Sequence record: NC_048063.1
Source of the DNA: Escherichia phage LL2
Reading direction: 5' to 3' (one strand)
DNA length: 39,382 nt
In this document: positions 1-39,382 of the stretch, in pieces
Position numbering within the stretch: position 1 is the first letter of the stretch
Layout of the letters: each line of letters begins with the position of its first letter
Made by a program: the position numbers and the translations under genes
The notes under the pieces: model-generated
Seen by the model: the letters and a program-made list of their open reading frames with translations, nothing else
What the model was told of the DNA's origin: nothing
Database searches by the model: none

Positions 1-133
1 AAGCCTCCACCTAAAGACCAGACCTAAAGCCTCCACCTAAAGAGCGACGCTATCTTAAAGACAACCAGACCGATAGACCCACTGTTAACCTGTAGTGATG
101 CCCTGTAGTTGTCTATGGTGTCTATCGTCAATT

Positions 134-157
134 CAATTACCCTCACTAAAGGGAATA
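134..157 (+). promoter_or_regulatory. Phage RNAP promoter, phiOL-like (variant AATTA-CCCTCACTAAAGGGAAT, one A short of consensus)
   Basis: Match to the T3 promoter consensus AATTAACCCTCACTAAAGGGAGA; lies at the left end followed by an AT-rich stretch (158..225), as for T7 phiOL. Confidence 0.6.
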
Positions 158-209
158 AGGGATACTTAAAGGGGGAATTAAAGATTTAATAAAAGATTTA
201 AATTAATGG

Positions 210-239
210 TTGACTTTAAGTAACCCTTAAGGCTATTAT
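210..239 (+). promoter_or_regulatory. Host sigma70-type early promoter (A1-like): TTGACT, 18 nt spacer, TATTAT
   Basis: -35 TTGACT at 210..215 and -10-like TATTAT at 234..239; position equivalent to T7 A1. Confidence 0.45.
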
Positions 240-338
240 TCATCTCGTCAACGGGACAACGGCCTTAAAGCCACTCCCTGAGATACCGGAGTCAACCGGA
301 TAAGTAGACAGCCTGATAAGTCATACGAAAAACAGGCA

Positions 339-368
339 TTGACAACGCAAGGTAACAAGTAGTAAGAT
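339..368 (+). promoter_or_regulatory. Host sigma70-type early promoter (A2-like): TTGACA, 18 nt spacer, TAAGAT
   Basis: Consensus -35 TTGACA at 339..344, TAAGAT at 363..368; surrounding sequence resembles T7 A2 (TTGACAACATGAAGTAAC...TAAGAT). Confidence 0.55.
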
Positions 369-449
369 GTATCACATAACGTCAACCACCAAATCGGTGT
401 CTTCTAGGTGACTTAAGCGCACCACGGCACATAAAGTTAAACAAAGTGG

Positions 450-478
450 TTGACAACATGAAGTAAGAACGGTACGAT
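450..478 (+). promoter_or_regulatory. Host sigma70-type early promoter (A3-like): TTGACA, 17 nt spacer, TACGAT
   Basis: TTGACAACATGAAGTAAGAACGGTACGATGTACCACAT is almost identical to the T7 A3 promoter as I recall it. Confidence 0.6.
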
Positions 479-594
479 GTACCACATTGAAACGACAGTG
501 AGGCGGGACACTGAAAGCCGCTAGGGTCTAACGAAACCAGACCGACACGCTCTTTAACAATCTGGATAATAGCTCTTGAGTGTACCGTATAAGC

Positions 595-648
595 GAATAA
601 CTCAAGGTCGCACTGAAAGCGTGGCCTTTATGATATTCACTTAACACG
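595..648 (+). promoter_or_regulatory. RNase III processing-site hairpin (R0.3-like), member of ACTCAAGG...GCCTTTATGAT repeat family
   Basis: AACTCAAGGTCGCACTGAAAGCGTGGCCTTTATGATATTCAC; imperfect stem with G-U pairs; immediately upstream of gene 0.3. Confidence 0.5.
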
Positions 649-670
649 AACTAACATGAGGTAACACCAA

Positions 671-1129
671 ATGATTTTCACTAAAGAGCCTGCTAACGTC
701 TTCTATGTACTGGTGTCAGCTTTCCGTTCTAACCTCGACGATGAGGTGAACATGAGTCGCCACCGCCACATGGTAAGCACTTTACGTGCCGCACCGGGTC
801 TTTATGGCTCCGTTGAGTCAACCGATTTGACCGGGTGCTATCGTGAGGCAATCGCAAGCGCACCGACTGAGGAAAAAACGGTTCGTGTACGCTGCAAGGA
901 CAAGGCGCAGGCACTCAATGTTGCACGCTTAGCTTGCAATGAGTGGGAGCAAGATTGCGTACTGGTATACAAGTCACAGACTCACACGGCTGGTCTGGTG
1001 TACGCTAAAGGAATCGACGGTTACAAGGCTGAACGTCTGCCGGGTAGCTTCCAAGAAGTGCCTAAAGGCGCACCGCTTCAAGGCTGCTTCACGATTGATG
1101 AGTTCGGACGCCGCTGGCAAGTACAATAA
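671..1129 (+). CDS. 0.3: S-adenosylmethionine-cleaving enzyme (SAMase, anti-restriction), T3 gene 0.3 type
   Basis: 152 aa; translation MIFTKEPANVFYVLVSAFRSNL... matches my recollection of T3 SAMase in length and sequence; first gene after A promoters; RBS TGAGGT. Confidence 0.85.
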   Translation: MIFTKEPANVFYVLVSAFRSNLDDEVNMSRHRHMVSTLRAAPGLYGSVESTDLTGCYREAIASAPTEEKTVRVRCKDKAQALNVARLACNEWEQDCVLVYKSQTHTAGLVYAKGIDGYKAERLPGSFQEVPKGAPLQGCFTIDEFGRRWQVQ

Positions 1130-1134
1130 GTGTT

Positions 1135-1185
1135 AAACTCAAGGTCGCACTGTATGTGTGGCCTTTATGATTATCACTTAGCACG
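1135..1185 (+). promoter_or_regulatory. RNase III-site hairpin repeat (second copy)
   Basis: AAACTCAAGGTCGCACTGTATGTGTGGCCTTTATGATTATCAC, near-identical to copy at 595..648. Confidence 0.45.
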
Positions 1186-1201
1186 CTACAGGACTAACAT
1201 C

Positions 1202-1402
1202 ATGAGCAAACTTCTTGCAACATCTAAAATAGAAGGCCAATGCACCGTAACACTGCGTGAGTATTACCACGGGTCAATGGGAAGCACCTACGTTGTGCGA
1301 TACGGTAAACAGGTCACGCATTGGGTAAACCCGATTTTAGCACAAGAGGATTATCAATCTTGTGTGTTACACCAAACAACATGCGCAGGGTGGAATGACT
1401 AA
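1202..1402 (+). CDS. Small early protein of unknown function (66 aa)
   Basis: ATG at 1202 directly after the RNase III hairpin; weak RBS AGGA; the longer track ORF begins with GTG inside the hairpin, so I prefer 1202. Confidence 0.45.
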   Translation: MSKLLATSKIEGQCTVTLREYYHGSMGSTYVVRYGKQVTHWVNPILAQEDYQSCVLHQTTCAGWND

Positions 1403-1605
1403 TGACTATGTTGACAATATTTGTACTCACTGTGTACACTGCGATTGTGATGTATTTCCTGAGAGACTTTAAGAACGGTCTGGTAATACGTAAAGCAACG
1501 CTGAGTTACTTTAAGTGGGGATTCATCCCACGGTTTACGGTTCGTGAACGTAACGGACGCTTTAAGGCCAATAAGGTGGGAGTATTCTACATTGCTACGC
1601 ACTAA
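1402..1605 (+). CDS. Small early protein, hydrophobic N-terminus, unknown function (67 aa)
   Basis: ATG overlaps previous stop (TAATG); MTMLTIFVLTVYTAIVMYFL is a predicted membrane segment; position equivalent to T7/T3 0.6-class genes. Confidence 0.45.
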   Translation: MTMLTIFVLTVYTAIVMYFLRDFKNGLVIRKATLSYFKWGFIPRFTVRERNGRFKANKVGVFYIATH

Positions 1606-1762
1606 CTCAAAGCACGTAAAGATTGCACTGTATGCGATGGCTTATGGTGCATCGAAACGCAAGGTCAAACGCATCTTAGCGAGACACCGCAAGATGACCG
1701 CACGACAGGCTGCAAGCGCTGTCAAATGGGCTGAATTTACTCTTTACTCTTCTTACAGATAA
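1544..1762 (+). CDS. Small early ORF of unknown function; start uncertain (GTG 1544 or ATG 1637), possibly a frameshift extension of the previous ORF
   Basis: Open frame to 1762, basic C-terminus; overlaps previous ORF in another frame; T7 0.6B is reported to arise by frameshift from 0.6A. Confidence 0.3.
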   Translation: MNVTDALRPIRWEYSTLLRTNSKHVKIALYAMAYGASKRKVKRILARHRKMTARQAASAVKWAEFTLYSSYR

Positions 1763-1776
1763 CAGGACACTGAACG

Positions 1777-2889
1777 ATGACTTTCTCCGAAGCACAAGCC
1801 GCACTTGAAGCTATCCGCAATCTACCGATTGAGCGCCTGAACGAACGCCAGCCCATGCTGGTGACTCTTGCGGCTGCCATCGTGAACGATGAGACCCAAG
1901 ACGGGCAACTGACGCAGGCAGCAGGAAACACGGCGCTAGGGCGCATGGACTACTGGCAGACCCTAGCGGCGCGTATGCGTGATGTTGGTTTCATCAAGCT
2001 GGGCAATGGTCACTTTAGCGCAGCGTATGAGCACGCATTGTTGCCGGGCAAGGTTATCAAGGTAGGCTTTAAGAAAGAGGACTCAGGCGCTGCCTATGCT
2101 GCATTCTGCCGTATGAATCAGGGCCGTGAGGGTATCCCTACGGTGTACGACATTCAGCGTCATGCTGGTTGTTACACGGTGGTTCTTGATTATCTGAATC
2201 CGCTTAACTACTGGTGCGATGGTGAGAGTGATAAGATTCGTCACCACTTTCAGGCCGCAAGGGAAATCATTGAGGAGGATTGCTTCGATACCGCCGAAGA
2301 GTACCCAATAAGTGACAGCTTTATTGAGACCTGCAAGGATATCCGCAAGTTCTTCTTAGGAATCGCATCGTTCGATTGTCACAGCGGGAACATGATGAAA
2401 GACCAGATGGGACGCCTGATTATCACAGACCCGGTATCATTCAGCGCAGGCGACAAGTTAAGGCCGGGTGAGTTCCACTGTGACCCGGATGAACTCATCG
2501 CTGAGATTGAGGTGCTGAGGGCGCAGGAGGCTATCGAGCGCTGCAAGGCACGCAAGGCTAGGCGTGACCCTAAAGGAACCTTTCAGGCAGCGCGTAAAGC
2601 ACGCATCAAGTGGCGCAGAAAGGCCTCTAAGCGCGTGAAGCGCAACGCTAAGGTACTCGCTAGGATGCGCATGGACGCCAATCAGAATCGCAGGGATGAG
2701 CCTAGGGCGCGTATGGTGTGGGGCGATAAGCACTGGCGCAACGCTTGGATGCACCACAACAACCTAAACTTTGCAGAACTGGAGCGCCGCGCTGCTGCGG
2801 CAATGATGATGATGCACGACGAGGTGCGCATTCAGTGGGGCAAACCGTTACACATAGACGCATACCTTGACAGGAGACTGCAAGGCTGA
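1777..2889 (+). CDS. 0.7: Serine/threonine protein kinase, host shut-off (gp0.7)
   Basis: 370 aa; the segment LGNGHFSAAYEHALLPGKVIKVGFKKEDSGAAYAAFCRM...GIPTVYDIQRHAGCYTVVLD closely matches T7 gp0.7 kinase domain; basic Arg/Lys-rich C-terminal tail. Confidence 0.85.
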   Translation: MTFSEAQAALEAIRNLPIERLNERQPMLVTLAAAIVNDETQDGQLTQAAGNTALGRMDYWQTLAARMRDVGFIKLGNGHFSAAYEHALLPGKVIKVGFKKEDSGAAYAAFCRMNQGREGIPTVYDIQRHAGCYTVVLDYLNPLNYWCDGESDKIRHHFQAAREIIEEDCFDTAEEYPISDSFIETCKDIRKFFLGIASFDCHSGNMMKDQMGRLIITDPVSFSAGDKLRPGEFHCDPDELIAEIEVLRAQEAIERCKARKARRDPKGTFQAARKARIKWRRKASKRVKRNAKVLARMRMDANQNRRDEPRARMVWGDKHWRNAWMHHNNLNFAELERRAAAAMMMMHDEVRIQWGKPLHIDAYLDRRLQG

Positions 2890-2959
2890 TAGAGTCTTTT
2901 CTTACAGGTCATCATTAGATGGCCTGAATAGGAACGATTTATTCACAATGAGGTAAGCA

Positions 2960-5614
2960 ATGAACATCATCGAAAACATCGAAAAGAATGACTTCTCCGA
3001 AATCGAACTGGCTGCTATCCCGTTCAACACATTGGCAGACCACTACGGTAGCGCATTGGCTCGTGAACAACTGGCTTTAGAACATGAGTCTTATGAGTTA
3101 GGCGAGCGCCGCTTCCTCAAGATGCTTGAGCGTCAGGCGAAAGCTGGTGAGATTGCAGACAACGCAGCCGCTAAGCCATTACTCGCTACGCTTCTCCCTA
3201 AGTTAACCGCACGCATCGTTGAGTGGCTCGAAGAGTACGCCTCTAAGAAGGGCCGCAAGCCTGTAGCCTACGCACCACTCCAATCACTCAAGCCGGAGGC
3301 GTCCGCGTTTATCACACTCAAGGTTATCCTTGCGTCACTGACCAGCACGAACATGACAACCATTCAGGCCGCTGCTGGTATGCTGGGTAAGGCCATTGAG
3401 GATGAGGCACGTTTCGGGCGTATCCGTGACCTCGAAGCGAAGCACTTCAAGAAGCACGTTGAGGAACAGCTTAACAAGCGCCACGGGCAAGTCTACAAGA
3501 AAGCCTTTATGCAGGTGATAGAGGCCGATATGATTGGTCGAGGTCTGCTTGGTGGCGAGGCATGGTCTAGCTGGGATAAAGAAACTACGATGCACGTAGG
3601 GATTCGCCTGATTGAAATGCTTATCGAGTCCACTGGTCTGGTGGAATTACAGCGACACAACGCAGGTAACGCAGGTTCTGACAATGAGGCACTGCAACTG
3701 GCCCAAGAGTACGTCGATGTGTTAGCGAAGCGTGCAGGAGCACTGGCTGGCATCTCTCCGATGTTCCAACCGTGTGTTGTACCGCCGAAACCTTGGGTAT
3801 CAATCACAGGTGGCGGCTATTGGGCTAACGGTCGCAGACCTTTGGCACTCGTTCGCACTCACTCTAAGAAGGGACTGATGCGCTATGAGGATGTTTACAT
3901 GCCAGAAGTTTACAAGGCGGTCAACATCGCACAGAACACCGCATGGAAAATCAACAAGAAAGTTCTTGCGGTTGTCAATGAGATTGTTAACTGGAAGAAT
4001 TGCCCGGTCGCAGACATTCCATCGCTGGAGCGCCAAGAGTTACCGCCTAAGCCGGACGACATTGACACCAACGAGGCAGCGCTCAAGGAGTGGAAGAAAG
4101 CCGCCGCTGGTATCTACCGCTTGGACAAGGCACGAGTGTCTCGCCGTATCAGCTTAGAGTTCATGCTGGAACAGGCCAACAAGTTTGCAAACAAGAAAGC
4201 AATCTGGTTCCCTTACAACATGGACTGGCGCGGTCGTGTGTACGCTGTGCCAATGTTCAACCCGCAAGGCAACGACATGACGAAAGGCCTGCTGACCCTC
4301 GCTAAAGGCAAGCCAATCGGTGAGGAAGGTTTCTACTGGCTGAAAATCCACGGTGCGAACTGTGCGGGTGTCGATAAGGTTCCTTTCCCTGAGCGCATCG
4401 CGTTCATTGAGAAGCACGTAGACGACATTCTGGCTTGCGCTAAAGACCCAATCAATAACACTTGGTGGGCCGAGCAGGATTCACCTTTCTGCTTCCTCGC
4501 GTTCTGCTTCGAGTATGCAGGCGTTGCGCACCACGGTCTGAGCTACAATTGCTCACTGCCGCTGGCGTTCGACGGGTCTTGCTCTGGTATCCAGCACTTC
4601 TCCGCGATGCTCCGCGATGAGGTAGGTGGTCGTGCGGTTAATCTGCTGCCAAGCGAAACCGTGCAGGACATTTACGGCATCGTTGCACAGAAAGTGAACG
4701 AGATTCTCAAACAGGATGCAATCAACGGAACACCTAACGAGATGATTACCGTGACCGACAAGGACACCGGGGAAATCTCTGAGAAGCTCAAGCTGGGAAC
4801 CTCAACGCTGGCGCAACAGTGGCTGGCATATGGTGTAACCCGTAGCGTAACTAAACGTTCGGTCATGACGCTGGCTTACGGTTCTAAGGAGTTCGGCTTT
4901 CGTCAACAGGTACTGGACGACACCATTCAGCCTGCGATTGACAGCGGTAAGGGCTTGATGTTCACCCAACCTAACCAAGCGGCTGGCTATATGGCTAAGC
5001 TGATTTGGGACGCGGTGAGCGTGACCGTAGTCGCAGCGGTTGAGGCGATGAACTGGCTAAAGTCTGCCGCCAAGCTGCTGGCTGCTGAGGTCAAGGACAA
5101 GAAAACCAAGGATATTCTGCGCCACCGTTGCGCGGTTCACTGGACTACGCCGGACGGCTTCCCGGTCTGGCAGGAATACCGCAAGCCACTCCAGAAGCGT
5201 CTCGATATGATTTTCTTAGGGCAATTCCGTCTGCAACCGACGATTAATACCCTCAAGGATTCAGGCATTGACGCGCACAAGCAGGAGTCTGGCATCGCTC
5301 CTAACTTTGTTCACTCACAGGATGGTAGCCATCTACGCATGACAGTCGTTTATGCTCACGAGAAGTATGGCATTGAGTCCTTTGCGCTCATCCATGACAG
5401 CTTTGGGACTATTCCGGCAGACGCTGGTAAGCTCTTTAAGGCTGTGCGTGAAACGATGGTTCTCACCTACGAGAACAACGATGTGCTGGCAGACTTCTAT
5501 GACCAGTTTGCAGACCAGCTACACGAGACCCAACTGGACAAGATGCCTCCGCTTCCGAAGAAAGGAAATCTGAACCTGCAAGACATTCTCAAGTCTGACT
5601 TTGCCTTTGCATAA
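2960..5614 (+). CDS. 1: Single-subunit DNA-dependent RNA polymerase (gene 1)
   Basis: 884 aa, same length as T3 RNAP; start MNIIENIEKNDFSEIELAAIPFNTLADHYG and end ...HSQDGSHLRMTVVYAHEKYGIESFALIHDSFGT...DFAFA are T7/T3 RNAP hallmarks; promoters in the window are T3-type. Confidence 0.97.
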   Translation: MNIIENIEKNDFSEIELAAIPFNTLADHYGSALAREQLALEHESYELGERRFLKMLERQAKAGEIADNAAAKPLLATLLPKLTARIVEWLEEYASKKGRKPVAYAPLQSLKPEASAFITLKVILASLTSTNMTTIQAAAGMLGKAIEDEARFGRIRDLEAKHFKKHVEEQLNKRHGQVYKKAFMQVIEADMIGRGLLGGEAWSSWDKETTMHVGIRLIEMLIESTGLVELQRHNAGNAGSDNEALQLAQEYVDVLAKRAGALAGISPMFQPCVVPPKPWVSITGGGYWANGRRPLALVRTHSKKGLMRYEDVYMPEVYKAVNIAQNTAWKINKKVLAVVNEIVNWKNCPVADIPSLERQELPPKPDDIDTNEAALKEWKKAAAGIYRLDKARVSRRISLEFMLEQANKFANKKAIWFPYNMDWRGRVYAVPMFNPQGNDMTKGLLTLAKGKPIGEEGFYWLKIHGANCAGVDKVPFPERIAFIEKHVDDILACAKDPINNTWWAEQDSPFCFLAFCFEYAGVAHHGLSYNCSLPLAFDGSCSGIQHFSAMLRDEVGGRAVNLLPSETVQDIYGIVAQKVNEILKQDAINGTPNEMITVTDKDTGEISEKLKLGTSTLAQQWLAYGVTRSVTKRSVMTLAYGSKEFGFRQQVLDDTIQPAIDSGKGLMFTQPNQAAGYMAKLIWDAVSVTVVAAVEAMNWLKSAAKLLAAEVKDKKTKDILRHRCAVHWTTPDGFPVWQEYRKPLQKRLDMIFLGQFRLQPTINTLKDSGIDAHKQESGIAPNFVHSQDGSHLRMTVVYAHEKYGIESFALIHDSFGTIPADAGKLFKAVRETMVLTYENNDVLADFYDQFADQLHETQLDKMPPLPKKGNLNLQDILKSDFAFA

Positions 5615-5625
5615 CAAGCACTTAG

Positions 5626-5648
5626 CATTAACCCTCACTAACGGGAGA
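5626..5648 (+). promoter_or_regulatory. Phage RNAP promoter (phi1.05-like) CATTAACCCTCACTAACGGGAGA
   Basis: 22/23 match to T3 consensus; just after gene 1 stop. Confidence 0.75.
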
Positions 5649-5700
5649 CTACTTAAGGTCTCCCACTTTAAGACACTTTAGGTACTAAGAGATTAAATTT

Positions 5701-5973
5701 ATGATTAACATTAAGACTTTCTTTAAGAACATCTTTAAGTTAAACCGCTTGACTTCCGTTAAGTTCTACGCTTGGATGCCCGGTAGTGATGACCTCCGCA
5801 AGACTGAATTTAAGTTAGGCTTAGGGCCGTGCGGTAAGGTGGTCACGAAGTTGGAATGTTACTCAACGTCCTCCGGGATGGTCATCTTCCAGACCACTGA
5901 GGACAACGAAACGAAATCCTTCTACTACCCGAAAGGTTCAACGTGTGGTCGTATCGAACGGACATACAGTTAA
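5701..5973 (+). CDS. Hypothetical protein (gene 1.05-position), 90 aa
   Basis: ORF bounded by two phage promoters; AT-rich 5' end; weak RBS; stop TAA lies inside the next promoter. Confidence 0.45.
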   Translation: MINIKTFFKNIFKLNRLTSVKFYAWMPGSDDLRKTEFKLGLGPCGKVVTKLECYSTSSGMVIFQTTEDNETKSFYYPKGSTCGRIERTYS

Positions 5974-5990
5974 CCCTCACTAACGGGAGA
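5968..5990 (+). promoter_or_regulatory. Phage RNAP promoter (phi1.1-like) AGTTAACCCTCACTAACGGGAGA
   Basis: Consensus match. Confidence 0.75.
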
Positions 5991-5992
5991 GT

Positions 5993-6047
5993 TAAACTTA
6001 AGGTCATCAACAACGGTGGCCTTTGTGATTAACTTTCAATACACATC
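5993..6047 (+). promoter_or_regulatory. RNase III-site hairpin repeat (R1.1-like)
   Basis: AACTTAAGGTCATCAACAACGGTGGCCTTTGTGATTAAC, same family as 595..648. Confidence 0.45.
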
Positions 6048-6065
6048 AACATGAGGTAAGATACT

Positions 6066-6206
6066 ATGCGTACCAACTTTGAGAAATTTACCAAGCGCGA
6101 TTCAGTAGTCAACGAGCATGGCGAACAGTGGCAAGAGCGCCGTGACCGCATGAAGAAACGCCACAAGCAACAGCGCGGTAACTCACAGAAACGGGAGTGG
6201 AACTAA
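6066..6206 (+). CDS. 1.1: Gene 1.1-like small basic protein (46 aa)
   Basis: MRTNFEKFTKR... resembles T7 gp1.1 (MRNFEKMTKR...); RBS TGAGGT 8 nt upstream. Confidence 0.6.
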   Translation: MRTNFEKFTKRDSVVNEHGEQWQERRDRMKKRHKQQRGNSQKREWN

Positions 6207-6208
6207 CG

Positions 6209-6481
6209 ATGGGACGTATCTATAGCGGCAACCTGTACGATTATAAAGATGCGGTAGCGCGTCTACAGAAAGACCATGACGTGACCGTGAAGGTGGAGTC
6301 ATTCAGCTATGAAAACCCAGCGAAGATGTGCAGGTCATCCGGTGAGGTTCTCCGCGTGTTCACATGCTCAGGGCATCCGGTGGCATCCAGAACCTTCGAG
6401 CATAGCGACAGCGATGTACAAATCAACGCGCAGACTGCATGGCTCCGTAAGGTTCACAGCGATTTGAAACACTGGAAGTAA
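6209..6481 (+). CDS. 1.2: Gene 1.2-like protein (host dGTPase inhibitor family), 90 aa
   Basis: MGRIYSGNLYDYKDA... and C-terminal ...DLKHWK resemble T7 gp1.2 (MGRLYSGNL...QLKDWK); stop inside next promoter. Confidence 0.7.
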   Translation: MGRIYSGNLYDYKDAVARLQKDHDVTVKVESFSYENPAKMCRSSGEVLRVFTCSGHPVASRTFEHSDSDVQINAQTAWLRKVHSDLKHWK

Positions 6482-6501
6482 TAACCCTCACTAACAGGAG
6501 A
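6479..6501 (+). promoter_or_regulatory. Phage RNAP promoter (phi1.3-like) TAATAACCCTCACTAACAGGAGA
   Basis: Consensus match. Confidence 0.7.
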
Positions 6502-6502
6502 A

Positions 6503-6556
6503 TCCTCAAGGTCATCTTAATTGGTGGCCTTTGTGATTCGAACTGATTAACTTTCA
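6503..6556 (+). promoter_or_regulatory. RNase III-site hairpin repeat (R1.3-like)
   Basis: CCTCAAGGTCATCTTAATTGGTGGCCTTTGTGATTCG. Confidence 0.45.
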
Positions 6557-6575
6557 ACCAATGAGGAACAACCGT

Positions 6576-7622
6576 ATGAACATCTTCAATACCAACCCAT
6601 TCAAAGCTGTGTCATTCGTAGAATCTGCCGTTAAGAAAGCGCTGGAGACCTCCGGCTACCTGATTGCTGACATTAAGTACGATGGTGTGCGCGGTAACAT
6701 CGTGGTTGACAACGTGGCTGAGGCTGCATGGCTGTCCCGTGTGTCCAAGTTCATCCCGGCGCTGGAACATCTGAACGGTTTCGATAAGCGCTGGCAACAA
6801 CTGATGAATGATGACCGCTGCGTTTTCCCTGATGGCTTCATGCTGGATGGCGAACTGATGGTCAAGGGCGTAGACTTCAACACAGGGTCTGGCCTGCTGC
6901 GTACCAAGTGGCTCAAGAAGGATAACGCCGAGTTCCATAACGTAATGGTCACACCAGACATGCTCAAGCCACGTAAGGTGGGAGTAGCTAAACGGGTTCG
7001 CACCCCCTTTAAGTTGGACACTAAGCGCCTGAGCGTGCGCCTGTATGCTGTCATGCCGATTCACATTGCGGAGTCTGGCGAGGACTATGATGTACAGAAC
7101 CTGCTGATGCCATATCATGTGGAAGCCATGCGCTCTCTTCTGGTCGAATACTTCCCGGAAATCGAGTGGCTTATCGCTGAGACCTACGAGGTCTACGATA
7201 TGGATTCGCTGACTGAACTGTACGAAGAGAAGCGTGCCGAAGGTCACGAGGGTCTCATTGTGAAAGACCCACAAGGCATCTACAAGCGAGGCAAGAAGTC
7301 TGGCTGGTGGAAATGCAAGCCTAATGACGAAGCCGATGGTGTTATTCAGGGTGTCAATTGGGGTACGCCGGGTCTTGCAAACGAAGGTAAAGTTATCGGG
7401 TTCTCTGTGCTTCTTGAGACTGGTCGTCTGGTTGACGCCAACAACATCTCTCGCGCATTGATGGATGAGTTTACCGCGAATGTTAAAGAACATGGCGAGG
7501 ATTACTACAACGGGTGGGCCTGCCAGATTGGATATATGGAGGAAACACCTGATGGCTCATTGCGACACCCCTCATTCACCTGCTTCCGAGGAACTGAGGA
7601 CAATCCACAAGAGAAAGTATAA
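6576..7622 (+). CDS. 1.3: ATP-dependent DNA ligase (gene 1.3)
   Basis: MNIFNTNPFKAVSFVESA...IKYDGVRG (adenylation lysine motif KYDG) and C-terminal GWACQIGYMEETPDGSLRHPSFTCFRGTEDNPQEK match T7 ligase; start chosen at second ATG with GAGGA RBS. Confidence 0.9.
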   Translation: MNIFNTNPFKAVSFVESAVKKALETSGYLIADIKYDGVRGNIVVDNVAEAAWLSRVSKFIPALEHLNGFDKRWQQLMNDDRCVFPDGFMLDGELMVKGVDFNTGSGLLRTKWLKKDNAEFHNVMVTPDMLKPRKVGVAKRVRTPFKLDTKRLSVRLYAVMPIHIAESGEDYDVQNLLMPYHVEAMRSLLVEYFPEIEWLIAETYEVYDMDSLTELYEEKRAEGHEGLIVKDPQGIYKRGKKSGWWKCKPNDEADGVIQGVNWGTPGLANEGKVIGFSVLLETGRLVDANNISRALMDEFTANVKEHGEDYYNGWACQIGYMEETPDGSLRHPSFTCFRGTEDNPQEKV

Positions 7623-8025
7623 GTTATACCGGGAGGCTCCTTCGGGAGTCGTTTCCGCCTCTGGTAAACCTTTAGGGTATAAGCGGAAAGATGGCTACTG
7701 GATTCTCTCTTACGGTGGTAAACAAATGCTGGCACATCGTGTGGTCTGGATGTTGACCCACGGTGAAATCCCGGAAGGTATGGTCATTGACCACATCAAC
7801 AGGAACCCTAGTGATAACCGTATCGAAAACCTTCGGTGTGTCACTCAAGCTGTTAACTTATCTAATGTTGACGTCCGGTCTCATTGTTTAAGTGGCGAGA
7901 AGTATATTGCCCTTGACAAGAGAACCGGACGTTTTGCCGTTCGTATCAGGCGCAAATCCCACGGAACCTATGGAACCCTTGAGGAAGCTATATCCGTGCG
8001 AGATGCTGCCATTAACCCTCACTAA
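7552..8025 (+). CDS. Freestanding HNH homing endonuclease with AP2-like DNA-binding tail
   Basis: HNH motif AHRVVWMLTHGEIPEGMVIDHINRNPSDNRIENLRCVTQAVN; C-terminal YIALDKRTGRFAVRIRRKSHGTYGTLEEA resembles AP2 domain; GGAGG RBS before ATG 7552; overlaps ligase 3' end by about 70 nt. Confidence 0.7.
   Translation: MAHCDTPHSPASEELRTIHKRKYKLYREAPSGVVSASGKPLGYKRKDGYWILSYGGKQMLAHRVVWMLTHGEIPEGMVIDHINRNPSDNRIENLRCVTQAVNLSNVDVRSHCLSGEKYIALDKRTGRFAVRIRRKSHGTYGTLEEAISVRDAAINPH
7631..7656 (+). terminator. Candidate early terminator-like hairpin (TE-like), GGCTCC-TTCG-GGAGTC followed by GTTTCC
   Basis: 6-bp stem with UUCG tetraloop 9 nt after ligase stop, same position and CCTTCGGG core as T7 TE; U-tract is weak and the element lies inside the HNH ORF. 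Confidence 0.35.
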
Positions 8026-8032
8026 CAGGAGA
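8010..8032 (+). promoter_or_regulatory. Phage RNAP promoter (phi1.5-like) CATTAACCCTCACTAACAGGAGA
   Basis: Consensus match; contains the stop codon of the HNH ORF. Confidence 0.7.
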
Positions 8033-8040
8033 CACACACC

Positions 8041-8118
8041 ATGTGGCTTATCCTATTCGCTATCGTCGCAACGCTTGGATTAATGGCTGCCGACGACAAC
8101 ATTTGGCCTGATTGTTAA
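8041..8118 (+). CDS. Micro-ORF, 25 aa hydrophobic peptide (gene 1.5-position)
   Basis: MWLILFAIVATLGLMAADDNIWPDC; AGGAG RBS 9 nt upstream; immediately after promoter. Confidence 0.3.
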   Translation: MWLILFAIVATLGLMAADDNIWPDC

Positions 8119-8130
8119 GGAGACAACATC

Positions 8131-8388
8131 ATGCGTTTACACTTCAACACATCAAACGGTATCTTTTCGGTTCGCCGTGAAGACCGCTCTACAGCAGTGG
8201 CCTCTGAGCGCAACGCCAAGCTGCCGCTGATTGGTTCGGTCGTACCATTGTCGCCGCGTGTTCACCTACTGATAACTCGTGGAGAGTTCATTAAGGCGAT
8301 GAACAAAGAGCGCCCACATCTGGAAGCCGTGGTAACTTACTGGCCTCGCATCCGTCTGTTCGTTAAGTGGATTAAGGAGGTGCTGTAA
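8131..8388 (+). CDS. 1.6: Gene 1.6-position protein, 85 aa, unknown function
   Basis: Strong RBS AAGGAG; size and position match T7 gene 1.6 (88 aa). Confidence 0.6.
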   Translation: MRLHFNTSNGIFSVRREDRSTAVASERNAKLPLIGSVVPLSPRVHLLITRGEFIKAMNKERPHLEAVVTYWPRIRLFVKWIKEVL

Positions 8389-8867
8389 TGTTACAACATC
8401 ATTGGAACAAACCAGACTTAGAGGCTCGCTTCCCGGTTAACTCTGCCGTTCGTTATTCAGGAGCGAACCCTTTGTTCAAGGGTCTGACCGGAACAGTGCA
8501 GGGCTACTCTAACACTGGTCGAGTCAATGTTCGCTTCGGTGTTCGTGAGGCTGAGGTACACCCTGCCGTACTAATCCCACTACCGAAAGTCGGCCAGAAG
8601 GTTGACGCGCCGAAATCAGAAGTCAAGTCTGACGTGACCCATCCGAACCACTACATGCTGTTCGACAACGTGGAAGCCATTGAGGTTATCGCCCGGTCAA
8701 TGACCGTAGAGCAATTCAAAGGCTACGTGCTGGGGAACATCCTGAAATACCGTCTGCGTGCTGGTAAGAAATCCGAACTGGCAACGATGGAGAAAGACCT
8801 TAAGAAAGCGGCTTTCTATCAGGAACTGTTTGACAAGTATAAGGGGCTGTGCTATGACGCTTCGTGA
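8388..8867 (+). CDS. 1.7: Gene 1.7-like protein (nucleotide kinase family), 159 aa
   Basis: ATG overlaps previous stop; RBS AAGGAGG; C-terminal [16 protein letters not shown]...[13 protein letters not shown] resembles T7 gp1.7 conserved region. Confidence 0.65.
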
Positions 8868-9000
8868 ATGCTGCGATTGGTGTGCCGCTAAGTGGAACCA
8901 AGCTATCGAGGCTGGTGACGAGGCTGCTGCCAACGCCTACCAACAACTGTACGCGCTGTGGGAGCGGCGCTTTAAGGAGGCTCAAAGTGGAGCAACGTGA
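8854..9000 (+). CDS. 1.8: Gene 1.8-like small Cys-rich protein (48 aa)
   Basis: [23 protein letters not shown]...; same length as T7 gene 1.8; RBS AAGGGG. Confidence 0.55.
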
Positions 9001-9151
9001 ACAGAAATACCTTCTGACAATGGAAGGTAACACCGAGTCCTTTGAGATTCCGGTATTCGCCCGGTCTCTCGAAGAGGCAACGCTACAGGCTGAACATTAC
9101 GAGGACGCAGGGTTCGTAGTGACCCGCATCCGTCCAGAAGTGAAAGCCTAA
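8987..9151 (+). CDS. 2: Host RNA polymerase inhibitor (gene 2), GTG start
   Basis: AAGGAGG RBS then GTG; product ...[38 protein letters not shown] resembles T7 gp2 (...[35 protein letters not shown]). Confidence 0.65.
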
Positions 9152-9171
9152 TTACCCTCACTAAAGGGAAC
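9150..9171 (+). promoter_or_regulatory. Phage RNAP promoter (phi2.5-like) AATTA-CCCTCACTAAAGGGAAC
   Basis: Consensus match with one-base deletion (same variant as phiOL). Confidence 0.65.
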
Positions 9172-9203
9172 AACCCAATCATTAACCACAAAGGAGAAAC
9201 ATT

Positions 9204-9902
9204 ATGGCTGGTTTCAAGAAGAAAATCTACACCTCTGGTCTTGGCACTGCTGAGCCTTATGCTTACCTGAGTAAGCCGGATTATGGCAACGAAGAGCGCG
9301 GCTTCGGCAACCCCCGTGGTGTCTATAAGGTAGACCTGACTCTTTCCAATAAAGACCCGCGCTGTCAGGCGATGGTCGATGAAATCGTGAAGTGTCACGA
9401 AGAGGCTTATACTGCTGCCGTGGAAGAGTTCGAAGCTAACCCACCGCAGGCACAGCGTGGTAAGAAACCACTGAAACCTTACGAGGGCGACATGCCGTTC
9501 TTCGATAATGGTGACGGTACGACTACCTTCAAGTTCAAATGCTATGCGTCTTTCCAAGATAAGAAGACCAAAGAGACCAAACACATCAATCTGGTAGTGG
9601 TCGATAGCAAAGGTAAGAAGATTCAGGAAGTGCCGATTATCGGTGGCGGCTCCAAGCTGAAAGTGAAATACTCTCTGGTGCCTTACAAGTGGAACACCGC
9701 TGTTGGCGCAAGCGTCAAGCTGCAACTTGAGTCCGTGATGCTGGTCGAACTGGCTACCTTCGGTGGTGGCGGTGAAGATGAGTGGGCCGATGAAGTCGAA
9801 GATGGTGGTTACACTGCTAGTGAATCCCGTCAGTCCCGCGATGAGCAGGAGTGGCAGGAAGACGAGCACGAAGAAACCCCGGATGAGGATGAGGATTTTT
9901 AA
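9204..9902 (+). CDS. 2.5: Single-stranded DNA-binding protein (gene 2.5)
   Basis: 232 aa, same length as T7 gp2.5; MAGFKKKIYTSGLGTAEPYAYL... and acidic C-terminal tail ending DEDEDF. Confidence 0.92.
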   Translation: MAGFKKKIYTSGLGTAEPYAYLSKPDYGNEERGFGNPRGVYKVDLTLSNKDPRCQAMVDEIVKCHEEAYTAAVEEFEANPPQAQRGKKPLKPYEGDMPFFDNGDGTTTFKFKCYASFQDKKTKETKHINLVVVDSKGKKIQEVPIIGGGSKLKVKYSLVPYKWNTAVGASVKLQLESVMLVELATFGGGGEDEWADEVEDGGYTASESRQSRDEQEWQEDEHEETPDEDEDF

Positions 9903-10379
9903 ATGGAACTTAGAGAGAAACTAAAGGCTTACAGCGAAGTTTCTCATAACGGGTGCTGGGAGTGGCAACGCTACCGGATGCCCTGTGGTTACGGTAGGAT
10001 TAGACACGGAGGCCGGATGGAACTAACGCATCGTCTATCCTACCTAGCATTCAACGGGGATATACCTGATGGTCTTGTTGTTCGACATAAGTGTGACAAC
10101 AAATGCTGCGTTAACCCTGAGCACCTTACGCTGGGTACTCAAAATGACAACGTTAAGGATGCAATAGACCGTGGTCAATTCGTCTACAGGGAGAACCCGA
10201 AAGGTGCAAAGCACCACATGGCTAAACTTAATGAGAAACAGGTTATGGAGGTTTACAACTCGACACAGACCCAAAGCAGCCTAGCAGAGACCTATGGTGT
10301 ATCTCGACAATTAATCAGCGCGATTAAGAGAGGTAAACTATGGCAGCACGTTACGCAGCACGCGGAGTTAAACGAGTAG
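9903..10379 (+). CDS. Freestanding HNH homing endonuclease with C-terminal helix-turn-helix
   Basis: HNH core RHKCDNKCCVNPEHLTLGTQNDN; C-terminal SLAETYGVSRQLISAIKRG looks like an HTH; occupies the position of T7 gene 2.8. Confidence 0.75.
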   Translation: MELREKLKAYSEVSHNGCWEWQRYRMPCGYGRIRHGGRMELTHRLSYLAFNGDIPDGLVVRHKCDNKCCVNPEHLTLGTQNDNVKDAIDRGQFVYRENPKGAKHHMAKLNEKQVMEVYNSTQTQSSLAETYGVSRQLISAIKRGKLWQHVTQHAELNE

Positions 10380-10795
10380 GCTCATATAGAAGCGGCTTAG
10401 AGCAGAAGAACATGGAGATGCTGGAACGTAATGGAATCAAAGGACAGTATGAAATGTGGTCTATTCCCTATGTTATCCCTGCATCGAACCACAAGTACAC
10501 ACCAGACATAATCCTACCCAATGGAATCATTATTGAGACCAAGGGTCTATGGGATAGTGAAGACCGTAAGAAACACTTACTGATTCGTGAGCAGATGCCT
10601 GAGTTGGATATTCGTTTGGTATTCTCTTCGAGCCGCTCTAAGTTATACAAAGGGTCTCCAACCAGTTACGGTGAGTGGGCCGAAAAGCATGGTATTCTAT
10701 TTGCTGACAAGCTGATTCCTGTGGAGTGGCTTAAAGAACCTAAGAAGGAGATACCGTGGGATAAACTAATTGCAAAGAAAGGAGTTAAGAAATAA
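10340..10795 (+). CDS. 3: Endonuclease I, Holliday-junction resolvase (gene 3)
   Basis: IPYVIPASNHKYTPDIILPNG...KGLWDSEDRKKHLLIREQMPELDIRLVFSSSRSKLYKGSPTSYGEWAEKHGI nearly identical to T7 endo I. Confidence 0.92.
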   Translation: MAARYAARGVKRVGSYRSGLEQKNMEMLERNGIKGQYEMWSIPYVIPASNHKYTPDIILPNGIIIETKGLWDSEDRKKHLLIREQMPELDIRLVFSSSRSKLYKGSPTSYGEWAEKHGILFADKLIPVEWLKEPKKEIPWDKLIAKKGVKK

Positions 10796-11250
10796 TGGCT
10801 AAGGTACAATTCAAAACGCGCGCTTCTACGGAAGCAATCTTTGTTCACTGTAGTGCAACCAAGCCAAGCCAGAACATTGGCGTTCGTGAGATTCGTCAGT
10901 GGCACAAAGAGCAGGGCTGGTTAGACGTAGGATATCACTTCATCATCAAGCGTGATGGCACTGTGGAAGCAGGCCGCGATGAACTGGCTGTAGGTTCCCA
11001 CGTGAAAGATTACAATCACAACTCTATCGGTGTCTGCCTTGTGGGTGGTATCGACGACAAAGGTAAGTTTGACGCTAACTTTACTCCAGCCCAAATGCAA
11101 TCTCTTCGCTCACTGCTGGTCACACTGCTGGCGAAGTACGAAGGGTCTGTTCTCCGTGCTCATCACGATGTTGCACCTAAAGCCTGCCCATCATTCAACT
11201 TGAAGCGCTGGTGGGAGAAGGACGAACTGGTTACATCTGACCGAGGGTAA
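10795..11250 (+). CDS. 3.5: Lysozyme / N-acetylmuramoyl-L-alanine amidase, also RNAP inhibitor (gene 3.5)
   Basis: 151 aa; MAKVQFKTRAST...FVHCSAT...GYHFIIKRDG...HHDVAPKACPSF match T7 lysozyme. Confidence 0.93.
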   Translation: MAKVQFKTRASTEAIFVHCSATKPSQNIGVREIRQWHKEQGWLDVGYHFIIKRDGTVEAGRDELAVGSHVKDYNHNSIGVCLVGGIDDKGKFDANFTPAQMQSLRSLLVTLLAKYEGSVLRAHHDVAPKACPSFNLKRWWEKDELVTSDRG

Positions 11251-11254
11251 ACCA

Positions 11255-11362
11255 ATGAGGATGATTTGCATTCGTTGTGACAAGCCTTTGAAGAGTCGCG
11301 TACCATCACGTCAGTGTCAGTGCAAAGACCCAATCAAGGCTGAGGAACACACCGAGAAGTAA
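11255..11362 (+). CDS. Micro-ORF encoding a 35-aa putative zinc-ribbon peptide
   Basis: MRMICIRCDKPLKSRVPSRQCQCKDPIKAEEHTEK has CxxC...CxC; GAGGG 7 nt upstream; stop lies in next promoter. Confidence 0.35.
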   Translation: MRMICIRCDKPLKSRVPSRQCQCKDPIKAEEHTEK

Positions 11363-11383
11363 TTAACACTCACTAAAGGGATG
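11361..11383 (+). promoter_or_regulatory. Phage RNAP promoter variant (phi3.8-like) AATTAACACTCACTAAAGGGATG
   Basis: Consensus with C-to-A change in the CCC triplet. Confidence 0.55.
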
Positions 11384-11384
11384 A

Positions 11385-13177
<1,793 letters not shown>

Positions 13178-13179
<2 letters not shown>

Positions 13180-13200
13180 TTAACCCTCACTAACGGGAAC
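13178..13200 (+). promoter_or_regulatory. Phage RNAP promoter AATTAACCCTCACTAACGGGAAC
   Basis: Consensus match after gene 4. Confidence 0.7.
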
Positions 13201-13225
13201 AACCTCAAACCATAGGAGACACATC

Positions 13226-13438
13226 ATGTTTAAATTCATTAATGCTTTAGGTAAGCTGGTAGTTAAACTGTACTTCATCGAAGCCAAGAAGCTGGACAAG
13301 AAGGCCAAAGCTGATTCACAGCGAGCCATTGAGTTGGCGAAACAGTCCCGTGAGAAATCCGATGCGGCTGTTAGTGGCATCCACAAGTCGGCAGCGATTG
13401 CAGCCAAAGCACAGTCCATGAGCAAATTCTTTGAGTAA
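13226..13438 (+). CDS. 4.3: Gene 4.3-like protein, 70 aa
   Basis: Same length as T7 gp4.3; MFKFINALGKL...SKFFE resembles T7 MFKLIKKLGQL...SKFFE. Confidence 0.65.
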   Translation: MFKFINALGKLVVKLYFIEAKKLDKKAKADSQRAIELAKQSREKSDAAVSGIHKSAAIAAKAQSMSKFFE

Positions 13439-13450
13439 GGAGCGCACACT

Positions 13451-13735
13451 ATGAGCAAATCAATCACCCACGCAAACACCATCCGTCTGCCAGACACCGC
13501 TGACCAGTTCTCCCGCCGAGTACACATCAATGTGCGTGGTGAGAAGGTCACGATGGTCTACCGCTGGAAAGACCACAAGTCTCCGAAAGCACACACTCAA
13601 CGAATGACCTTGGATGACAAGCAGGTCGGTAGATTGATGGGTGCCCTGACTATGGCCGCTGACAAGGTGGTCGGTGATAACCGTGAGCGTCTGGTAGAGT
13701 TCGGCGCTGGTATGCAAGAGATTATCGAGAAGTGA
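13451..13735 (+). CDS. 4.5: Gene 4.5-like protein, 94 aa
   Basis: Position and size match T7 gene 4.5; strong RBS AAGGAG. Confidence 0.6.
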   Translation: MSKSITHANTIRLPDTADQFSRRVHINVRGEKVTMVYRWKDHKSPKAHTQRMTLDDKQVGRLMGALTMAADKVVGDNRERLVEFGAGMQEIIEK

Positions 13736-13736
13736 T

Positions 13737-13790
13737 AAACTCAAGGTCGCCAAAGGGTGGCCTTTATGATTATCATTTAGCACGAAACCA
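13737..13790 (+). promoter_or_regulatory. RNase III-site hairpin repeat (R4.7-like)
   Basis: AAACTCAAGGTCGCCAAAGGGTGGCCTTTATGATTATCATTTAGCACG. Confidence 0.45.
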
Positions 13791-13802
13791 AAGGAGGGCA
13801 TT

Positions 13803-15917
13803 ATGCTCGTAAGTGACATTGAGGCCAACAACCTCTTAGAGAAAGTCACCAAGTTTCACTGTGGCGTTATCTATGACTACCGTGATGGTGAGTATCATAG
13901 TTATCGTCCGGGCGACTTCGGGGCGTATCTGGATGCGCTGGAAGCCGAGGTGAAGCGAGGTGGGCTTATTGTTTTCCATAACGGTCACAAGTATGACGTT
14001 CCGGCTTTAGAGAAACTCGCAAAGCTGCAACTCAATCGTGACTTCAAGTTACCCCGTGAGAATTGTATTGACACATTGGTACTCTCGCGTTTACTTCATG
14101 CGAACCTTAAAGACACAGACATGGGGCTTCTTCGTTCCGGGAAACTACCCGGTCGTCGCTTCGGGTCTCACGCTCTTGAGGCATGGGGTTATCGCTTGGG
14201 CGAGATGAAAGGTGAATACAAGGACGACTTCAAGGCTATGCTGGAAGAGCAGGGCGAAGAGTATGTTGATGGTGCTGAGTGGGTTTCGTTCAACGAGCCG
14301 ATGATGGCGTATAACGTTCAAGACGTTGTGGTCACTGTCAAGCTATTAGAAAAATTCCTTACAGACCTCCACTACTTCCCTGCGGGTATGGACTTCACGA
14401 AGTACGATGCGGATTTATTCTGGCGTGAAGCTGGTGAGTCTGTGGATATTGAACATCGTGCAGCGTGGCTTTTAGCGAAGCAGGAGCGTAACGGCTTCCC
14501 GTTCAACACCAAGGCAATTGAGGAACTTTATGTAGAACTTGCAGCGAAACGCGCCGAACTTCTTAGAAAGCTAACCGAAACGTTTGGCTCATGGTATCAA
14601 CCGAAAGGTGGTAAGGAGCTCTTCAAGCACCCACGGACAGGCAAACCACTTCCGAGTTATCCTCGCGTGGTCTATCCGAAACAGGGTGGCGTGTACAAGA
14701 AGCCTCGTAATAAGGCACAGCGCGAAGGTCTTGAACCTTGCGACTTGGACACTAGGGATTACATGGAGGGTGCTCCATATACTCCGGTCGAGTTCGTTAC
14801 GTTCAAGCCAAGTAGCCGTGACCACATTCAGAAGAAACTACAGGAGGCCGGATGGGTGCCTGAGAAGTTCACCGAGAATGGTGCGCCTGTGGTTGACGAT
14901 GAGGTCTTGGAGCATGTACGAGTGGATGACCCTGAGAAGCAGGCGTGCATTGACTTGATTAAAGAGTACCTGATGATACAGAAGCGTATCGGTCAGGCGG
15001 CAGAAGGTGACAAAGCGTGGTTACGTTATGTTCAAGATGACGGTAAGATTCACGGAGCCGTTAACCCTAACGGTGCAGTTACTGGTCGTGCTACTCATAG
15101 TTTCCCAAACCTTGCACAAGTACCCGGAGTTCGTTCTCCTTACGGGGAGCAGTGTCGTAGTGCTTTTGGTGCTGAACATCATTTGGATGGGATTACTGGC
15201 AAGCCGTGGGTGCAAGCTGGGATAGACGCCAGTGGCTTAGAGTTGCGCTGTCTGGCACACTTCATGGCTCGTTTCGATAACGGAGAGTATGCGAATGAGA
15301 TTCTCAACGGTGACATTCACACCAAGAACCAGAACGCTGCGGAACTCCCAACGCGAGACAACGCCAAGACCTTCATTTACGGGTTCCTTTACGGAGCAGG
15401 AGATGAGAAGATTGGTCAGATTGTTGGGGCCGGGAAGGAGCGCGGGAAAGAACTCAAGAAGAAATTCTTAGAGAACACCCCAGCGATTGCAGCGCTACGG
15501 GAAGCTATCCAACAGTCTCTCGTTAAGTCTTCCGCTTGGATTGGCGGAGAGCAGAAAGTCCAGTGGAAACGCCGCTGGATTAAAGGTCTGGATGGTCGCA
15601 AGGTTCACGTCAGGTCTCCACACGCAGCGCTCAACACATTGTTGCAGTCTGCTGGTGCTCTGATTTGTAAGCTGTGGATTATCAAGACCGAAGAGATGCT
15701 CATTGAGAAAGGCTTGAAGCATGGCTGGGATGGTGACTTTGCGCAGATGGGATGGATTCATGATGAAGTCCAGATTGCGTGCCGCACAGAAGAGATAGCC
15801 AAGGTCGTCGTAGAGGTAGCTCAAGAAGCTATGCGATGGGTTGGCGAACATTGGAACTTCCGTTGTCGCTTAGACACAGAAGGTAAGATTGGCCCGAACT
15901 GGGCGGTTTGTCACTAA
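13803..15917 (+). CDS. 5: DNA polymerase (gene 5), family A with 3'-5' exonuclease
   Basis: 704 aa, identical length to T7 DNAP; MLVSDIEANNLLEKVTKFHCGVIYDY (exo motif), DASGLELR, YGFLYGAG, HDE motifs. Confidence 0.97.
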   Translation: MLVSDIEANNLLEKVTKFHCGVIYDYRDGEYHSYRPGDFGAYLDALEAEVKRGGLIVFHNGHKYDVPALEKLAKLQLNRDFKLPRENCIDTLVLSRLLHANLKDTDMGLLRSGKLPGRRFGSHALEAWGYRLGEMKGEYKDDFKAMLEEQGEEYVDGAEWVSFNEPMMAYNVQDVVVTVKLLEKFLTDLHYFPAGMDFTKYDADLFWREAGESVDIEHRAAWLLAKQERNGFPFNTKAIEELYVELAAKRAELLRKLTETFGSWYQPKGGKELFKHPRTGKPLPSYPRVVYPKQGGVYKKPRNKAQREGLEPCDLDTRDYMEGAPYTPVEFVTFKPSSRDHIQKKLQEAGWVPEKFTENGAPVVDDEVLEHVRVDDPEKQACIDLIKEYLMIQKRIGQAAEGDKAWLRYVQDDGKIHGAVNPNGAVTGRATHSFPNLAQVPGVRSPYGEQCRSAFGAEHHLDGITGKPWVQAGIDASGLELRCLAHFMARFDNGEYANEILNGDIHTKNQNAAELPTRDNAKTFIYGFLYGAGDEKIGQIVGAGKERGKELKKKFLENTPAIAALREAIQQSLVKSSAWIGGEQKVQWKRRWIKGLDGRKVHVRSPHAALNTLLQSAGALICKLWIIKTEEMLIEKGLKHGWDGDFAQMGWIHDEVQIACRTEEIAKVVVEVAQEAMRWVGEHWNFRCRLDTEGKIGPNWAVCH

Positions 15918-15926
15918 GGAGGATTT

Positions 15927-16295
15927 ATGGGAGGCGTGGCTACACTAAGGTTCCACAAGATGCCGACCGGGTGTGTAGTCTGCGTTTCGCATAAGCGTAA
16001 TCACGATGGCTACTTCCGGTACAGCGTAGGGTCGTCCAGAAAGGGCGAGAAGAAAATGTTCATGTTTCACCGATGGGTTTGGGAGCAACACCGTGGGCCG
16101 ATACCAGAAGGGTACGAGATAGACCACTTGTGTCTGAACCGTGGGTGCTGCAACGTAGAACACTTGCAGTGCATCCCGAAGCGTGAGCACATAATCAAAA
16201 CCAACAAAGAGCGCAAGCTCGTAAAGGAGATTCATCATGGGTATGAACAAACAATTCAAAGTAACTTTCAACGTGACCGCAACCCTGAGCGATGA
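15927..16295 (+). CDS. Freestanding HNH endonuclease (gene 5.3-position)
   Basis: HNH core EIDHLCLNRGCCNVEHLQCIP plus upstream Cys pair CVVCVSHKRNHDGY; AAGGAGG RBS; 3' end overlaps gene 5.5 start by about 59 nt. Confidence 0.7.
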   Translation: MGGVATLRFHKMPTGCVVCVSHKRNHDGYFRYSVGSSRKGEKKMFMFHRWVWEQHRGPIPEGYEIDHLCLNRGCCNVEHLQCIPKREHIIKTNKERKLVKEIHHGYEQTIQSNFQRDRNPER

Positions 16296-16536
16296 GCAGG
16301 AAGCGGAGTTCATGCAGGCGCTGAAAGAGATGGCGAAAGACCCGAAGCGTGGGCCTTACTTCGACAACATTCTGGTAGCCGCTCTGACTCATGGGCCGGA
16401 AGGTGCCTTTGAGCAGGTGCTGAAACAGGGTCTGCGTGAGTTCGTCAAGGAAGAACTTGGCAAAGAGTGCGCTCGTCGTTCAGTCGATGAGTTCGTCCTC
16501 AAGGTGGCCCCGGCGAAAGTGGAGGTTATCCGATGA
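16237..16536 (+). CDS. 5.5: Gene 5.5-like protein (H-NS binding family), 99 aa
   Basis: Same length as T7 gp5.5; position after DNAP; RBS AAGGAG. Confidence 0.7.
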   Translation: MGMNKQFKVTFNVTATLSDEQEAEFMQALKEMAKDPKRGPYFDNILVAALTHGPEGAFEQVLKQGLREFVKEELGKECARRSVDEFVLKVAPAKVEVIR

Positions 16537-16742
16537 GTGAATACCTGAAAGTGCTGGCAGCTATCAAGGGTTGCCCTAAGTCCTTTCAGTCGAACTATGT
16601 GCGAAACAATGCGGCTCTCGTAGCTGAGGCCGCTTCTCGTGGACACATTAGCTGTTTGACTGTGGGTGGTCGCAATGGTGGAGCATGGGAGGTCACAGCC
16701 GCTGGTGTGCGCTTCCTGAAACGAATGGGAGGTTGCGTATGA
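16533..16742 (+). CDS. 5.7: Gene 5.7-like protein, 69 aa
   Basis: Same length as T7 gp5.7; start overlaps 5.5 stop (ATGA). Confidence 0.65.
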   Translation: MSEYLKVLAAIKGCPKSFQSNYVRNNAALVAEAASRGHISCLTVGGRNGGAWEVTAAGVRFLKRMGGCV

Positions 16743-16921
16743 TTATGCCAAAGAGTGACACTGTAACGATGACCCGTGATGCGTGGAACGATGTTAGCGC
16801 GTACATTGATAAGCTGGAGAAAGACCTAGAGTTCCTGAATGCGCTTAAGGCGTGTGGTGTGGATAATTGGGACGGATACTCTGATGCAGTCGAAATGGTT
16901 TACGGGGAGGGTGACCTATGA
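16739..16921 (+). CDS. Gene 5.9-position small acidic protein (RecBCD-inhibitor position), 60 aa
   Basis: ATG 16739 with GGGAGG RBS; acidic, similar size and placement to T7 gp5.9; sequence similarity only modest (...RD.WND...YID.LE...). Confidence 0.5.
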   Translation: MIMPKSDTVTMTRDAWNDVSAYIDKLEKDLEFLNALKACGVDNWDGYSDAVEMVYGEGDL

Positions 16922-17829
16922 GTTTGATTACCCTCAAAGACTTCGCTGAGATGCGCGAAGGCAAACCGATGGAGAAGGGCGTGCTGGTCATGGATGGTGA
17001 CTGGCTTGTGTATCAGTCGATGGCTGCTGCCGAAGTTGAGACGGATTGGGGAGACGACATTTGGACTCTGGAGTGTGACCACGCTAAGGCTCGTAGCATT
17101 CTTGATTCTGCAATCGAATCATACCGAACCCGCAAGAAGGCGTGGAGTGACGCTATGGTGGTTCTGGCGTTTACCGATGATGTTAACTGGCGTAAGGTGC
17201 TGGTCGATGAGACCTATAAGGAGAACCGCAAGGCGACCCGTAAGCCTGTTGGCTACCGTGACTTCCTGTCGAAGCTGTGGGAGCGCGATGAGTTCATTCA
17301 CATCAAAGAGGACATGCTGGAAGGTGATGACGTTATGGGCATCATTGGGTCTGGTCACGAGGTCTTCGGCTTCAAGAAGGCTGTGTTGGTCTCCTGTGAC
17401 AAGGACTTCAAGACTATACCGGACGTTGACTTCCTGTGGTGTACCACTGGTAACATCTTGACGCAGACCAAAGAGACCGCTGATTGGTGGCATCTCTTCC
17501 AGACCATCAAGGGTGATATGACTGATGGCTACTCCGGGATTCCCGGCTGGGGCGATACGGCAGAAGGTTTCCTGAATGACCCGTTCATTGTGGAGCCTGT
17601 AGAGTCCGTGTTGAAGTCTGGTAAGAACAAGGGGCAGACAGTAACCAAGTGGGTGAAGCGTGCTCCTGATGCGACTGAGACGCTGTGGGACTGCATTAAA
17701 TCCATTGGTGCCAAAGCTGGGATGACCGAGCAGGAAATCATCAAGCAAGGCCAGATGGCTCGCATTCTTCGCTTCGAGGAATACAACTACATTGACAAGG
17801 AGATTTACTTATGGACGCCGCGAAGCTGA
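16918..17829 (+). CDS. 6: 5'-3' exonuclease (gene 6)
   Basis: 303 aa; [13 protein letters not shown]..., [57 protein letters not shown] nearly identical to T7 gp6. Confidence 0.95.
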
Positions 17830-17924
17830 TTACCATCGCTGTGCTGGTAGGTATGCTGGCGCGAGGTCTCTGGATGTTCGCTCTCATAGTCCGAGACGTG
17901 AAGCGAGACTCCGAGATTAAGTGA
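17811..17924 (+). CDS. Gene 6.3-position micro-ORF, 37-aa hydrophobic peptide
   Basis: [37 protein letters not shown]; AGGAG RBS; same length as T7 gp6.3; overlaps end of gene 6. Confidence 0.4.
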
Positions 17925-17926
17925 TA

Positions 17927-17990
17927 AACTCAAGGCTCTCTGTATTAACCCTCACTAAAGGGAAGAGGGAGCCTTTATGATTATTACTTT
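17927..17990 (+). promoter_or_regulatory. RNase III-site hairpin (R6.5-like) with phage promoter phi6.5 (17943..17965, TATTAACCCTCACTAAAGGGAAG) embedded in its loop
   Basis: AACTCAAGGCTCTC...promoter...GAGGGAGCCTTTATGATTATTAC; T7 also has R6.5 and phi6.5 adjacent. Confidence 0.6.
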
Positions 17991-18016
17991 AAGACTTAAC
18001 CTTAAGAGGTGAAATT

Positions 18017-18262
18017 ATGTTACAACCGATTAATCATGTTTTAACTCATCCCGATGATATTCCTAGTATGCCTCGTGCAGCTAAAGAGTATCTACAGGTG
18101 CGCTTCAATCAGGCCTATGTGATTGAGTCCGGGGAGTACCGTGCGCTCCGCGCTGCGGGTTACTCTGAGTCTTTCATTGCTGGTGTGATGCATGGTCTGT
18201 ACCTTGCCTCTCGAACACTTGATGAGATTGAGGTGCGTAAAGAGCAACTGAGACAGGAGTAA
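18017..18262 (+). CDS. 6.5: Gene 6.5-like protein, 81 aa
   Basis: Position and size as T7 gene 6.5; RBS AAGAGGTG. Confidence 0.6.
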   Translation: MLQPINHVLTHPDDIPSMPRAAKEYLQVRFNQAYVIESGEYRALRAAGYSESFIAGVMHGLYLASRTLDEIEVRKEQLRQE

Positions 18263-18266
18263 TTAT

Positions 18267-18518
18267 ATGTGCTGGAAACCGAAGGTGAAAGTCCCTAAGA
18301 TGGACACTAACCAGATTCGCGCTGCCGAACCAGCACCTTTGACTGAACCACCTAAATCTGTGGTGTGGGGAGGCGATGACGATGAGGACACCAGCGTGTC
18401 TTCCTCTGAGGTTCCAACCACACAGAGTAGCGGTAAGAGCAGTCTTAAGGTAAAGCTGGATGACAGCGCAGCCAAGAACAAGAGTAAATCATCCATTCGC
18501 TCCAAGGCGTTTGGGTAA
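18267..18518 (+). CDS. 6.7: Gene 6.7-like virion protein, 83 aa
   Basis: Position and size as T7 gp6.7; Ser/Lys-rich. Confidence 0.6.
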   Translation: MCWKPKVKVPKMDTNQIRAAEPAPLTEPPKSVVWGGDDDEDTSVSSSEVPTTQSSGKSSLKVKLDDSAAKNKSKSSIRSKAFG

Positions 18519-18545
18519 CTGAGTCATAGCACAGGGAGAAACATC

Positions 18546-18899
18546 ATGGGATTCTTCAAGAAAATCAAGAAGTCTGTTACGAAAGTAGTGAGGGAAGTTA
18601 GTAGACCAGTCGAGAAGGTTGGTAAGGAAGTCGGTAAAGCCGTCGAGAAGGTTGGTAAGGAAGTCGGTAAAGCTGTTGGCGGGGCGCTGGGCGCTGGTAA
18701 GCAGGAGATTATCCAACAAGAGGCTACAGCACCAGTAGTGGCTGCGCCGCCTCCAGCACAGGTTGTGGATGTGCCTGAACAGGAGAAGGCTGAGGGTGAG
18801 GACGAGGCGCAAACCGAGAGTGCACGTAAGAAGGCCCGCTCTGGCGGTAAGAAGGCACTTAGCGTAGCTCGCAGTTCTGGCGGTGGAATCAATATCTGA
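18546..18899 (+). CDS. 7.3: Gene 7.3-like tail/adsorption protein, 117 aa, with internal 11-aa tandem repeat
   Basis: MGFFKKIKKSVTKVV... resembles T7 gp7.3 N-terminus; low-complexity Lys/Val/Gly/Ala-rich. Confidence 0.7.
   Translation: MGFFKKIKKSVTKVVREVSRPVEKVGKEVGKAVEKVGKEVGKAVGGALGAGKQEIIQQEATAPVVAAPPPAQVVDVPEQEKAEGEDEAQTESARKKARSGGKKALSVARSSGGGINI
18609..18674. repeat. Perfect 33-bp tandem duplication (2 copies) inside gene 7.3
   Basis: GTCGAGAAGGTTGGTAAGGAAGTCGGTAAAGC(C/T) occurs twice back-to-back, encoding VEKVGKEVGKA twice. Confidence 0.85.
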
Positions 18900-18909
18900 G
18901 GAGGACTGA

Positions 18910-20517
18910 ATGGCTGATTCAAAACGTACAGGATTGGGCGAAGACGGTGCTAAAGCTACCTATGACCGCCTAACTAACGACCGTAGAGCCTATGAGACTC
19001 GTGCGGAAAACTGTGCGCAATACACCATTCCGTCCTTGTTCCCGAAGGAGTCCGATAATGAATCTACCGACTACACGACTCCGTGGCAGGCTGTAGGTGC
19101 ACGGGGTCTTAACAATCTGGCCTCTAAATTAATGCTGGCACTATTCCCGATGCAGTCGTGGATGAAGCTGACCATTAGTGAATATGAGGCGAAGCAGCTT
19201 GTTGGAGACCCTGATGGACTCGCTAAGGTGGACGAAGGTCTGTCTATGGTTGAGCGTATTATCATGAATTATATCGAATCCAACAGCTACCGTGTGACAC
19301 TCTTTGAGTGCCTCAAGCAGTTGATAGTGGCAGGTAATGCACTGCTTTACTTACCGGAACCAGAAGGTATCTACAATCCGATGAAGCTGTACCGCTTGTC
19401 TTCTTATGTTGTCCAAAGAGACGCATACGGCAATGTGTTACAGATTGTCACTCGTGACCAGATAGCCTTTGGTGCTCTCCCGGAAGACGTTCGGTCTGCG
19501 GTAGAGAAAGCTGGTGGTGAGAAGAAGATGGACGAAATGGTCGATGTGTATACCCATGTGTATCTCGATGAAGAGTCCGGCGATTACCTCAAGTACGAGG
19601 AAGTAGAGGACGTTGAGATTGATGGCTCCGATGCCACCTATCCAACTGACGCTATGCCCTACATTCCGGTTCGCATGGTTCGCATTGATGGCGAGTCTTA
19701 CGGTCGCTCCTACTGTGAAGAATACTTAGGTGACTTAAGGTCGCTTGAGAATCTCCAAGAGGCTATCGTTAAGATGAGCATGATTAGTGCGAAGGTCATC
19801 GGTCTGGTCAACCCCGCTGGTATTACACAACCGCGTCGATTAACCAAGGCTCAGACTGGTGACTTCGTTCCGGGTCGTCGAGAAGATATTGACTTCCTGC
19901 AACTGGAGAAGCAAGCTGACTTTACAGTAGCAAAAGCTGTGAGTGACCAGATAGAAGCACGCTTATCGTATGCCTTTATGTTGAACTCTGCGGTACAGCG
20001 CACAGGTGAACGTGTGACCGCCGAAGAGATTCGATACGTTGCGTCAGAACTGGAAGATACGCTTGGTGGCGTCTATTCGATTCTGTCTCAAGAACTGCAA
20101 TTGCCTCTGGTTCGTGTGCTATTGAAGCAACTCCAAGCAACCTCGAAGATTCCTGAGCTACCAAAAGAAGCCGTTGAGCCTACTATCAGTACAGGTCTGG
20201 AAGCAATCGGGCGTGGTCAAGACCTCGATAAGCTGGAGCGCTGTATCTCCGCTTGGGCTGCTCTGGCTCCTATGCAGGGAGACCCGGACATTAACCTTGC
20301 TGTCATTAAGCTGCGCATTGCTAACGCCATTGGTATTGATACTTCTGGTATCCTACTGACGGACGAGCAGAAGCAAGCACTGATGATGCAGGATGCGGCT
20401 CAAACAGGTATCGAGAACGCTGCCGCCACTGGTGGGGCTGGTGTGGGTGCTCTAGCGACCTCAAGTCCAGAAGCTATGCAGGGTGCAGCAGCACAGGCTG
20501 GCCTAGACGCCACCTAA
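18910..20517 (+). CDS. 8: Portal (head-tail connector) protein (gene 8)
   Basis: 535 aa versus 536 in T7; position before scaffold and capsid; RBS GAGGAGG. Confidence 0.93.
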   Translation: MADSKRTGLGEDGAKATYDRLTNDRRAYETRAENCAQYTIPSLFPKESDNESTDYTTPWQAVGARGLNNLASKLMLALFPMQSWMKLTISEYEAKQLVGDPDGLAKVDEGLSMVERIIMNYIESNSYRVTLFECLKQLIVAGNALLYLPEPEGIYNPMKLYRLSSYVVQRDAYGNVLQIVTRDQIAFGALPEDVRSAVEKAGGEKKMDEMVDVYTHVYLDEESGDYLKYEEVEDVEIDGSDATYPTDAMPYIPVRMVRIDGESYGRSYCEEYLGDLRSLENLQEAIVKMSMISAKVIGLVNPAGITQPRRLTKAQTGDFVPGRREDIDFLQLEKQADFTVAKAVSDQIEARLSYAFMLNSAVQRTGERVTAEEIRYVASELEDTLGGVYSILSQELQLPLVRVLLKQLQATSKIPELPKEAVEPTISTGLEAIGRGQDLDKLERCISAWAALAPMQGDPDINLAVIKLRIANAIGIDTSGILLTDEQKQALMMQDAAQTGIENAAATGGAGVGALATSSPEAMQGAAAQAGLDAT

Positions 20518-20537
20518 TAACCCTCACTAAAGGGAGA
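20515..20537 (+). promoter_or_regulatory. Phage RNAP promoter (phi9-like) TAATAACCCTCACTAAAGGGAGA
   Basis: Consensus match; overlaps gene 8 stop. Confidence 0.75.
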
Positions 20538-20618
20538 CCTCATCTTTGAAATGAGCGATGACTAAAGGTTGGAGTCCTTTGGTTTCCCTTTATCTTTAAC
20601 AACTTAGGAGATTTAACA

Positions 20619-21551
20619 ATGGCTGAATCCAATGCAGACGTTTATGCGTCCTTCGGTGTGAACAACGCTGTAATGACAGGAAGCACACCTACTGAACACG
20701 AACAGAATATGCTGAGTCTCGATGTTGCTGCCCGTGATGGCGATGATGCAATCGTACTTAGCGAGGAACCGAGTTTTCATAACGATGACCCTTATGCGGC
20801 TGGTGAAGGCCCATTCGCTGATGGCGAGGATGATGAGGGCCGTATTCAGGTTCGTATCAGTGAAGATGGTAATGAAGCTGAGTTCGACACTGGTAGCGAT
20901 AGCGCTGAGGTGGAGACCGGAGGTGATGACGTTGAGTTTGAGCCGCTGGGCGACACTCCAGAAGAACTGAGCCAAGTGACTGAACAATTAGGTCAGCACG
21001 AAGAGGGCTTTCAGGCGATGGTCGAGCAGGCCGTTGAGCGTGGACTGAGCGCAGACTCTGTGACCCGAATCTACGAAGAGTACGAAGCCGATGGTATCTC
21101 TGAGAAATCCTATGCGGAACTCGAAGCTGCTGGATATAGCCGTGCCTTTGTGGACTCCTACATCTCCGGTCAGGAAGCCATTGTAGACCAGTACGTCAAT
21201 CAGGTAGTTGCCTTTGCTGGTGGTAAGGAGCGCTTTAGCGCAATCCATACGCACCTTGAAGCAACCAACCCGGCTGCGGCTGAGTCCCTTGAGGCTGCCA
21301 TGATGAACCGAGACTTGGCGACTATCAAAGCGATTATCAATCTGGCTGGTGAGAGTTACACGAAGAAATTCGGTAAGCCTGCCAACCGTAGTGTTACCAA
21401 GCGTGCTACTCCGGTTAAACCGGTAGCTCGTCAGAAAGAGGGCTTTACGAATCAGGCTGAGATGATTAAAGCTATGAGTGACCCGCGTTACCGTAGTGAT
21501 GCTGCCTACCGTCAAATGATAGAACAGAAGGTTATCGACTCCAGTTTCTAA
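20619..21551 (+). CDS. 9: Capsid assembly scaffolding protein (gene 9)
   Basis: 310 aa, highly acidic, immediately upstream of major capsid gene; size matches T7 gp9. Confidence 0.88.
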   Translation: MAESNADVYASFGVNNAVMTGSTPTEHEQNMLSLDVAARDGDDAIVLSEEPSFHNDDPYAAGEGPFADGEDDEGRIQVRISEDGNEAEFDTGSDSAEVETGGDDVEFEPLGDTPEELSQVTEQLGQHEEGFQAMVEQAVERGLSADSVTRIYEEYEADGISEKSYAELEAAGYSRAFVDSYISGQEAIVDQYVNQVVAFAGGKERFSAIHTHLEATNPAAAESLEAAMMNRDLATIKAIINLAGESYTKKFGKPANRSVTKRATPVKPVARQKEGFTNQAEMIKAMSDPRYRSDAAYRQMIEQKVIDSSF

Positions 21552-21572
21552 TTAACCCTCACTAAAGGGAGA
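21550..21572 (+). promoter_or_regulatory. Phage RNAP promoter (phi10-like), perfect consensus AATTAACCCTCACTAAAGGGAGA
   Basis: Exact 23/23 consensus before the capsid gene. Confidence 0.85.
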
Positions 21573-21707
21573 GACCATAGATGACTACAATGGTTGAATC
21601 ACCTGAGCACAGAACTTTGTGGTCACTCCCGTAGGTGAAACATTGAGAACCAGCTCGATTCAAGTAGTAACCAAACTTTTCTTTAAATTAACATAAGGAG
21701 ATTCAAC

Positions 21708-22754
21708 ATGGCTAACATTCAAGGCGGACAGCAAATTGGTACTAATCAGGGTAAGGGTCAGTCCGCAGCGGACAAATTGGCGCTGTTCCTGAAAGTGTTC
21801 GGCGGTGAAGTCCTGACGGCTTTCGCTCGCACCTCCGTGACCATGCCTCGTCATATGCTGCGCTCTATTGCTTCTGGTAAGTCCGCACAGTTCCCTGTGA
21901 TTGGTCGCACCAAAGCTGCTTACCTGAAACCGGGTGAGAACCTCGATGACAAACGTAAGGATATCAAACACACCGAGAAGGTAATCCTCATTGATGGCCT
22001 GCTGACTGCGGACGTTCTGATTTACGATATTGAGGATGCGATGAACCACTACGACGTTCGCGCTGAGTACACCGCACAGTTGGGTGAATCTCTGGCGATG
22101 GCGGCTGATGGTGCTGTACTGGCTGAACTGGCTGGTCTTGTTAACCTGCCTGACGACTCCAATGAGAACATCGAGGGTCTCGGTAAGCCTACCGTACTGA
22201 CTCTGGTTAAGCCGAAAACTGGCGACCTGACTGACCCGGTTGAGCTGGGTAAAGCGATTATTGCTCAGTTGACTATCGCTCGTGCATCTCTGACCAAGAA
22301 CTACGTTCCTGCTGCTGACCGAACCTTCTACACCACTCCTGATAACTACTCTGCGATTCTGGCTGCCCTGATGCCGAACGCTGCAAACTATCAGGCACTG
22401 CTCGACCCTGAGCGCGGTACTATCCGTAACGTGATGGGCTTCGAAGTGGTTGAGGTTCCGCACCTGACCGCTGGTGGCGCTGGTGGTACCCGTGAGGATG
22501 CCCCGGCTGACCAGAAGCACGCTTTCCCGGCTACTTCCAGCACTACCGTTAAGGTTGCTCTGGATAACGTTGTTGGCCTGTTCCAGCACCGCTCTGCGGT
22601 TGGTACGGTCAAACTGAAAGACTTGGCTCTGGAGCGTGCTCGTCGTGCGAACTATCAGGCTGACCAGATTATCGCTAAATATGCGATGGGTCACGGCGGT
22701 CTGCGTCCAGAAGCTGCCGGTGCAATCGTGATGCCAAAGACTCCGAAGGCTTAA
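21708..22754 (+). CDS. 10A: Major capsid protein 10A (gene 10)
   Basis: 348 aa; between scaffold and T-phi terminator; strong RBS AAGGAG; size close to T7 gp10A (345 aa). Confidence 0.96.
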   Translation: MANIQGGQQIGTNQGKGQSAADKLALFLKVFGGEVLTAFARTSVTMPRHMLRSIASGKSAQFPVIGRTKAAYLKPGENLDDKRKDIKHTEKVILIDGLLTADVLIYDIEDAMNHYDVRAEYTAQLGESLAMAADGAVLAELAGLVNLPDDSNENIEGLGKPTVLTLVKPKTGDLTDPVELGKAIIAQLTIARASLTKNYVPAADRTFYTTPDNYSAILAALMPNAANYQALLDPERGTIRNVMGFEVVEVPHLTAGGAGGTREDAPADQKHAFPATSSTTVKVALDNVVGLFQHRSAVGTVKLKDLALERARRANYQADQIIAKYAMGHGGLRPEAAGAIVMPKTPKA

Positions 22755-22888
22755 TGGTAGCGCCTTTGAGTATGAACGCGGAGAGTGAAGTGGAGCTGAC
22801 CCAAGAGGTAGCATCCGAAGTAGCTCTCACGCCTCAACAGAAGGCCGCCATTACTCGTGCTCGTAACAAGGCACTTAAGTCTCAATAA
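22751..22888 (+). other. 10B: -1 frame extension of capsid gene producing minor capsid protein 10B by programmed frameshift
   Basis: The -1 frame stays open for 45 codons past the 10A stop (..LMVAPLSMNAESEVELTQEVASEVALTPQQKAAITRARNKALKSQ) and ends just before T-phi; T7/T3 make 10B this way. Confidence 0.5.
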
Positions 22889-22893
22889 TATGC

Positions 22894-22936
22894 AAACCCC
22901 TTGGGTTCCCTCTTTGGGAGTCTGAGGGGTTTTTTG
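22894..22936 (+). terminator. T-phi late transcription terminator
   Basis: AAACCCCTTGGGTTCCCTCTTTGGGAGTCTGAGGGGTTTTTTG: long GC stem with G-U pairs followed by T6, nearly identical to T7/T3 T-phi. Confidence 0.85.
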
Positions 22937-22959
22937 CTTTAACCCTCACTAACAGGAGG
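22937..22959 (+). promoter_or_regulatory. Phage RNAP promoter (phi11-like) CTTTAACCCTCACTAACAGGAGG
   Basis: Core match; divergent upstream AT element. Confidence 0.6.
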
Positions 22960-22966
22960 TAACATC

Positions 22967-23557
22967 ATGCGCTCTTATGAGATGAACATTGAGACCGCAG
23001 AAGAGCTATCAGCCGTCAACGACATTCTGGCTTCCATCGGTGAGCCACCAGTATCGACCCTTGAGGGAGATGCGAATGCTGACGTTGCGAATGCTCGACG
23101 TGTGCTCAACAAGATTAACCGACAGATTCAGTCACGAGGATGGACATTCAACATCGAAGAGGGCGTTACTCTTCTACCGGATGCGTTCTCTGGTATGATT
23201 CCATTTAGCTCTGACTATCTGTCCGTAATGGCAACCAGCGGTCAGACCCAATATATAAACCGTGGTGGCTATCTCTATGACCGCTCTGCGAAGACCGACA
23301 GATTCCCTTCTGGTGTTCAGGTCAATCTGATTCGTCTGAGAGAGTTCGATGAGATGCCTGAGTGCTTCCGTAACTACATCGTCACCAAGGCTTCCCGTCA
23401 GTTCAACAACCGATTCTTCGGTGCGCCGGAGGTTGATGGGGTGCTCCAAGAAGAAGAACAGGAAGCGTGGCGTGCGTGCTTCGAGTACGAACTAGACTAC
23501 GGCAACTACAACATGCTGGACGGTGACGCATTCACCTCTGGTCTACTTAACCGCTAA
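22967..23557 (+). CDS. 11: Tail tubular protein A (gene 11)
   Basis: 196 aa, identical length to T7 gp11; position after T-phi. Confidence 0.9.
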
Positions 23558-23572
23558 TCATAAGGAGGCTCT

Positions 23573-25978
23573 ATGGCTCTCATTAGCCAATCAATCAAAA
23601 ACCTCAAGGGTGGTATCAGCCAACAGCCAGATATTCTCCGGTTCGCTGAACAAGGTAGCGTGCAGATTAACGGTTGGTCTTCTGAGTCCGAGGGTCTCCA
23701 GAAGCGCCCACCAATGATTCACCTTAAGACCCTTGGCCCTGCTGGGTATGTGGGTGCGCAACCTTACGTGCATCTTATCAACCGTGATGAGTTCGAGCAG
23801 TATTTTGTTGTGTTCACTGGTGAAGACATTAAGGTATTCGACCTCGACGGTAAGGAGTACCAAGTACGTGGAGACCGCTCATATGTACGCACAGCTAACC
23901 CACGGGAAGACCTTCGGATGGTAACGGTGGCTGACTACACCTTTGTGACCAACCGTAAGGTGGTTGTGCAGAGTAATGACCACTCGGTCAACCTTCCGGG
24001 CTTTAAAGACCAAGGCGATGCATTAATCAACGTTCGTGGTGGGCAGTATGGGCGTAGACTCTCAATCGAGTTCAACGGGGCTGAGCGTGCTGCTGTACAA
24101 CTACCAGACGGCTCACAACCAGCACACGTCAATGAGGTTGACGGTCAGGTCATCGCTGAGAAGCTGGCGGCTCAGTTGCGGAATAACCTAGGGAACCCCA
24201 ACAATGCACAAGACCCAAATAAGTGGCGGTTCAATGTTGGCCCCGGATTCATCCATATCATTGCACCAAATAATGATAACGTTTGGGGATTACAGACTAA
24301 GGATGGTTACGCAGACCAGCTAATCAACCCTGTAACCCATTACTCTCAGTCGTTCCAGAAGCTGCCTATTAACGCGCCAGACGGGTACATTGTGAAGATT
24401 GTAGGTGACACCTCCAAGACTGCCGACCAGTATTACGTTAGGTTCGACCTCAACCGTAAGGTATGGGTAGAAACAATCGGCTGGAACACAAGGACTCACC
24501 TACACTACCACACGATGCCTTGGGCGCTGGTACGTGCTTCTGACGGGAACTTTGACTTCAAGTACCTTGAGTGGGGTGCTCGTACTGTGGGTGATGATAC
24601 AACTAACCCATACCCATCGTTTACCGGACAGACAATCAACGATATTTTCTTCTTCCGTAACCGTTTAGGCTTCCTTAGTGGGGAGAACATCATCTTGTCT
24701 CGCACCTCGAAATACTTCAACTTCTTCCCGGCCTCCGTGTCAAACTACTCCGACGATGACCCAATCGACGTTGCGGTTAGCCACAACCGGGTGTCAACCT
24801 TGAAGTATGCCGTTCCGTTCTCCGAAGAGTTGCTCCTATGGTCTGACCAAGCGCAGTTCGTTCTGACAGCCTCTGGTATACTTTCGAGTCGCTCCGTAGA
24901 GTTGAACCTTACGACTCAGTTTGATGTACAAGACAGGGCGCGACCACATGGTGTGGGACGTAATGTATACTTTGCGTCACCTCGCGCTTCCTTCACATCC
25001 ATTAACCGATACTATGCGGTACAGGATGTAAGCTCTGTGAAGAACGCAGAGGACATGACGGCTCACGTTCCGAACTACATACCGAATGGCGTATTCAGTA
25101 TATCGGGTACAACCGCTGAGAACTTCGCGGCTATCCTTACTAGCGGAGCACCTAACCGAGTGTATATCTACAAGTTCCTCTATATTGATGAGGAAATCAG
25201 GCAGCAGTCGTGGTCTCATTGGGACTTTGGGGACAACGTTACAGTGTTTGCAGCACAGGTCATAAACTCAACAATGACAGTATTGATGAGCAATGAACAT
25301 GCTGTGTGGATGGGGCGCTTACACTTCACGAAGGACTCCATAGACCTTCCGGGAGAGCCTTACAGATTATACATCGACGCTAAGAGGAAATACACCATCC
25401 CTGCCGGGACGTATAATGATGATACCTACCAGACGCCCATAAGCCTCGCAGCGATTTATGGGATGAACTTCACTAAGGGTAGAGTGTCTGTGGTCTTCCC
25501 TGATGGAAAGATTATAGAGGTAGACCAGCCAATCAACGGTTGGAGCAGTGACCCGGTGTTACGACTTGATGGGAACCAAGAGGGCCAAGTGGTTTACATT
25601 GGGTTCAACATCCCATTCACGTATACGTTCTCGAAGTTCCTCATTAAGAAGACTGCTGAGGACGGCTCGACGGCTACCGAGGATATTGGTCGCTTACAGC
25701 TTCGGCGTGCGTGGGTAAACTATGAGGACTCTGGAGCGTTCACCATCCGCGTGAACAACCTGTCCCGTGAGTTCATCTACACAATGGCTGGTGCTCGCTT
25801 GGGTTCTGACAATCTGCGTGTTGGCAGGTCGAACATTGGCACAGGGCAGTACCGCTTCCCGGTTGTTGGAAACGCTCAGACGAACATAGTAACTATCGAG
25901 TCAGACGCATCAACCCCACTGAACATCATTGGGTGCGGCTGGGAGGGTAACTACCTTCGTCGTTCTTCTGGCATTTAA
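23573..25978 (+). CDS. 12: Tail tubular protein B (gene 12)
   Basis: 801 aa versus 794 in T7; MALISQSIKNLKGGISQQPDILR... matches T7 gp12 N-terminus. Confidence 0.93.
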   Translation: MALISQSIKNLKGGISQQPDILRFAEQGSVQINGWSSESEGLQKRPPMIHLKTLGPAGYVGAQPYVHLINRDEFEQYFVVFTGEDIKVFDLDGKEYQVRGDRSYVRTANPREDLRMVTVADYTFVTNRKVVVQSNDHSVNLPGFKDQGDALINVRGGQYGRRLSIEFNGAERAAVQLPDGSQPAHVNEVDGQVIAEKLAAQLRNNLGNPNNAQDPNKWRFNVGPGFIHIIAPNNDNVWGLQTKDGYADQLINPVTHYSQSFQKLPINAPDGYIVKIVGDTSKTADQYYVRFDLNRKVWVETIGWNTRTHLHYHTMPWALVRASDGNFDFKYLEWGARTVGDDTTNPYPSFTGQTINDIFFFRNRLGFLSGENIILSRTSKYFNFFPASVSNYSDDDPIDVAVSHNRVSTLKYAVPFSEELLLWSDQAQFVLTASGILSSRSVELNLTTQFDVQDRARPHGVGRNVYFASPRASFTSINRYYAVQDVSSVKNAEDMTAHVPNYIPNGVFSISGTTAENFAAILTSGAPNRVYIYKFLYIDEEIRQQSWSHWDFGDNVTVFAAQVINSTMTVLMSNEHAVWMGRLHFTKDSIDLPGEPYRLYIDAKRKYTIPAGTYNDDTYQTPISLAAIYGMNFTKGRVSVVFPDGKIIEVDQPINGWSSDPVLRLDGNQEGQVVYIGFNIPFTYTFSKFLIKKTAEDGSTATEDIGRLQLRRAWVNYEDSGAFTIRVNNLSREFIYTMAGARLGSDNLRVGRSNIGTGQYRFPVVGNAQTNIVTIESDASTPLNIIGCGWEGNYLRRSSGI

Positions 25979-25998
25979 CTTAAAGTCTCCCTGTGGTG

Positions 25999-26021
25999 AA
26001 TTAACCCTCACTAAAGGGAGA
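25999..26021 (+). promoter_or_regulatory. Phage RNAP promoter (phi13-like), perfect consensus
   Basis: AATTAACCCTCACTAAAGGGAGA. Confidence 0.85.
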
Positions 26022-26050
26022 CACTAATAGATACGAGGGGTTAAAGCATT

Positions 26051-26461
26051 ATGTACATTACAAAGTGTTTACAAATCCATGCCGACAACTTTCAGCCGTC
26101 CATAGAGGACATTCTGGAAGCTGAGGCACTAGGTGTTGAACCAAAGGTAATTCCTGATGAGAACACTGTGGCAATGCTTAGCGATAACGCTGTGTTGGCA
26201 ATTGGTGGCAATCAGGGAGACCGAGTGTGGTTCCTTACCTCTAAGTACGTCCCACTGTTTACCTTGAAGGAGCGCTTAGAGTTTCGTAGACTTATCATTG
26301 AATATCGTGATATGATGCTGAGCCAGTACGAGTCCATTTGGAATTTCGTTTGGGTAGGCAATAAGTCACACATTCGTTTCCTAAAGACCATAGGCGCGGT
26401 ATTCCATAATGAGTTTACCGCTGATGGTCAATTCCAATTATTCACTATCAGTAGGAGGTAA
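26051..26461 (+). CDS. 13: Internal virion protein A (gene 13)
   Basis: 136 aa; position and size as T7 gp13. Confidence 0.75.
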   Translation: MYITKCLQIHADNFQPSIEDILEAEALGVEPKVIPDENTVAMLSDNAVLAIGGNQGDRVWFLTSKYVPLFTLKERLEFRRLIIEYRDMMLSQYESIWNFVWVGNKSHIRFLKTIGAVFHNEFTADGQFQLFTISRR

Positions 26462-26463
26462 CT

Positions 26464-27057
26464 ATGTGCTGGATGGCAGCGATTCCTATTGCCATGATGG
26501 GTGCCCAAGCTCTAAGTAGCCAGAACAGTGCTGACAAGGCGCGCGTGGCACAGACAGAAGCTGGACGCCGACAGGCAATTGAGATGGTCAAAGAGATGAA
26601 TATCCAGAATGCCAACGCCTCGCTTGAACAACGGGACGCCCTTGAAGCTGCATCCTCTGAGTTGACTTCACGTAGCATGAAGAAGGTACAGGCTATGGGA
26701 ACCATCCGTGCAGCGATTGGTGAGGGTATGCTCGAAGGTGAATCCATGAAGCGCATCAAGCGTATCGAAGAAGGTAACTACATTCGGGAGGCAAATAGTG
26801 TCACCGAGAATTACCGCCGAGACTACGCGAGTATCTTTGCTCAACAGTTGGGACGCACTCAGTCAACAGCAAGTCAAGTTGATGCAATGTACAAGAGCGA
26901 GGCAAAAGGTAAGTCTGGTCTGATGCGTGTACTAGACCCTCTGTCCATTATGGGTCAGGAAGCTGCAAGTCAATATGCGGCTGGTGGATTTGACAAGAAA
27001 GGTGGAAACCAAGCAGCACCTATCAGTGCCGCCAAAGGAACCAAGACCGGGAGGTAA
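26464..27057 (+). CDS. 14: Internal virion (core) protein B (gene 14)
   Basis: 197 aa versus 196 in T7; AGGAGG RBS. Confidence 0.8.
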   Translation: MCWMAAIPIAMMGAQALSSQNSADKARVAQTEAGRRQAIEMVKEMNIQNANASLEQRDALEAASSELTSRSMKKVQAMGTIRAAIGEGMLEGESMKRIKRIEEGNYIREANSVTENYRRDYASIFAQQLGRTQSTASQVDAMYKSEAKGKSGLMRVLDPLSIMGQEAASQYAAGGFDKKGGNQAAPISAAKGTKTGR

Positions 27058-27059
27058 TA

Positions 27060-29303
27060 ATGGCTAGTAAACTAAATAGTGTTTTAGGCAACATGGCGAC
27101 TCCCGGTATGGAACGACTCCGGGGCGTCAAAGGTATGGACTATCGGGCAGCTACCATTCAGGCTGAACAACCAAGAGCGAGTCTTCTGGACTCCATTAGT
27201 CGATTCGCTAAGGCTGGTGCCGATATGTACATGGCGAAAGATGAACGTGATAAGCAACGAGCCGATGAGCGCTCCAACGAGATTATACGTAAGCTGACCC
27301 CTGAGCAGCGCCGACAGGCTATCCAGAATGGTACACTGCTGTATCAGGATGACCCATACGCAATGCAAGCCTTGAAGTTCAAGACAGGGCGTAACGCTGC
27401 GTTCCTAGTTGATGATGAGGTTCAACAGGCCATCAAAGAGGGTCGCTTCCGTACTCGTGAAGAGATGGAGCAGTATCGTCACTCACGCCTACAGGAGCAC
27501 TCGAAGTCGTTCGCTGAGCAGTTCGGCATCAATGAGATGGACGAGGAATACCAGAAGGGTTTCAATGCGAATATCACCGAGCGTAACATTGCTCTGTATG
27601 GGGCACATGATGCCTTCCTTAGCGACCAAGCGCAGAAGGGTGCAATCCTGAACTCGAAGGTTGAACTCAATGGTGTCCTGTCTGACCCTGACCTACTGTC
27701 TCGTCCTGAGTCCGGTGAGTTCTTCCAGAACTACATTGACAACTCCTTGGTGACAGGGATGACTGACAATCAGGCTCAACAGGTTATCTCTTCGTCCCTG
27801 AATGACGTGCTACAGCGTCCGGGAGGTGCAGCCTTCTTGCAGAACATTGAGAACCGCAAGGTAACTCTAAATGGCGCTACGACTACCTATCGTGAACTGA
27901 TGGGTGATGAACAGTGGCAGGCAATGATGATTAAGGCACAGCACACTCAGTTCCAGAACAACGCGAAGTTAACCGAGAAGTTCCGACTTGATATTAACTC
28001 AGCGCTTAACCAAGCGGACACTGGTAAAGGCTGGGAGACTCTTCAAGGTATCAAGGCCGAACTCGATAAGATTCAGCCGGGTGAAGAGATGACTCCTGAG
28101 CGCGAGTGGCTGATTTCCGCACAGGAACATATGCGCACACGCTTCAAGCAGGAACAGGCTGAGACAGCCAAGCTGATGGACAAGCAACAGAAGACCCTGA
28201 ATAAATCTTTGGTCATCGACAAGCAGTTCCAGAAGCGCCTCAACGGTGAATACGTCTCGACCAATTATAAGGACATGCCGACCAACGAGAACACTGGTGA
28301 GTTCACACATAGCGATATGGTCAACTACGCGAACCAGAAGTTAGCGGAAATAGAAGCGATGGACTTAACACCTGAACAGAAAGACAAACTGAAATTGGAC
28401 TACCTACGGGCAGACTCCAAGGAGGGTGCTTTCCGTGCAGCGTTTGGTGAGATGATTACTGATGCTGGAAACGAATGGCAGGCTGCGGTGATTAACGGTA
28501 AGATGCCTGATAGCACACCAGCGATGGACAACCTTCGTCGCATCCGTAACACTGACCCTGACCTGATTGCCTCTCTGTATCCTGACAAGGCCGAGTTGTT
28601 CCTGACGATGGACATGTTGGATAACCAAGGTATCGACACGCAGGTTCTTATCGACGCTGATAAGGCCCGAGCACAGAAGACCAAGGAGATGCAGTTTGAG
28701 GATGACCGAGCGTGGGCAGCTATGATGAACGATTCAACGAATCCTCAAATCAAGTACATGCCTTCGAGTGTCCAAGGTTACGCGCGGAAGATTTATGATT
28801 CCGTGAAGTACCGGACAGGGAACCCTGACATGGCAACCGAACAGGTCGCAAAGTTCCTCTCTGATTCAACGACTACGTTCTCCAGTAGTGATGTTGATGG
28901 CGATACCTATGGTGTCCTGCCGAATAACATCCTGACTGTTTCGGATGACCCTAAGTCGTGGGAGCAAGGTAAGAACATTCTGGACGAAGCCATTAAGGGA
29001 ATCACAGCGGCGAACCCTTGGATTACCAACAAGCAACTGACGGTGTACCAGCAAGGCGATTCAATATACCTGATGGACACAACCGGACAGGTTCGCATTC
29101 GGTATGACCAAGAGTTGCTCCAGCGTGAGTACCAGCGTACCGCACAGATGCAAGCTGAGGCAGCACGAGAGAAAGCCCTCAAAGAGGCCAACAAGCGTGC
29201 CCCAATCAGCCGTGTATCACAGGCGCGTGAAGAAGCGCGTAAACGTGTCCAAGAGAAACGGAAGAAGACTCCGAAGTACATCTATGGACGTAAAGAAGAC
29301 TAA
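27060..29303 (+). CDS. 15: Internal virion (core) protein C (gene 15)
   Basis: 747 aa, identical length to T7 gp15. Confidence 0.88.
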   Translation: MASKLNSVLGNMATPGMERLRGVKGMDYRAATIQAEQPRASLLDSISRFAKAGADMYMAKDERDKQRADERSNEIIRKLTPEQRRQAIQNGTLLYQDDPYAMQALKFKTGRNAAFLVDDEVQQAIKEGRFRTREEMEQYRHSRLQEHSKSFAEQFGINEMDEEYQKGFNANITERNIALYGAHDAFLSDQAQKGAILNSKVELNGVLSDPDLLSRPESGEFFQNYIDNSLVTGMTDNQAQQVISSSLNDVLQRPGGAAFLQNIENRKVTLNGATTTYRELMGDEQWQAMMIKAQHTQFQNNAKLTEKFRLDINSALNQADTGKGWETLQGIKAELDKIQPGEEMTPEREWLISAQEHMRTRFKQEQAETAKLMDKQQKTLNKSLVIDKQFQKRLNGEYVSTNYKDMPTNENTGEFTHSDMVNYANQKLAEIEAMDLTPEQKDKLKLDYLRADSKEGAFRAAFGEMITDAGNEWQAAVINGKMPDSTPAMDNLRRIRNTDPDLIASLYPDKAELFLTMDMLDNQGIDTQVLIDADKARAQKTKEMQFEDDRAWAAMMNDSTNPQIKYMPSSVQGYARKIYDSVKYRTGNPDMATEQVAKFLSDSTTTFSSSDVDGDTYGVLPNNILTVSDDPKSWEQGKNILDEAIKGITAANPWITNKQLTVYQQGDSIYLMDTTGQVRIRYDQELLQREYQRTAQMQAEAAREKALKEANKRAPISRVSQAREEARKRVQEKRKKTPKYIYGRKED

Positions 29304-29321
29304 CAGTGATAAGGAGGCTCC

Positions 29322-32300
29322 ATGAGCTACGATAAGAACAAACCTAGCGAGTTCGATGGGTTATTTCAAAAAGCGGCAGACAAACATGGGGTCTCCTATG
29401 ACCTGCTTCGTAAATTAGCATTCAATGAGTCCAGTTTCAATCCAAAGGCCAAATCACCAACTGGCCCGAAGGGTCTCATGCAGTTCACCAAGGGTACAGC
29501 CACTGCGCTGGGACTCAAGGTCACTGATGCAGACGATGATGACCGTTACAACCCTGAGTTGGCTGTGGATGCAGCCGCTCGTCACCTGAGTGACCTCATT
29601 CGTAAATATGATGGGGATGAGCTTAAGGCAGCCTTAGCGTACAACCAAGGCGAGGGCAGAAATGGTGCCCCTCAGATGCAGGCCTACGACAAAGGTGATT
29701 GGGCCTCAATCTCTGAGGAAGGTCGTAACTATATGCGCAACCTGATGGACGTAGCTAACAGTCCTCGCAAGGGGGACTTGGAGGCGTTCGGCGGTATCAC
29801 CCCAAAGGCTAAGGGCATTCCATCGGGGGATGCATTTGCTGGAATCGGGAAGAAGCAGACGGTAGGAACCGACCTGCCGGAGTCAACTGGATTCAAAGTG
29901 GAGGGTAAAGAGCAGAAAGCACCTAACGTGCCTTATGCTAAGGACTTTTGGGAAAAGACTGGAACAACACTGGACGAGTTTAACTCACGCTCTACCTTCT
30001 TCGGAATTGGAGATGCAACAAGTGCTGAGCTTCACAACTCTGTACTTGGAGTTGCTTTCCGTGCAGCCCGTAGCGACGATGGTTTTGATTTGTTCAAGGA
30101 CACCATTACGCCTACCCGTTGGAATAGCCACACTTGGACTCCAGAAGAGCTAGAGCGAATCCGTAAGGAGGTGAAGAACCCCGCGTACATCAACGTAGTC
30201 ACTGGAGGCTCTCCTGAGAATCTGGACGCCCTCATTAAGATGGCGAATGACAACTACGAGATGGACGCACGGTCTGCCGATGCTGGTGTTGGTGCCAAAC
30301 TTACTGCTGGTATCGTCGGTGCTGGTGTAGACCCGCTGAGTTACGTGCCGCTAGTAGGCGTAGCCGGGAAGGGTCTCAAGGTGGTTAACAAGGCTTTCAT
30401 TGTGGGTACTCAAAGTGCTGGCCTCGCTGTTGCCTCTGAGGGTCTCCGTACATCAATCGCTGGTGGAGAAGCCCACTATGCTGATGCTGCTTTAGGTGGT
30501 CTGATGTTCGGTGCCGGGATGAGCGCAATCAGTGACGCTATCGCCGCTGGTATTCGCCGTTCCCGTGGTACTGAGGTTGTTAATGACTTCGCTCCTATGG
30601 CACACCGCTTGGAAGCCCGTGAGACCGCTCTGAACTCTGGTGGGGAAGACCTGACCCGTATGCCTAGCGAGAACCGTGTGTTCGACCGTGAGCACGCTGG
30701 CGTTGAGTATTCACCTCTGGAGACCGAGCCGGGTGCCGTTGTGTTGCCTCAAGGTCAAATCCTTAGCGACACCAACCCGATGAACCCTCAGACTCTTAGC
30801 GAGTTCGAGGCGGTCAACCCTGAGCGTGCCTCTCGTGGTATCTCTTTGGGTGGTTTCACTGAGATTGGCTTGAAGACTCTCCGCTCTGAGAACCCGACTG
30901 TTCGCTCCATTGCGAGTGACCTTGTGCGTTCTCCGACAGGGATGGAATCAGGCTCTAATGGTAAGTTCGGTGCGACTGCTTCTGACATTAAGGAGCGGCT
31001 CCACGCGAACAATCAGCGCACCTACAATCAGCTTTATGATGCTGTGCGTACTGCAATGAAAGACCCTGAGTTCTCCACGGGTGGGGCCACAATGAGCCGT
31101 AAGGAAATCCGACAGGAAATCTACAAGCGTGCAGCCTTGGCGATTGAGCGGCCTGAGTTCCAAGCAAACCTGACAAAGGGTGAGCGGAACGTGATGAACA
31201 TCCTCAAGCAGCACTTTGACCTCAAACGTGAAATCATGGAGAACCCGTCAATCTTTGGCAACACCAAGGCGGTAAGTATCTTCCCCGGCTCACGCCACAA
31301 GGGAACCTACGTGCCAAACGTGTACGACCGCGCTATCAAGATTGAGATGGTTAAACGCTACGGTAATGATGGCTTGCAGCGAGCAATCGCGGAGTCATGG
31401 TTGACGTCTTATCGCGCACGTCCAGAAGTCAAAGCGAGGGTCGATGAGTACCTGATGGAACTCAACGGTCTCAAATCCGTGCAGGAAGTTACGCCGGAGA
31501 TGGTGCAGAAGCACGCGATGGATAAGGCGTATGGTATTTCACACGCTGACCAGTTCTCTGCCTCCTCTGTCATTGATGATAACATTGAGGGTCTGGTGGG
31601 AATCGAGAACAACAACTTCTTGGAAGCCCGTAACATGTTCGACAGTGACATGGCGGTGACTCTCCCTGATGGTAACACGTTCTCTGTGAATGACCTGCGT
31701 ACCTATGACATGGCTGAAATTCTCCCTGCATACGACCGCCGAGTTGATGGTGACGTTGCAATCATGGGTGGTTCCGGTAAGACTACCAAAGACCTGAAAG
31801 ATGAAATCATGGCGCTGGATAAGCAGTCAGAGGGTAACGGCACACTGAAAGGTGAAGTGGAAGCCCTCAAGGACACCGTGAAGATTCTTACTGGTCGTGC
31901 TCGTAGGAACCCGGAAGGCGCTTGGGGTACAGCCCTGCGCTCCGTCAATGACCTCACGTTCTTTGCTAAGAACGCCTATATGGGCGCACAGAACGTTACT
32001 GAAATCGCTGGTATGCTGGCGAAAGGTAACGTCTCTGCGATAACTCACGGAATACCCATGATTAACGATTGGGTCAACCGTGGTAAACCGCTTCGTGCCT
32101 CTGAGATTAAGGAGCTACACGGGATGGTGTTCGGTAAGGAACTAGACCAACTAATCCGTCCGGGACGTGAAGACCACGTGCGACGACTCCGGGAGTCTAC
32201 GGACACCAGCGCTGCGGTTGCCAATGTGGTCGGTACGATTCGTTTCGGTACTCAAGAGTTGGCTGCACGCTCTCCTTGGACAATGCTCCTAAACGGAACA

Positions 32301-33284
32301 TCAAACTACATTCTTGATGCTGCCCGTCAGGGTGTGCTTGGGGATGTGGCTGGAGCGGCCCTTGCTGGGAAAGCCTCTAAGTTCGGTAAGGCAAACTACC
32401 TTAAGTCTGCCTCTATCAGCCCTGAGCAGTGGAATGGAATCAAGCAGTTGTTCAGAGACCATGCGACTCGTGGAGAAGATGGTAAGTTCACCATTCGTGA
32501 CAAACAGGCTTTCGCTAACGACCCACGTTCAATGGACTTGTGGCGACTGGCCGACAAGGTGGCGGATGAGACTATACTGCGCCCTCACAAGGTTTCCTCA
32601 CAGGACTCCAAAGCGTTCGGTGCAGGGGTGAAGATGGTGATGCAGTTTAAGAACTTCGTCATCAAGTCACTTAACTCCCGGTTCGTCCGTAGCTTCTACG
32701 AGGCAACGAAGAACAACCGTGCGCTAGACCAAGCGTTGACTCACATCATCTCTTTGGGTCTAGCTGGTGGTTACTACGTTGGGCAGGCGCACCTTAAGGC
32801 TGCAAGTCTACAGGAGCACAAACGTAAGGAGTACCTTAAGAACGCCCTTGACCCTAAGATGATTGCTCATGCATCAATCTCTCGTAGTTCACACTTAGGT
32901 TCACCATTGAGTATCTACGACATGTTCGCTGGGATGGTTGGTAGTGATACCTATAAGTACACCCGCTCTACGGTACTCCCTAAAGAGTCCGAGAAGCGTG
33001 ACCCTACCAAGGCAGTGACAGGTAGACAGGTAGCTTCAACTATCGCAGGTGCAATTGGTGAGCAGGTTCCGGGTTTAGGTTTTGTTGGCTCTGTGGGTGC
33101 AACAGCTATTAACGCCGCTTCCCTGCTGTCTTCTCCGAACAAGGCTACCGCTCTGGAGTTCCGTACAGGCCTCTTCAACACCTCTCGTGAGTTGATTCCT
33201 AATGACCCGCTATCGCAGCAACTCATTATGAAAATCTACGAGGCCAATGGTATCCGCATAAAGGAGATACCGAAGAAACAATAA
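29322..33284 (+). CDS. 16: Internal virion protein D with N-terminal lytic transglycosylase domain (gene 16)
   Basis: 1320 aa versus 1318 in T7; N-terminal LAFNESSFNPKAKSPTGPKGLMQFTKGTA is a soluble lytic transglycosylase motif. Confidence 0.93.
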   Translation: MSYDKNKPSEFDGLFQKAADKHGVSYDLLRKLAFNESSFNPKAKSPTGPKGLMQFTKGTATALGLKVTDADDDDRYNPELAVDAAARHLSDLIRKYDGDELKAALAYNQGEGRNGAPQMQAYDKGDWASISEEGRNYMRNLMDVANSPRKGDLEAFGGITPKAKGIPSGDAFAGIGKKQTVGTDLPESTGFKVEGKEQKAPNVPYAKDFWEKTGTTLDEFNSRSTFFGIGDATSAELHNSVLGVAFRAARSDDGFDLFKDTITPTRWNSHTWTPEELERIRKEVKNPAYINVVTGGSPENLDALIKMANDNYEMDARSADAGVGAKLTAGIVGAGVDPLSYVPLVGVAGKGLKVVNKAFIVGTQSAGLAVASEGLRTSIAGGEAHYADAALGGLMFGAGMSAISDAIAAGIRRSRGTEVVNDFAPMAHRLEARETALNSGGEDLTRMPSENRVFDREHAGVEYSPLETEPGAVVLPQGQILSDTNPMNPQTLSEFEAVNPERASRGISLGGFTEIGLKTLRSENPTVRSIASDLVRSPTGMESGSNGKFGATASDIKERLHANNQRTYNQLYDAVRTAMKDPEFSTGGATMSRKEIRQEIYKRAALAIERPEFQANLTKGERNVMNILKQHFDLKREIMENPSIFGNTKAVSIFPGSRHKGTYVPNVYDRAIKIEMVKRYGNDGLQRAIAESWLTSYRARPEVKARVDEYLMELNGLKSVQEVTPEMVQKHAMDKAYGISHADQFSASSVIDDNIEGLVGIENNNFLEARNMFDSDMAVTLPDGNTFSVNDLRTYDMAEILPAYDRRVDGDVAIMGGSGKTTKDLKDEIMALDKQSEGNGTLKGEVEALKDTVKILTGRARRNPEGAWGTALRSVNDLTFFAKNAYMGAQNVTEIAGMLAKGNVSAITHGIPMINDWVNRGKPLRASEIKELHGMVFGKELDQLIRPGREDHVRRLRESTDTSAAVANVVGTIRFGTQELAARSPWTMLLNGTSNYILDAARQGVLGDVAGAALAGKASKFGKANYLKSASISPEQWNGIKQLFRDHATRGEDGKFTIRDKQAFANDPRSMDLWRLADKVADETILRPHKVSSQDSKAFGAGVKMVMQFKNFVIKSLNSRFVRSFYEATKNNRALDQALTHIISLGLAGGYYVGQAHLKAASLQEHKRKEYLKNALDPKMIAHASISRSSHLGSPLSIYDMFAGMVGSDTYKYTRSTVLPKESEKRDPTKAVTGRQVASTIAGAIGEQVPGLGFVGSVGATAINAASLLSSPNKATALEFRTGLFNTSRELIPNDPLSQQLIMKIYEANGIRIKEIPKKQ

Positions 33285-33302
33285 ACCCTCACTAAAGGGA
33301 GA
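33280..33302 (+). promoter_or_regulatory. Phage RNAP promoter (phi17-like) AATAAACCCTCACTAAAGGGAGA
   Basis: Consensus match; overlaps gene 16 stop. Confidence 0.75.
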
Positions 33303-33355
33303 GAGGTCACATTCTGGCCTCTTCTCTCCTAATGCTAATTTACAAAGGAGGTCAC

Positions 33356-35098
33356 ATGGCTACAACTATTAAGACCGTGATGACTTACCCGCTGGATGGT
33401 TCAACTACGGACTTTAATATTCCGTTCGAGTATCTGGCGCGTAAGTTCGTCCGAGTGACCCTTATCGGTGTTGACCGAAAGGAACTCACCTTGAATCAAG
33501 ACTATCGTTTTGCAACTAAGACCACAATCTCCACAACGAGAGCATTGGGGCCAGCGGACGGTTATAACCTTATCGAGATTCGGCGGTACACCTCAGCGAC
33601 TGAACGTCTGGTTGACTTTACGGATGGCTCAATCCTCCGTGCGTATGACCTGAACATCTCGCAGGTGCAGACCCTCCACGTTGCTGAGGAAGCGCGTGAC
33701 CTTACCGCTGATACGATTGGCGTTAACAACGATGGTGACTTGGATGCTCGTGGTCGTCGTATCGTGAACGTTGCGGACGCTAAAGACCCCGGTGACGCAA
33801 TCAACTTAGGTCAAGTCCAGAAGTGGAACGACTCTGCGTTGAACTCTGCGAACCGCGCACGGGCTGAGGCCGACCGTGCAACTGTGCGTGCTTCAGAGGC
33901 TGCTACCTCTGCGGGTAACTCTGCGAGTTCTGCAAGCCTGTCCCGTGATTGGGCTATCAAGGAATCTCCGGTGGAAGGAACCTTTAAGTCTTCCCGGTCG
34001 TATGCCATTGACTCTATGGCGTACCGGGATGCGTCCAAGAGTTCTGCCGATGCTAGTGCTGCAAGTGCTGGTGCCGCTAAGACCTCTGAGATTAACGCGA
34101 ATAACTCAAAAATCGCTGCGAAGACCTCTGAGACCAACGCGAAGACCTCTGAGAACAACGCTAAGGCTTCCGAGGAACGAGCCATTGAGGAAGCAAATAA
34201 GCTGGAGAACATGAATGATTTGGTTGGTGCAATTGATAAGGTAGATGGGGCAAATGTGTACTGGAAAGGAAATATTAACGCTAATGGGAGGCTTTTCCTG
34301 ACCACAAACGGTTTTGACTGTGGACAGTATCAACAGTTCTTTGGTGGTGTTACTTATCGTTACTCTGTCATGGAGTGGGGCGATAAGGACGGATGGCATT
34401 TGTATTCCGAGAGGAAAACCGAAGGCGGGAGGCCAACGCTCAATGTAAATGGTGATGTGAGCGTCGGTTTTGACATTCGGACGGGTGCTAATCAATTTGC
34501 TAATCACATGTTTGTACACGACAGGGTACAATACTGGCCCGGTGCTGGCATGTTTGTTAACCAGTTGTCTGTCCCAGAAGCGCCATTTATCAAACAAGGG
34601 AGATATGAGGCCCCATCTGGTAACAGCTTATACGCCCCTATTGTTAAGGGAATCATACGGACGGCAGGTCACGGGTATGACACAGCGCTGTCCTTTGGTA
34701 CTCTAACACAGGGTAACGGGTCGTTTGCTTCTGCGGGTATTCATGCGATTGGGGATAACGGCACTTCTGGTTTCTGGGAATTTAACCCTAACAATAGGTC
34801 CTTCCGTAGTCAAGGTGATGGGTTCTTTGGCAACACTACTGTCTATCAGGATGGTAACATCGGTGGCCCTACGTGGGGTGGCGACCTAGCGCACTGGCTC
34901 AGAGTAAATACGGTTAACCACATTGCTATGGGCGGAGTCAACCAGTCAATAGTGTGGAATAGCTACGGTGTTTCTGATGGTGGCGGCAAGGTAGTAACTG
35001 GCGTTGTAAACTCTAACGCTGATGGTGCGATAGACTATTGTCAGTGGCGTGTTATGCAATACGTTCGTAACGACGGTCAATGCTTTAATATTTACTGA
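33356..35098 (+). CDS. 17: Tail fibre protein (gene 17), conserved N-terminal tail-attachment domain, coiled-coil shaft, divergent distal domain
   Basis: N-terminus MATTIKTVMTYPLDGSTTDFNIPFEYLARKFV...LVDFTDGSILRAYDLN matches T7 gp17; start at ATG 33356 with AAGGAGG RBS; central KVDGANVYWKGNINANGRLFLTTNGFDCGQYQQFFGG is also T7-like. Confidence 0.92.
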   Translation: MATTIKTVMTYPLDGSTTDFNIPFEYLARKFVRVTLIGVDRKELTLNQDYRFATKTTISTTRALGPADGYNLIEIRRYTSATERLVDFTDGSILRAYDLNISQVQTLHVAEEARDLTADTIGVNNDGDLDARGRRIVNVADAKDPGDAINLGQVQKWNDSALNSANRARAEADRATVRASEAATSAGNSASSASLSRDWAIKESPVEGTFKSSRSYAIDSMAYRDASKSSADASAASAGAAKTSEINANNSKIAAKTSETNAKTSENNAKASEERAIEEANKLENMNDLVGAIDKVDGANVYWKGNINANGRLFLTTNGFDCGQYQQFFGGVTYRYSVMEWGDKDGWHLYSERKTEGGRPTLNVNGDVSVGFDIRTGANQFANHMFVHDRVQYWPGAGMFVNQLSVPEAPFIKQGRYEAPSGNSLYAPIVKGIIRTAGHGYDTALSFGTLTQGNGSFASAGIHAIGDNGTSGFWEFNPNNRSFRSQGDGFFGNTTVYQDGNIGGPTWGGDLAHWLRVNTVNHIAMGGVNQSIVWNSYGVSDGGGKVVTGVVNSNADGAIDYCQWRVMQYVRNDGQCFNIY

Positions 35099-35110
35099 TA
35101 GGAGGACGAT

Positions 35111-35635
35111 ATGGGAACTTTACGTCACTATAAGAATTTCGTAAATTACACTCCAGAACGCACCAAAGAGAATGCAGACCTTCTAGACCACGGAGTCGGT
35201 TTCTCAAAGGATGAGAACGGGAATGACTGGTATGAACTTCGCAAGACATTCCGTGAGGATACATGGAAACTTGTCTACGCCAAAGATGGTTCAGTTATTC
35301 AATGTGAACAGGATGTTCAGGAGTTAGCCGTTCAGGGATCTGCTGGGGTGGTTGAGCTTGAGGAAATCCCTGCTGAGTATTCTCGGTACAATATGGTTCA
35401 GTGGTGGTGGGACGGCGATAAGCTAACTTGGTATCCTCGGTACTTTGAGCACAAGAAGGCCCAGCTAATCTCTATGGCCTCCAAGAAGATTGAGCAGTAT
35501 GCTGACTTTATAGCTCTTGGGGAGGAGGGATTAGAGGGTATACTAAATGCGTGGCGAGCCTATCGCCTTGCTGTATATAAAGTAGACCTGAGTGTTCTAC
35601 CTTTCTATGACTGGCCCGAGCAACCAGAAACCTAA
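35111..35635 (+). CDS. Tail-fibre assembly chaperone, lambda Tfa-like
   Basis: 174 aa; C-terminus LNAWRAYRLAVYKVDLSVLPFYDWPEQPET follows the conserved Tfa C-terminal pattern (AW..YR..L..VD.S....WP..P); AGGAGG RBS; sits directly after the fibre gene. Confidence 0.7.
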   Translation: MGTLRHYKNFVNYTPERTKENADLLDHGVGFSKDENGNDWYELRKTFREDTWKLVYAKDGSVIQCEQDVQELAVQGSAGVVELEEIPAEYSRYNMVQWWWDGDKLTWYPRYFEHKKAQLISMASKKIEQYADFIALGEEGLEGILNAWRAYRLAVYKVDLSVLPFYDWPEQPET

Positions 35636-35694
35636 TGACAACCTCAAGGAAAGACGTGTAGTCCACGGATGGACTCTTACAAGGAGGACACTAC

Positions 35695-35898
35695 ATGCTG
35701 TCTTTAGATTTTAACAACGAGTTAGTCAAGGCTGCACCTATTGTTGGTACAGGTGTGGCTGATGGCGCTGCGAGGCTTTTCTTCGGGCTGAGTCTTAATG
35801 AGTGGTTCTATGTTGCCGCTATCGCCTACACAGTGGTTCAGATTGGTGCCAAGGTAGTCGATAAGATGATTGACTGGAAACGTGCAAACAAGGAGTAA
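35695..35898 (+). CDS. 17.5: Holin, class II (gene 17.5)
   Basis: 67 aa; MLSLDFNNELVKAAPIVGTGVADGAARLFFGLSLNEWFYVAAIAYTVVQIGAKVVDKMIDWKRANKE is nearly identical to T7 gp17.5. Confidence 0.9.
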   Translation: MLSLDFNNELVKAAPIVGTGVADGAARLFFGLSLNEWFYVAAIAYTVVQIGAKVVDKMIDWKRANKE

Positions 35899-35901
35899 CC
35901 T

Positions 35902-36168
35902 ATGAGTGACAAGACTTTAATCAAGCTGCTGGAGATGCTAGACACTGAGATGGCACAGCGTATGCTTGCTGACCTCCAGAGCGAGGAACGCCGAACTCCG
36001 CAGCTTTACAACGCAATCGGCAAACTGTTAGACCGCCATAAGTTCCAAATCAGTAAGCTGACCCCGGATGAGAACATCCTTGGCGGTCTCGCGGCAGGTC
36101 TGGAAGACTACAACAAAGTGGTCGGCCCTAATGGTCTGACTGACGATGAGACTATCACGCTACAGTAA
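35902..36168 (+). CDS. 18: Terminase small subunit (gene 18)
   Basis: 88 aa versus 89 in T7; position before Rz/terminase large. Confidence 0.8.
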   Translation: MSDKTLIKLLEMLDTEMAQRMLADLQSEERRTPQLYNAIGKLLDRHKFQISKLTPDENILGGLAAGLEDYNKVVGPNGLTDDETITLQ

Positions 36169-36175
36169 GTGACAT

Positions 36176-36215
36176 ACTCAAGGTTCTCCACTCGGGGGAG
36201 CCTTTATGGATGTTA
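36176..36215 (+). promoter_or_regulatory. RNase III-site hairpin repeat (R18.5-like)
   Basis: TACTCAAGGTTCTCCACTCGGGGGAGCCTTTATGGATG. Confidence 0.45.
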
Positions 36216-36258
36216 TTTGGTGCATCTATGTGAAATCTGAAAATTGATGGGAGGTGTT

Positions 36259-36711
36259 ATGCTAAAACTTTTACGCAGCGCACTCCCTTGGGTACTCGCC
36301 GGGACACTCTTTATGGGTGGCTGGCACTTAGGGTCAACCCATGAGAGAGCAAACTGGAAGGAGGTAATCCAAAATGAGTACATTGCGAAAACAAAAGCAA
36401 CCGCAGCAACTCAGGCAGAGGTCAGTCGGGTATCCCGTGAGTACCAAGAAGAGATTGCAGCCATTGAAGGCAGCACTGATAGGATGCTTAATGACCTGCG
36501 TAGTAATAATAAGCGGCTGTCAGTCCGCATCAAGACCCTTACCGGACTACCAGAAGATAACGGTAGATGCGAGTTTAATGGTCGAGCCGAACTACACGAG
36601 TCAGATGCTAAGCATATTATCGGAATAACCCAAGCTGCTGATGCTCACGTAAGAGCGCTCCAGCGTACTATTAAGGAGATGCAGAATGAGCGACACCCAA
36701 GCAAACCGTAA
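36259..36711 (+). CDS. 18.5: Rz-like inner-membrane spanin (gene 18.5)
   Basis: N-terminal transmembrane segment [18 protein letters not shown], coiled-coil periplasmic part; GGGAGG RBS before ATG 36259; resembles T7 gp18.5. Confidence 0.8.
36374..36628 (+). CDS. 18.7: Rz1-like outer-membrane lipoprotein spanin (gene 18.7), embedded in +1 frame of 18.5
   Basis: Lipobox-like [11 protein letters not shown]; AAGGAGG RBS; fully nested in 18.5 as in T7. Confidence 0.65.
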   Translation: MSTLRKQKQPQQLRQRSVGYPVSTKKRLQPLKAALIGCLMTCVVIISGCQSASRPLPDYQKITVDASLMVEPNYTSQMLSILSE

Positions 36712-38449
36712 TGCGCTAATCATCGCGCAGCTTAAGGGTGACTTCGTGGCCTTCCTGTTCGTATTGTGGAAGGCTTTGGCTCTCCCGCCGCCGACTAAGT
36801 GTCAGATTGATATGGCCCGGTGTCTGGCTAACGGAGACAACAAGAAGTTTATCCTACAGGCTTTCCGTGGTATCGGTAAGTCATTCATCACCTGTGCGTT
36901 CGTTGTGTGGACGTTATGGCGTGACCCTCAGTTGAAGATACTAATTGTCTCTGCATCCAAAGAACGTGCGGACGCTAACTCCATCTTCATCAAGAACATC
37001 ATTGACCTGCTGCCATTCTTGGCTGAGCTAAAGCCTCGCCCCGGTCAGCGTGACTCTGTGATTAGTTTCGATGTTGGCCCTGCCAAGCCTGACCACTCTC
37101 CGTCTGTGAAGTCGGTGGGTATCACTGGTCAGTTGACTGGTAGTCGTGCTGATATCATCATAGCGGATGACGTTGAGATTCCGTCTAACTCCGCAACTCA
37201 AGGTGCCCGTGAGAAGCTGTGGACTCTGGTGCAGGAATTTGCTGCGCTTCTGAAACCACTGCCGACTTCTCGCGTTATCTACCTTGGCACGCCTCAAACC
37301 GAAATGACCTTGTACAAGGAACTCGAAGATAACCGTGGGTACACCACAATCATCTGGCCTGCGCTCTATCCGCGTAGCCGTGAGGAAGACTTGTATTATG
37401 GCGACCGTCTGGCCCCGATGCTCCGCGAAGAGTTCAACGATGGGTTCGAGATGCTCCAAGGTCAACCGACTGACCCCGTGCGCTTCGATATGGAAGACCT
37501 GCGTGAGCGTGAGTTGGAATACGGTAAGGCTGGCTTCACTTTGCAGTTCATGCTCAACCCGAACCTGAGTGATGCCGAGAAGTACCCCTTACGCCTCCGT
37601 GACGCTATCGTGTGCGGTCTGGACTTCGAGAAAGCCCCAATGCATTACCAGTGGCTTCCGAACCGTCAGAATCGCAATGAAGAGCTACCTAACGTTGGCC
37701 TTAAGGGTGATGATATTCATAGCTATCATTCGTGCAGTCAGAACACTGGACAGTACCAGCAACGCATCCTCGTGATTGACCCTAGTGGTCGAGGTAAGGA
37801 TGAGACTGGTTACGCAGTGTTGTTCACCCTGAATGGCTACATCTATCTGATGGAAGCTGGCGGGTTCCGCGATGGTTATTCCGATAAGACCCTTGAGTCC
37901 CTCGCTAAGAAAGCGAAGCAGTGGAAGGTTCAGACAGTGGTCTTCGAGAGTAACTTCGGGGATGGCATGTTTGGTAAGGTATTCAGCCCTGTGCTCCTGA
38001 AACACCATGCAGCGCAACTTGAAGAGATTCGTGCTCGCGGTATGAAGGAACTACGCATTTGTGATACGCTGGAACCTGTACTCTCTACGCACCGCCTTGT
38101 GATTCGTGACGAGGTGATTCGTGAGGACTACCAGACTGCCCGTGACGCTGATGGCAAGCATGACGTTCGCTATTCGCTGTTCTACCAGTTGACCCGTATG
38201 GCCCGTGAGAAGGGCGCTGTGGCCCACGATGACCGACTTGATGCGTTAGCATTGGGTGTGGAGTTCTTACGCTCTACGATGGAACTGGACGCTGTGAAGG
38301 TGGAGGCTGAGGTGCTTGAGGCATTCTTAGAGGAACACATGGAGCACCCAATCCATTCGGCTGGTCACGTAGTTACCGCTATGGTTGACGGGATGGAACT
38401 CTATTGGGAGGATGACGATGCGAATAGCAACAGGTTCATTGACTGGTAG
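36686..38449 (+). CDS. 19: Terminase large subunit (gene 19)
   Basis: 587 aa versus 586 in T7; ATPase and nuclease motifs; overlaps 18.5 end. Confidence 0.96.
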
Positions 38450-38529
38450 TTATGCATATTGAGTGCATAAGGAAGCATTGAGACCACGGATGGTCACTTT
38501 AAGAAACTCCTTAAGAATCAATGAGTTTG

Positions 38530-38552
38530 AATTAACCCTCACTAAAGGGAGA
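38530..38552 (+). promoter_or_regulatory. Phage RNAP promoter phiOR-like, perfect consensus
   Basis: AATTAACCCTCACTAAAGGGAGA after gene 19. Confidence 0.8.
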
Positions 38553-38634
38553 GAGGGGGGCTTAAAGCTATTATATAGGTTAGTCATTCAGGTTATGCAA
38601 TGACCCTTTATGCACTTTAAGTCTACCTCTGTGA

Positions 38635-38658
38635 TTGGTGATATTATCATTGTATAAT
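38635..38658 (+). promoter_or_regulatory. Possible host-type promoter with extended -10 (TGTATAAT)
   Basis: Perfect TATAAT at 38653..38658 preceded by TG; -35 poor (TTGGTG with 12 nt spacing). Confidence 0.25.
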
Positions 38659-38694
38659 CACCCTACCTTAGAGCAACTGAAAGGAGGTGGCTCA

Positions 38695-38844
38695 ATGTTA
38701 CGCTTGCTGATTGCCCTGCTGCGTCATAGAGTCACTTGGCGATTTCTTCTGGTACTTACTGCTACCCTTGGGTACGCAGGTCTTACTGACCACCTCGGTC
38801 AACTGGAAGTGGCCTTTTGCTCTATACTCTCTTGTGGGGATTAA
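38695..38844 (+). CDS. 19.5: Gene 19.5-like small membrane protein, 49 aa
   Basis: MLRLLIALLRHRVTWRFLLVLTATLGYAGLT... closely resembles T7 gp19.5 (MFRLLLNLLRHRVTYRFLVVLCAALGYASLT...); AGGAGG RBS. Confidence 0.7.
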   Translation: MLRLLIALLRHRVTWRFLLVLTATLGYAGLTDHLGQLEVAFCSILSCGD

Positions 38845-38925
38845 ATTATTGTTGATGACCGACAAGCGGCTCTGAGGGATTCGTAGGTATAGTTTCACTA
38901 CACCAACTCATCCCTGTAGAGTCAA

Positions 38926-39382
38926 CCCTAAAGGTTATACCTAAAGATGCCCTGTAGTTCGTAATGGTCTTACAGGGTCTTCTGGTGTCTCCTAGCTATC
39001 CCTTCGGGATGCGCCTATGGTCTCACCTATGGTGTGGCCTTACCTAAAGTGGTTGCCTAAAGAGACCCTTTAAGAATTTACCACAAAAATCTGAATGGGT
39101 ATCTCACAGTTCAAGAACCCAAAGTACCCCCATAGACCTCCTAAAGCCACCTAAAGCCAGCCCTACCCCTAGGGTTTAACCTTCGGTTAACCTTGGGTAT
39201 CTCCTCAAGTGGCCTATAGGATAGCCTAAAGTGTGGCGTAAAGTCAATACCTAAAGTGATGGGTGACTATTGGAGACTTAAAGAGTGTCCTAGTGTACCA
39301 GTTCGATAGTACATCTCTATGTGTCCCTATCTGTTAGCCTCATAAAGTAAACCCTAAAGCCTCCACCTAAAGACCAGACCTA
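38926..39382. repeat. Array of CCTAAAG heptamer-containing short repeats flanking the terminal repeat; continues at 1..45
   Basis: More than ten CCTAAAG occurrences, including the 26-mer AAGCCTCCACCTAAAGACCAGACCTA at 39357..39382, again at 1..26 and partially at 27..43. Confidence 0.6.
39102..39338. repeat. Terminal repeat unit (single copy in this rotated assembly); physical genome left end at about 39102
   Basis: TCTCACAGTTCAAGAACCCAAAGTACCCCCATAG... parallels the T7 left terminus TCTCACAGTGTACGGACCTAAAGTTCCCCCATAG...; GTGTCCCTATCTGTTAGCC parallels the end of the T7 repeat; boundaries inferred by analogy. Confidence 0.5.

Follow-up and report, generated by a model that had tools for sequence, protein, structure and literature searches.

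Evidence that three small early genes of Escherichia phage LL2 are T3-type genes 0.45, 0.6 and 0.65, the last probably started at a UUG codon

Introduction

In phage T7, the genome position that concerns us here holds gene 0.4 (an FtsZ inhibitor), gene 0.5, gene 0.6A (an MreB inhibitor) and a "possible gene 0.6B". Kiro and colleagues reportedly found in 2013 that T7 gp0.4 acts on FtsZ. An interaction between T7 Gp0.6 and MreB is cited in two sources (10.64898/2026.09.14.751387; PMC5624674).

The closest described counterparts of the LL2 genes are in phages T3, phiYeO3-12 and phiSG-JL2. T3 genes 0.6 and 0.65 (NP_523298 and NP_523299) stand in the same order between the genes for the S-AdoMet lyase (SAMase) and the protein kinase as in LL2, with the same 14-nt overlap; T3 is without gene 0.45. 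In the phiYeO3-12 and phiSG-JL2 records, the same three ORFs appear as 0.45, 0.6A and "0.6B, putative +1 frameshift", the last joining 0.6A to the third ORF. In a phage group that has been studied very thoroughly, these genes belong to the part that is understood least. Our literature search found no functional study of T3-type 0.45, 0.6 or 0.65, and the sequences were absent from those supplements of the accessory-gene screen of Silas et al. that were searched.

The window analyzed here is the whole 39,382-nt stretch of the LL2 record NC_048063.1. An initial annotation of it, made from the letters alone, noted three small ORFs between the SAMase and kinase genes and proposed them as candidates for undescribed anti-defense or host-modulating factors. 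The reading that we favor, with moderate confidence, is that they are three separately translated, translationally coupled T3-type early genes, 0.45, 0.6 and 0.65, carried on the kinase mRNA.

Layout of the region and its early mRNA

LL2 is a T3-like phage with relatives in the genus Teetrevirus. Positions 1100-1800 of the window share 97.7% DNA identity with Yersinia phage vB_YenP_AP5 and 94.4% with phiYeO3-12, both members of that genus. Three plus-strand ORFs tile positions 1202-1762 (Table 1), exactly where the initial annotation had placed them, and the lengths that it gave for the first two (66 and 67 aa) were borne out. Nei-Gojobori dN/dS values indicate purifying selection on ORF1 (0.08, nine unique sequences), ORF2 (0.14, 68 sequences) and ORF3 (0.23, 16 sequences). 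By this comparison, all three are conserved protein-coding genes.

Table 1. Features of the LL2 early region (positions in the window)
Feature	Position	Strand	Basis
Gene 0.3, SAM lyase (SAMase), left boundary	671..1129	+	PF23780 S-AdoMet_lyase, E 2.5e-42; phrog_2226
RNase III-type hairpin R0.45, putative 5' end of the 0.45-0.6-0.65-0.7 mRNA	1127..1180	+	-21 kcal/mol, z -3.5 vs shuffles
ORF1, gene 0.45, 66 aa, ATG start	1202..1402	+	phrog_6500; identity to CAC18561; dN/dS 0.08
ORF2, gene 0.6 (0.6A), 67 aa	1402..1605	+	phrog_2385; dN/dS 0.14
Shine-Dalgarno-like AAGGTGGGAG within the 3' end of gene 0.6	1573..1582	+	Sequence reading; 9 nt before UUG 1592
ORF3, gene 0.65, 56 aa, probable UUG 1592 start	1592..1762	+	T3 RefSeq annotation; YP_009812316; phrog_10380; start-codon/cargo association
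Gene 0.7, protein kinase, right boundary	1777..2889	+	phrog_2828, E 3e-174
RNase III-type hairpin R1, putative 3' end of the 0.45-0.7 mRNA	2887..2945	+	-23.1 kcal/mol, z -4.7

Stable hairpins flank the group formed by the three ORFs and the kinase gene, and a further one at 590-645 is the equivalent of R0.3; z-scores for R0.3, R0.45 and R1 run from -3.2 to -4.7. LL2 has the same RNase III site R0.45 as phiYeO3-12 and phiSG-JL2, in whose records the equivalent stem-loop is annotated, and RNase III sites, R1 among them, are annotated in relatives. Because the hairpins at 1127-1180 and 2887-2945 correspond to RNase III sites, ORF1-3 and the kinase would share one processed early mRNA. Genes 0.45, 0.6 and 0.65 would then be read from an RNase III-cut early transcript that also encodes the 0.7 kinase, which agrees with the class I (early) location that had been assigned to them. 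A sigma-70 promoter-like match (TTGACA-N18-TACACT, 10/12) lies at 1411-1440, just within the start of gene 0.6; T3 and T7 do not keep it, and it is probably due to chance.

The three ORFs are already catalogued, as genes 0.45, 0.6/0.6A and 0.65/0.6B in the T3, phiYeO3-12 and phiSG-JL2 records, so that "undescribed" was not the right word for them. The corresponding PHROG families (6500, 2385 and 10380) are all filed as unknown function. Apart from the way in which ORF3 is started, the three genes are ordinary.

Gene 0.45 and its association with the SAMase

Gene 0.45 starts at an ATG with AGGA 8 nt upstream. Its product is 100% identical to the phiYeO3-12 "putative 0.45 protein" CAC18561 and matches phrog_6500 over its full length (E 3e-44, residues 1-66 of 66). 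It is a soluble protein of pI 6.8, with a predicted fold of four β-strands and then a C-terminal helix, on which C54-x2-H57-x3-C61 lies (AF2 pLDDT 67.5).

When the family profile was searched against 1.84 billion representatives with a cut-off of E ≤ 0.001, 29 proteins were recovered. All were 60-120 aa long except two (3,076 and 357 aa), in which only short repeated stretches matched. Alignment of the 27 small proteins with the LL2 protein showed Y34, G35, A47, H57 and C61 to be invariant, with a C-x2-H-x3-C helix face. All of the aligned relatives match PHROG 6500 and most also match 20418; searched against Pfam, members of this superfamily alignment had no family match. The distant members are found in arrays of small early genes in other T7-like phages, and one of these members lies upstream of the RNA polymerase gene, close to a gene for an Acb2/Tad1-hairpin protein.

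Gene 0.45 was present in 12 of 46 SAMase-bearing loci and in none of the 16 without a SAMase (Fisher p 0.03-0.05, on data that are non-independent). In all 12 it lay directly downstream of the SAMase homolog, and these SAMases include some that are just 37-38% identical to the one in LL2. This suggests a SAMase plus 0.45 module, although T3 carries the SAMase alone. The superfamily could represent a new counter-defense or SAM-pathway accessory factor that partners the SAM lyase.

Three further loci bear on the composition of this part of the genome. The AP5 GenBank record annotates 0.6 and 0.65 and leaves out 0.45, yet the ORF is present (L002, 1548-1745) and its protein is 97% identical. In phiSG-JL2, an unannotated hydrophobic ORF of about 52 aa (MVIFIAVALFAVAGWY...) lies between 0.45 and 0.6 (L003, 1768-2182). 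In a locus with a KP32-type gene 0.6 (L115, 1130-1342), a 70-aa gene with a faint match to Pfam Phage_T7_GP04 stands upstream of 0.6. Since a different gene occupies the place that 0.45 has in LL2, the slot upstream of 0.6 also appears to be exchangeable.

Gene 0.6

The ATG of gene 0.6 overlaps the stop codon of gene 0.45 as TAATG. Gp0.6 is 100% identical to the LL2 "putative transmembrane protein" and matches phrog_2385 (E 2e-26; 126 related clusters), with the tail PRFTVR..NGRFKANKVG..ATH present. Relatives of the gene, in more than 120 clusters, come from phages of Escherichia, Klebsiella, Yersinia, Pectobacterium and Erwinia, and gene 0.6 appears to be near-universal in LL2's phage group. 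It was found in every locus retrieved with gene 0.6 as the query, a selection from which its prevalence is not measurable.

The hydrophobic N-terminus that had been noted on one ORF belongs to gp0.6 (Kyte-Doolittle 19-residue maximum 2.04, residues 2-20). The same residues are predicted to form a transmembrane helix, with no flanking charge on the N-terminal side. The tail is basic, with 11 K/R against 2 D/E and a net charge of +9, so by the positive-inside rule the N-terminus is predicted to be outside and the C-terminal tail cytoplasmic. Among 29 relatives, down to 56% identity, 18 tail positions are invariant, including P43, R44, T46, R48, N51-K55 (NGRFK) and N57-G60 (NKVG); the membrane segment varies freely.

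With its near-invariant tail and broad conservation, gp0.6 probably acts at the inner membrane, on a host component that is itself conserved. A variable defense system would be the less likely target on this pattern.

T7 gp0.5, like LL2 gp0.6, is a small uncharacterized early protein with a putative transmembrane helix. An N-terminal likeness to it (MTMLTI, against MYMLTI in T7 gp0.5) is supported neither by the DNA nor by a shared promoter element, and we set it aside. The phiSG-JL2 0.6A protein has a 12-residue internal duplication (RGLAIHKATLSYFK twice).

Initiation of gene 0.65

ORF3 lies in the +1 frame relative to gene 0.6, with an open frame that runs from 1544 to 1762; both remaining frames of this stretch are interrupted by stops in all 16 sequences. 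GenBank annotates it in three incompatible forms: a protein of 40-42 aa, one of 55-56 aa, and a frameshift fusion of 119-131 aa. The initial annotation left its length at 41-72 aa. On the plus strand the candidate starts are GTG 1544 (72 aa), TTG 1592 (56 aa) and ATG 1637 (41 aa), and the comparative data favor 56 aa.

The LL2 RefSeq protein YP_009812316 is this same 56-aa form. T3 0.65 is 55 aa long and is annotated as "gene 0.65 protein, UUG start codon", the same start as UUG 1592 of LL2, and the T3 junction DNA TACATTGCTACGCACTAA is identical to that of LL2. Gp0.65 matches phrog_10380 (E 1e-32) and falls into one 90%-identity cluster with the T3 protein. It is basic (pI 11.4) and is predicted with an AF2 pLDDT of 87 to be a three-helix bundle (residues 6-17, 22-32 and 37-55). 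Matches to "glucocorticoid receptor" at E 0.06-0.5 were judged to be a chance helix match.

UUG is a weak start codon. In LL2, TTG 1592 sits 11 nt before the stop codon of gene 0.6, which gives the two genes an overlap of 14 nt. We collected 77 junctions after gene 0.6 from IMG/VR and reference phages and compared those with and without a cargo gene before the kinase. Where 104-443 nt separate the 0.6 stop from the kinase (n = 47), an ATG is found at -14 in 40 loci. The other seven form a single clade (T3, phiYeO3-12, AP5, phiSG-JL2 and LL2), with ACA at -14 and TTG at -11. Where the kinase follows within 47 nt of the 0.6 stop, none of the 13 loci has a start codon at -14. The sampled loci are phylogenetically related, and these counts are not independent events. 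The -14 ATG precedes at least six unrelated types of cargo; the types seen were 0.65, a 0.65-like gene of about 90 aa, "YRDKHG", two HNH-endonuclease-like ORFs, a Bro-like gene, a T7 0.6B-type tail and a 27-aa hydrophobic ORF.

One relative of 0.65, 76% identical to that of LL2, starts at the -14 ATG, and its junction DNA differs solely in reading TATGTC where LL2 has TACATT. This near-identical junction indicates that the start was shifted by one codon in the T3 clade. The gene remains intact and constrained in the UUG clade (dN/dS 0.27, eight unique sequences).

Every cargo-bearing locus has both a start codon and a Shine-Dalgarno-like sequence. In LL2 the latter (1573-1582) forms a duplex of -8.3 kcal/mol with the 16S 3' end, and values are similar in relatives without a downstream ORF. 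We considered Shine-Dalgarno strength as a discriminator between the two junction classes and rejected it because of this similarity. Because the N-K-V-G codons of gene 0.6 determine the sequence, which is just as strong where cargo is lacking, only the start codon discriminates between the hypotheses. From these comparisons, the 3' end of gene 0.6 reads as a Shine-Dalgarno-like sequence and a start codon for the following gene. We are fairly confident that ORF3 is gene 0.65, a 56-aa protein begun at UUG 1592. Ribosomes would start it there, within the last 14 nt of gene 0.6, and no +1 "0.6B" fusion would be made.

Several Klebsiella, Pantoea and Salmonella phage records instead imply a 41-aa protein from ATG 1637, and we consider this form very improbable. 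ATG is the strongest start codon, and 40-42-aa versions have been deposited for several relatives. However, no Shine-Dalgarno sequence precedes 1637, and the 15 codons upstream of it are conserved as protein in relatives that have the -14 ATG. Those codons also form the predicted helix 1 (residues 6-17; pLDDT 94 at residues 11-20), so a protein begun at 1637 would be incomplete.

A second alternative, improbable but slightly less so, is that ORF3 has no start of its own and is the C-terminal half of a 119-aa "0.6B" made by a +1 shift at the 0.6 stop (CAC-U-AAC). In the records of phiYeO3-12 and phiSG-JL2 the two are joined into one CDS, noted as a putative +1 frameshift, with an annotated junction in which ...FYIATH is followed directly by NSKHVK.... 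The T7 RefSeq "possible gene 0.6B" shows the same geometry, the canonical -14 ATG is missing from the T3 clade, and decoding could be slowed by the stop codon there. LL2 also shares with +1 frameshifting in prfB a stop codon at the proposed shift site and a Shine-Dalgarno-like sequence upstream.

The likeness to prfB goes no further, as the LL2 junction has no re-pairing P-site codon, the wrong Shine-Dalgarno spacing, a site that varies among relatives and an available start codon for the downstream ORF. In prfB-type shifting, a tRNA-His on CAC cannot re-pair on ACU. CAC-U-AAC is thus without re-pairing potential, and there is no other slippery codon in the roughly 24 nt to which a +1-frame stop in phiYeO3-12-type genomes confines any shift. 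In prfB, about 3 nt separate the Shine-Dalgarno sequence from the shift codon that follows it; the Shine-Dalgarno-like sequence of LL2 ends 15 nt before CAC 1600-1602. Among relatives, the His codon (CAC/CAT), the stop (TAA/TGA) and the next base (C/T/A/G) all vary. ACG-CAC-TRA junctions are common among them, and the conserved gp0.6 C-terminus ...ATH accounts for this conservation as well. The junction has no significant RNA structure (z -1.5), and neither an Rfam family nor an RNA structure was found at the 0.6/0.65 junction. All 120 clusters of gp0.6 relatives listed, of 126, are 57-93 aa long, with no in-frame 0.6-0.65 fusion among them. Start codons go with cargo ORFs: every junction that has a cargo ORF has one, and those without cargo have none. 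In the T3 record, the curators annotated a separate gene that begins at UUG. The comparative data favor a separate gene over the joined product of the phiYeO3-12 and phiSG-JL2 records.

The end of T7 gene 0.6A has the same architecture (...TATG....ACGCACTGA), with an ATG 14 nt before the stop. With this -14 ATG, the T7 "possible gene 0.6B" could be a separate gene too. The T7 0.6B ORF (locus L004, T7 800-3300; locus positions 836-1173) shows an apparent 1-nt indel relative to another locus (L074), whose tail ...ERAAWHRRKEKVKAQKLAALEQAL... T7 has in another frame.

Possible functions

The initial annotation could assign no function to the three ORFs, and our searches came to the same result: Pfam, NCBIfam, PHROG annotation and PDB sequence and fold searches were all uninformative. 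Neither single sequences nor family profiles of the three proteins matched anything in Pfam, NCBIfam or the PDB, and no sequence or fold match was found to known anti-defense families in Pfam or the PDB. None of the three products is large enough for an enzyme, so they are most likely binders, which would block host proteins or nucleic acid stoichiometrically.

Position invites comparison with the cytoskeleton inhibitors of T7. It is quite unlikely, in our estimate, that the LL2 genes are functional analogs of T7 gp0.4 and gp0.6, which act on FtsZ and MreB, and would halt host division or elongation. They do share the location between an anti-restriction gene and the kinase, the gene with the faint Phage_T7_GP04 match occupies LL2's 0.45 slot in one relative, the interaction of T7 Gp0.6 with MreB is on record in the sources given above, and a gp0.6 anchored in the membrane as predicted could reach the elongasome or divisome. 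Against this, the three family HMMs gave no significant match to T7 gp0.4, 0.5, 0.6A or the 0.6B tail (best E 0.09-0.4 in a 10-sequence database), and a Pfam scan of the LL2 proteins had no match to PF26807 (T7 gp0.4). As no homology to the T7 early proteins was detectable, the T7 functions cannot be transferred to LL2, and the shared label "0.6" appears to denote position only.

We favor a division of the three genes into two kinds, a conserved and predicted membrane-anchored 0.6 and the exchangeable accessory genes 0.45 and 0.65. The slot after gene 0.6 has several alternative occupants, gene 0.65 among them, and gene 0.45 is sporadic. Both behave as exchangeable accessory genes, the pattern expected of host-range or counter-defense factors. 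Gp0.45, which travels with the SAMase, and gp0.65, from an exchangeable slot, would be accessory factors of this kind, and the two genes are sensible candidates for host-range or anti-defense effects.

The initial annotation went further, reasoning from position that they may be anti-defense factors. That at least one of the three proteins is a dedicated anti-defense factor is possible, and we regard it as doubtful. Gp0.45, for instance, could act together with the SAMase to counter restriction or BREX-type systems, and gp0.65 could be an inhibitor of a defense that targets nucleic acid. The exchangeability of 0.45 and 0.65 is consistent with such roles; the conservation of gp0.6 points elsewhere. 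The initial annotation also held that a deletion with no phenotype on any host would speak against its reading. Kiljunen and co-workers are said to have deleted phiYeO3-12 genes 0.3-0.7 in 2005 with no plating defect on laboratory hosts. That outcome would speak against the reading by this criterion, for those laboratory hosts only. Taken as a whole, the initial reading is partly supported.

The practical outcome is a cleaner annotation, in which the conflict between 0.65 and 0.6B is resolved by comparison toward the 56-aa form. The finding is an ordinary one and holds no surprise for specialists.

The junction after gene 0.6 as a common initiation site

A by-product of the comparison is the 3' end of gene 0.6 as a common initiation site for swappable cargo. 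The junction (1573-1605 in LL2; loci L034-L107) is a mosaic hot spot that holds at least seven different inserts, or none. Its shared pattern is ...AAYAARGTNGG...TATG...ACNCAYTRA, with the in-frame -14 ATG only where an insert is present. The last 35 nt or so of gene 0.6 could serve as a "docking" cassette, made up of the Shine-Dalgarno-like sequence, the start codon and the 0.6 stop, for interchangeable cargo genes of T7-like phages. If this is true, the 40-year-old T7 "possible gene 0.6B" frameshift annotation would be retired. The combined proposal, that gp0.45 is a new SAM-lyase-linked counter-defense or SAM-pathway factor and that the end of gene 0.6 is a docking cassette for cargo genes, is speculative and on balance unlikely to hold in full.

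In a contig like that of Pectobacterium phage PP74 (L017/L104), an ORF starts like 0.65 (MSQLINGKHVTKALRAMG...) and ends like the C-terminus of the kinase (...IDKLLDARFQG). The sequence suggests that a deletion of most of gene 0.7 fused 0.65 to the end of the kinase.

Follow-up and report, generated by a model that had tools for sequence, protein, structure and literature searches.

Gene 1.45 of a Teetrevirus: a putative HNH-AP2 homing endonuclease gene that starts within the ligase gene and ends in promoter phi1.5

Genes and signals between the ligase gene and promoter phi1.5

The window (the whole stretch of 39,382 nucleotides that was analysed, Escherichia phage LL2, NC_048063.1) represents a Teetrevirus. 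All features described here lie on the plus strand. The gene for the ATP-dependent DNA ligase (gene 1.3, 6576..7622) ends with a TAA codon at 7620-7622; it was assigned by Pfam (DNA_ligase_A_M, residues 10-248; DNA_ligase_C, residues 249-306) and is collinear with the ligase genes of phiYeO3-12 and AP5. An ORF of 157 amino acids (7552..8025, the stop codon being counted in the coordinates) begins in the +1 frame with an ATG at 7552-7554, 71 nucleotides within the ligase gene. On its right-hand side the ORF runs into the phage RNA polymerase promoter phi1.5 (8010..8032), which exactly matches the 23-nt T3-type sequence TTAACCCTCACTAACAGGAGA (11 such sites in the window; none would be expected by chance) and gives the ORF its last five codons and the TAA stop at 8023-8025. 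The stop codon falls in the local promoter type in 7 of 7 window-type lineages, and a position of the gene flush in the regulatory junction is supported by sequence for every genus. Three further phage promoters were found upstream at 5628, 5970 and 6481, while a search of the whole window against Rfam gave zero family matches.

A preliminary description of this DNA had placed the start of the ORF in the ligase gene, its course across a hairpin and its stop in phi1.5, and all of these coordinates were correct when read from the sequence. The arrangement is not new, since the same layout was annotated as gene 1.45 in 2001 in the phiYeO3-12 record (AJ251805), where a gene of equal extent starts in ligase gene 1.3, ends in phi1.5 and contains a hairpin labelled 'putative early transcriptional terminator TE'. 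The phiYeO3-12 gene and the ORF are 98.5% identical at the protein level and 96.6% at the DNA level. Judged by sequence, the ORF is the already catalogued gene 1.45 of T3/phiYeO3-12-like phages, apparently a selfish gene between the ligase gene and a phage promoter. Full-text literature searches retrieved no study of gp1.45 and no data on expression, transcripts, cleavage or biased inheritance of the gene in co-infection.

The protein belongs to the HNH_3 family according to the profile score (75.9 bits compared to a cut-off of 24.8, E = 1.9e-21), the catalytic His and Asn residues and the beta-beta-alpha-metal fold. The catalytic core comprises residues 60-102 (IDHINRNPSDNRIENLR...N..N; 7729..7857). 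Among 94 homologues, D80, H81, N93, L94 and R95 are invariant, N102 and N105 at least 90% conserved. The family profile detected I-HmuI (1u3e) with E = 2e-11, and this structure was also the best PDB match of the AF2 model (pLDDT 91) in Foldseek (E = 6.7e-5, probability 1.00, 37% identity over 89 columns). For the C-terminal part, the window protein alone reached only 13-14 bits with AP2 (PF00847; cut-off 33.3, E = 0.06-0.11). PF00847 is present in many homologues, and the family profile A3 matched the AP2/ERF structures of WRI1, TEM1 and ERF096 with E values of 3e-9 to 7e-3. The AF2 model contains three strands (119-122, 127-132, 135-140) and a helix (143-154) in this region, which is regarded as an AP2-like DNA-binding domain (7903..8013). 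The predicted protein is composed of an I-HmuI-like HNH domain and an AP2-like domain.

Start codon, hairpin and extent of the mobile tract

To locate the start of gene 1.45, 13 HNH-positive lineages of Teetrevirus, Przondovirus, Teseptimavirus, Kayfunavirus and Ningirsuvirus were compared. All 13 lineages have a start equivalent to 7552 (GTG in Zappy, ATG in the other 12), always in the +1 frame at an Asp/Asn/Ser-Gly codon of the ligase and with GGAGG 9 nucleotides upstream. In the window, this Shine-Dalgarno-like sequence (7538..7542) is formed by the ligase codons Met-Glu. It is present in all 13 lineages but also in most HNH-negative phages, and about 45% of the HNH-less phages have an ATG at the 7552-equivalent. 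Since these phages, T7 among them, carry both SD and ATG, the two elements alone prove nothing. A second conserved in-frame start before the HRxxW motif is absent across the 13 lineages. The comparative evidence, as far as sequences go, fixes the start at the ATG embedded in the ligase gene.

The leader, codons 1-24 (7552..7622), is read in the +1 frame over the ligase tail. Additional constraint on the synonymous sites of the ligase was not seen in the overlap (pS 0.63, compared to 0.64 in the adjacent region), nor was selection of its own detected for the leader peptide. Whether residues 1-42 are homologous to the N-terminus of canonical family members was considered, and such a homology was found unsupported: an HMM of 83 canonical N-termini gave only 1-2 bits, which did not exceed the scores of the +1-frame peptides of HNH-less phages. 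MAFFT and AF2 placed a helix in residues 1-42. It was also observed that the +1 frame stays open easily, given the protein sequence of the ligase. A frameshift fusion of ligase and HNH protein was considered as well, to which nothing in the data points.

Downstream of the ligase stop codon, the ORF crosses a hairpin (GGCTCC-TTCG-GGAGTC, 7635..7650) that occupies codons 28-33, encodes Ala-Pro-Ser-Gly-Val and corresponds to the 'putative TE' of phiYeO3-12. It has a 6-bp stem, a UUCG loop and a folding energy of -9.7 kcal/mol (-13.3 kcal/mol with extension). The suggested resemblance to the early terminator was inexact. The hairpin is located in the ORF and is a G+C-rich stem-loop, but it is followed directly by GTTTCCGCC instead of a U-tract, and a consensus terminator scan of 6400..8400 yielded 0 terminator-like sites. 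The folding energy of the hairpin is unremarkable (z = -0.99) and the element not terminator-like because only GTTTCC comes after the stem. As a proper U-tract is lacking, it is at most a putative terminator. The hairpin of the L100 lineage does carry a U-tract (TCTTTTTGCGTTTC). At the RNA level the hairpin is conserved: 86.7% of the cells were paired, compared to at most 49% in slid controls, the covariation score of 0.212 was reached by 0 of 500 shuffles, and the wobble positions of the stem are fixed or compensated. Hairpins of -9.7 to -15 kcal/mol occur in 7 of 7 lineages without a downstream terminator, whereas the 3 lineages whose hairpin is weak or missing all possess a strong terminator at the 3′ end of the HNH gene. 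A clean complementarity of the two elements was not upheld, because JSS1, CLB_P1 and Ebrios contain both. Sequestration of the SD by a CCUCU 3′ of the hairpin, which showed up in one minimum-free-energy fold, was likewise discarded in view of a z of +0.77 and of a pairing partner that KP32 and Ebrios have not conserved.

The edges of the tract were determined by alignment to insertion-free relatives, as the preliminary description had proposed. Its view of an insertion wedged between the ligase gene and phi1.5 holds for the right edge, which lies at the promoter (8010), whereas the left edge reaches into the ligase gene, to about 7309. The window and AP5 are 97-100% identical up to approximately 7295 and only 70-78% identical over 7296-7622. 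In all of five HNH-positive/HNH-negative pairs, divergence begins at 7309-7314, in ligase motif V. On the right, five window-type pairs (window, KP32, JeanTinguely, Ebrios and L100 lineages) show a clear junction, and in these the HNH-less partner becomes similar again from the promoter on. By pairwise divergence, the 3′ third of the ligase gene, which encodes the OB-fold domain (7309..7622), forms the left arm of a cassette or co-conversion tract. It shares 84-85% identity with HNH-positive phages of other genera but 77% with HNH-negative phages of its own genus, and ligase 3′ third and cassette are at least 99.4% identical among HNH-positive Teetreviruses that differ in upstream ligase sequences and backbones. 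The 5′ two-thirds of the window ligase gene are AP5-like (97.8%, phiYeO3-12 only 87.8%). From these alignments, the unit that moved is estimated at about 7309..8009, larger than the ORF and including the ligase OB domain; as the divergent tract extends from motif V to the promoter edge, the mobile unit would carry both this domain and the start codon. The left boundary coincides with the end of a 30-nt block conserved in all phages and with the border between the NTase and OB domains, and could for this reason be a favoured crossover point, not a cleavage site. A left edge at 7666, with backbone TE upstream, had first been inferred from a dS/omega switch and the AP5 alignment. It was weakened by the finding that Ala/Ser-Pro-Ser-Gly is kept in hairpin-less lineages and in the free-standing P0020, and by HNH-less Przondoviruses without any hairpin.

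Across the subfamily, the HNH gene was found in 62 records, compared to about 797 ligase-bearing relatives (approximately 8%). Among 126 close relatives, nine cover at least 80% of the query 7000-8500 and hence carry the HNH segment. The earlier proposal of a homing endonuclease agrees with this sporadic distribution, with empty sites such as that of AP5, with copies decayed by internal deletion (L091, L095) and with the co-conversion-like tracts. A free-standing homing endonuclease gene is thereby supported at the sequence level.

Proposed mechanism and alternative readings

It is probable that gene 1.45 encodes a homing endonuclease, starts within the ligase gene, belongs to a cassette of 7309-8009 and is read across the hairpin. 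In its present arrangement, the gene would possess no translation signals of its own. Ribosomes would begin at ATG 7552, made in the +1 frame by the ligase codons GAT-GG behind the Met-Glu GGAGG, and would translate the leader (24 codons that overlap the ligase tail), then the hairpin (7635-7650) and the nuclease up to the TAA in phi1.5. The spreading unit, about 7309 to 8009, would consist of the ligase OB domain, the hairpin and the HNH gene. Since the cassette spans the OB domain, homing would give the recipient a new 3′ third of its ligase gene, start codon included. Cleavage of HNH-less genomes by the enzyme would presumably occur at some point from ligase motif V to the promoter. The hairpin may be a weak early terminator or attenuator; if so, full-length message would arise mainly from phage-polymerase transcripts of the promoters at 5628, 5970 and 6481. 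A more far-reaching version, in which start and stop were given up, the element spreads as a fixed cassette through at least five Studiervirinae genera and the hairpin is an early terminator borne by the element and of common origin with TE, is unlikely. If it were true, a selfish element would supply a regulatory signal used by the host genome, and the common origin might be explained by capture of TE or by TE being the relic of a decayed copy.

The real product could alternatively be a short form of 99 amino acids initiated at ATG 7726, with an accidentally open frame upstream. This form is annotated in the GenBank records of Patroon and GP-5, a GGTGG is located approximately 7 nucleotides 5′ of this ATG, the Pfam HNH_3 match starts directly after Met59, and HNH-less phages, too, frequently have an open +1 frame in the ligase tail. 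ATG 7726, however, is confined to the Teetrevirus lineage. It is missing in KP32, KKP3708, JeanTinguely, Ebrios, L100, W2B, the Kayfunaviruses and the P0012 type, and H[LQVI]LAHR is found at its position in the other lineages. Nor is it the sole internal ATG, as had been stated, because the in-frame Met67 and Met77 come after it. Moreover, codons 39-58 (GKPLGYKRKDGYWILSYGGKQ; 7666..7725) are under strong purifying selection, their synonymous sites being saturated at almost no non-synonymous change (12 synonymous and 0 non-synonymous differences between KP32 and KKP3708). They would provide N-terminal strands of the I-HmuI-like fold, since I-HmuI and distant homologues align from about residue 36 on and AF2 predicts strands at 50-54 and 57-60. 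Family members of the canonical type have 150-180 amino acids. The short form is therefore highly improbable, and the requirement for the long form starting at 7552, already claimed in the preliminary description, is supported by the restricted occurrence of ATG 7726, the selection on codons 39-58 and the start shared by all 13 lineages.

Another reading concerns the hairpin, which might be a coding by-product of Ala-Pro-Ser-Gly-Val devoid of any terminator or regulatory role, so that all crossing transcripts would express the gene. The peptide indeed forces four of the six core pairs, the inner ones, and persists where no hairpin forms (W2B, P0012 type, free-standing P0020). The missing U-tract in the window and the weak, non-significant similarity to the TEs of T7 and AP5 (p = 0.04-0.7) point in the same direction. 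On the other hand, the wobble-wobble pair between the last nucleotides of the Ala and Gly codons is kept in all 15 sequences by four pair types, in contrast to the variable wobble position of the loop. Codons 25-38 show little synonymous divergence, which reaches saturation just downstream, and weak 5′ hairpins exist only where a terminator comes after the gene. Hairpin and U-tract of the L100 lineage agree with a bona fide TE of the Kvp1 type in 38 of 43 positions (p < 0.0005). A mere by-product is thus a possible but less probable explanation. It is very unlikely that the gene is no longer mobile, i.e. a domesticated or dying passenger, and that the shared ligase 3′ segment reflects ordinary modular recombination. 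The position of the left boundary at the universally conserved block and the NTase/OB border, the common mosaicism of the ligase and the decayed copies would fit this assumption. It is opposed by the intact catalytic motif and purifying selection in all lineages, by the near-identical cassette in differing Teetrevirus backbones, by the recurrence of the same two boundaries in five pairs of three genera and by the clustering of the ligase 3′ third with HNH-positive phages of other genera rather than with HNH-negative phages of the own genus.

Significance and comparison with known systems

GenBank has listed the gene with its unusual position since 2001, so that the observation in itself contributes little. 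The comparison bears on annotation, since public records either omit the ORF or annotate it in five or more mutually incompatible ways. Swapping or deleting the gene in therapeutic or synthetic phages of the T7/T3 type also interferes with the ligase OB domain, with promoter phi1.5 and with the sole hairpin that lies between early and middle regions. Conceptually, gene 1.45 would be a clear illustration, from phages other than the T4 group, of how a free-standing endonuclease gene can rely on the translation signals of its neighbour and drag part of this neighbour along on moving.

The gene 1.45 of phiYeO3-12 (CAB63597; AJ251805/NC_001271) resembles the window gene in its extent, the putative TE inside the ORF and the stop codon in phi1.5, and its product differs in two residues (Asp for Tyr26 and Ala for Ser near the C-terminus). 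The copy of CLB_P1 has also been named 1.45. I-HmuI of Bacillus phage SPO1 (1u3e) has in common with the window protein the catalytic fold including the N-terminal strands; by contrast, it is intron-encoded and has another DNA-binding C-terminus, while the window gene is free-standing and the C-terminus of its product AP2-like. The hairpin shares with the TE of T7 the position about 10 nucleotides past the ligase stop codon and the C(UUCG)G design, but it has a 6-bp stem, lacks the U-tract and shows no significant sequence similarity. In T4, five ORFs for free-standing endonucleases overlap with the ORF that precedes them, and cleavage sites are far from the endonuclease gene; for mobE and segF, an overlapping start, a 5′ terminator and distant co-conversion have been described (PMC2988022). 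Like these two genes, gene 1.45 is free-standing, adjoins an essential gene, overlaps the upstream ORF and has a hairpin, there an intrinsic terminator, in the 5′ end of its coding region. The dependence of expression on upstream promoters, the distant cleavage and the co-conversion of the neighbouring gene would be further parallels. Unlike in mobE and segF, a far longer overlap (71 nt, 24 codons) is located inside the coding body of the ligase gene, the stop codon is derived from a promoter, and both the protein family (HNH-AP2) and the phage group are others.

Layout of gene 1.45 and its start codon

The genome is of the T3/phiYeO3-12 type (Teetrevirus), with 96.6% identity to phiYeO3-12 in segment 7000-8500 and 11 matches to the T3-type promoter pattern on the + strand (chance expectation 0). 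The ORF of 157 amino acids at 7552..8025 (+) overlaps the 3' end of the DNA ligase gene (6576..7622) by 71 nt; its ATG, in the +1 frame relative to the ligase, has GGAGG 9 nt before it. The ORF crosses a hairpin (GGCTCC-TTCG-GGAGTC, 7635..7650) and ends at a TAA (8023-8025) within promoter phi1.5 (8010..8032). Its product matched Pfam HNH_3 with E = 2e-21. Both the layout and the interpretation given in the preliminary description, a homing endonuclease gene wedged between ligase and promoter, were thus correct, and the feature is real. It is, however, already known. The GenBank record of phiYeO3-12 (AJ251805) contains a 'gene 1.45, homologous to HNH endonuclease' of identical extent, which overlaps the 3' end of ligase 1.3, includes a 16-nt 'putative early transcriptional terminator TE' and has its stop codon covered by phi1.5. 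The two products are 98.5% identical, and the name 1.45 was also given to the copy in Escherichia phage CLB_P1. The ORF can therefore be identified as gene 1.45, and its kind is known as well. A full-text literature search found no functional study of its product. The ligase-embedded start, the OB-domain cassette, the borrowed stop and the conservation of the in-ORF hairpin appear to be undescribed in searchable papers and are incremental additions.

Public records (L002, L004, L005, L006, L173-L178) gave at least five versions of the gene 1.45 start, or no annotation. The ligase-embedded ATG was chosen for phiYeO3-12, JeanTinguely and Ebrios, a start farther upstream for KP32 and KMI1, internal ATGs for Patroon, GP-5, KKP 3708, JSS1 and CLB_P1, and a GTG 8 bases past the ligase stop codon for PMBT12; in the W2B and Zappy records the homologue was left unannotated. 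This discordance is evidently due to the lack of a start codon downstream of the ligase. When 13 lineages of Teetrevirus, Przondovirus, Teseptimavirus, Kayfunavirus and Ningirsuvirus were compared, the start codon fell on one shared ligase codon pair in all of them, each time preceded by GGAGG at a distance of 9 nt. The pair GAT-GG or AAT-GG provides the ATG, and in Zappy, where the ligase residue is now serine, AGT-GG provides a GTG. No other in-frame ATG, GTG or TTG upstream of the HRxxW motif was conserved across the 13 lineages. The internal in-frame ATG at 7726 is restricted to the Teetrevirus lineage, the others having H[L/Q/V/I]LAHR at this position. Nei-Gojobori counts revealed saturated synonymous sites and nearly no replacements in codons 39-58, which lie upstream of 7726 (12 synonymous and 0 non-synonymous differences between KP32 and KKP3708), indicating that these codons are translated. 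Residues 50-54 and 57-60 form strands in the AF2 model, the canonical members of the family have 150-180 amino acids, and the alignment of the product with I-HmuI and distant homologues begins at about residue 36. The conserved start, the narrow distribution of ATG 7726, the purifying pattern and the extent of homology bear out the earlier claim that the long form is required.

The same GGAGG-N9-ATG was found in the ligase tail of T7 (L115) and of about 45% of the relatives lacking the endonuclease gene (HNH-less; about 30 other loci), at the equivalent of 7538-7554. The +1-frame ORFs opened by this ATG in HNH-less phages mostly comprise 9-24 codons; a few longer ones (27-96 codons) run into gene 1.5. 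Selection on the leader peptide itself was not detected (omega in the HNH frame about 1 or above), and ligase-frame synonymous divergence was 0.63 in the overlap versus 0.64 in the adjoining region. Judged by their occurrence in T7 and HNH-less phages, the Shine-Dalgarno sequence and the ATG pre-existed in the ligase and were then co-opted by the endonuclease gene. Leader residues 10-21 (7579..7614, SEELRTIHKRK, +1 frame of the ligase tail) were modelled by AF2 as a confident helix, which MAFFT aligned to the N-terminal helix of canonical family members; in an HMM test, the similarity of this segment to the canonical N-terminus was not significant.

Distribution and limits of the mobile unit

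At a threshold of at least 60% identity, homologues of the endonuclease were present in 62 phage records, compared to about 797 for the ligase. On the DNA level, only nine out of 126 close relatives had the HNH segment, as judged by coverage of at least 80% of query 7000-8500. In line with the suggested invasion of a regulatory junction, empty sites exist in AP5, an HNH-less relative, and in many others, in the order ligase stop, T7-type early terminator (TE) and promoter. In HNH-less Przondoviruses (the KP32 relatives L121, L125, L136 and others) the following promoter begins with the TAA of the ligase (TAATTAGGACCCACTATAGG), and these loci have no hairpin between ligase and promoter. Two KP32-like viral contigs (L091 and L095, about 1450-1620) harbor an internally deleted HNH gene with the hairpin and both gene ends kept; the leader is retained and the frame jumps from ...APSGVVSAT to the 3' end of the gene.

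Identity between the window and AP5 is 97-100% up to about 7295, drops to 70-78% over the remainder of the ligase gene and is again 97-100% from the first base of the promoter. Divergence set in at 7309-7314 in all five pairs of phages with and without the gene (HNH+/HNH-), drawn from three genera, and where the right junction was clear, similarity returned at the local promoter. Comparison with insertion-free relatives thus places the edges at about 7309 and at the promoter, a tract larger than the ORF. The 3' third of the window's ligase is 84-85% identical to HNH+ phages of other genera but only 77% to HNH-less Teetreviruses, while the 5' two-thirds show the opposite pattern. HNH+ Teetreviruses show at most two mismatches among each other between about 7300 and the ligase stop; their upstream ligase sequences diverge by several percent. 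The shared limits, the affinity of the ligase 3' third and this near-identity point to a mobile unit of about 7309..8009 which consists of the ligase OB domain, the hairpin and the HNH gene. Since the unit carries the OB domain, a gene that lacks a start codon of its own can spread. On the left, the unit begins where a 30-nt block ends that is conserved in all phages and encodes KKSGWW of motif V, and this boundary also coincides with the Pfam NTase/OB border (residue 248/249); it may therefore mark a preferred point of crossover and not the cut site, which we infer only to lie somewhere within the replaced interval. Within the NTase domain, 6876..7075 forms a sharply mosaic block in similar surroundings, with 28-44 mismatches per 100 nt to phiYeO3-12 and Patroon and near identity to AP5.

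Stop codons and the in-ORF hairpin

Where the gene is arranged as in the window, the ORF extends into the promoter type used by the genus and terminates within it. The tails end, before the stop codon, in ...AAINPH at T3-type promoters, in ...ANTTH or at the promoter's own TAA at T7-type promoters, and in ...VIN, ...AN or ...AND at K11-like promoters. Two tails occur in one HNH lineage (T3-type in homologue P0010, T7-type in L100 and P0013). In Dickeya phage W2B (L175, about 980-1010) the loop of a T7-type TE (GGCTCACC-TTAA-CGGGTGGGCC) contains the stop, which this unannotated ORF borrows from a terminator and not from a promoter. The lineage of P0012 has a T7-type TE and then gene 1.4 behind the gene, and in Kayfunaviruses the gene has a stop of its own with a strong terminator after it.

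The TE-like hairpin of the preliminary description is present where it had been placed, but it is not terminator-like by consensus scan, which made no terminator call. It has a 6-bp stem and a UUCG loop followed by GTTTCC, and it folds with unexceptional energy. The encoded peptide Ala-Pro-Ser-Gly-Val dictates four of the six core pairs; this peptide is conserved even in sequences forming no hairpin and also in P0020, a free-standing relative. On the other hand, synonymous divergence is low in codons 25-38 and saturated in the following codons, and the loop wobble varies (TCG, TCT, TCC, TCA) while stem wobbles are fixed or compensated. Among 15 sequences, 86.7% of the cells were paired compared to at most 49% with slid partners, none of 500 shuffles reached the observed covariation score, and the third positions of the Ala and Gly codons were paired in all 15, by four pair types. 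Thus, the hairpin itself is conserved at the RNA level. The seven lineages that have no terminator behind the gene all possess a hairpin with -9.7 to -15 kcal/mol, the three in which the hairpin is weak or missing all have a strong terminator at the HNH 3' end, and three have both, a distribution that is suggestive. In the L100 lineage, hairpin and U-tract match a bona fide TE of the Kvp1 type at 38 of 43 positions (p < 0.0005), whereas the window-type hairpin resembles the TE of T7 and AP5 weakly (p = 0.04-0.7).

Related genes, protein fold and proposed mode of action

A second HNH_3 ORF (9903..10379 (+), 158 amino acids, Pfam E = 7e-15) lies between the SSB gene (2.5) and the endonuclease I gene (3). 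With the insert covered in only five of 246 close relatives, this ORF, too, looks like a free-standing homing endonuclease gene. Some relatives possess a further HNH endonuclease gene directly upstream of the ligase (L002 1-104, Patroon; L170 1083-1520), so the ligase may have endonuclease genes on both sides. P0020 (L169 45-503) is the nearest relative outside the ligase context (46% identity). It has its own AAAGGAGG Shine-Dalgarno sequence and ATG and shares the KLDPASPSGVVS...GKP motif; the gene directly downstream gave a weak, sub-threshold Pfam match to the N-terminal domain of the terminase large subunit (E = 0.0016, 18.5 bits versus a cut-off of 22).

A family profile built from 94 homologues, in which D80, H81, N93, L94 and R95 are invariant, matched I-HmuI (1u3e) with E = 2e-11 and plant AP2/ERF domains with E = 3e-9. 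The AF2 model (pLDDT 91.4) terminates in a three-stranded sheet and a helix. The AP2 match of the ORF product alone was under the Pfam cut-off, and it is therefore the family profile and the model that justify the label HNH-AP2.

Three phage promoters (5628, 5970 and 6481) are located upstream on the same strand, and phage-polymerase transcripts thus span ligase and ORF. Early transcripts of the host polymerase are probably partially stopped or attenuated at the hairpin, and out-of-frame internal initiation probably keeps the enzyme yield low. The enzyme would then nick or cut HNH-less co-infecting genomes within the ligase-to-promoter interval, and the cassette would be copied into the cut genome through repair. 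The protein resembles I-HmuI by profile, AF2 model and Foldseek (nearest structure, E = 6.7e-5), and the syndrome proposed for gene 1.45 is one already described for the free-standing endonucleases of T4.

Follow-up and report, generated by a model that had tools for sequence, protein, structure and literature searches.

In Escherichia phage LL2, a T3/phiYeO3-12-like Teetrevirus whose complete genome (39,382 nucleotides) is the window analysed here, gene 17 very probably encodes a T7-type tail fibre with a distal region of the Mu gpS/P2 gpH family, which homology suggests was recombined in together with a Mu gpU-type chaperone gene. Judged segment by segment, the fibre is made up of five or more modules, each with a history of its own, and not of two. 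The swap is of an ordinary, previously described kind: the architecture is already on record from the annotation of Kvp1 (2008) and from a description of BASEL phage EmilieLinder (2025). The value of our analysis is mainly corrective: the mosaic fibre proposed by a sequence-only reading of this DNA is confirmed, its details are corrected and nothing new is added.

Locus and module map of the fibre

All features described here lie on the + strand. The fibre gene (33356–35098, stop codon counted; 580 aa, exact match to YP_009812356.1) is a real open reading frame, with its own ribosome-binding site and promoter. It starts at the ATG at 33356, not at the in-frame ATG further upstream at 33332, as indicated by the ribosome-binding site AAGGAGGT (33346–33353) and by an N terminus that aligns with the MANVIKTV of T7 and T3. 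A phi17 promoter of T3/phiYeO3-12 type, AATAAACCCTCACTAAAGGGAGA, can be read at 33280–33302 (exact T3-type match at 33285–33302); it is one of five exact copies of ACCCTCACTAAAGGGAGA across the window, and promoter phi17 is annotated at the equivalent position in phiYeO3-12 and Kvp1. This promoter transcribes gene 17 and presumably also the chaperone gene downstream; scans for sigma-70 promoters and terminators near the locus gave nothing above shuffle expectation. The internal virion protein gp16 is encoded on one side of gene 17 (29322–33284) and the holin, gene 17.5, on the other (35695–35898); with its phage-RNA-polymerase promoter in front, this slot has the layout of T7, T3 and phiYeO3-12, bar the inserted tail fibre assembly (Tfa) gene. 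The genome backbone is 94–95% identical to phiYeO3-12-like teetreviruses, and RefSeq already names gene 17 as tail fibre and the next gene as tail fibre assembly protein.

Module borders were set by a per-segment identity table together with blastn breakpoints. The fibre is not collinear with gp17 of T3 or T7 over its whole length: in BLASTP only aa 1–368 align (57% identity to T7, 55% to T3), with nothing significant beyond, and blastn shows nucleotide identity dropping or stepping sharply at 34233, 34405 and 34850. Module A (aa 1–150, 33356–33805) is the T7-type N-terminal tail-attachment domain; PF03906 Phage_T7_tail covers aa 1–155 (E 8.7e-59, 198 bits versus a gathering score of 25.2), the PDB structures of the T7 gp17 N terminus (7boz, 8e4g) are matched, and identity is 78% to T7 (75% at the nucleotide level) and 98–99% to teetreviruses. 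Module C (aa 294–352, 34235–34411) is a T7/Kvp1-type connector, VDGxNVYWKG ... GFDCGQYQQFFGG ... SVMEWGD, 81% identical to T7, 71% to T3 and 76% to Kvp1 and only 19–29% to ViciousJeremy, phiCFP-1 and EmilieLinder; at the nucleotide level, 34190–34405 is 86.6% identical to T7.

The sequence-only reading had held that the fibre is T7-like to about aa 330, with the junction just after GFDCGQYQQFFGG (aa 319–331) and a foreign distal domain, unrelated to T7, directly behind it. Such a two-part mosaic fits the end of T7/T3 similarity in BLASTP at about aa 368 and the mere 11–26% identity to T7 of the distal 228 residues, yet we regard it as unlikely. T7 likeness holds for aa 1–150 and for aa 279–352 (73–81%), but not for the shaft between them (aa 151–278, 11–36%), which has its own history, and T7 nucleotide identity is not uniform over 33356–34350. 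The proposed junction is misplaced: nucleotide similarity to T7 reaches 34405 (aa 350) and an independent Mu-like homologue begins at aa 364, which puts the T7 break at aa ~350–364, about 20–30 residues past GFDCGQYQQFFGG, and makes the non-T7 part about 228 residues long and not about 250 as had been estimated. This part gives no BLASTP alignment with T7, but a 43-column DGNIxGxxWGG motif region is still shared (hhalign probability 89%; distal profile match to T7 structure 4a0t, E 1.7e-5). A two-part scheme also leaves out an additional breakpoint at aa 499 and the co-transferred chaperone gene. In all, the junctions mapped in LL2 lie at 34190–34233, ~34405–34445, 34850 and ~35645–35660.

The shaft and its heptad array

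Module B (aa 151–293, 33806–34234) is the shaft, predicted from AF2 secondary structure and residue periodicity to be alpha-helical in the manner of a coiled coil and briefly interrupted at aa 203–212. Its identity is only 10–40% to T7/T3 but 97–100% to Klebsiella phage ViciousJeremy, whose similarity to LL2 at the nucleotide level stops at 34233; about 20 teetreviruses of Klebsiella, Pantoea and E. coli match without gaps over gene nucleotides 1–878 (876–878 nt) and then diverge. The AF2 monomer places helices at 151–202 and 213–282 with low pLDDT (31–56), and the full-length model is weak (pLDDT 42, pTM 0.22); its secondary structure alone was used, with caution. Hydrophobic/Ala periodicity is 3.5 residues in aa 151–202 (p < 0.001) and 7 residues in aa 236–290 (p ~ 0.015). 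The proximal shaft of T7 gp17 is a trimeric alpha-helical coiled coil; on that background, the low-confidence helices and the modest periodicity statistics, significant in parts of the shaft, suggest that LL2 may have one too.

Three copies of AAGACCTCTGAG had been reported in the shaft, and all three are exact (34079, 34121 and 34142), encoding KTSEIN, KTSETN and KTSENN within aa 242–268. The repeat itself, though, is a tandem array at 34075–34165 in which a 21-nt (heptad) unit recurs 4.3 times (TRF period 21, score 91; repeat family D1); it contains all three and reads AKTSEIN / ANNSKIA / AKTSETN / AKTSENN / AKASEER. With up to one mismatch, AAGACCTCTGAG matches four times in the window versus 0.25 expected, a count that none of 100 shuffles reached. 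Leclercia 10164-302, Seera and ViciousJeremy carry it at identical offsets, and in them two neighbouring 21-nt units agree almost perfectly (20/21); phiCFP-1, phiYeO3-12, T7 and T3 hold no exact copy. At the position of the array, T7, T3 and phiCFP-1 align seven residues shorter, and the array includes one 21-bp tandem duplication, by which the shaft lineage probably gained one heptad.

A tandem array with near-identical adjacent units and a one-heptad difference from T7, T3 and phiCFP-1 could also be taken for a hypervariable or contingency element, in which slipped-strand heptad changes tune fibre length or turn the gene on and off. We find this scarcely credible. No close relative examined departs from LL2 in the number or placement of the copies (about 20 phages without gaps, and six members of the 90% cluster); merely two units are near-identical, too few for frequent slippage; and the array cannot switch the gene off, since a 21-nt unit keeps copy changes in frame.

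The distal region and its chaperone

Module D (aa 353–498, 34412–34849), the putative proximal part of the Mu/P2-family distal region, is 11–26% identical to T7 and 54–58% to Kvp1. From aa 364 it matches the variable S-fibre ORF of the Mu-like Yersinia phage Tongde (35% identity, E 4e-29), an ORF that adjoins a hin invertase. Module E (aa 499–580, 34850–35095), the fibre tip, begins at the conserved motif DGNIGGPTWGG. On sequence grounds both modules are related to Mu gpS/P2 gpH-type fibre ends, and the C-terminal tip is homologous to Mu gpS in sequence or structure. The pyramid and tip with which the T7 fibre ends (residues 371–553, PDB 4A0T) were not found in the LL2 fibre. An exhaustive search with the distal region returned 139 representative clusters at E ≤ 1e-3, many spanning module D alone. 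The best 91 of these 139 include 27 with the P2 gpH-type anchor PF12571, 16 with Phage_fiber_2 repeats, five with the T7 anchor and one with the lambdoid prophage-fibre N terminus PF08400. Independent homologues of the distal part, on which the proposal of a mosaic turned, occur in fibres of Mu-like, P2-like, P1-like and lambdoid type. Leaving T7-like phages aside, identity to distal-domain representatives reaches about 47%, and a search of 5,426 complete E. coli genomes (≥65–70% nucleotide identity) yielded no donor prophage for the distal region and Tfa.

Could the distal region instead be a fast-evolving vertical descendant of an ancestral T7-type pyramid and tip, with no horizontal transfer? 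An AF2 monomer model of aa 341–580 (mean pLDDT 62) has no Foldseek match in the PDB at E ≤ 1e-3, its best match being T7 gp17 residues 371–553 (probability 0.99, E 2e-3), and T7 and LL2 have the DGNIxGxxWGG region in common. Against this stand the sharp nucleotide steps at 34233, 34405 and 34850, and a tip and Tfa that are 84% identical to those of a Teseptimavirus with a 74% identical N-terminal domain and no nucleotide match in shaft or connector. Moreover, in the sister teetreviruses ViciousJeremy, phiCFP-1 and phiYeO3-12 this slot is filled by distal ends that are unrelated, carriers of the module are mostly anchored by the P2-type rather than the T7 domain (27 against 5 among the best 91 of 139), and T7 and T3 have no accompanying Tfa gene. 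We consider purely vertical descent very improbable.

Twelve nucleotides past the gene 17 stop, behind its own ribosome-binding site TAGGAGGA (35100–35107), begins a gene for a 174-aa tail fibre assembly protein (35111–35635; exact match to YP_009812357.1) of the Mu gpU/P2 gpG/lambda Tfa family. PF02413 Caudo_TAP covers aa 44–173 (E 3.6e-10, 40.5 bits versus a cutoff of 22.1), PHROG 136 ('tail fiber assembly protein') matches with E 9e-39, and aa 5–173 are collinear with residues 2–175 of Mu gpU, itself 175 aa, over its full length (5yvq_B, E 7.6e-10). The U-like gene of Tongde is 26% identical (E 1e-14), and the best match in the phage collection outside T7-like phages reaches 34%. T7, T3, phiYeO3-12 and phiCFP-1 have no Tfa gene at this position; a fibre gene with an adjoining Tfa gene occurs also in Kvp1, EmilieLinder, Tongde and PCSE1. 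The right edge of the swapped cassette lies upstream of the holin gene at 35636–35660, read from the sequence and from blastn, in which backbone similarity to the cassette-less T7, T3, phiYeO3-12 and phiCFP-1 restarts at 35645–35660. The chaperone gene, the main difference from T7/T3, had escaped the sequence-only reading.

Members of this family need not act as folding chaperones alone. Mu Tfa secures trimerisation of the distal fibre and stays attached to it (North et al. 2019, as summarised in PMC9608196), Mu and Ur-lambda Tfa are present in mature virions and help host recognition (PMC9608196), and fibres transiently capped by a chaperone are cited in the BASEL paper (PMC11990801). These precedents, along with the label 'tail fiber protein' that ESh10 and PGX1 give the Tfa homologue, would suit a 174-aa protein whose main role is in the virion, as a second receptor-binding component or a cap. 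This we hold to be possible but doubtful: both the family signature and the match over the full length point to Tfa chaperones, and retention differs across the family, since T4 gp38 and Pam3 gp25 are not in virions (PMC9608196). Such a role is in any case compatible with, and not exclusive of, the joint transfer of tip and chaperone that we prefer.

Under that preferred explanation, LL2 gp17 would be a homotrimer in which aa 1–150 plugs the fibre into the tail, aa 151–293 would form a helical, heptad-patterned shaft, aa 294–352 serves as connector and aa 353–580 would bind the receptor. The last of these and the chaperone gene at 35111–35635 would have been gained together by recombination as one cassette, and the cassette, not the T7-like backbone, would set host specificity. 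Two conserved motifs, EANKLxN at the shaft end and DGNIxGxxWGG at the tip neck, sit at observed breakpoints and are candidate crossover points. By analogy with Mu, Tfa would bind the C-terminal tip of the fibre, drive its trimerisation and folding and perhaps remain bound, and gp17 may depend on it for both. More speculatively, the connector (aa 294–352) and the DGNIxGxxWGG neck might act as general 'sockets' for Mu/P2-type myovirus tips on a podovirus fibre, with Tfa retained as a cap or co-adhesin to give a two-protein receptor-binding tip; we put this forward with considerable reserve.

The LL2 locus is a textbook case of modular tail fibre exchange, in which the receptor-binding tip moves with its chaperone. 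Exchange of this kind probably explains why near-identical teetrevirus backbones infect Escherichia/Shigella, Leclercia, Serratia or Klebsiella. Anyone who wants to swap the host range of T7-like phages by engineering can take the mapped junctions as a practical guide, with the warning that the Tfa gene must move along with the tip.

Comparison with known fibres

Relative to T7/T3 gp17, LL2 shares the gene slot, the phi17 promoter, the PF03906 domain, a shaft of similar length that is predicted to be helical, the connector and the DGNIxGxxWGG neck motif; it differs in a shaft one heptad longer and of low identity, in C-terminal 228 residues beyond the reach of BLASTP and in a separate Tfa gene, absent from T7 and T3. 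The closest relatives of its fibre and Tfa are the teetreviruses Shigella phage ESh10, Leclercia phage 10164-302 and Serratia phage Seera, whose fibre genes are full-length collinear with LL2 at 94–96% nucleotide identity (all 580 aa), with Tfa 94–97% identical and the same heptad array. Only point differences separate them: residue 577, for instance, is Cys in LL2 and Arg in all others, and the KTSENN of LL2 is KTSETN in most close relatives.

Kluyvera phage Kvp1, a Berlinvirus, is collinear in connector, distal region and Tfa (genes 17 and 17.2), with about 70% nucleotide identity over 34175–35999 and protein identities of 62% for the distal region and 82% for Tfa, but has the backbone of another genus and a different shaft (17–28% identity). 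Its gene 17.2 carries an existing annotation that likens the product to the P2 gpG assembly protein, and the Kvp1 paper remarked on the 17–17.2 divergence and did not analyse the chaperone (Lingohr et al. 2008, PMC2579914). In Escherichia phage EmilieLinder (Bas103, Teseptimavirus), the tip (aa 499–580) is 72% and Tfa 93% identical to LL2, tip and whole Tfa gene forming one block (34850–35691) of 84% nucleotide identity; the N-terminal domain, at 74%, is the sole other part of gene 17 matching at the nucleotide level. Since shaft, connector and module D are unrelated (16–30% identity), the left junction of this block lies at the DGNIGG motif. The EmilieLinder Tfa has been called Mu-like, and a hexameric fibre–Tfa complex was predicted (Humolli et al. 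2025, PMC11990801). Compared with Mu gpS/gpU and P2 gpH/gpG, which sit on a myovirus baseplate anchor, the LL2 tip is mounted on a podovirus T7-type anchor; unlike Mu, LL2 has neither an invertase nor an alternative S'/U' pair, and identity is just 20–35%.

Gene 17 and its modules

The tail fibre gene 17 (33356–35098, + strand) is a real ORF, as the sequence-only reading held. Its functional start is ATG 33356, with the RBS AAGGAGGT in front, and the 580-residue product of 33356–35095 is identical to RefSeq YP_009812356.1 (tail fiber protein, Escherichia phage LL2). An in-frame ATG at 33332 was set aside, the RBS preceding ATG 33356 instead. T3-type phage promoters (ACCCTCACTAAAGGGAGA, ≤2 mismatches) number 12 between 139 and 38552, every one on the + strand; five are exact copies (20520, 21555, 26004, 33285 and 38535), and the motif match at 33285–33302 lies close upstream of gene 17. 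The LL2 backbone is 94–95% identical to phiYeO3-12-type teetreviruses. The first 26 nt of the record (1–26) recur exactly at 39357–39382; T3-like genomes should carry a direct terminal repeat, of which the deposited sequence seems to retain a mere stub.

That the fibre joins T7-like to foreign sequence proved right: BLASTP against gp17 of T7 (57% identity) and T3 (55%) aligns aa 1–368, neither protein gives an alignment past residue 368, and the distal homologues are independent (Mu-like, Fels-2 gpH, SJ46). The junction had been placed directly after the GFDCGQYQQFFGG block (aa 319–331), but T7 similarity stops at aa ~350, 20 residues further on. Judged from per-segment protein identities and blastn breakpoints, the fibre is a mosaic of five modules rather than two. 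Module A (aa 1–150) is the PF03906 anchor, 78% identical to T7 and 98–99% to teetreviruses. The shaft, module B (aa 151–293), shares 10–40% identity with T7/T3 and 97–100% with Klebsiella phage ViciousJeremy, whose nucleotide similarity to gene 17 ends at 34233 (blastn); gene nucleotides 1–878 match without gaps in ~20 Klebsiella, Pantoea and E. coli teetreviruses, with divergence after. Module C, a connector (aa 294–352), is 81% identical to T7, 71% to T3, 76% to Kvp1 and 19–29% to ViciousJeremy, phiCFP-1 and EmilieLinder. Module D (aa 353–498) shows 11–26% identity to T7 and 54–58% to Kvp1, and module E, the tip (aa 499–580), 72% to EmilieLinder and 70% to Kvp1. By blastn, module C nucleotides 34190–34405 are 86.6% identical to T7 (anchor, 75%), which points to unusually strong constraint or else to a later, independent exchange with the Teseptimavirus lineage. 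The LL2 fibre ends ...GQCFNIY, with Cys577 at 35084–35086; all relatives sharing the tip (ESh10, Leclercia 10164-302, Seera, Kvp1 and EmilieLinder) have GQRFNIY. The cysteine may be an error of sequencing, or else a mutation linked to host range or adaptation.

A heptad repeat in the shaft

The shaft motif described as triplicated does occur in three exact copies (AAGACCTCTGAG; 34079, 34121 and 34142), and at ≤1 mismatch the window holds 4 matches against 0.25 expected, a count reached by no shuffle. All three copies are really members of a 21-nt-period array of 4.3 units (34075–34165; Tandem Repeats Finder), encoding the heptads AKTSEIN / ANNSKIA / AKTSETN / AKTSENN / AKASEER. The 12-mer offsets are the same in Leclercia 10164-302, Seera and ViciousJeremy, where two neighbouring 21-nt units differ at 1/21 positions (AAGACCTCTGAGACCAACGCG/T). 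The exact 12-mer was not found in phiCFP-1, phiYeO3-12, T7 or T3, and in alignment T7, T3 and phiCFP-1 are shorter at the repeat by exactly seven residues. The shaft gained one heptad by a single 21-bp in-frame tandem duplication, which is fixed in its lineage. Copy number of the unit, singled out earlier as a point of comparison, is constant in all relatives examined. AF2 predicts helices, at low confidence, for aa 151–202 and 213–282; hydrophobic/Ala periodicity is 3.5 residues in aa 151–202 (p<0.001) and 7 residues in aa 236–290 (p~0.015), consistent with a coiled coil with a small-residue (Ala/Ser) core. The proximal rod of T7 gp17 is reported to be a triple coiled coil (Steven et al. 1988).

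The tip–Tfa cassette and its relatives

The sequence-only reading overlooked the next gene, a putative tail fibre assembly (Tfa) chaperone of 174 residues (35111–35635, + strand), which is preceded by the RBS TAGGAGGA and starts 12 nt past the stop codon of gene 17. The product of 35111–35632 is identical to RefSeq YP_009812357.1 (tail fiber assembly protein, Escherichia phage LL2), and both genes are rightly annotated already in the public record. In Pfam, Tfa scores above threshold for Caudo_TAP; it also matches PHROG 136 ('tail fiber assembly protein') and, over its full length, the Mu chaperone gpU (5yvq_B, E 7.6e-10). Whereas in T7, T3, phiYeO3-12 and phiCFP-1 the holin gene directly follows gene 17, LL2 has Tfa between, and similarity to these cassette-less genomes picks up again at 35645–35660 (blastn).

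Tip and Tfa together (34850–35691) are 84% identical to Teseptimavirus EmilieLinder (blastn), the left edge of the block coinciding precisely with the codon that opens the DGNIGG motif; elsewhere gene 17 matches EmilieLinder only in the N-terminal domain (74%). Fibre tip and chaperone gene move as a pair. The Tfa proteins of EmilieLinder and Kvp1 (gene 17.2, annotated 2008) are 93% and 82% identical to that of LL2, and Kvp1, a Berlinvirus, is collinear across modules C, D, E and Tfa at ~70% nucleotide identity. The Klebsiella teetreviruses have the anchor and shaft of LL2 with a different distal end and Tfa; alternative tip–Tfa cassettes appear common among teetreviruses. In ViciousJeremy (2501–4632 of locus L008) the slot holds another distal end and a shorter Tfa (136 aa, 25% identity/72 residues).

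Searching with the distal region finds independent homologues, as the mosaic reading required, in Mu-like, P1-like, P2 gpH-anchored and lambdoid-type fibres. In phage records (tblastn), it occurs in further T7-like phages, namely Kvp1 and, with 57–60% protein identity in their fibres, SPLA4, ESh6 and ESh2; Mu-like Yersinia phages, Fels-2 gpH, P1-like phage SJ46 and others match at 29–38%. When 1.84 billion representatives were searched exhaustively with HMMER, 139 clusters matched at E<=1e-3; among the best 91 of them, the P2 gpH-type anchor PF12571 occurs in 27, Phage_fiber_2 repeats in 16, Gp53-like_C in 14, the T7 anchor in 5 and a lambdoid prophage-fibre N-terminus in 1; the matches fall into two sub-modules, D and E. 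Profile A1, built from 16 homologues of full coverage, matches 8ju3, a structure of Mu gpS (E 3.2e-15), and gives a weak match to T7 gp17 4a0t (E 1.7e-5), hhalign confining the T7 relationship to 43 columns about DGNIxGxxWGG (probability 89%). The AF2 monomer of aa 341–580 is a moderate model (mean pLDDT 62; 57–88 from model residue 81 on). We read the distal region as a Mu/P2-family tip, remotely related to the T7 tip, on sequence-profile and gene-neighbourhood evidence; fold evidence alone is insufficient.

In the Mu-like Yersinia phage Tongde, the homologue is a variable S-end ORF that adjoins a hin invertase and is followed by a U-like gene, the cassette switched by inversion in Mu-type phages. 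The ORF is unfused (2252–3040; locus L005, 1533–5504), with U'/S genes beyond in opposite orientation; the arrangement resembles an invertible fibre switch of the G-segment type, and its genes carry hypothetical-protein annotation only. One library protein (P0008, 643 aa) joins a distal-domain match (217–365) to a Caudo_TAP domain (512–635) in one polypeptide, either a natural fibre–Tfa fusion or a read-through gene call. Outside T7-like phages, the closest donor candidates are only ~47% (distal region) and 34% (Tfa) identical, and complete E. coli genomes gave zero nucleotide matches to the distal region plus Tfa.

Host specificity and known systems

Beyond the homologies, breakpoints and gene order observed here, we infer the mechanism from the Mu/P2 paradigm, by which Tfa would bind the C-terminal tip of the fibre and nucleate its trimerization and folding. 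As summarised in PMC9608196, Mu Tfa remains on the virion and helps host recognition (North et al. 2019), and a fibre–Tfa hexamer is predicted for EmilieLinder in the BASEL paper (PMC11990801, S7 Fig). On this paradigm, the module C–E plus Tfa cassette should set host specificity. Near-identical backbones with an LL2-type cassette were isolated on Shigella, Leclercia and Serratia, those with another tip and a different Tfa, of 136 aa, on Klebsiella; this split of isolation hosts by cassette fits such a role.

The LL2 mosaic is genuine yet ordinary, the corrections being to its breakpoint, module number, repeat nature and missed chaperone gene. Mosaic tail fibres with joints at conserved motifs are a classical finding, reportedly described by Haggård-Ljungquist et al. 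(1992) and Sandmeier (1994). The fibre–Tfa architecture of LL2 is likewise already known, from the annotation of Kvp1 and the description of EmilieLinder.

Follow-up and report, generated by a model that had tools for sequence, protein, structure and literature searches.

The gene inserted between the tail fibre and holin genes of Escherichia phage LL2 most probably encodes a Mu U-type tail fibre assembly protein (Tfa) that would act as an assembly chaperone for a cognate fibre tip, both being carried as a Sv-U-like cassette of ~1.4 kb on a T3/T7-type gp17 shaft. We put the probability of this reading, which is drawn from sequence comparisons, at about 0.88. In line with it, the 174-aa product aligns along nearly its whole length with the chaperone of phage Mu, the distal part of the fibre is homologous to the variable fibre part of Mu-type phages, tip and chaperone occur in exactly the same phage records, and the gene is under purifying selection.

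Genomic context of tfa in phage LL2

The stretch of DNA analysed here (39,382 nt, record NC_048063.1; hereafter the window) comprises an entire T3/phiYeO3-12-like podophage genome, which is assigned to the genus Teetrevirus by its nearest relatives. Over the first 25 kb, its identity to phiYeO3-12 and a number of Klebsiella, Pantoea and Serratia phages is about 95%. Window positions 1-26 and 39357-39382 are identical, and it looks as if the genome had been assembled with a short overlap or its terminal repeats had been cut short; in T3-type genomes, direct terminal repeats are usually ~230 bp long.

The tfa gene, equivalent to gene 17.2 of Kluyvera phage Kvp1, is located at 35111..35635 on the plus strand. 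Its ATG is separated by a gap of 12 nt from the stop codon of gene 17 (TGA, 35096-35098) and is preceded, at a distance of 5 nt, by the Shine-Dalgarno sequence AGGAGG (35100..35105, +), while the next ORF downstream is the holin gene 17.5 (35695..35898, +). Hence, as is typical of the family, tfa is co-oriented with the fibre gene and lies directly downstream of it, with no promoter in between. The first-pass annotation of this DNA had placed an ORF with a strong ribosome binding site between tail fibre and holin genes and had taken the canonical T7 order to be 17 followed by 17.5. Both statements were borne out, since in T7, T3 and phiYeO3-12 gene 17 leads directly into 17.5 with no tfa in the slot. 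Further downstream, two nested ORFs (36244-36711 and 36374-36628) are arranged like the T7 18.5/18.7 (Rz/Rz1-like) spanin pair, an arrangement usual in this phage group.

With regard to transcription, the window harbors 16 T3-type promoter cores, compared to 0.08 expected by chance. One of them belongs to phi17, a T3-type late promoter (AATAAACCCTCACTAAAGGGAGA; 33283..33305, +) upstream of gene 17, and the core scan of the whole window returned none between 33286 and 38536. Since phi17 is the sole phage promoter before 38536, genes 17, tfa, 17.5, 18, 18.5 and 19 belong to one late transcription unit. A scan of positions 33200-36300 for sigma-70 promoters and terminators retrieved sites no commoner than in shuffled sequence. 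The tight coupling of tfa to gene 17, with its 12-nt gap, strong ribosome binding site and no promoter in between, fits stoichiometric co-production of both proteins.

The 174-aa protein belongs to the Tfa family and is of the Mu U type

Profile searches, which had been suggested as a check on the family, assigned the 174-aa protein to it with both collections that gave a match: PF02413 (Caudo_TAP), for which the gathering cutoff is 22.1, scored 40.5 bits (E 3.6e-10) with positions 3-131 of its 131 aligned, and phrog_136, described as 'tail fiber assembly protein', matched over the full length with an E-value of 9e-39. NCBIfam profiles matched neither Tfa nor gp17 and were uninformative. The sole solved structure matched was that of phage Mu TfaU (PDB 5YVQ chain B), whose residues 2-175 align with residues 5-173 of the LL2 protein (E 7.6e-10). 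Furthermore, the two U-type ORFs next to the Sv-type fibre ORF of the Yersinia Muvirus Tongde align full-length with it (E 1e-14 and 3e-13), and together with the alignment to 5YVQ_B these matches point to the two-domain architecture of Mu U-type proteins. Identity to Mu U itself is modest, at 26-32%.

The C-terminal end of the protein (...LNAWRAYRLAVYKVDLSVLPFYDWPEQPET in the ORF translation) had been likened to the pattern of lambda Tfa-family chaperones. Family and motif both stood: the C-terminal family motif W-x-x-Y-R/S-x-x-V/L-x-x-V-D ... W-P-x-x-P is present as AWRAYRLAVYKVDLSVLPFYDWPEQPE, where it aligns with Mu U and lambda Tfa, and the version common to LL2 Tfa and the C-terminal half of lambda Tfa reads AW..YR..(V/L)..VD....WP..P. 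The closeness to lambda, however, needed refinement. Although lambda Tfa scores high against PF02413 (147.6 bits), it aligns only with residues 89-172 of the LL2 protein (34% identity), and full-length similarity to orf-194 that includes the N-terminal part, as expected of a lambda Tfa sensu stricto, was not found. On these alignments, the 174-aa protein is a member of the Tfa family, for which 'Mu U-type' is a more exact label than 'lambda-like'.

Within the protein, the N-terminal domain (~aa 1-90) is the putative fibre-binding part, and the C-terminal part contains the family-wide conserved helical motif. The fold is one that we infer from sequence; the homologue search for the Tfa alignment returned 4 proteins, and the AlphaFold2 model built from the 5-sequence alignment is of low confidence (pLDDT 53). 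A look-up of public assemblies gave no match to the exact LL2 Tfa sequence, the nearest on record being 97.1% identical.

The gene 17 tail fibre carries a Mu-type distal region

Gene 17 (33356..35098, +) encodes a tail fibre of 580 aa with an N-terminal tail-attachment domain (PF03906, Phage_T7_tail; aa 1-155, E 8.7e-59). The true start is the ATG at 33356 (MATTIKTV), which follows AAGGAGG and matches the N-termini of the T7 and T3 fibres; on the same grounds, the first in-frame ATG at 33332 (MLIYKGGH...) was rejected. In Leclercia phage 10164-302, gene 17 is annotated in a longer form that begins at the upstream ATG. LL2 gp17 is 57% identical to T7 gp17 over aa 1-368, and homology is gone after residue ~368, near nt 34460. 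A T7-like N-terminal and central gene 17 with a different distal end, as the first-pass annotation had described it, is therefore confirmed; its boundary at 34330 fell in the right area but was only approximate, given that nucleotide homology to the nearest backbone relatives ends at 34233 and protein homology to T7 gp17 at ~34460. Inside the central domain, a patch covering ~aa 279-350 (34190..34405, +) shows 86.6% nucleotide identity to T7 by blastn, compared to ~75% in the N-terminal part, and the mosaic common to LL2, Kvp1, SPLA4 and ESh2 starts at 34175-34190. This T7-close patch at 34190-34405 suggests a separate recombination event in the central domain of the fibre.

The distal receptor-binding region (aa 364-580; 34445..35095, +) is not T7-like and instead shows homology to Muvirus Sv-type proteins. 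In particular, aa 364-568 are 35% identical (E 4e-29) to an Sv-type ORF of Tongde (2252-3040) that adjoins a Hin/Gin invertase and belongs to the Muvirus invertible segment, and residues 519-572 match the Mu fibre S/S' (PDB 8JU3; E 5.5e-5). Both matches relate the C-terminal region to the Mu S/S' tip, and the distal ~215 residues of gp17 are homologous to the variable fibre part of Mu-type invertible segments. The fibre ends in a C-terminal module of ~86 aa (34838..35095, +) with the pattern DGNIGG..WGG..WL..NTVNHIAMGGVN ... CQWRVMQYVRNxGQxFNIY, in which 37 columns are invariant (alignment A2) and which represents the putative chaperone docking region. At gp17 residue 575 (35077-35079), LL2 reads GQCFNIY where most orthologues read GQRFNIY, and the cysteine is otherwise found only in ESh2.

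The cassette arrived by recombination and keeps tip and chaperone together

Comparison with close relatives delimited the cassette on both sides. The Klebsiella Teetrevirus ViciousJeremy is 97.7% identical to LL2 up to 34233, with homology back at 35681, and phiYeO3-12 shows 89.5% identity as far as 33937, with homology back at 35659. At the right junction (35659..35898, +), the backbone thus resumes at 35659 (phiYeO3-12) or 35681 (Klebsiella Teetrevirus) and continues into the holin gene 17.5. Across the late region (25001-39382), alignments with Klebsiella relatives extend over 90% of the sequence as two pieces with 96-97% identity, the only large gap being the ~1.4-kb cassette itself (about 34234..35658). 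In Bas103, PGX1 and Yanou, homology is restricted to the part from 34850-34907 on, which comprises tfa and the final ~86 codons of gene 17. These junctions clearly indicate arrival by recombination, and by homology the insert is a Sv-U-like module joined to a shaft of the T7 type. GC content is slightly lower across the cassette (0.43-0.48) than in the flanks (~0.50-0.55); the values are inside the range of the window, and the dip was not taken as a sign of foreign origin.

The distribution of both parts was monitored by tblastn among 50,697 phage records. The Tfa query retrieved 13 T7-like records with at least 80% identity, and the fibre tip query retrieved the same 13. They correspond to 11 phages in the genera Teetrevirus, Teseptimavirus and Berlinvirus, in which the gene order is 17-tfa-17.5 throughout. 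No phage with the fibre tip but without tfa was present among the 50,697 phage records, that is, the relatives with the tip and without the gene that would have spoken against a chaperone were looked for and not encountered. This co-occurrence count is based on GenBank phage records alone. In IMG/VR viral contigs, a single-sequence scan for the tip gave no match, and a scan with alignment A2 recovered Kvp1 itself only. In one of the orthologues, that of ESh2 (an UNVERIFIED record with almost no annotation; L009, 2601-3206), the frame passes the usual stop and gives 201 aa, and this read-through is probably a sequencing or assembly error.

A comparison of the individual fibre and chaperone segments with LL2 further narrowed down the shared unit. 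The Tfa N-terminal domain (aa 1-90) is 96-100% identical in amino acid sequence in seven phages, and the last 90 aa of gp17 are 60-94% identical, whereas gp17 aa 351-490 of Bas103, PGX1 and Yanou retain only 20-25% identity. Because the N-terminal domain stays so constant while aa 351-490 do not, the co-inherited unit is the C-terminal module of the fibre plus the chaperone.

Finally, tfa is under purifying selection. Its dN/dS was 0.05-0.10 against six orthologues (dS 0.12-0.67); versus Kvp1 and SPLA4 dS was saturated, and ESh10 differs too little to be informative. A ratio in this range marks tfa as clearly functional.

Proposed mechanism and alternative explanations

In Mu and Pam3, Tfa attaches to the distal fibre end through its variable N-terminal domain (PMC9608196, PMC10579305). 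By analogy with both systems, three LL2 Tfa molecules would dock with their N-terminal domains on three nascent gp17 chains, at the C-terminal module, while the conserved helices in the C-terminal part of Tfa would gather the three chaperones and hence the three fibre chains. The gp17 chains would then begin to trimerise in register at their C-termini and continue toward the shaft. The tip of T7 itself would form without need of such a helper. Tfa of Mu stays on the fibre tip and may contact LPS (PMC9608196, PMC10579305), and LL2 Tfa may likewise stay on the tip after assembly. Since the cassette replaces the receptor-binding end of the fibre, it probably sets the surface glycan that is recognised. 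For the Tfa of Bas103, which is 93% identical to that of LL2, a Mu-like hexameric complex with the fibre has been predicted (PMC11990801). Our literature search found no experiments on LL2 Tfa or any T7-like orthologue, nor virion proteomics for gp17.2, on which the Kvp1 virion gel paper is silent.

A bolder extension of this mechanism, which we hold only tentatively, is that the last ~86 residues of gp17 and Tfa constitute a portable assembly adaptor with which T7-like phages can mount unrelated receptor-binding domains on one shaft; Tfa might in addition be retained on the mature podovirus fibre, either as a transient cap or as its seventh structural protein. The adaptor is suggested by the 96-100% constancy of the Tfa N-terminal domain alongside the wholesale swap of gp17 aa 351-490 (20-25% identity).

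Other roles for Tfa have to be weighed against assembly. It could be mainly a component of the virion, either as a permanent tip subunit or adhesin that touches the receptor, like T2-type gp38, or as a transient cap that masks the tip until after lysis. There are precedents for both forms, as a contact with LPS has been suggested for Mu TfaU, which stays bound to the tip, and the chaperones of Alteromonas phages have been proposed as caps (PMC9608196, PMC10579305). However, the dN of Tfa is ~0.03 compared to 0.23-0.31 for the last 86 aa of the fibre (and only 20-25% identity in aa 351-490), across different receptor-binding domains, and an adhesin diversified by its hosts would not be expected to be so conserved; a place in the virion would moreover be compatible with a chaperone role too. 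We therefore regard a mainly structural Tfa as improbable.

Far less probable still, to the point of being nearly negligible, is that tfa came along with the tip during recombination as a dispensable passenger and no longer has a function in a podovirus. Its junctions do reveal a cassette acquired by recombination, and some fibres fold without their cognate chaperone, as reported for fibres of Alteromonas phage A5 that have one (PMC10579305). Nevertheless, the ORF is intact in 11 out of 11 phages from three genera, its dN/dS remains at 0.05-0.10 even at dS 0.4-0.7, its strong ribosome binding site and tight spacing are conserved, and all phages found with the tip have kept tfa. Taken against these alternatives, the assembly chaperone remains the preferred reading for LL2 Tfa.

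Implications for host range

The cassette is plausibly the likeliest host-range determinant of LL2, as it is the sole large non-homologous block in the late region versus the Klebsiella-infecting relatives. The relation between tip and isolation host is not one-to-one, because near-identical tips (90-96% amino acid identity to that of LL2) occur in phages isolated on three genera, namely Shigella, Leclercia and Serratia. Bas103, which combines a near-identical Tfa with a different receptor-binding domain, needs the O16 O-antigen.

In practical terms, the cassette may serve as a marker when the host range of T3/T7-like phages is to be engineered or predicted. Fibres with this tip would require transplantation of the downstream chaperone too, and a recombination unit may consist of no more than tfa and the final ~86 codons of gene 17. 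The cassette also provides an example of fibre-module exchange between Mu-type myoviruses and podoviruses, which is conceptually not new. The arrangement of tip plus chaperone is likewise not new, being already annotated and published for close relatives. The record that accompanies the 2008 paper labels the product of Kvp1 gene 17.2 a tail fibre assembly protein and likens it to P2 gpG-like proteins, and the paper itself lists 17-17.2 as a region in which Kvp1 differs from phage Berlin. Most orthologues are annotated 'tail fiber assembly protein' in RefSeq and GenBank, a 2025 publication describes the 93%-identical protein of Bas103 as a Mu-like Tfa (PMC11990801), and Tfa genes have been reported in other Autographiviridae too.

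Comparison with known systems

The closest counterparts of LL2 Tfa are the orthologues of Kvp1 (gene 17.2), Leclercia phage 10164-302, Shigella phages ESh10, ESh6 and ESh2, Serratia phage Seera, Salmonella phage SPLA4, Cedecea phage Yanou and Escherichia phages PGX1 and EmilieLinder (Bas103). They share with LL2 the same slot, 80-97% amino acid identity and the same conserved fibre C-terminus, and their sub-groups differ in the receptor-binding part of the fibre.

In the same slot of a near-identical backbone, many Klebsiella Teetreviruses (e.g. ViciousJeremy, L003, 2246-2656) carry a different gene of 136 aa, paired with another fibre tip. Its product matches phrog_136 (E 1.8e-12; profile positions 3-133 of 178) and shows weak N-terminal similarity to LL2 Tfa, but it is devoid of the conserved C-terminal motif and has no Caudo_TAP match, so that it may be a C-terminally truncated Tfa serving that other tip. 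The gene is annotated variously as hypothetical, as tail fiber assembly protein and as ssDNA-binding protein, the last of which we consider a misannotation in view of the phrog_136 match.

The LL2 fibre has its N-terminal attachment domain, its coiled-coil shaft and its central domain in common with T7 and T3 gp17, whereas T7, T3 and phiYeO3-12 possess distal domains of their own and no separate chaperone gene. Lambda Tfa (orf-194)/Stf and P2 G/H resemble LL2 in Pfam family, C-terminal motif and position downstream of the fibre gene; the N-terminal fibre-binding domain of lambda Tfa, however, is unrelated to that of LL2 at the sequence level. As in LL2, the variable part of the fibre is followed by the chaperone in the Muvirus G-segment and in Mu, whose TfaU/U' and S/S' (5YVQ, 8JU3) are homologous to the LL2 chaperone and distal fibre at an identity of only 26-35%. 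Unlike Mu, LL2 is a podovirus in which this pair is mounted on a T7-type shaft, with neither an invertible segment nor an invertase nor an alternative S'/U' pair.

Follow-up and report, generated by a model that had tools for sequence, protein, structure and literature searches.

The open reading frames at 36259..36711 and 36374..36628 of the window, i.e., the whole stretch of 39,382 nt that was analysed, are almost certainly genes 18.5 and 18.7 of a Teetrevirus of the phiYeO3-12 type, which encode the subunits Rz and Rz1 of an embedded two-component spanin. This pair is real, ordinary and already known, being annotated in phiYeO3-12 and T7 and included in a catalogued spanin family. As a discovery it is of little weight; its uses are as an example of dual coding and in the annotation gap that it exposes. 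Both genes were found on the plus strand, each preceded by a Shine-Dalgarno (SD) sequence:

36259..36711, plus strand: Rz (gene 18.5), i-spanin, 150 aa; ATG at 36259, TAA at 36709-36711
36374..36628, plus strand: Rz1 (gene 18.7), o-spanin prolipoprotein, 84 aa; ATG at 36374, TAA at 36626-36628
36250..36256, plus strand: SD of Rz, GGAGGTG, read from the sequence; 2 nt upstream of the ATG at 36259 and 4 nt from it when counted from the GGAGG core
36358..36365, plus strand: SD of Rz1, AAGGAGGT, 8 nt upstream of the Rz1 ATG and within the Rz codons W-K-E-V

The Rz1 ATG is located 115 nt downstream of the Rz ATG, which corresponds to the +1 frame, and Rz1 lies entirely within Rz. The first-pass annotation had described Rz1 as embedded in this frame, and its coordinates were correct to the base; the AAGGAGG ribosome-binding site that it had assigned to Rz1 was also found, at 36358-36365 and 8 nt from the ATG. 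The octamer AAGGAGGT is present in five copies in the 39.4-kb window, all on the plus strand, compared to 1.15 expected. Further upstream of Rz, an in-frame TTG (36244) and an in-frame ATG (36247) are both without an SD, and all Rz homologues start with M-L-x-x-L-K/R, for which reason 36259 was taken as the Rz start. The other ORFs across the region were short, with at most 56 codons on the minus strand and at most 27 codons in the +2 frame.

Rz1 matched the Pfam family O_Spanin_T7 (PF17531) with 74.8 bits (E = 5.2e-21), thereby passing the gathering cut-off of 25 bits, and the match aligned Rz1 residues 25-83 with profile positions 1-58 of 59. In addition, Rz1 matched phrog_4306, described as 'Rz-like spanin', over residues 1-84 (1.1e-39), and Rz matched phrog_1327 with the same description (1.1e-61). 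These matches bear out the earlier reading of the locus as an embedded two-component spanin of a T7-like phage, and the remark that such an arrangement is expected in these phages agrees with the nested 18.5 and 18.7 genes annotated in phiYeO3-12 and T7. Rz also showed 22.2 bits (E = 1.8e-4) to Phage_lysis (PF03245), the family of lambda Rz, which is below the gathering cut-off of 25.4 bits; judged by this score, Rz is akin in kind to PF03245, distant from it in sequence and no formal member. No meaningful match to either Rz or Rz1 was found in NCBIfam, and a sequence search of the PDB returned no solved relative of either protein. The equivalents of Rz and Rz1 were reportedly defined by Summer et al. 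2007 (J Mol Biol 373:1098). The homologue of Rz1 is annotated as 18.7 in phiYeO3-12 and as 'outer membrane lipoprotein Rz1' in ESh10. Both T7 and phiYeO3-12 are members of a 39-member embedded T7 i-spanin family, and the phiYeO3-12 o-spanin was put in the K11 subfamily by the spanin database (PMC6139136).

Two features of Rz bear on its assignment as an i-spanin:

36280..36333, plus strand: Rz residues 8-25, putative inner-membrane anchor; no other stretch of Rz is hydrophobic, and K3 and R6 lie on its N-terminal side
36568..36570, plus strand: codon of Rz Cys104, in the linker between two helical segments; the sole periplasmic Cys of the pair

The best Kyte-Doolittle window of 17 residues starts at residue 4 and has a mean of 1.31, which is modest, and the pLDDT of the anchor stretch in an AF2 model was below 50; the hydrophobic character of residues 8-25 was kept in all aligned homologues. 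The AF2 model, made from the single sequence, predicted helices at residues 28-47, 52-95, and 114-145 and a low-confidence linker, delimited as residues 96-113 or, more narrowly, as 99-111. Since the mean pLDDT was 63, only the secondary structure was taken from this model. As modelled, Rz has the pattern of an i-spanin, i.e., two predicted periplasmic segments of helical (coiled-coil) type with a linker between them. The linker Cys was present in every aligned Rz homologue, and a homotypic disulfide was found to be nearly universal in a survey of spanins (PMC6139136). The rule from this survey, at least one periplasmic Cys in either subunit, is satisfied here by Cys104. By analogy with the work on lambda and T4 (PMC6139136), this residue probably forms a homotypic intermolecular disulfide.

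Rz1 could be divided into three parts, of which the second and third share the codon of the lipidated Cys49 (36518-36520):

36374..36445, plus strand: Rz1 residues 1-24, basic and sequence-variable N-terminal extension with five K/R and no D/E
36446..36520, plus strand: Rz1 residues 25-49, with n-region KKRLQPLK, an h-region of 13 residues and lipobox ISGC
36518..36625, plus strand: mature Rz1, 36 aa, with Gln at +2 and a conserved C-terminal motif ending in LS

The best hydropathy window of the h-region comprised 13 residues from residue 34 with a mean of 2.85. Rz1 matched the PS51257-type core pattern {DERK}(6)-[LIVMFWSTAG](2)-[LIVMFYSTAGCQ]-[AGS]-C and, by pattern match only, fits the o-spanin lipobox [LVI][ASTVI][GAS]C. 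The lipobox check proposed earlier thereby gave a positive outcome at the level of pattern matching, with ISGC and Cys49 located after a hydrophobic stretch. Usual lipoprotein signals have the Cys near residue 20, and the PROSITE rule PS00013 places the lipidated Cys at positions 15-35 and a K or R within the first seven residues. Cys49 of Rz1 falls outside this range, and the charge is provided by R5 and K6. Thus, the lipoprotein reading of the first-pass annotation holds as regards the presence of a lipobox signal and has to be qualified as regards its length, which is atypical. The mature protein contains three Pro in 36 residues and no Cys beyond the lipidated one. The residue at +2 is Gln in the window and Q, A, V or T across homologues. 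A lipoprotein with a residue other than Asp at +2 is sorted to the outer membrane under the Lol rule, and Rz1 is predicted to be sorted in this way because of its Gln.

For a comparison across genera, the Rz loci of 17 further phages from at least seven genera (Teetrevirus, Teseptimavirus, Minipunavirus, Przondovirus, Berlinvirus, Kayfunavirus and Ghunavirus, together with three records without assigned genus) were collected, which gave 18 loci including the window. A search of viral contigs with Rz found only five near-identical loci; the distant loci were taken from the spread of tblastn matches in GenBank phages. In this set, Rz identity to the Rz of the window falls to 26-31%. The +1 frame was open over 86-122 codons in 17 of the 18 Studiervirinae loci, and the +2 frame over at most 42 codons. 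A lipobox [IVA][SA][GA]C with an invariant Cys was present in all 18 aligned Rz1 sequences (n = 18; 17 loci with an intact Rz, TM1, in which Rz is broken, being left out). Besides, the h-region (ALIG) was conserved among the Rz1 homologues and the C-terminal V-D-x-S-L was invariant. When homologues were compared with the proteins of the window, Rz1 (39-55% identity) was as similar as Rz (26-53%) or more so in 10 of 14 cases. In eight Teetrevirus sequences that are nearly identical, replacements in Rz1 were found at codons 2, 19, and 20 in the extension and at codons 54 and 57 in the linker, and the sole further replacement was the conservative I81V.

For column entropy, 15 Rz genes were aligned by codon; within the overlap, Rz codon positions 1, 2, and 3 correspond to Rz1 positions 3, 1, and 2. 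The values, in bits for Rz positions 1/2/3, were as follows:

Before the overlap: 1.10/0.86/1.36
Rz1 residues 1-24: 0.94/0.88/1.36
Rz1 residues 25-48 (signal and lipobox): 0.74/0.48/0.83
Rz1 linker: 1.33/0.93/1.16
Rz1 C-terminal 21 residues: 1.01/0.71/0.45
After the overlap: 0.92/0.67/1.50

Outside the overlap, the ordinary pattern of a single reading frame was seen, with the third position of Rz the most variable. In the segment encoding the signal and lipobox of Rz1, all three codon positions were conserved. At the Rz1 C-terminus, where by this measure the constraint within the overlap is strongest, the wobble position of Rz (the second position of Rz1) was the least variable and the first position of Rz (the wobble position of Rz1) the most. 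This switch from the pattern of the Rz frame to that of the Rz1 frame indicates that both frames are selected, in largely complementary segments. Judged from the aligned codons, purifying selection is acting on Rz as well as on Rz1, in line with the first-pass description of the locus as a clear case of dual coding. The pair is a clean worked example of such coding, in which codon-position statistics locate the constraint by frame and by segment. In lambda, mutational analysis showed the constraint to be likewise segregated between the frames (PMC5295617, PMC6139136).

The same data bear on two readings that would remove one or the other gene from the spanin pair. Rz1 might be a chance open frame within Rz and not a gene, with its SD-like and lipobox-like sequences arising as by-products of Rz coding. 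The length of the frame gives this reading some room: when the Rz protein was kept fixed and synonymous codons were resampled according to the codon usage of the phage, 7.8% of the resamples had a +1 frame open over 86 codons or more and 0.4% had an ATG-initiated ORF of 84 codons or more, the corresponding values under codon shuffling being 1.4 and 0.3%, and +1 ATG ORFs of 90, 104, and 155 codons are also present in three long genes of the window (genes 1, 6, and 16). ORF length by itself is therefore weak evidence for Rz1 (p about 0.003-0.08), and the case for the gene rests on homology, cross-genus conservation and codon-position statistics. All of these speak against a chance frame, namely the matches to PF17531 and phrog_4306, the retention of the frame, the lipobox Cys and the C-terminal motif across at least seven genera with Rz identity down to 26%, the entropy that follows the Rz1 frame at the Rz1 C-terminus, and an Rz1 identity that is mostly not lower than that of Rz. 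We regard the probability of a chance frame as negligible; as far as sequence evidence goes, this reading is refuted by the conservation pattern. It is also very improbable that gene 18.5 encodes a murein endopeptidase that degrades the cell wall instead of a subunit for membrane fusion. This legacy reading survives in several GenBank records, in which the homologue is labelled 'endopeptidase Rz' or 'probable endopeptidase'. However, no peptidase family was matched in Pfam or NCBIfam, the AF2 model predicted an anchor and long helices and no globular catalytic domain, and the residues conserved in the family are confined to segments of coiled-coil type and the linker Cys. Besides, Rz-type proteins are treated in the current literature as spanins that act through membrane fusion (PMC6139136, PMC5295617).

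With Rz and Rz1 both taken as spanin genes, the start of Rz1 has to be considered. The leader that precedes the lipidated Cys comprises 48 aa in the window, 53 in Kayfunavirus and 39 in Pseudomonas ghunaviruses. It might be that Rz1 is real and translated from an internal codon, the candidate being GTG 36437 (codon 22), so that the 5′ 63 nt would be untranslated or unneeded. Such a start would yield a conventional lipoprotein signal peptide of 27 residues in place of a 48-residue leader that is unusual among lipoproteins. It would also agree with the restriction of the PF17531 match to residues 25-83, with the clustering of the within-genus replacements at codons 2, 19, and 20, and with the entropy values: the third position of Rz has 1.36 bits over Rz1 residues 1-24, as outside the overlap, and there is therefore no constraint from the Rz1 frame on these residues. 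Against this, GTG 36437 is preceded merely by GAGGT, 14 nt upstream, and TTG 36455 and TTG 36464 are without an SD. The positions of internal starts are not conserved between lineages, and IME15 and Erwinia SNUABM04 have no ATG, GTG or TTG before the h-region other than the far start. The far start is also the only one that is preceded, in each of the lineages examined, by a proper SD (GGAGG or longer, with a spacer of 4-9 nt), and the phrog_4306 alignment spans the full Rz1. In addition, the extension is free of stop codons in all lineages. Under synonymous resampling, the chance of this is 0.11-0.9 per lineage; multiplied for about 10 lineages, these values give a joint chance of approximately 1e-5, a figure that is approximate because the lineages share ancestry. 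We find initiation at an internal codon quite unlikely, and the far ATG at 36374 appears, from these comparisons, to be the real Rz1 start.

The extension comprises 24 residues in the window and 15-29 in other lineages, and its sequence is not conserved; it is always basic, with 3 to 8 K/R and 0 to 2 D/E across lineages. In the simplest reading, the conserved Rz motif W-K-(Q)-E-V-x-N-E-Y, which encodes GGAGG...ATG, locks the initiation signals of Rz1 in place, and the extension is a tolerated, elongated n-region. That the long leader is a functional element, e.g., by slowing or gating Sec/Lgt processing, seems to us unlikely. If the leader did gate processing, the build-up of spanin subunits in the outer membrane would be timed to fit holin triggering. 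The one unusual detail of this locus is the long basic leader found in the T7-family Rz1 proteins, its frame being open despite the unconstrained residues 1-24, and no comment on it was found in the accessible literature.

The genomes closest to a 1.3-kb query around the locus were those of Shigella phage ESh10 (98.0% identity), Leclercia phage 10164-302 (97.7%) and Yersinia phage phiYeO3-12 (95.6%), three members of Teetrevirus within Studiervirinae. The window is thus a Teetrevirus genome that is T3/phiYeO3-12-like and not T7 proper. The gene order in the closest genomes is an annotated holin followed by genes 18, 18.5, 18.7, and 19. The surroundings of the spanin genes and the endolysin gene of the window are given below:

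35695..35898, plus strand: holin, gene 17.5, 67 aa; PF10746 Phage_holin_2_2 (1.9e-35), phrog_920
10795..11250, plus strand: endolysin, gene 3.5 N-acetylmuramoyl-L-alanine amidase, 151 aa; PF01510 Amidase_2 (4.6e-17), distant from the spanin genes
36169..36258, plus strand: stable stem-loops between genes 18 and 18.5; MFE -31.3 kcal/mol, z = -2.75; a stem_loop is annotated in NC_001271
33281..33302, plus strand: nearest upstream T3-type phage promoter (phi17 position), before gene 17, with one mismatch to the consensus
36686..36711, plus strand: overlap of 26 nt between the Rz 3′ end and the start of gene 19, likewise annotated in phiYeO3-12
36686..38449, plus strand: gene 19 (large subunit of the terminase), which shares its frame with Rz1

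The holin gene 17.5 and the amidase gene 3.5 round out the lysis set together with Rz and Rz1. In phiYeO3-12, the counterpart of the intergenic stem-loops is R18.5, a putative RNase III site. T3-type promoter sites were found 12 times in the window compared to 0 expected, and the promoter at 33281 likely drives genes 17, tfa, 17.5, 18, 18.5/18.7, and 19 in a transcript whose extent we infer. A scan for sigma-70 promoters and intrinsic terminators over 35600-36900 gave counts no higher than those of shuffled sequences, for which reason no dedicated promoter was assigned to the spanin genes. No Rfam family was matched in a scan of the whole window.

On the basis of homology and of the work on lambda and T7, both genes would be transcribed late, from phage promoters, and Rz and Rz1 would each be translated on their own. 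Rz would be inserted in the inner membrane through its N-terminal anchor in an N-in/C-out orientation, with a coiled-coil periplasmic domain, and would dimerize through Cys104. Translation of Rz1 from the far ATG would produce the 48-residue leader, the first 24 residues of which would be a basic passenger shaped by the Rz frame, and the protein would then undergo Sec export, lipidation on Cys49 and cleavage by signal peptidase II. Owing to the Gln at +2, Rz1 would be carried by Lol to the outer membrane and placed in its inner leaflet. The C-terminus of Rz1 would bind the C-terminal helix of Rz, and the complex would span the periplasm through the murein meshwork. Once the cell wall is removed by the holin gp17.5 and the amidase gp3.5, the complexes would collapse, the inner membrane would fuse with the outer one and thereby disrupt it (PMC6139136, PMC5295617), and the virions would be released. 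According to the T7 linkage map as cited in PMC3276506, the last 10 residues of T7 gp18.7 bind to the last 50 of gp18.5; together with the strong constraint on the Rz1 C-terminus, this gives indirect support to a C-terminal interaction in the pair of the window.

In the annotated records that were fetched, the embedded Rz1 was omitted in 13 of 16, and ESh10 has Rz1 annotated but Rz omitted. This annotation gap shows that automated pipelines still miss half of the spanin lysis function.

Compared with known systems, the pair is closest to the 18.5 and 18.7 genes of phiYeO3-12 (NP_052120/NP_052121), which have the same nesting, the same lengths (150 and 84 aa), the same offset of 115 nt and the same SD, and which share the 26-nt overlap with gene 19 and the upstream stem-loop. 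The phiYeO3-12 annotation lists 17.5 as holin, 18 as small terminase, R18.5, 18.5 with the nested 18.7 as 'Rz-like spanin' and 19 as large terminase. Only 6 nucleotide differences were found in 453 nt, which lead to A50T, M76V, and H119R in Rz and to S2N, Y20C, and I81V in Rz1; however, the genomes differ upstream, where the window has a tail fibre assembly gene. T7 gp18.5/gp18.7 shares the embedded architecture, a 48-residue Rz1 leader starting with MSTLR, the lipobox ISGC, the C-terminal SLMVEPN motif of Rz1 and the single Cys in the Rz linker, but the identity to T7 is only 53% for Rz and 46% for Rz1, and T7 Rz, with 143 aa, has no overlap with gene 19. The allele present in T3 itself is of the T7 type, with 90.5% identity to T7 (PMC3276506). 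Thus, the phiYeO3-12 type found in the window is a distinct allele in the genus, and the lysis module is mosaic within the genus.

In the lambda Rz/Rz1 system, Rz1 is likewise embedded in the +1 frame of Rz and encodes a small outer-membrane lipoprotein partner, and lambda Rz likewise has an inner-membrane anchor and two helical segments with a Cys-containing linker, although the sequence similarity to the window is marginal (22.2 bits to PF03245, under the cut-off). Lambda Rz1 has a signal of 19 residues, a periplasmic Cys29 and a proline-rich core (partly PMC6139136). In contrast, the Rz1 of the window has a leader of 48 residues and, in its mature form, no further Cys and no proline-rich core, and its spanin genes are located between the genes of the terminase subunits and not beside the endolysin gene as in lambda.

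The spanin genes of the window, Rz (gene 18.5, 36259..36711) and the embedded Rz1 (gene 18.7, 36374..36628), were compared with those of related phages. The Rz protein of T7 showed only 53% identity to Rz of the window and to that of Yersinia phage phiYeO3-12, whereas gp18.5 of T3, which also belongs to Teetrevirus, is 90.5% identical to T7 gp18.5 (PMC3276506). Among the Rz protein matches, 80 records showed at least 95% identity and 1080 records less than 60%, with a gap in between. Taken together, this sequence comparison indicates that the spanin module is mosaic within Teetrevirus.

The following gene separates tail fibre gene 17 (33332..35098) from the holin:

35111..35635, + strand, tail fibre assembly/chaperone gene, 174 aa (phrog_136, 9e-39)

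Among the top matches listed, only Shigella phage ESh10 and the Leclercia 10164 phages have this gene in common with the window. For the remaining relatives in the list, phiYeO3-12 included, the match begins approximately 60–84 nt into the query (window 35659–35683), that is, downstream of the tail fibre assembly gene, which points to a swapped receptor-binding module.

The embedded Rz1 gene was unannotated in 13 of the 16 annotated GenBank/RefSeq records (loci L003 and L009–L023), the ESh10 record contains an annotated Rz1 but not Rz, and "endopeptidase" is still the name given to Rz in many records. In Escherichia phage TM1 (locus L021, MT808983.1; 485..487), a TGG to TGA nonsense change was detected in Rz at the Trp of N-K-W-E-A-K, and two Rz fragments are annotated in the record. 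The same base change weakens the Shine-Dalgarno (SD) sequence of Rz1 from GGGAGG to GAGAGG, and the Rz1 frame is intact. The nonsense change is either a sequencing error or the mark of a natural spanin-defective phage.

An additional ORF was detected in the +1 frame of the gene 6 exonuclease (16918..17829):

16994..17461, + strand, ATG-initiated ORF of 155 codons

Its first 63 residues matched phrog_36692 (4.6e-28), which, judged from position and length, is probably the counterpart of a 76-aa product of phiYeO3-12 that is labelled "putative 6.1 protein". Since both the start and the stop of the ORF differ between the window and phiYeO3-12, it is probably not a gene.

An exact 26-nt repeat was common to both ends of the window (1..26 and 39357..39382), each of which falls in the junction region rich in CCTAAAG. 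Accordingly, the window appears to be a complete genome of approximately 39.36 kb that was circular in the assembly and was opened at an arbitrary point, rather than one bounded by the true terminal repeats.

The intergenic region 5′ of Rz (36169..36258) was predicted to form a pair of stable hairpins, with a folding energy of −31.3 kcal/mol (z = −2.75), and its counterpart in phiYeO3-12 is annotated as a putative RNase III site, R18.5. At the other end of Rz, the following overlap was found, which is absent from T7:

36686..36711, 26 nt, overlap of the 3′ end of Rz with the start of gene 19 (terminase large subunit)

Gene 19 and Rz1 share one reading frame, and gene 19 has an SD sequence of its own, TAAGGAGA.

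Within Rz1, the far start is the only one backed by an SD sequence. Residues 1–24 (36374..36445) are basic and, in the window and the same region of L001–L023 (the compared phage loci), without sequence constraint; the frame is nevertheless open in all lineages compared. The leader preceding the Cys is 48 aa long in the window; in Kayfunavirus its length is 53 aa, and in the Pseudomonas ghunaviruses 39 aa.
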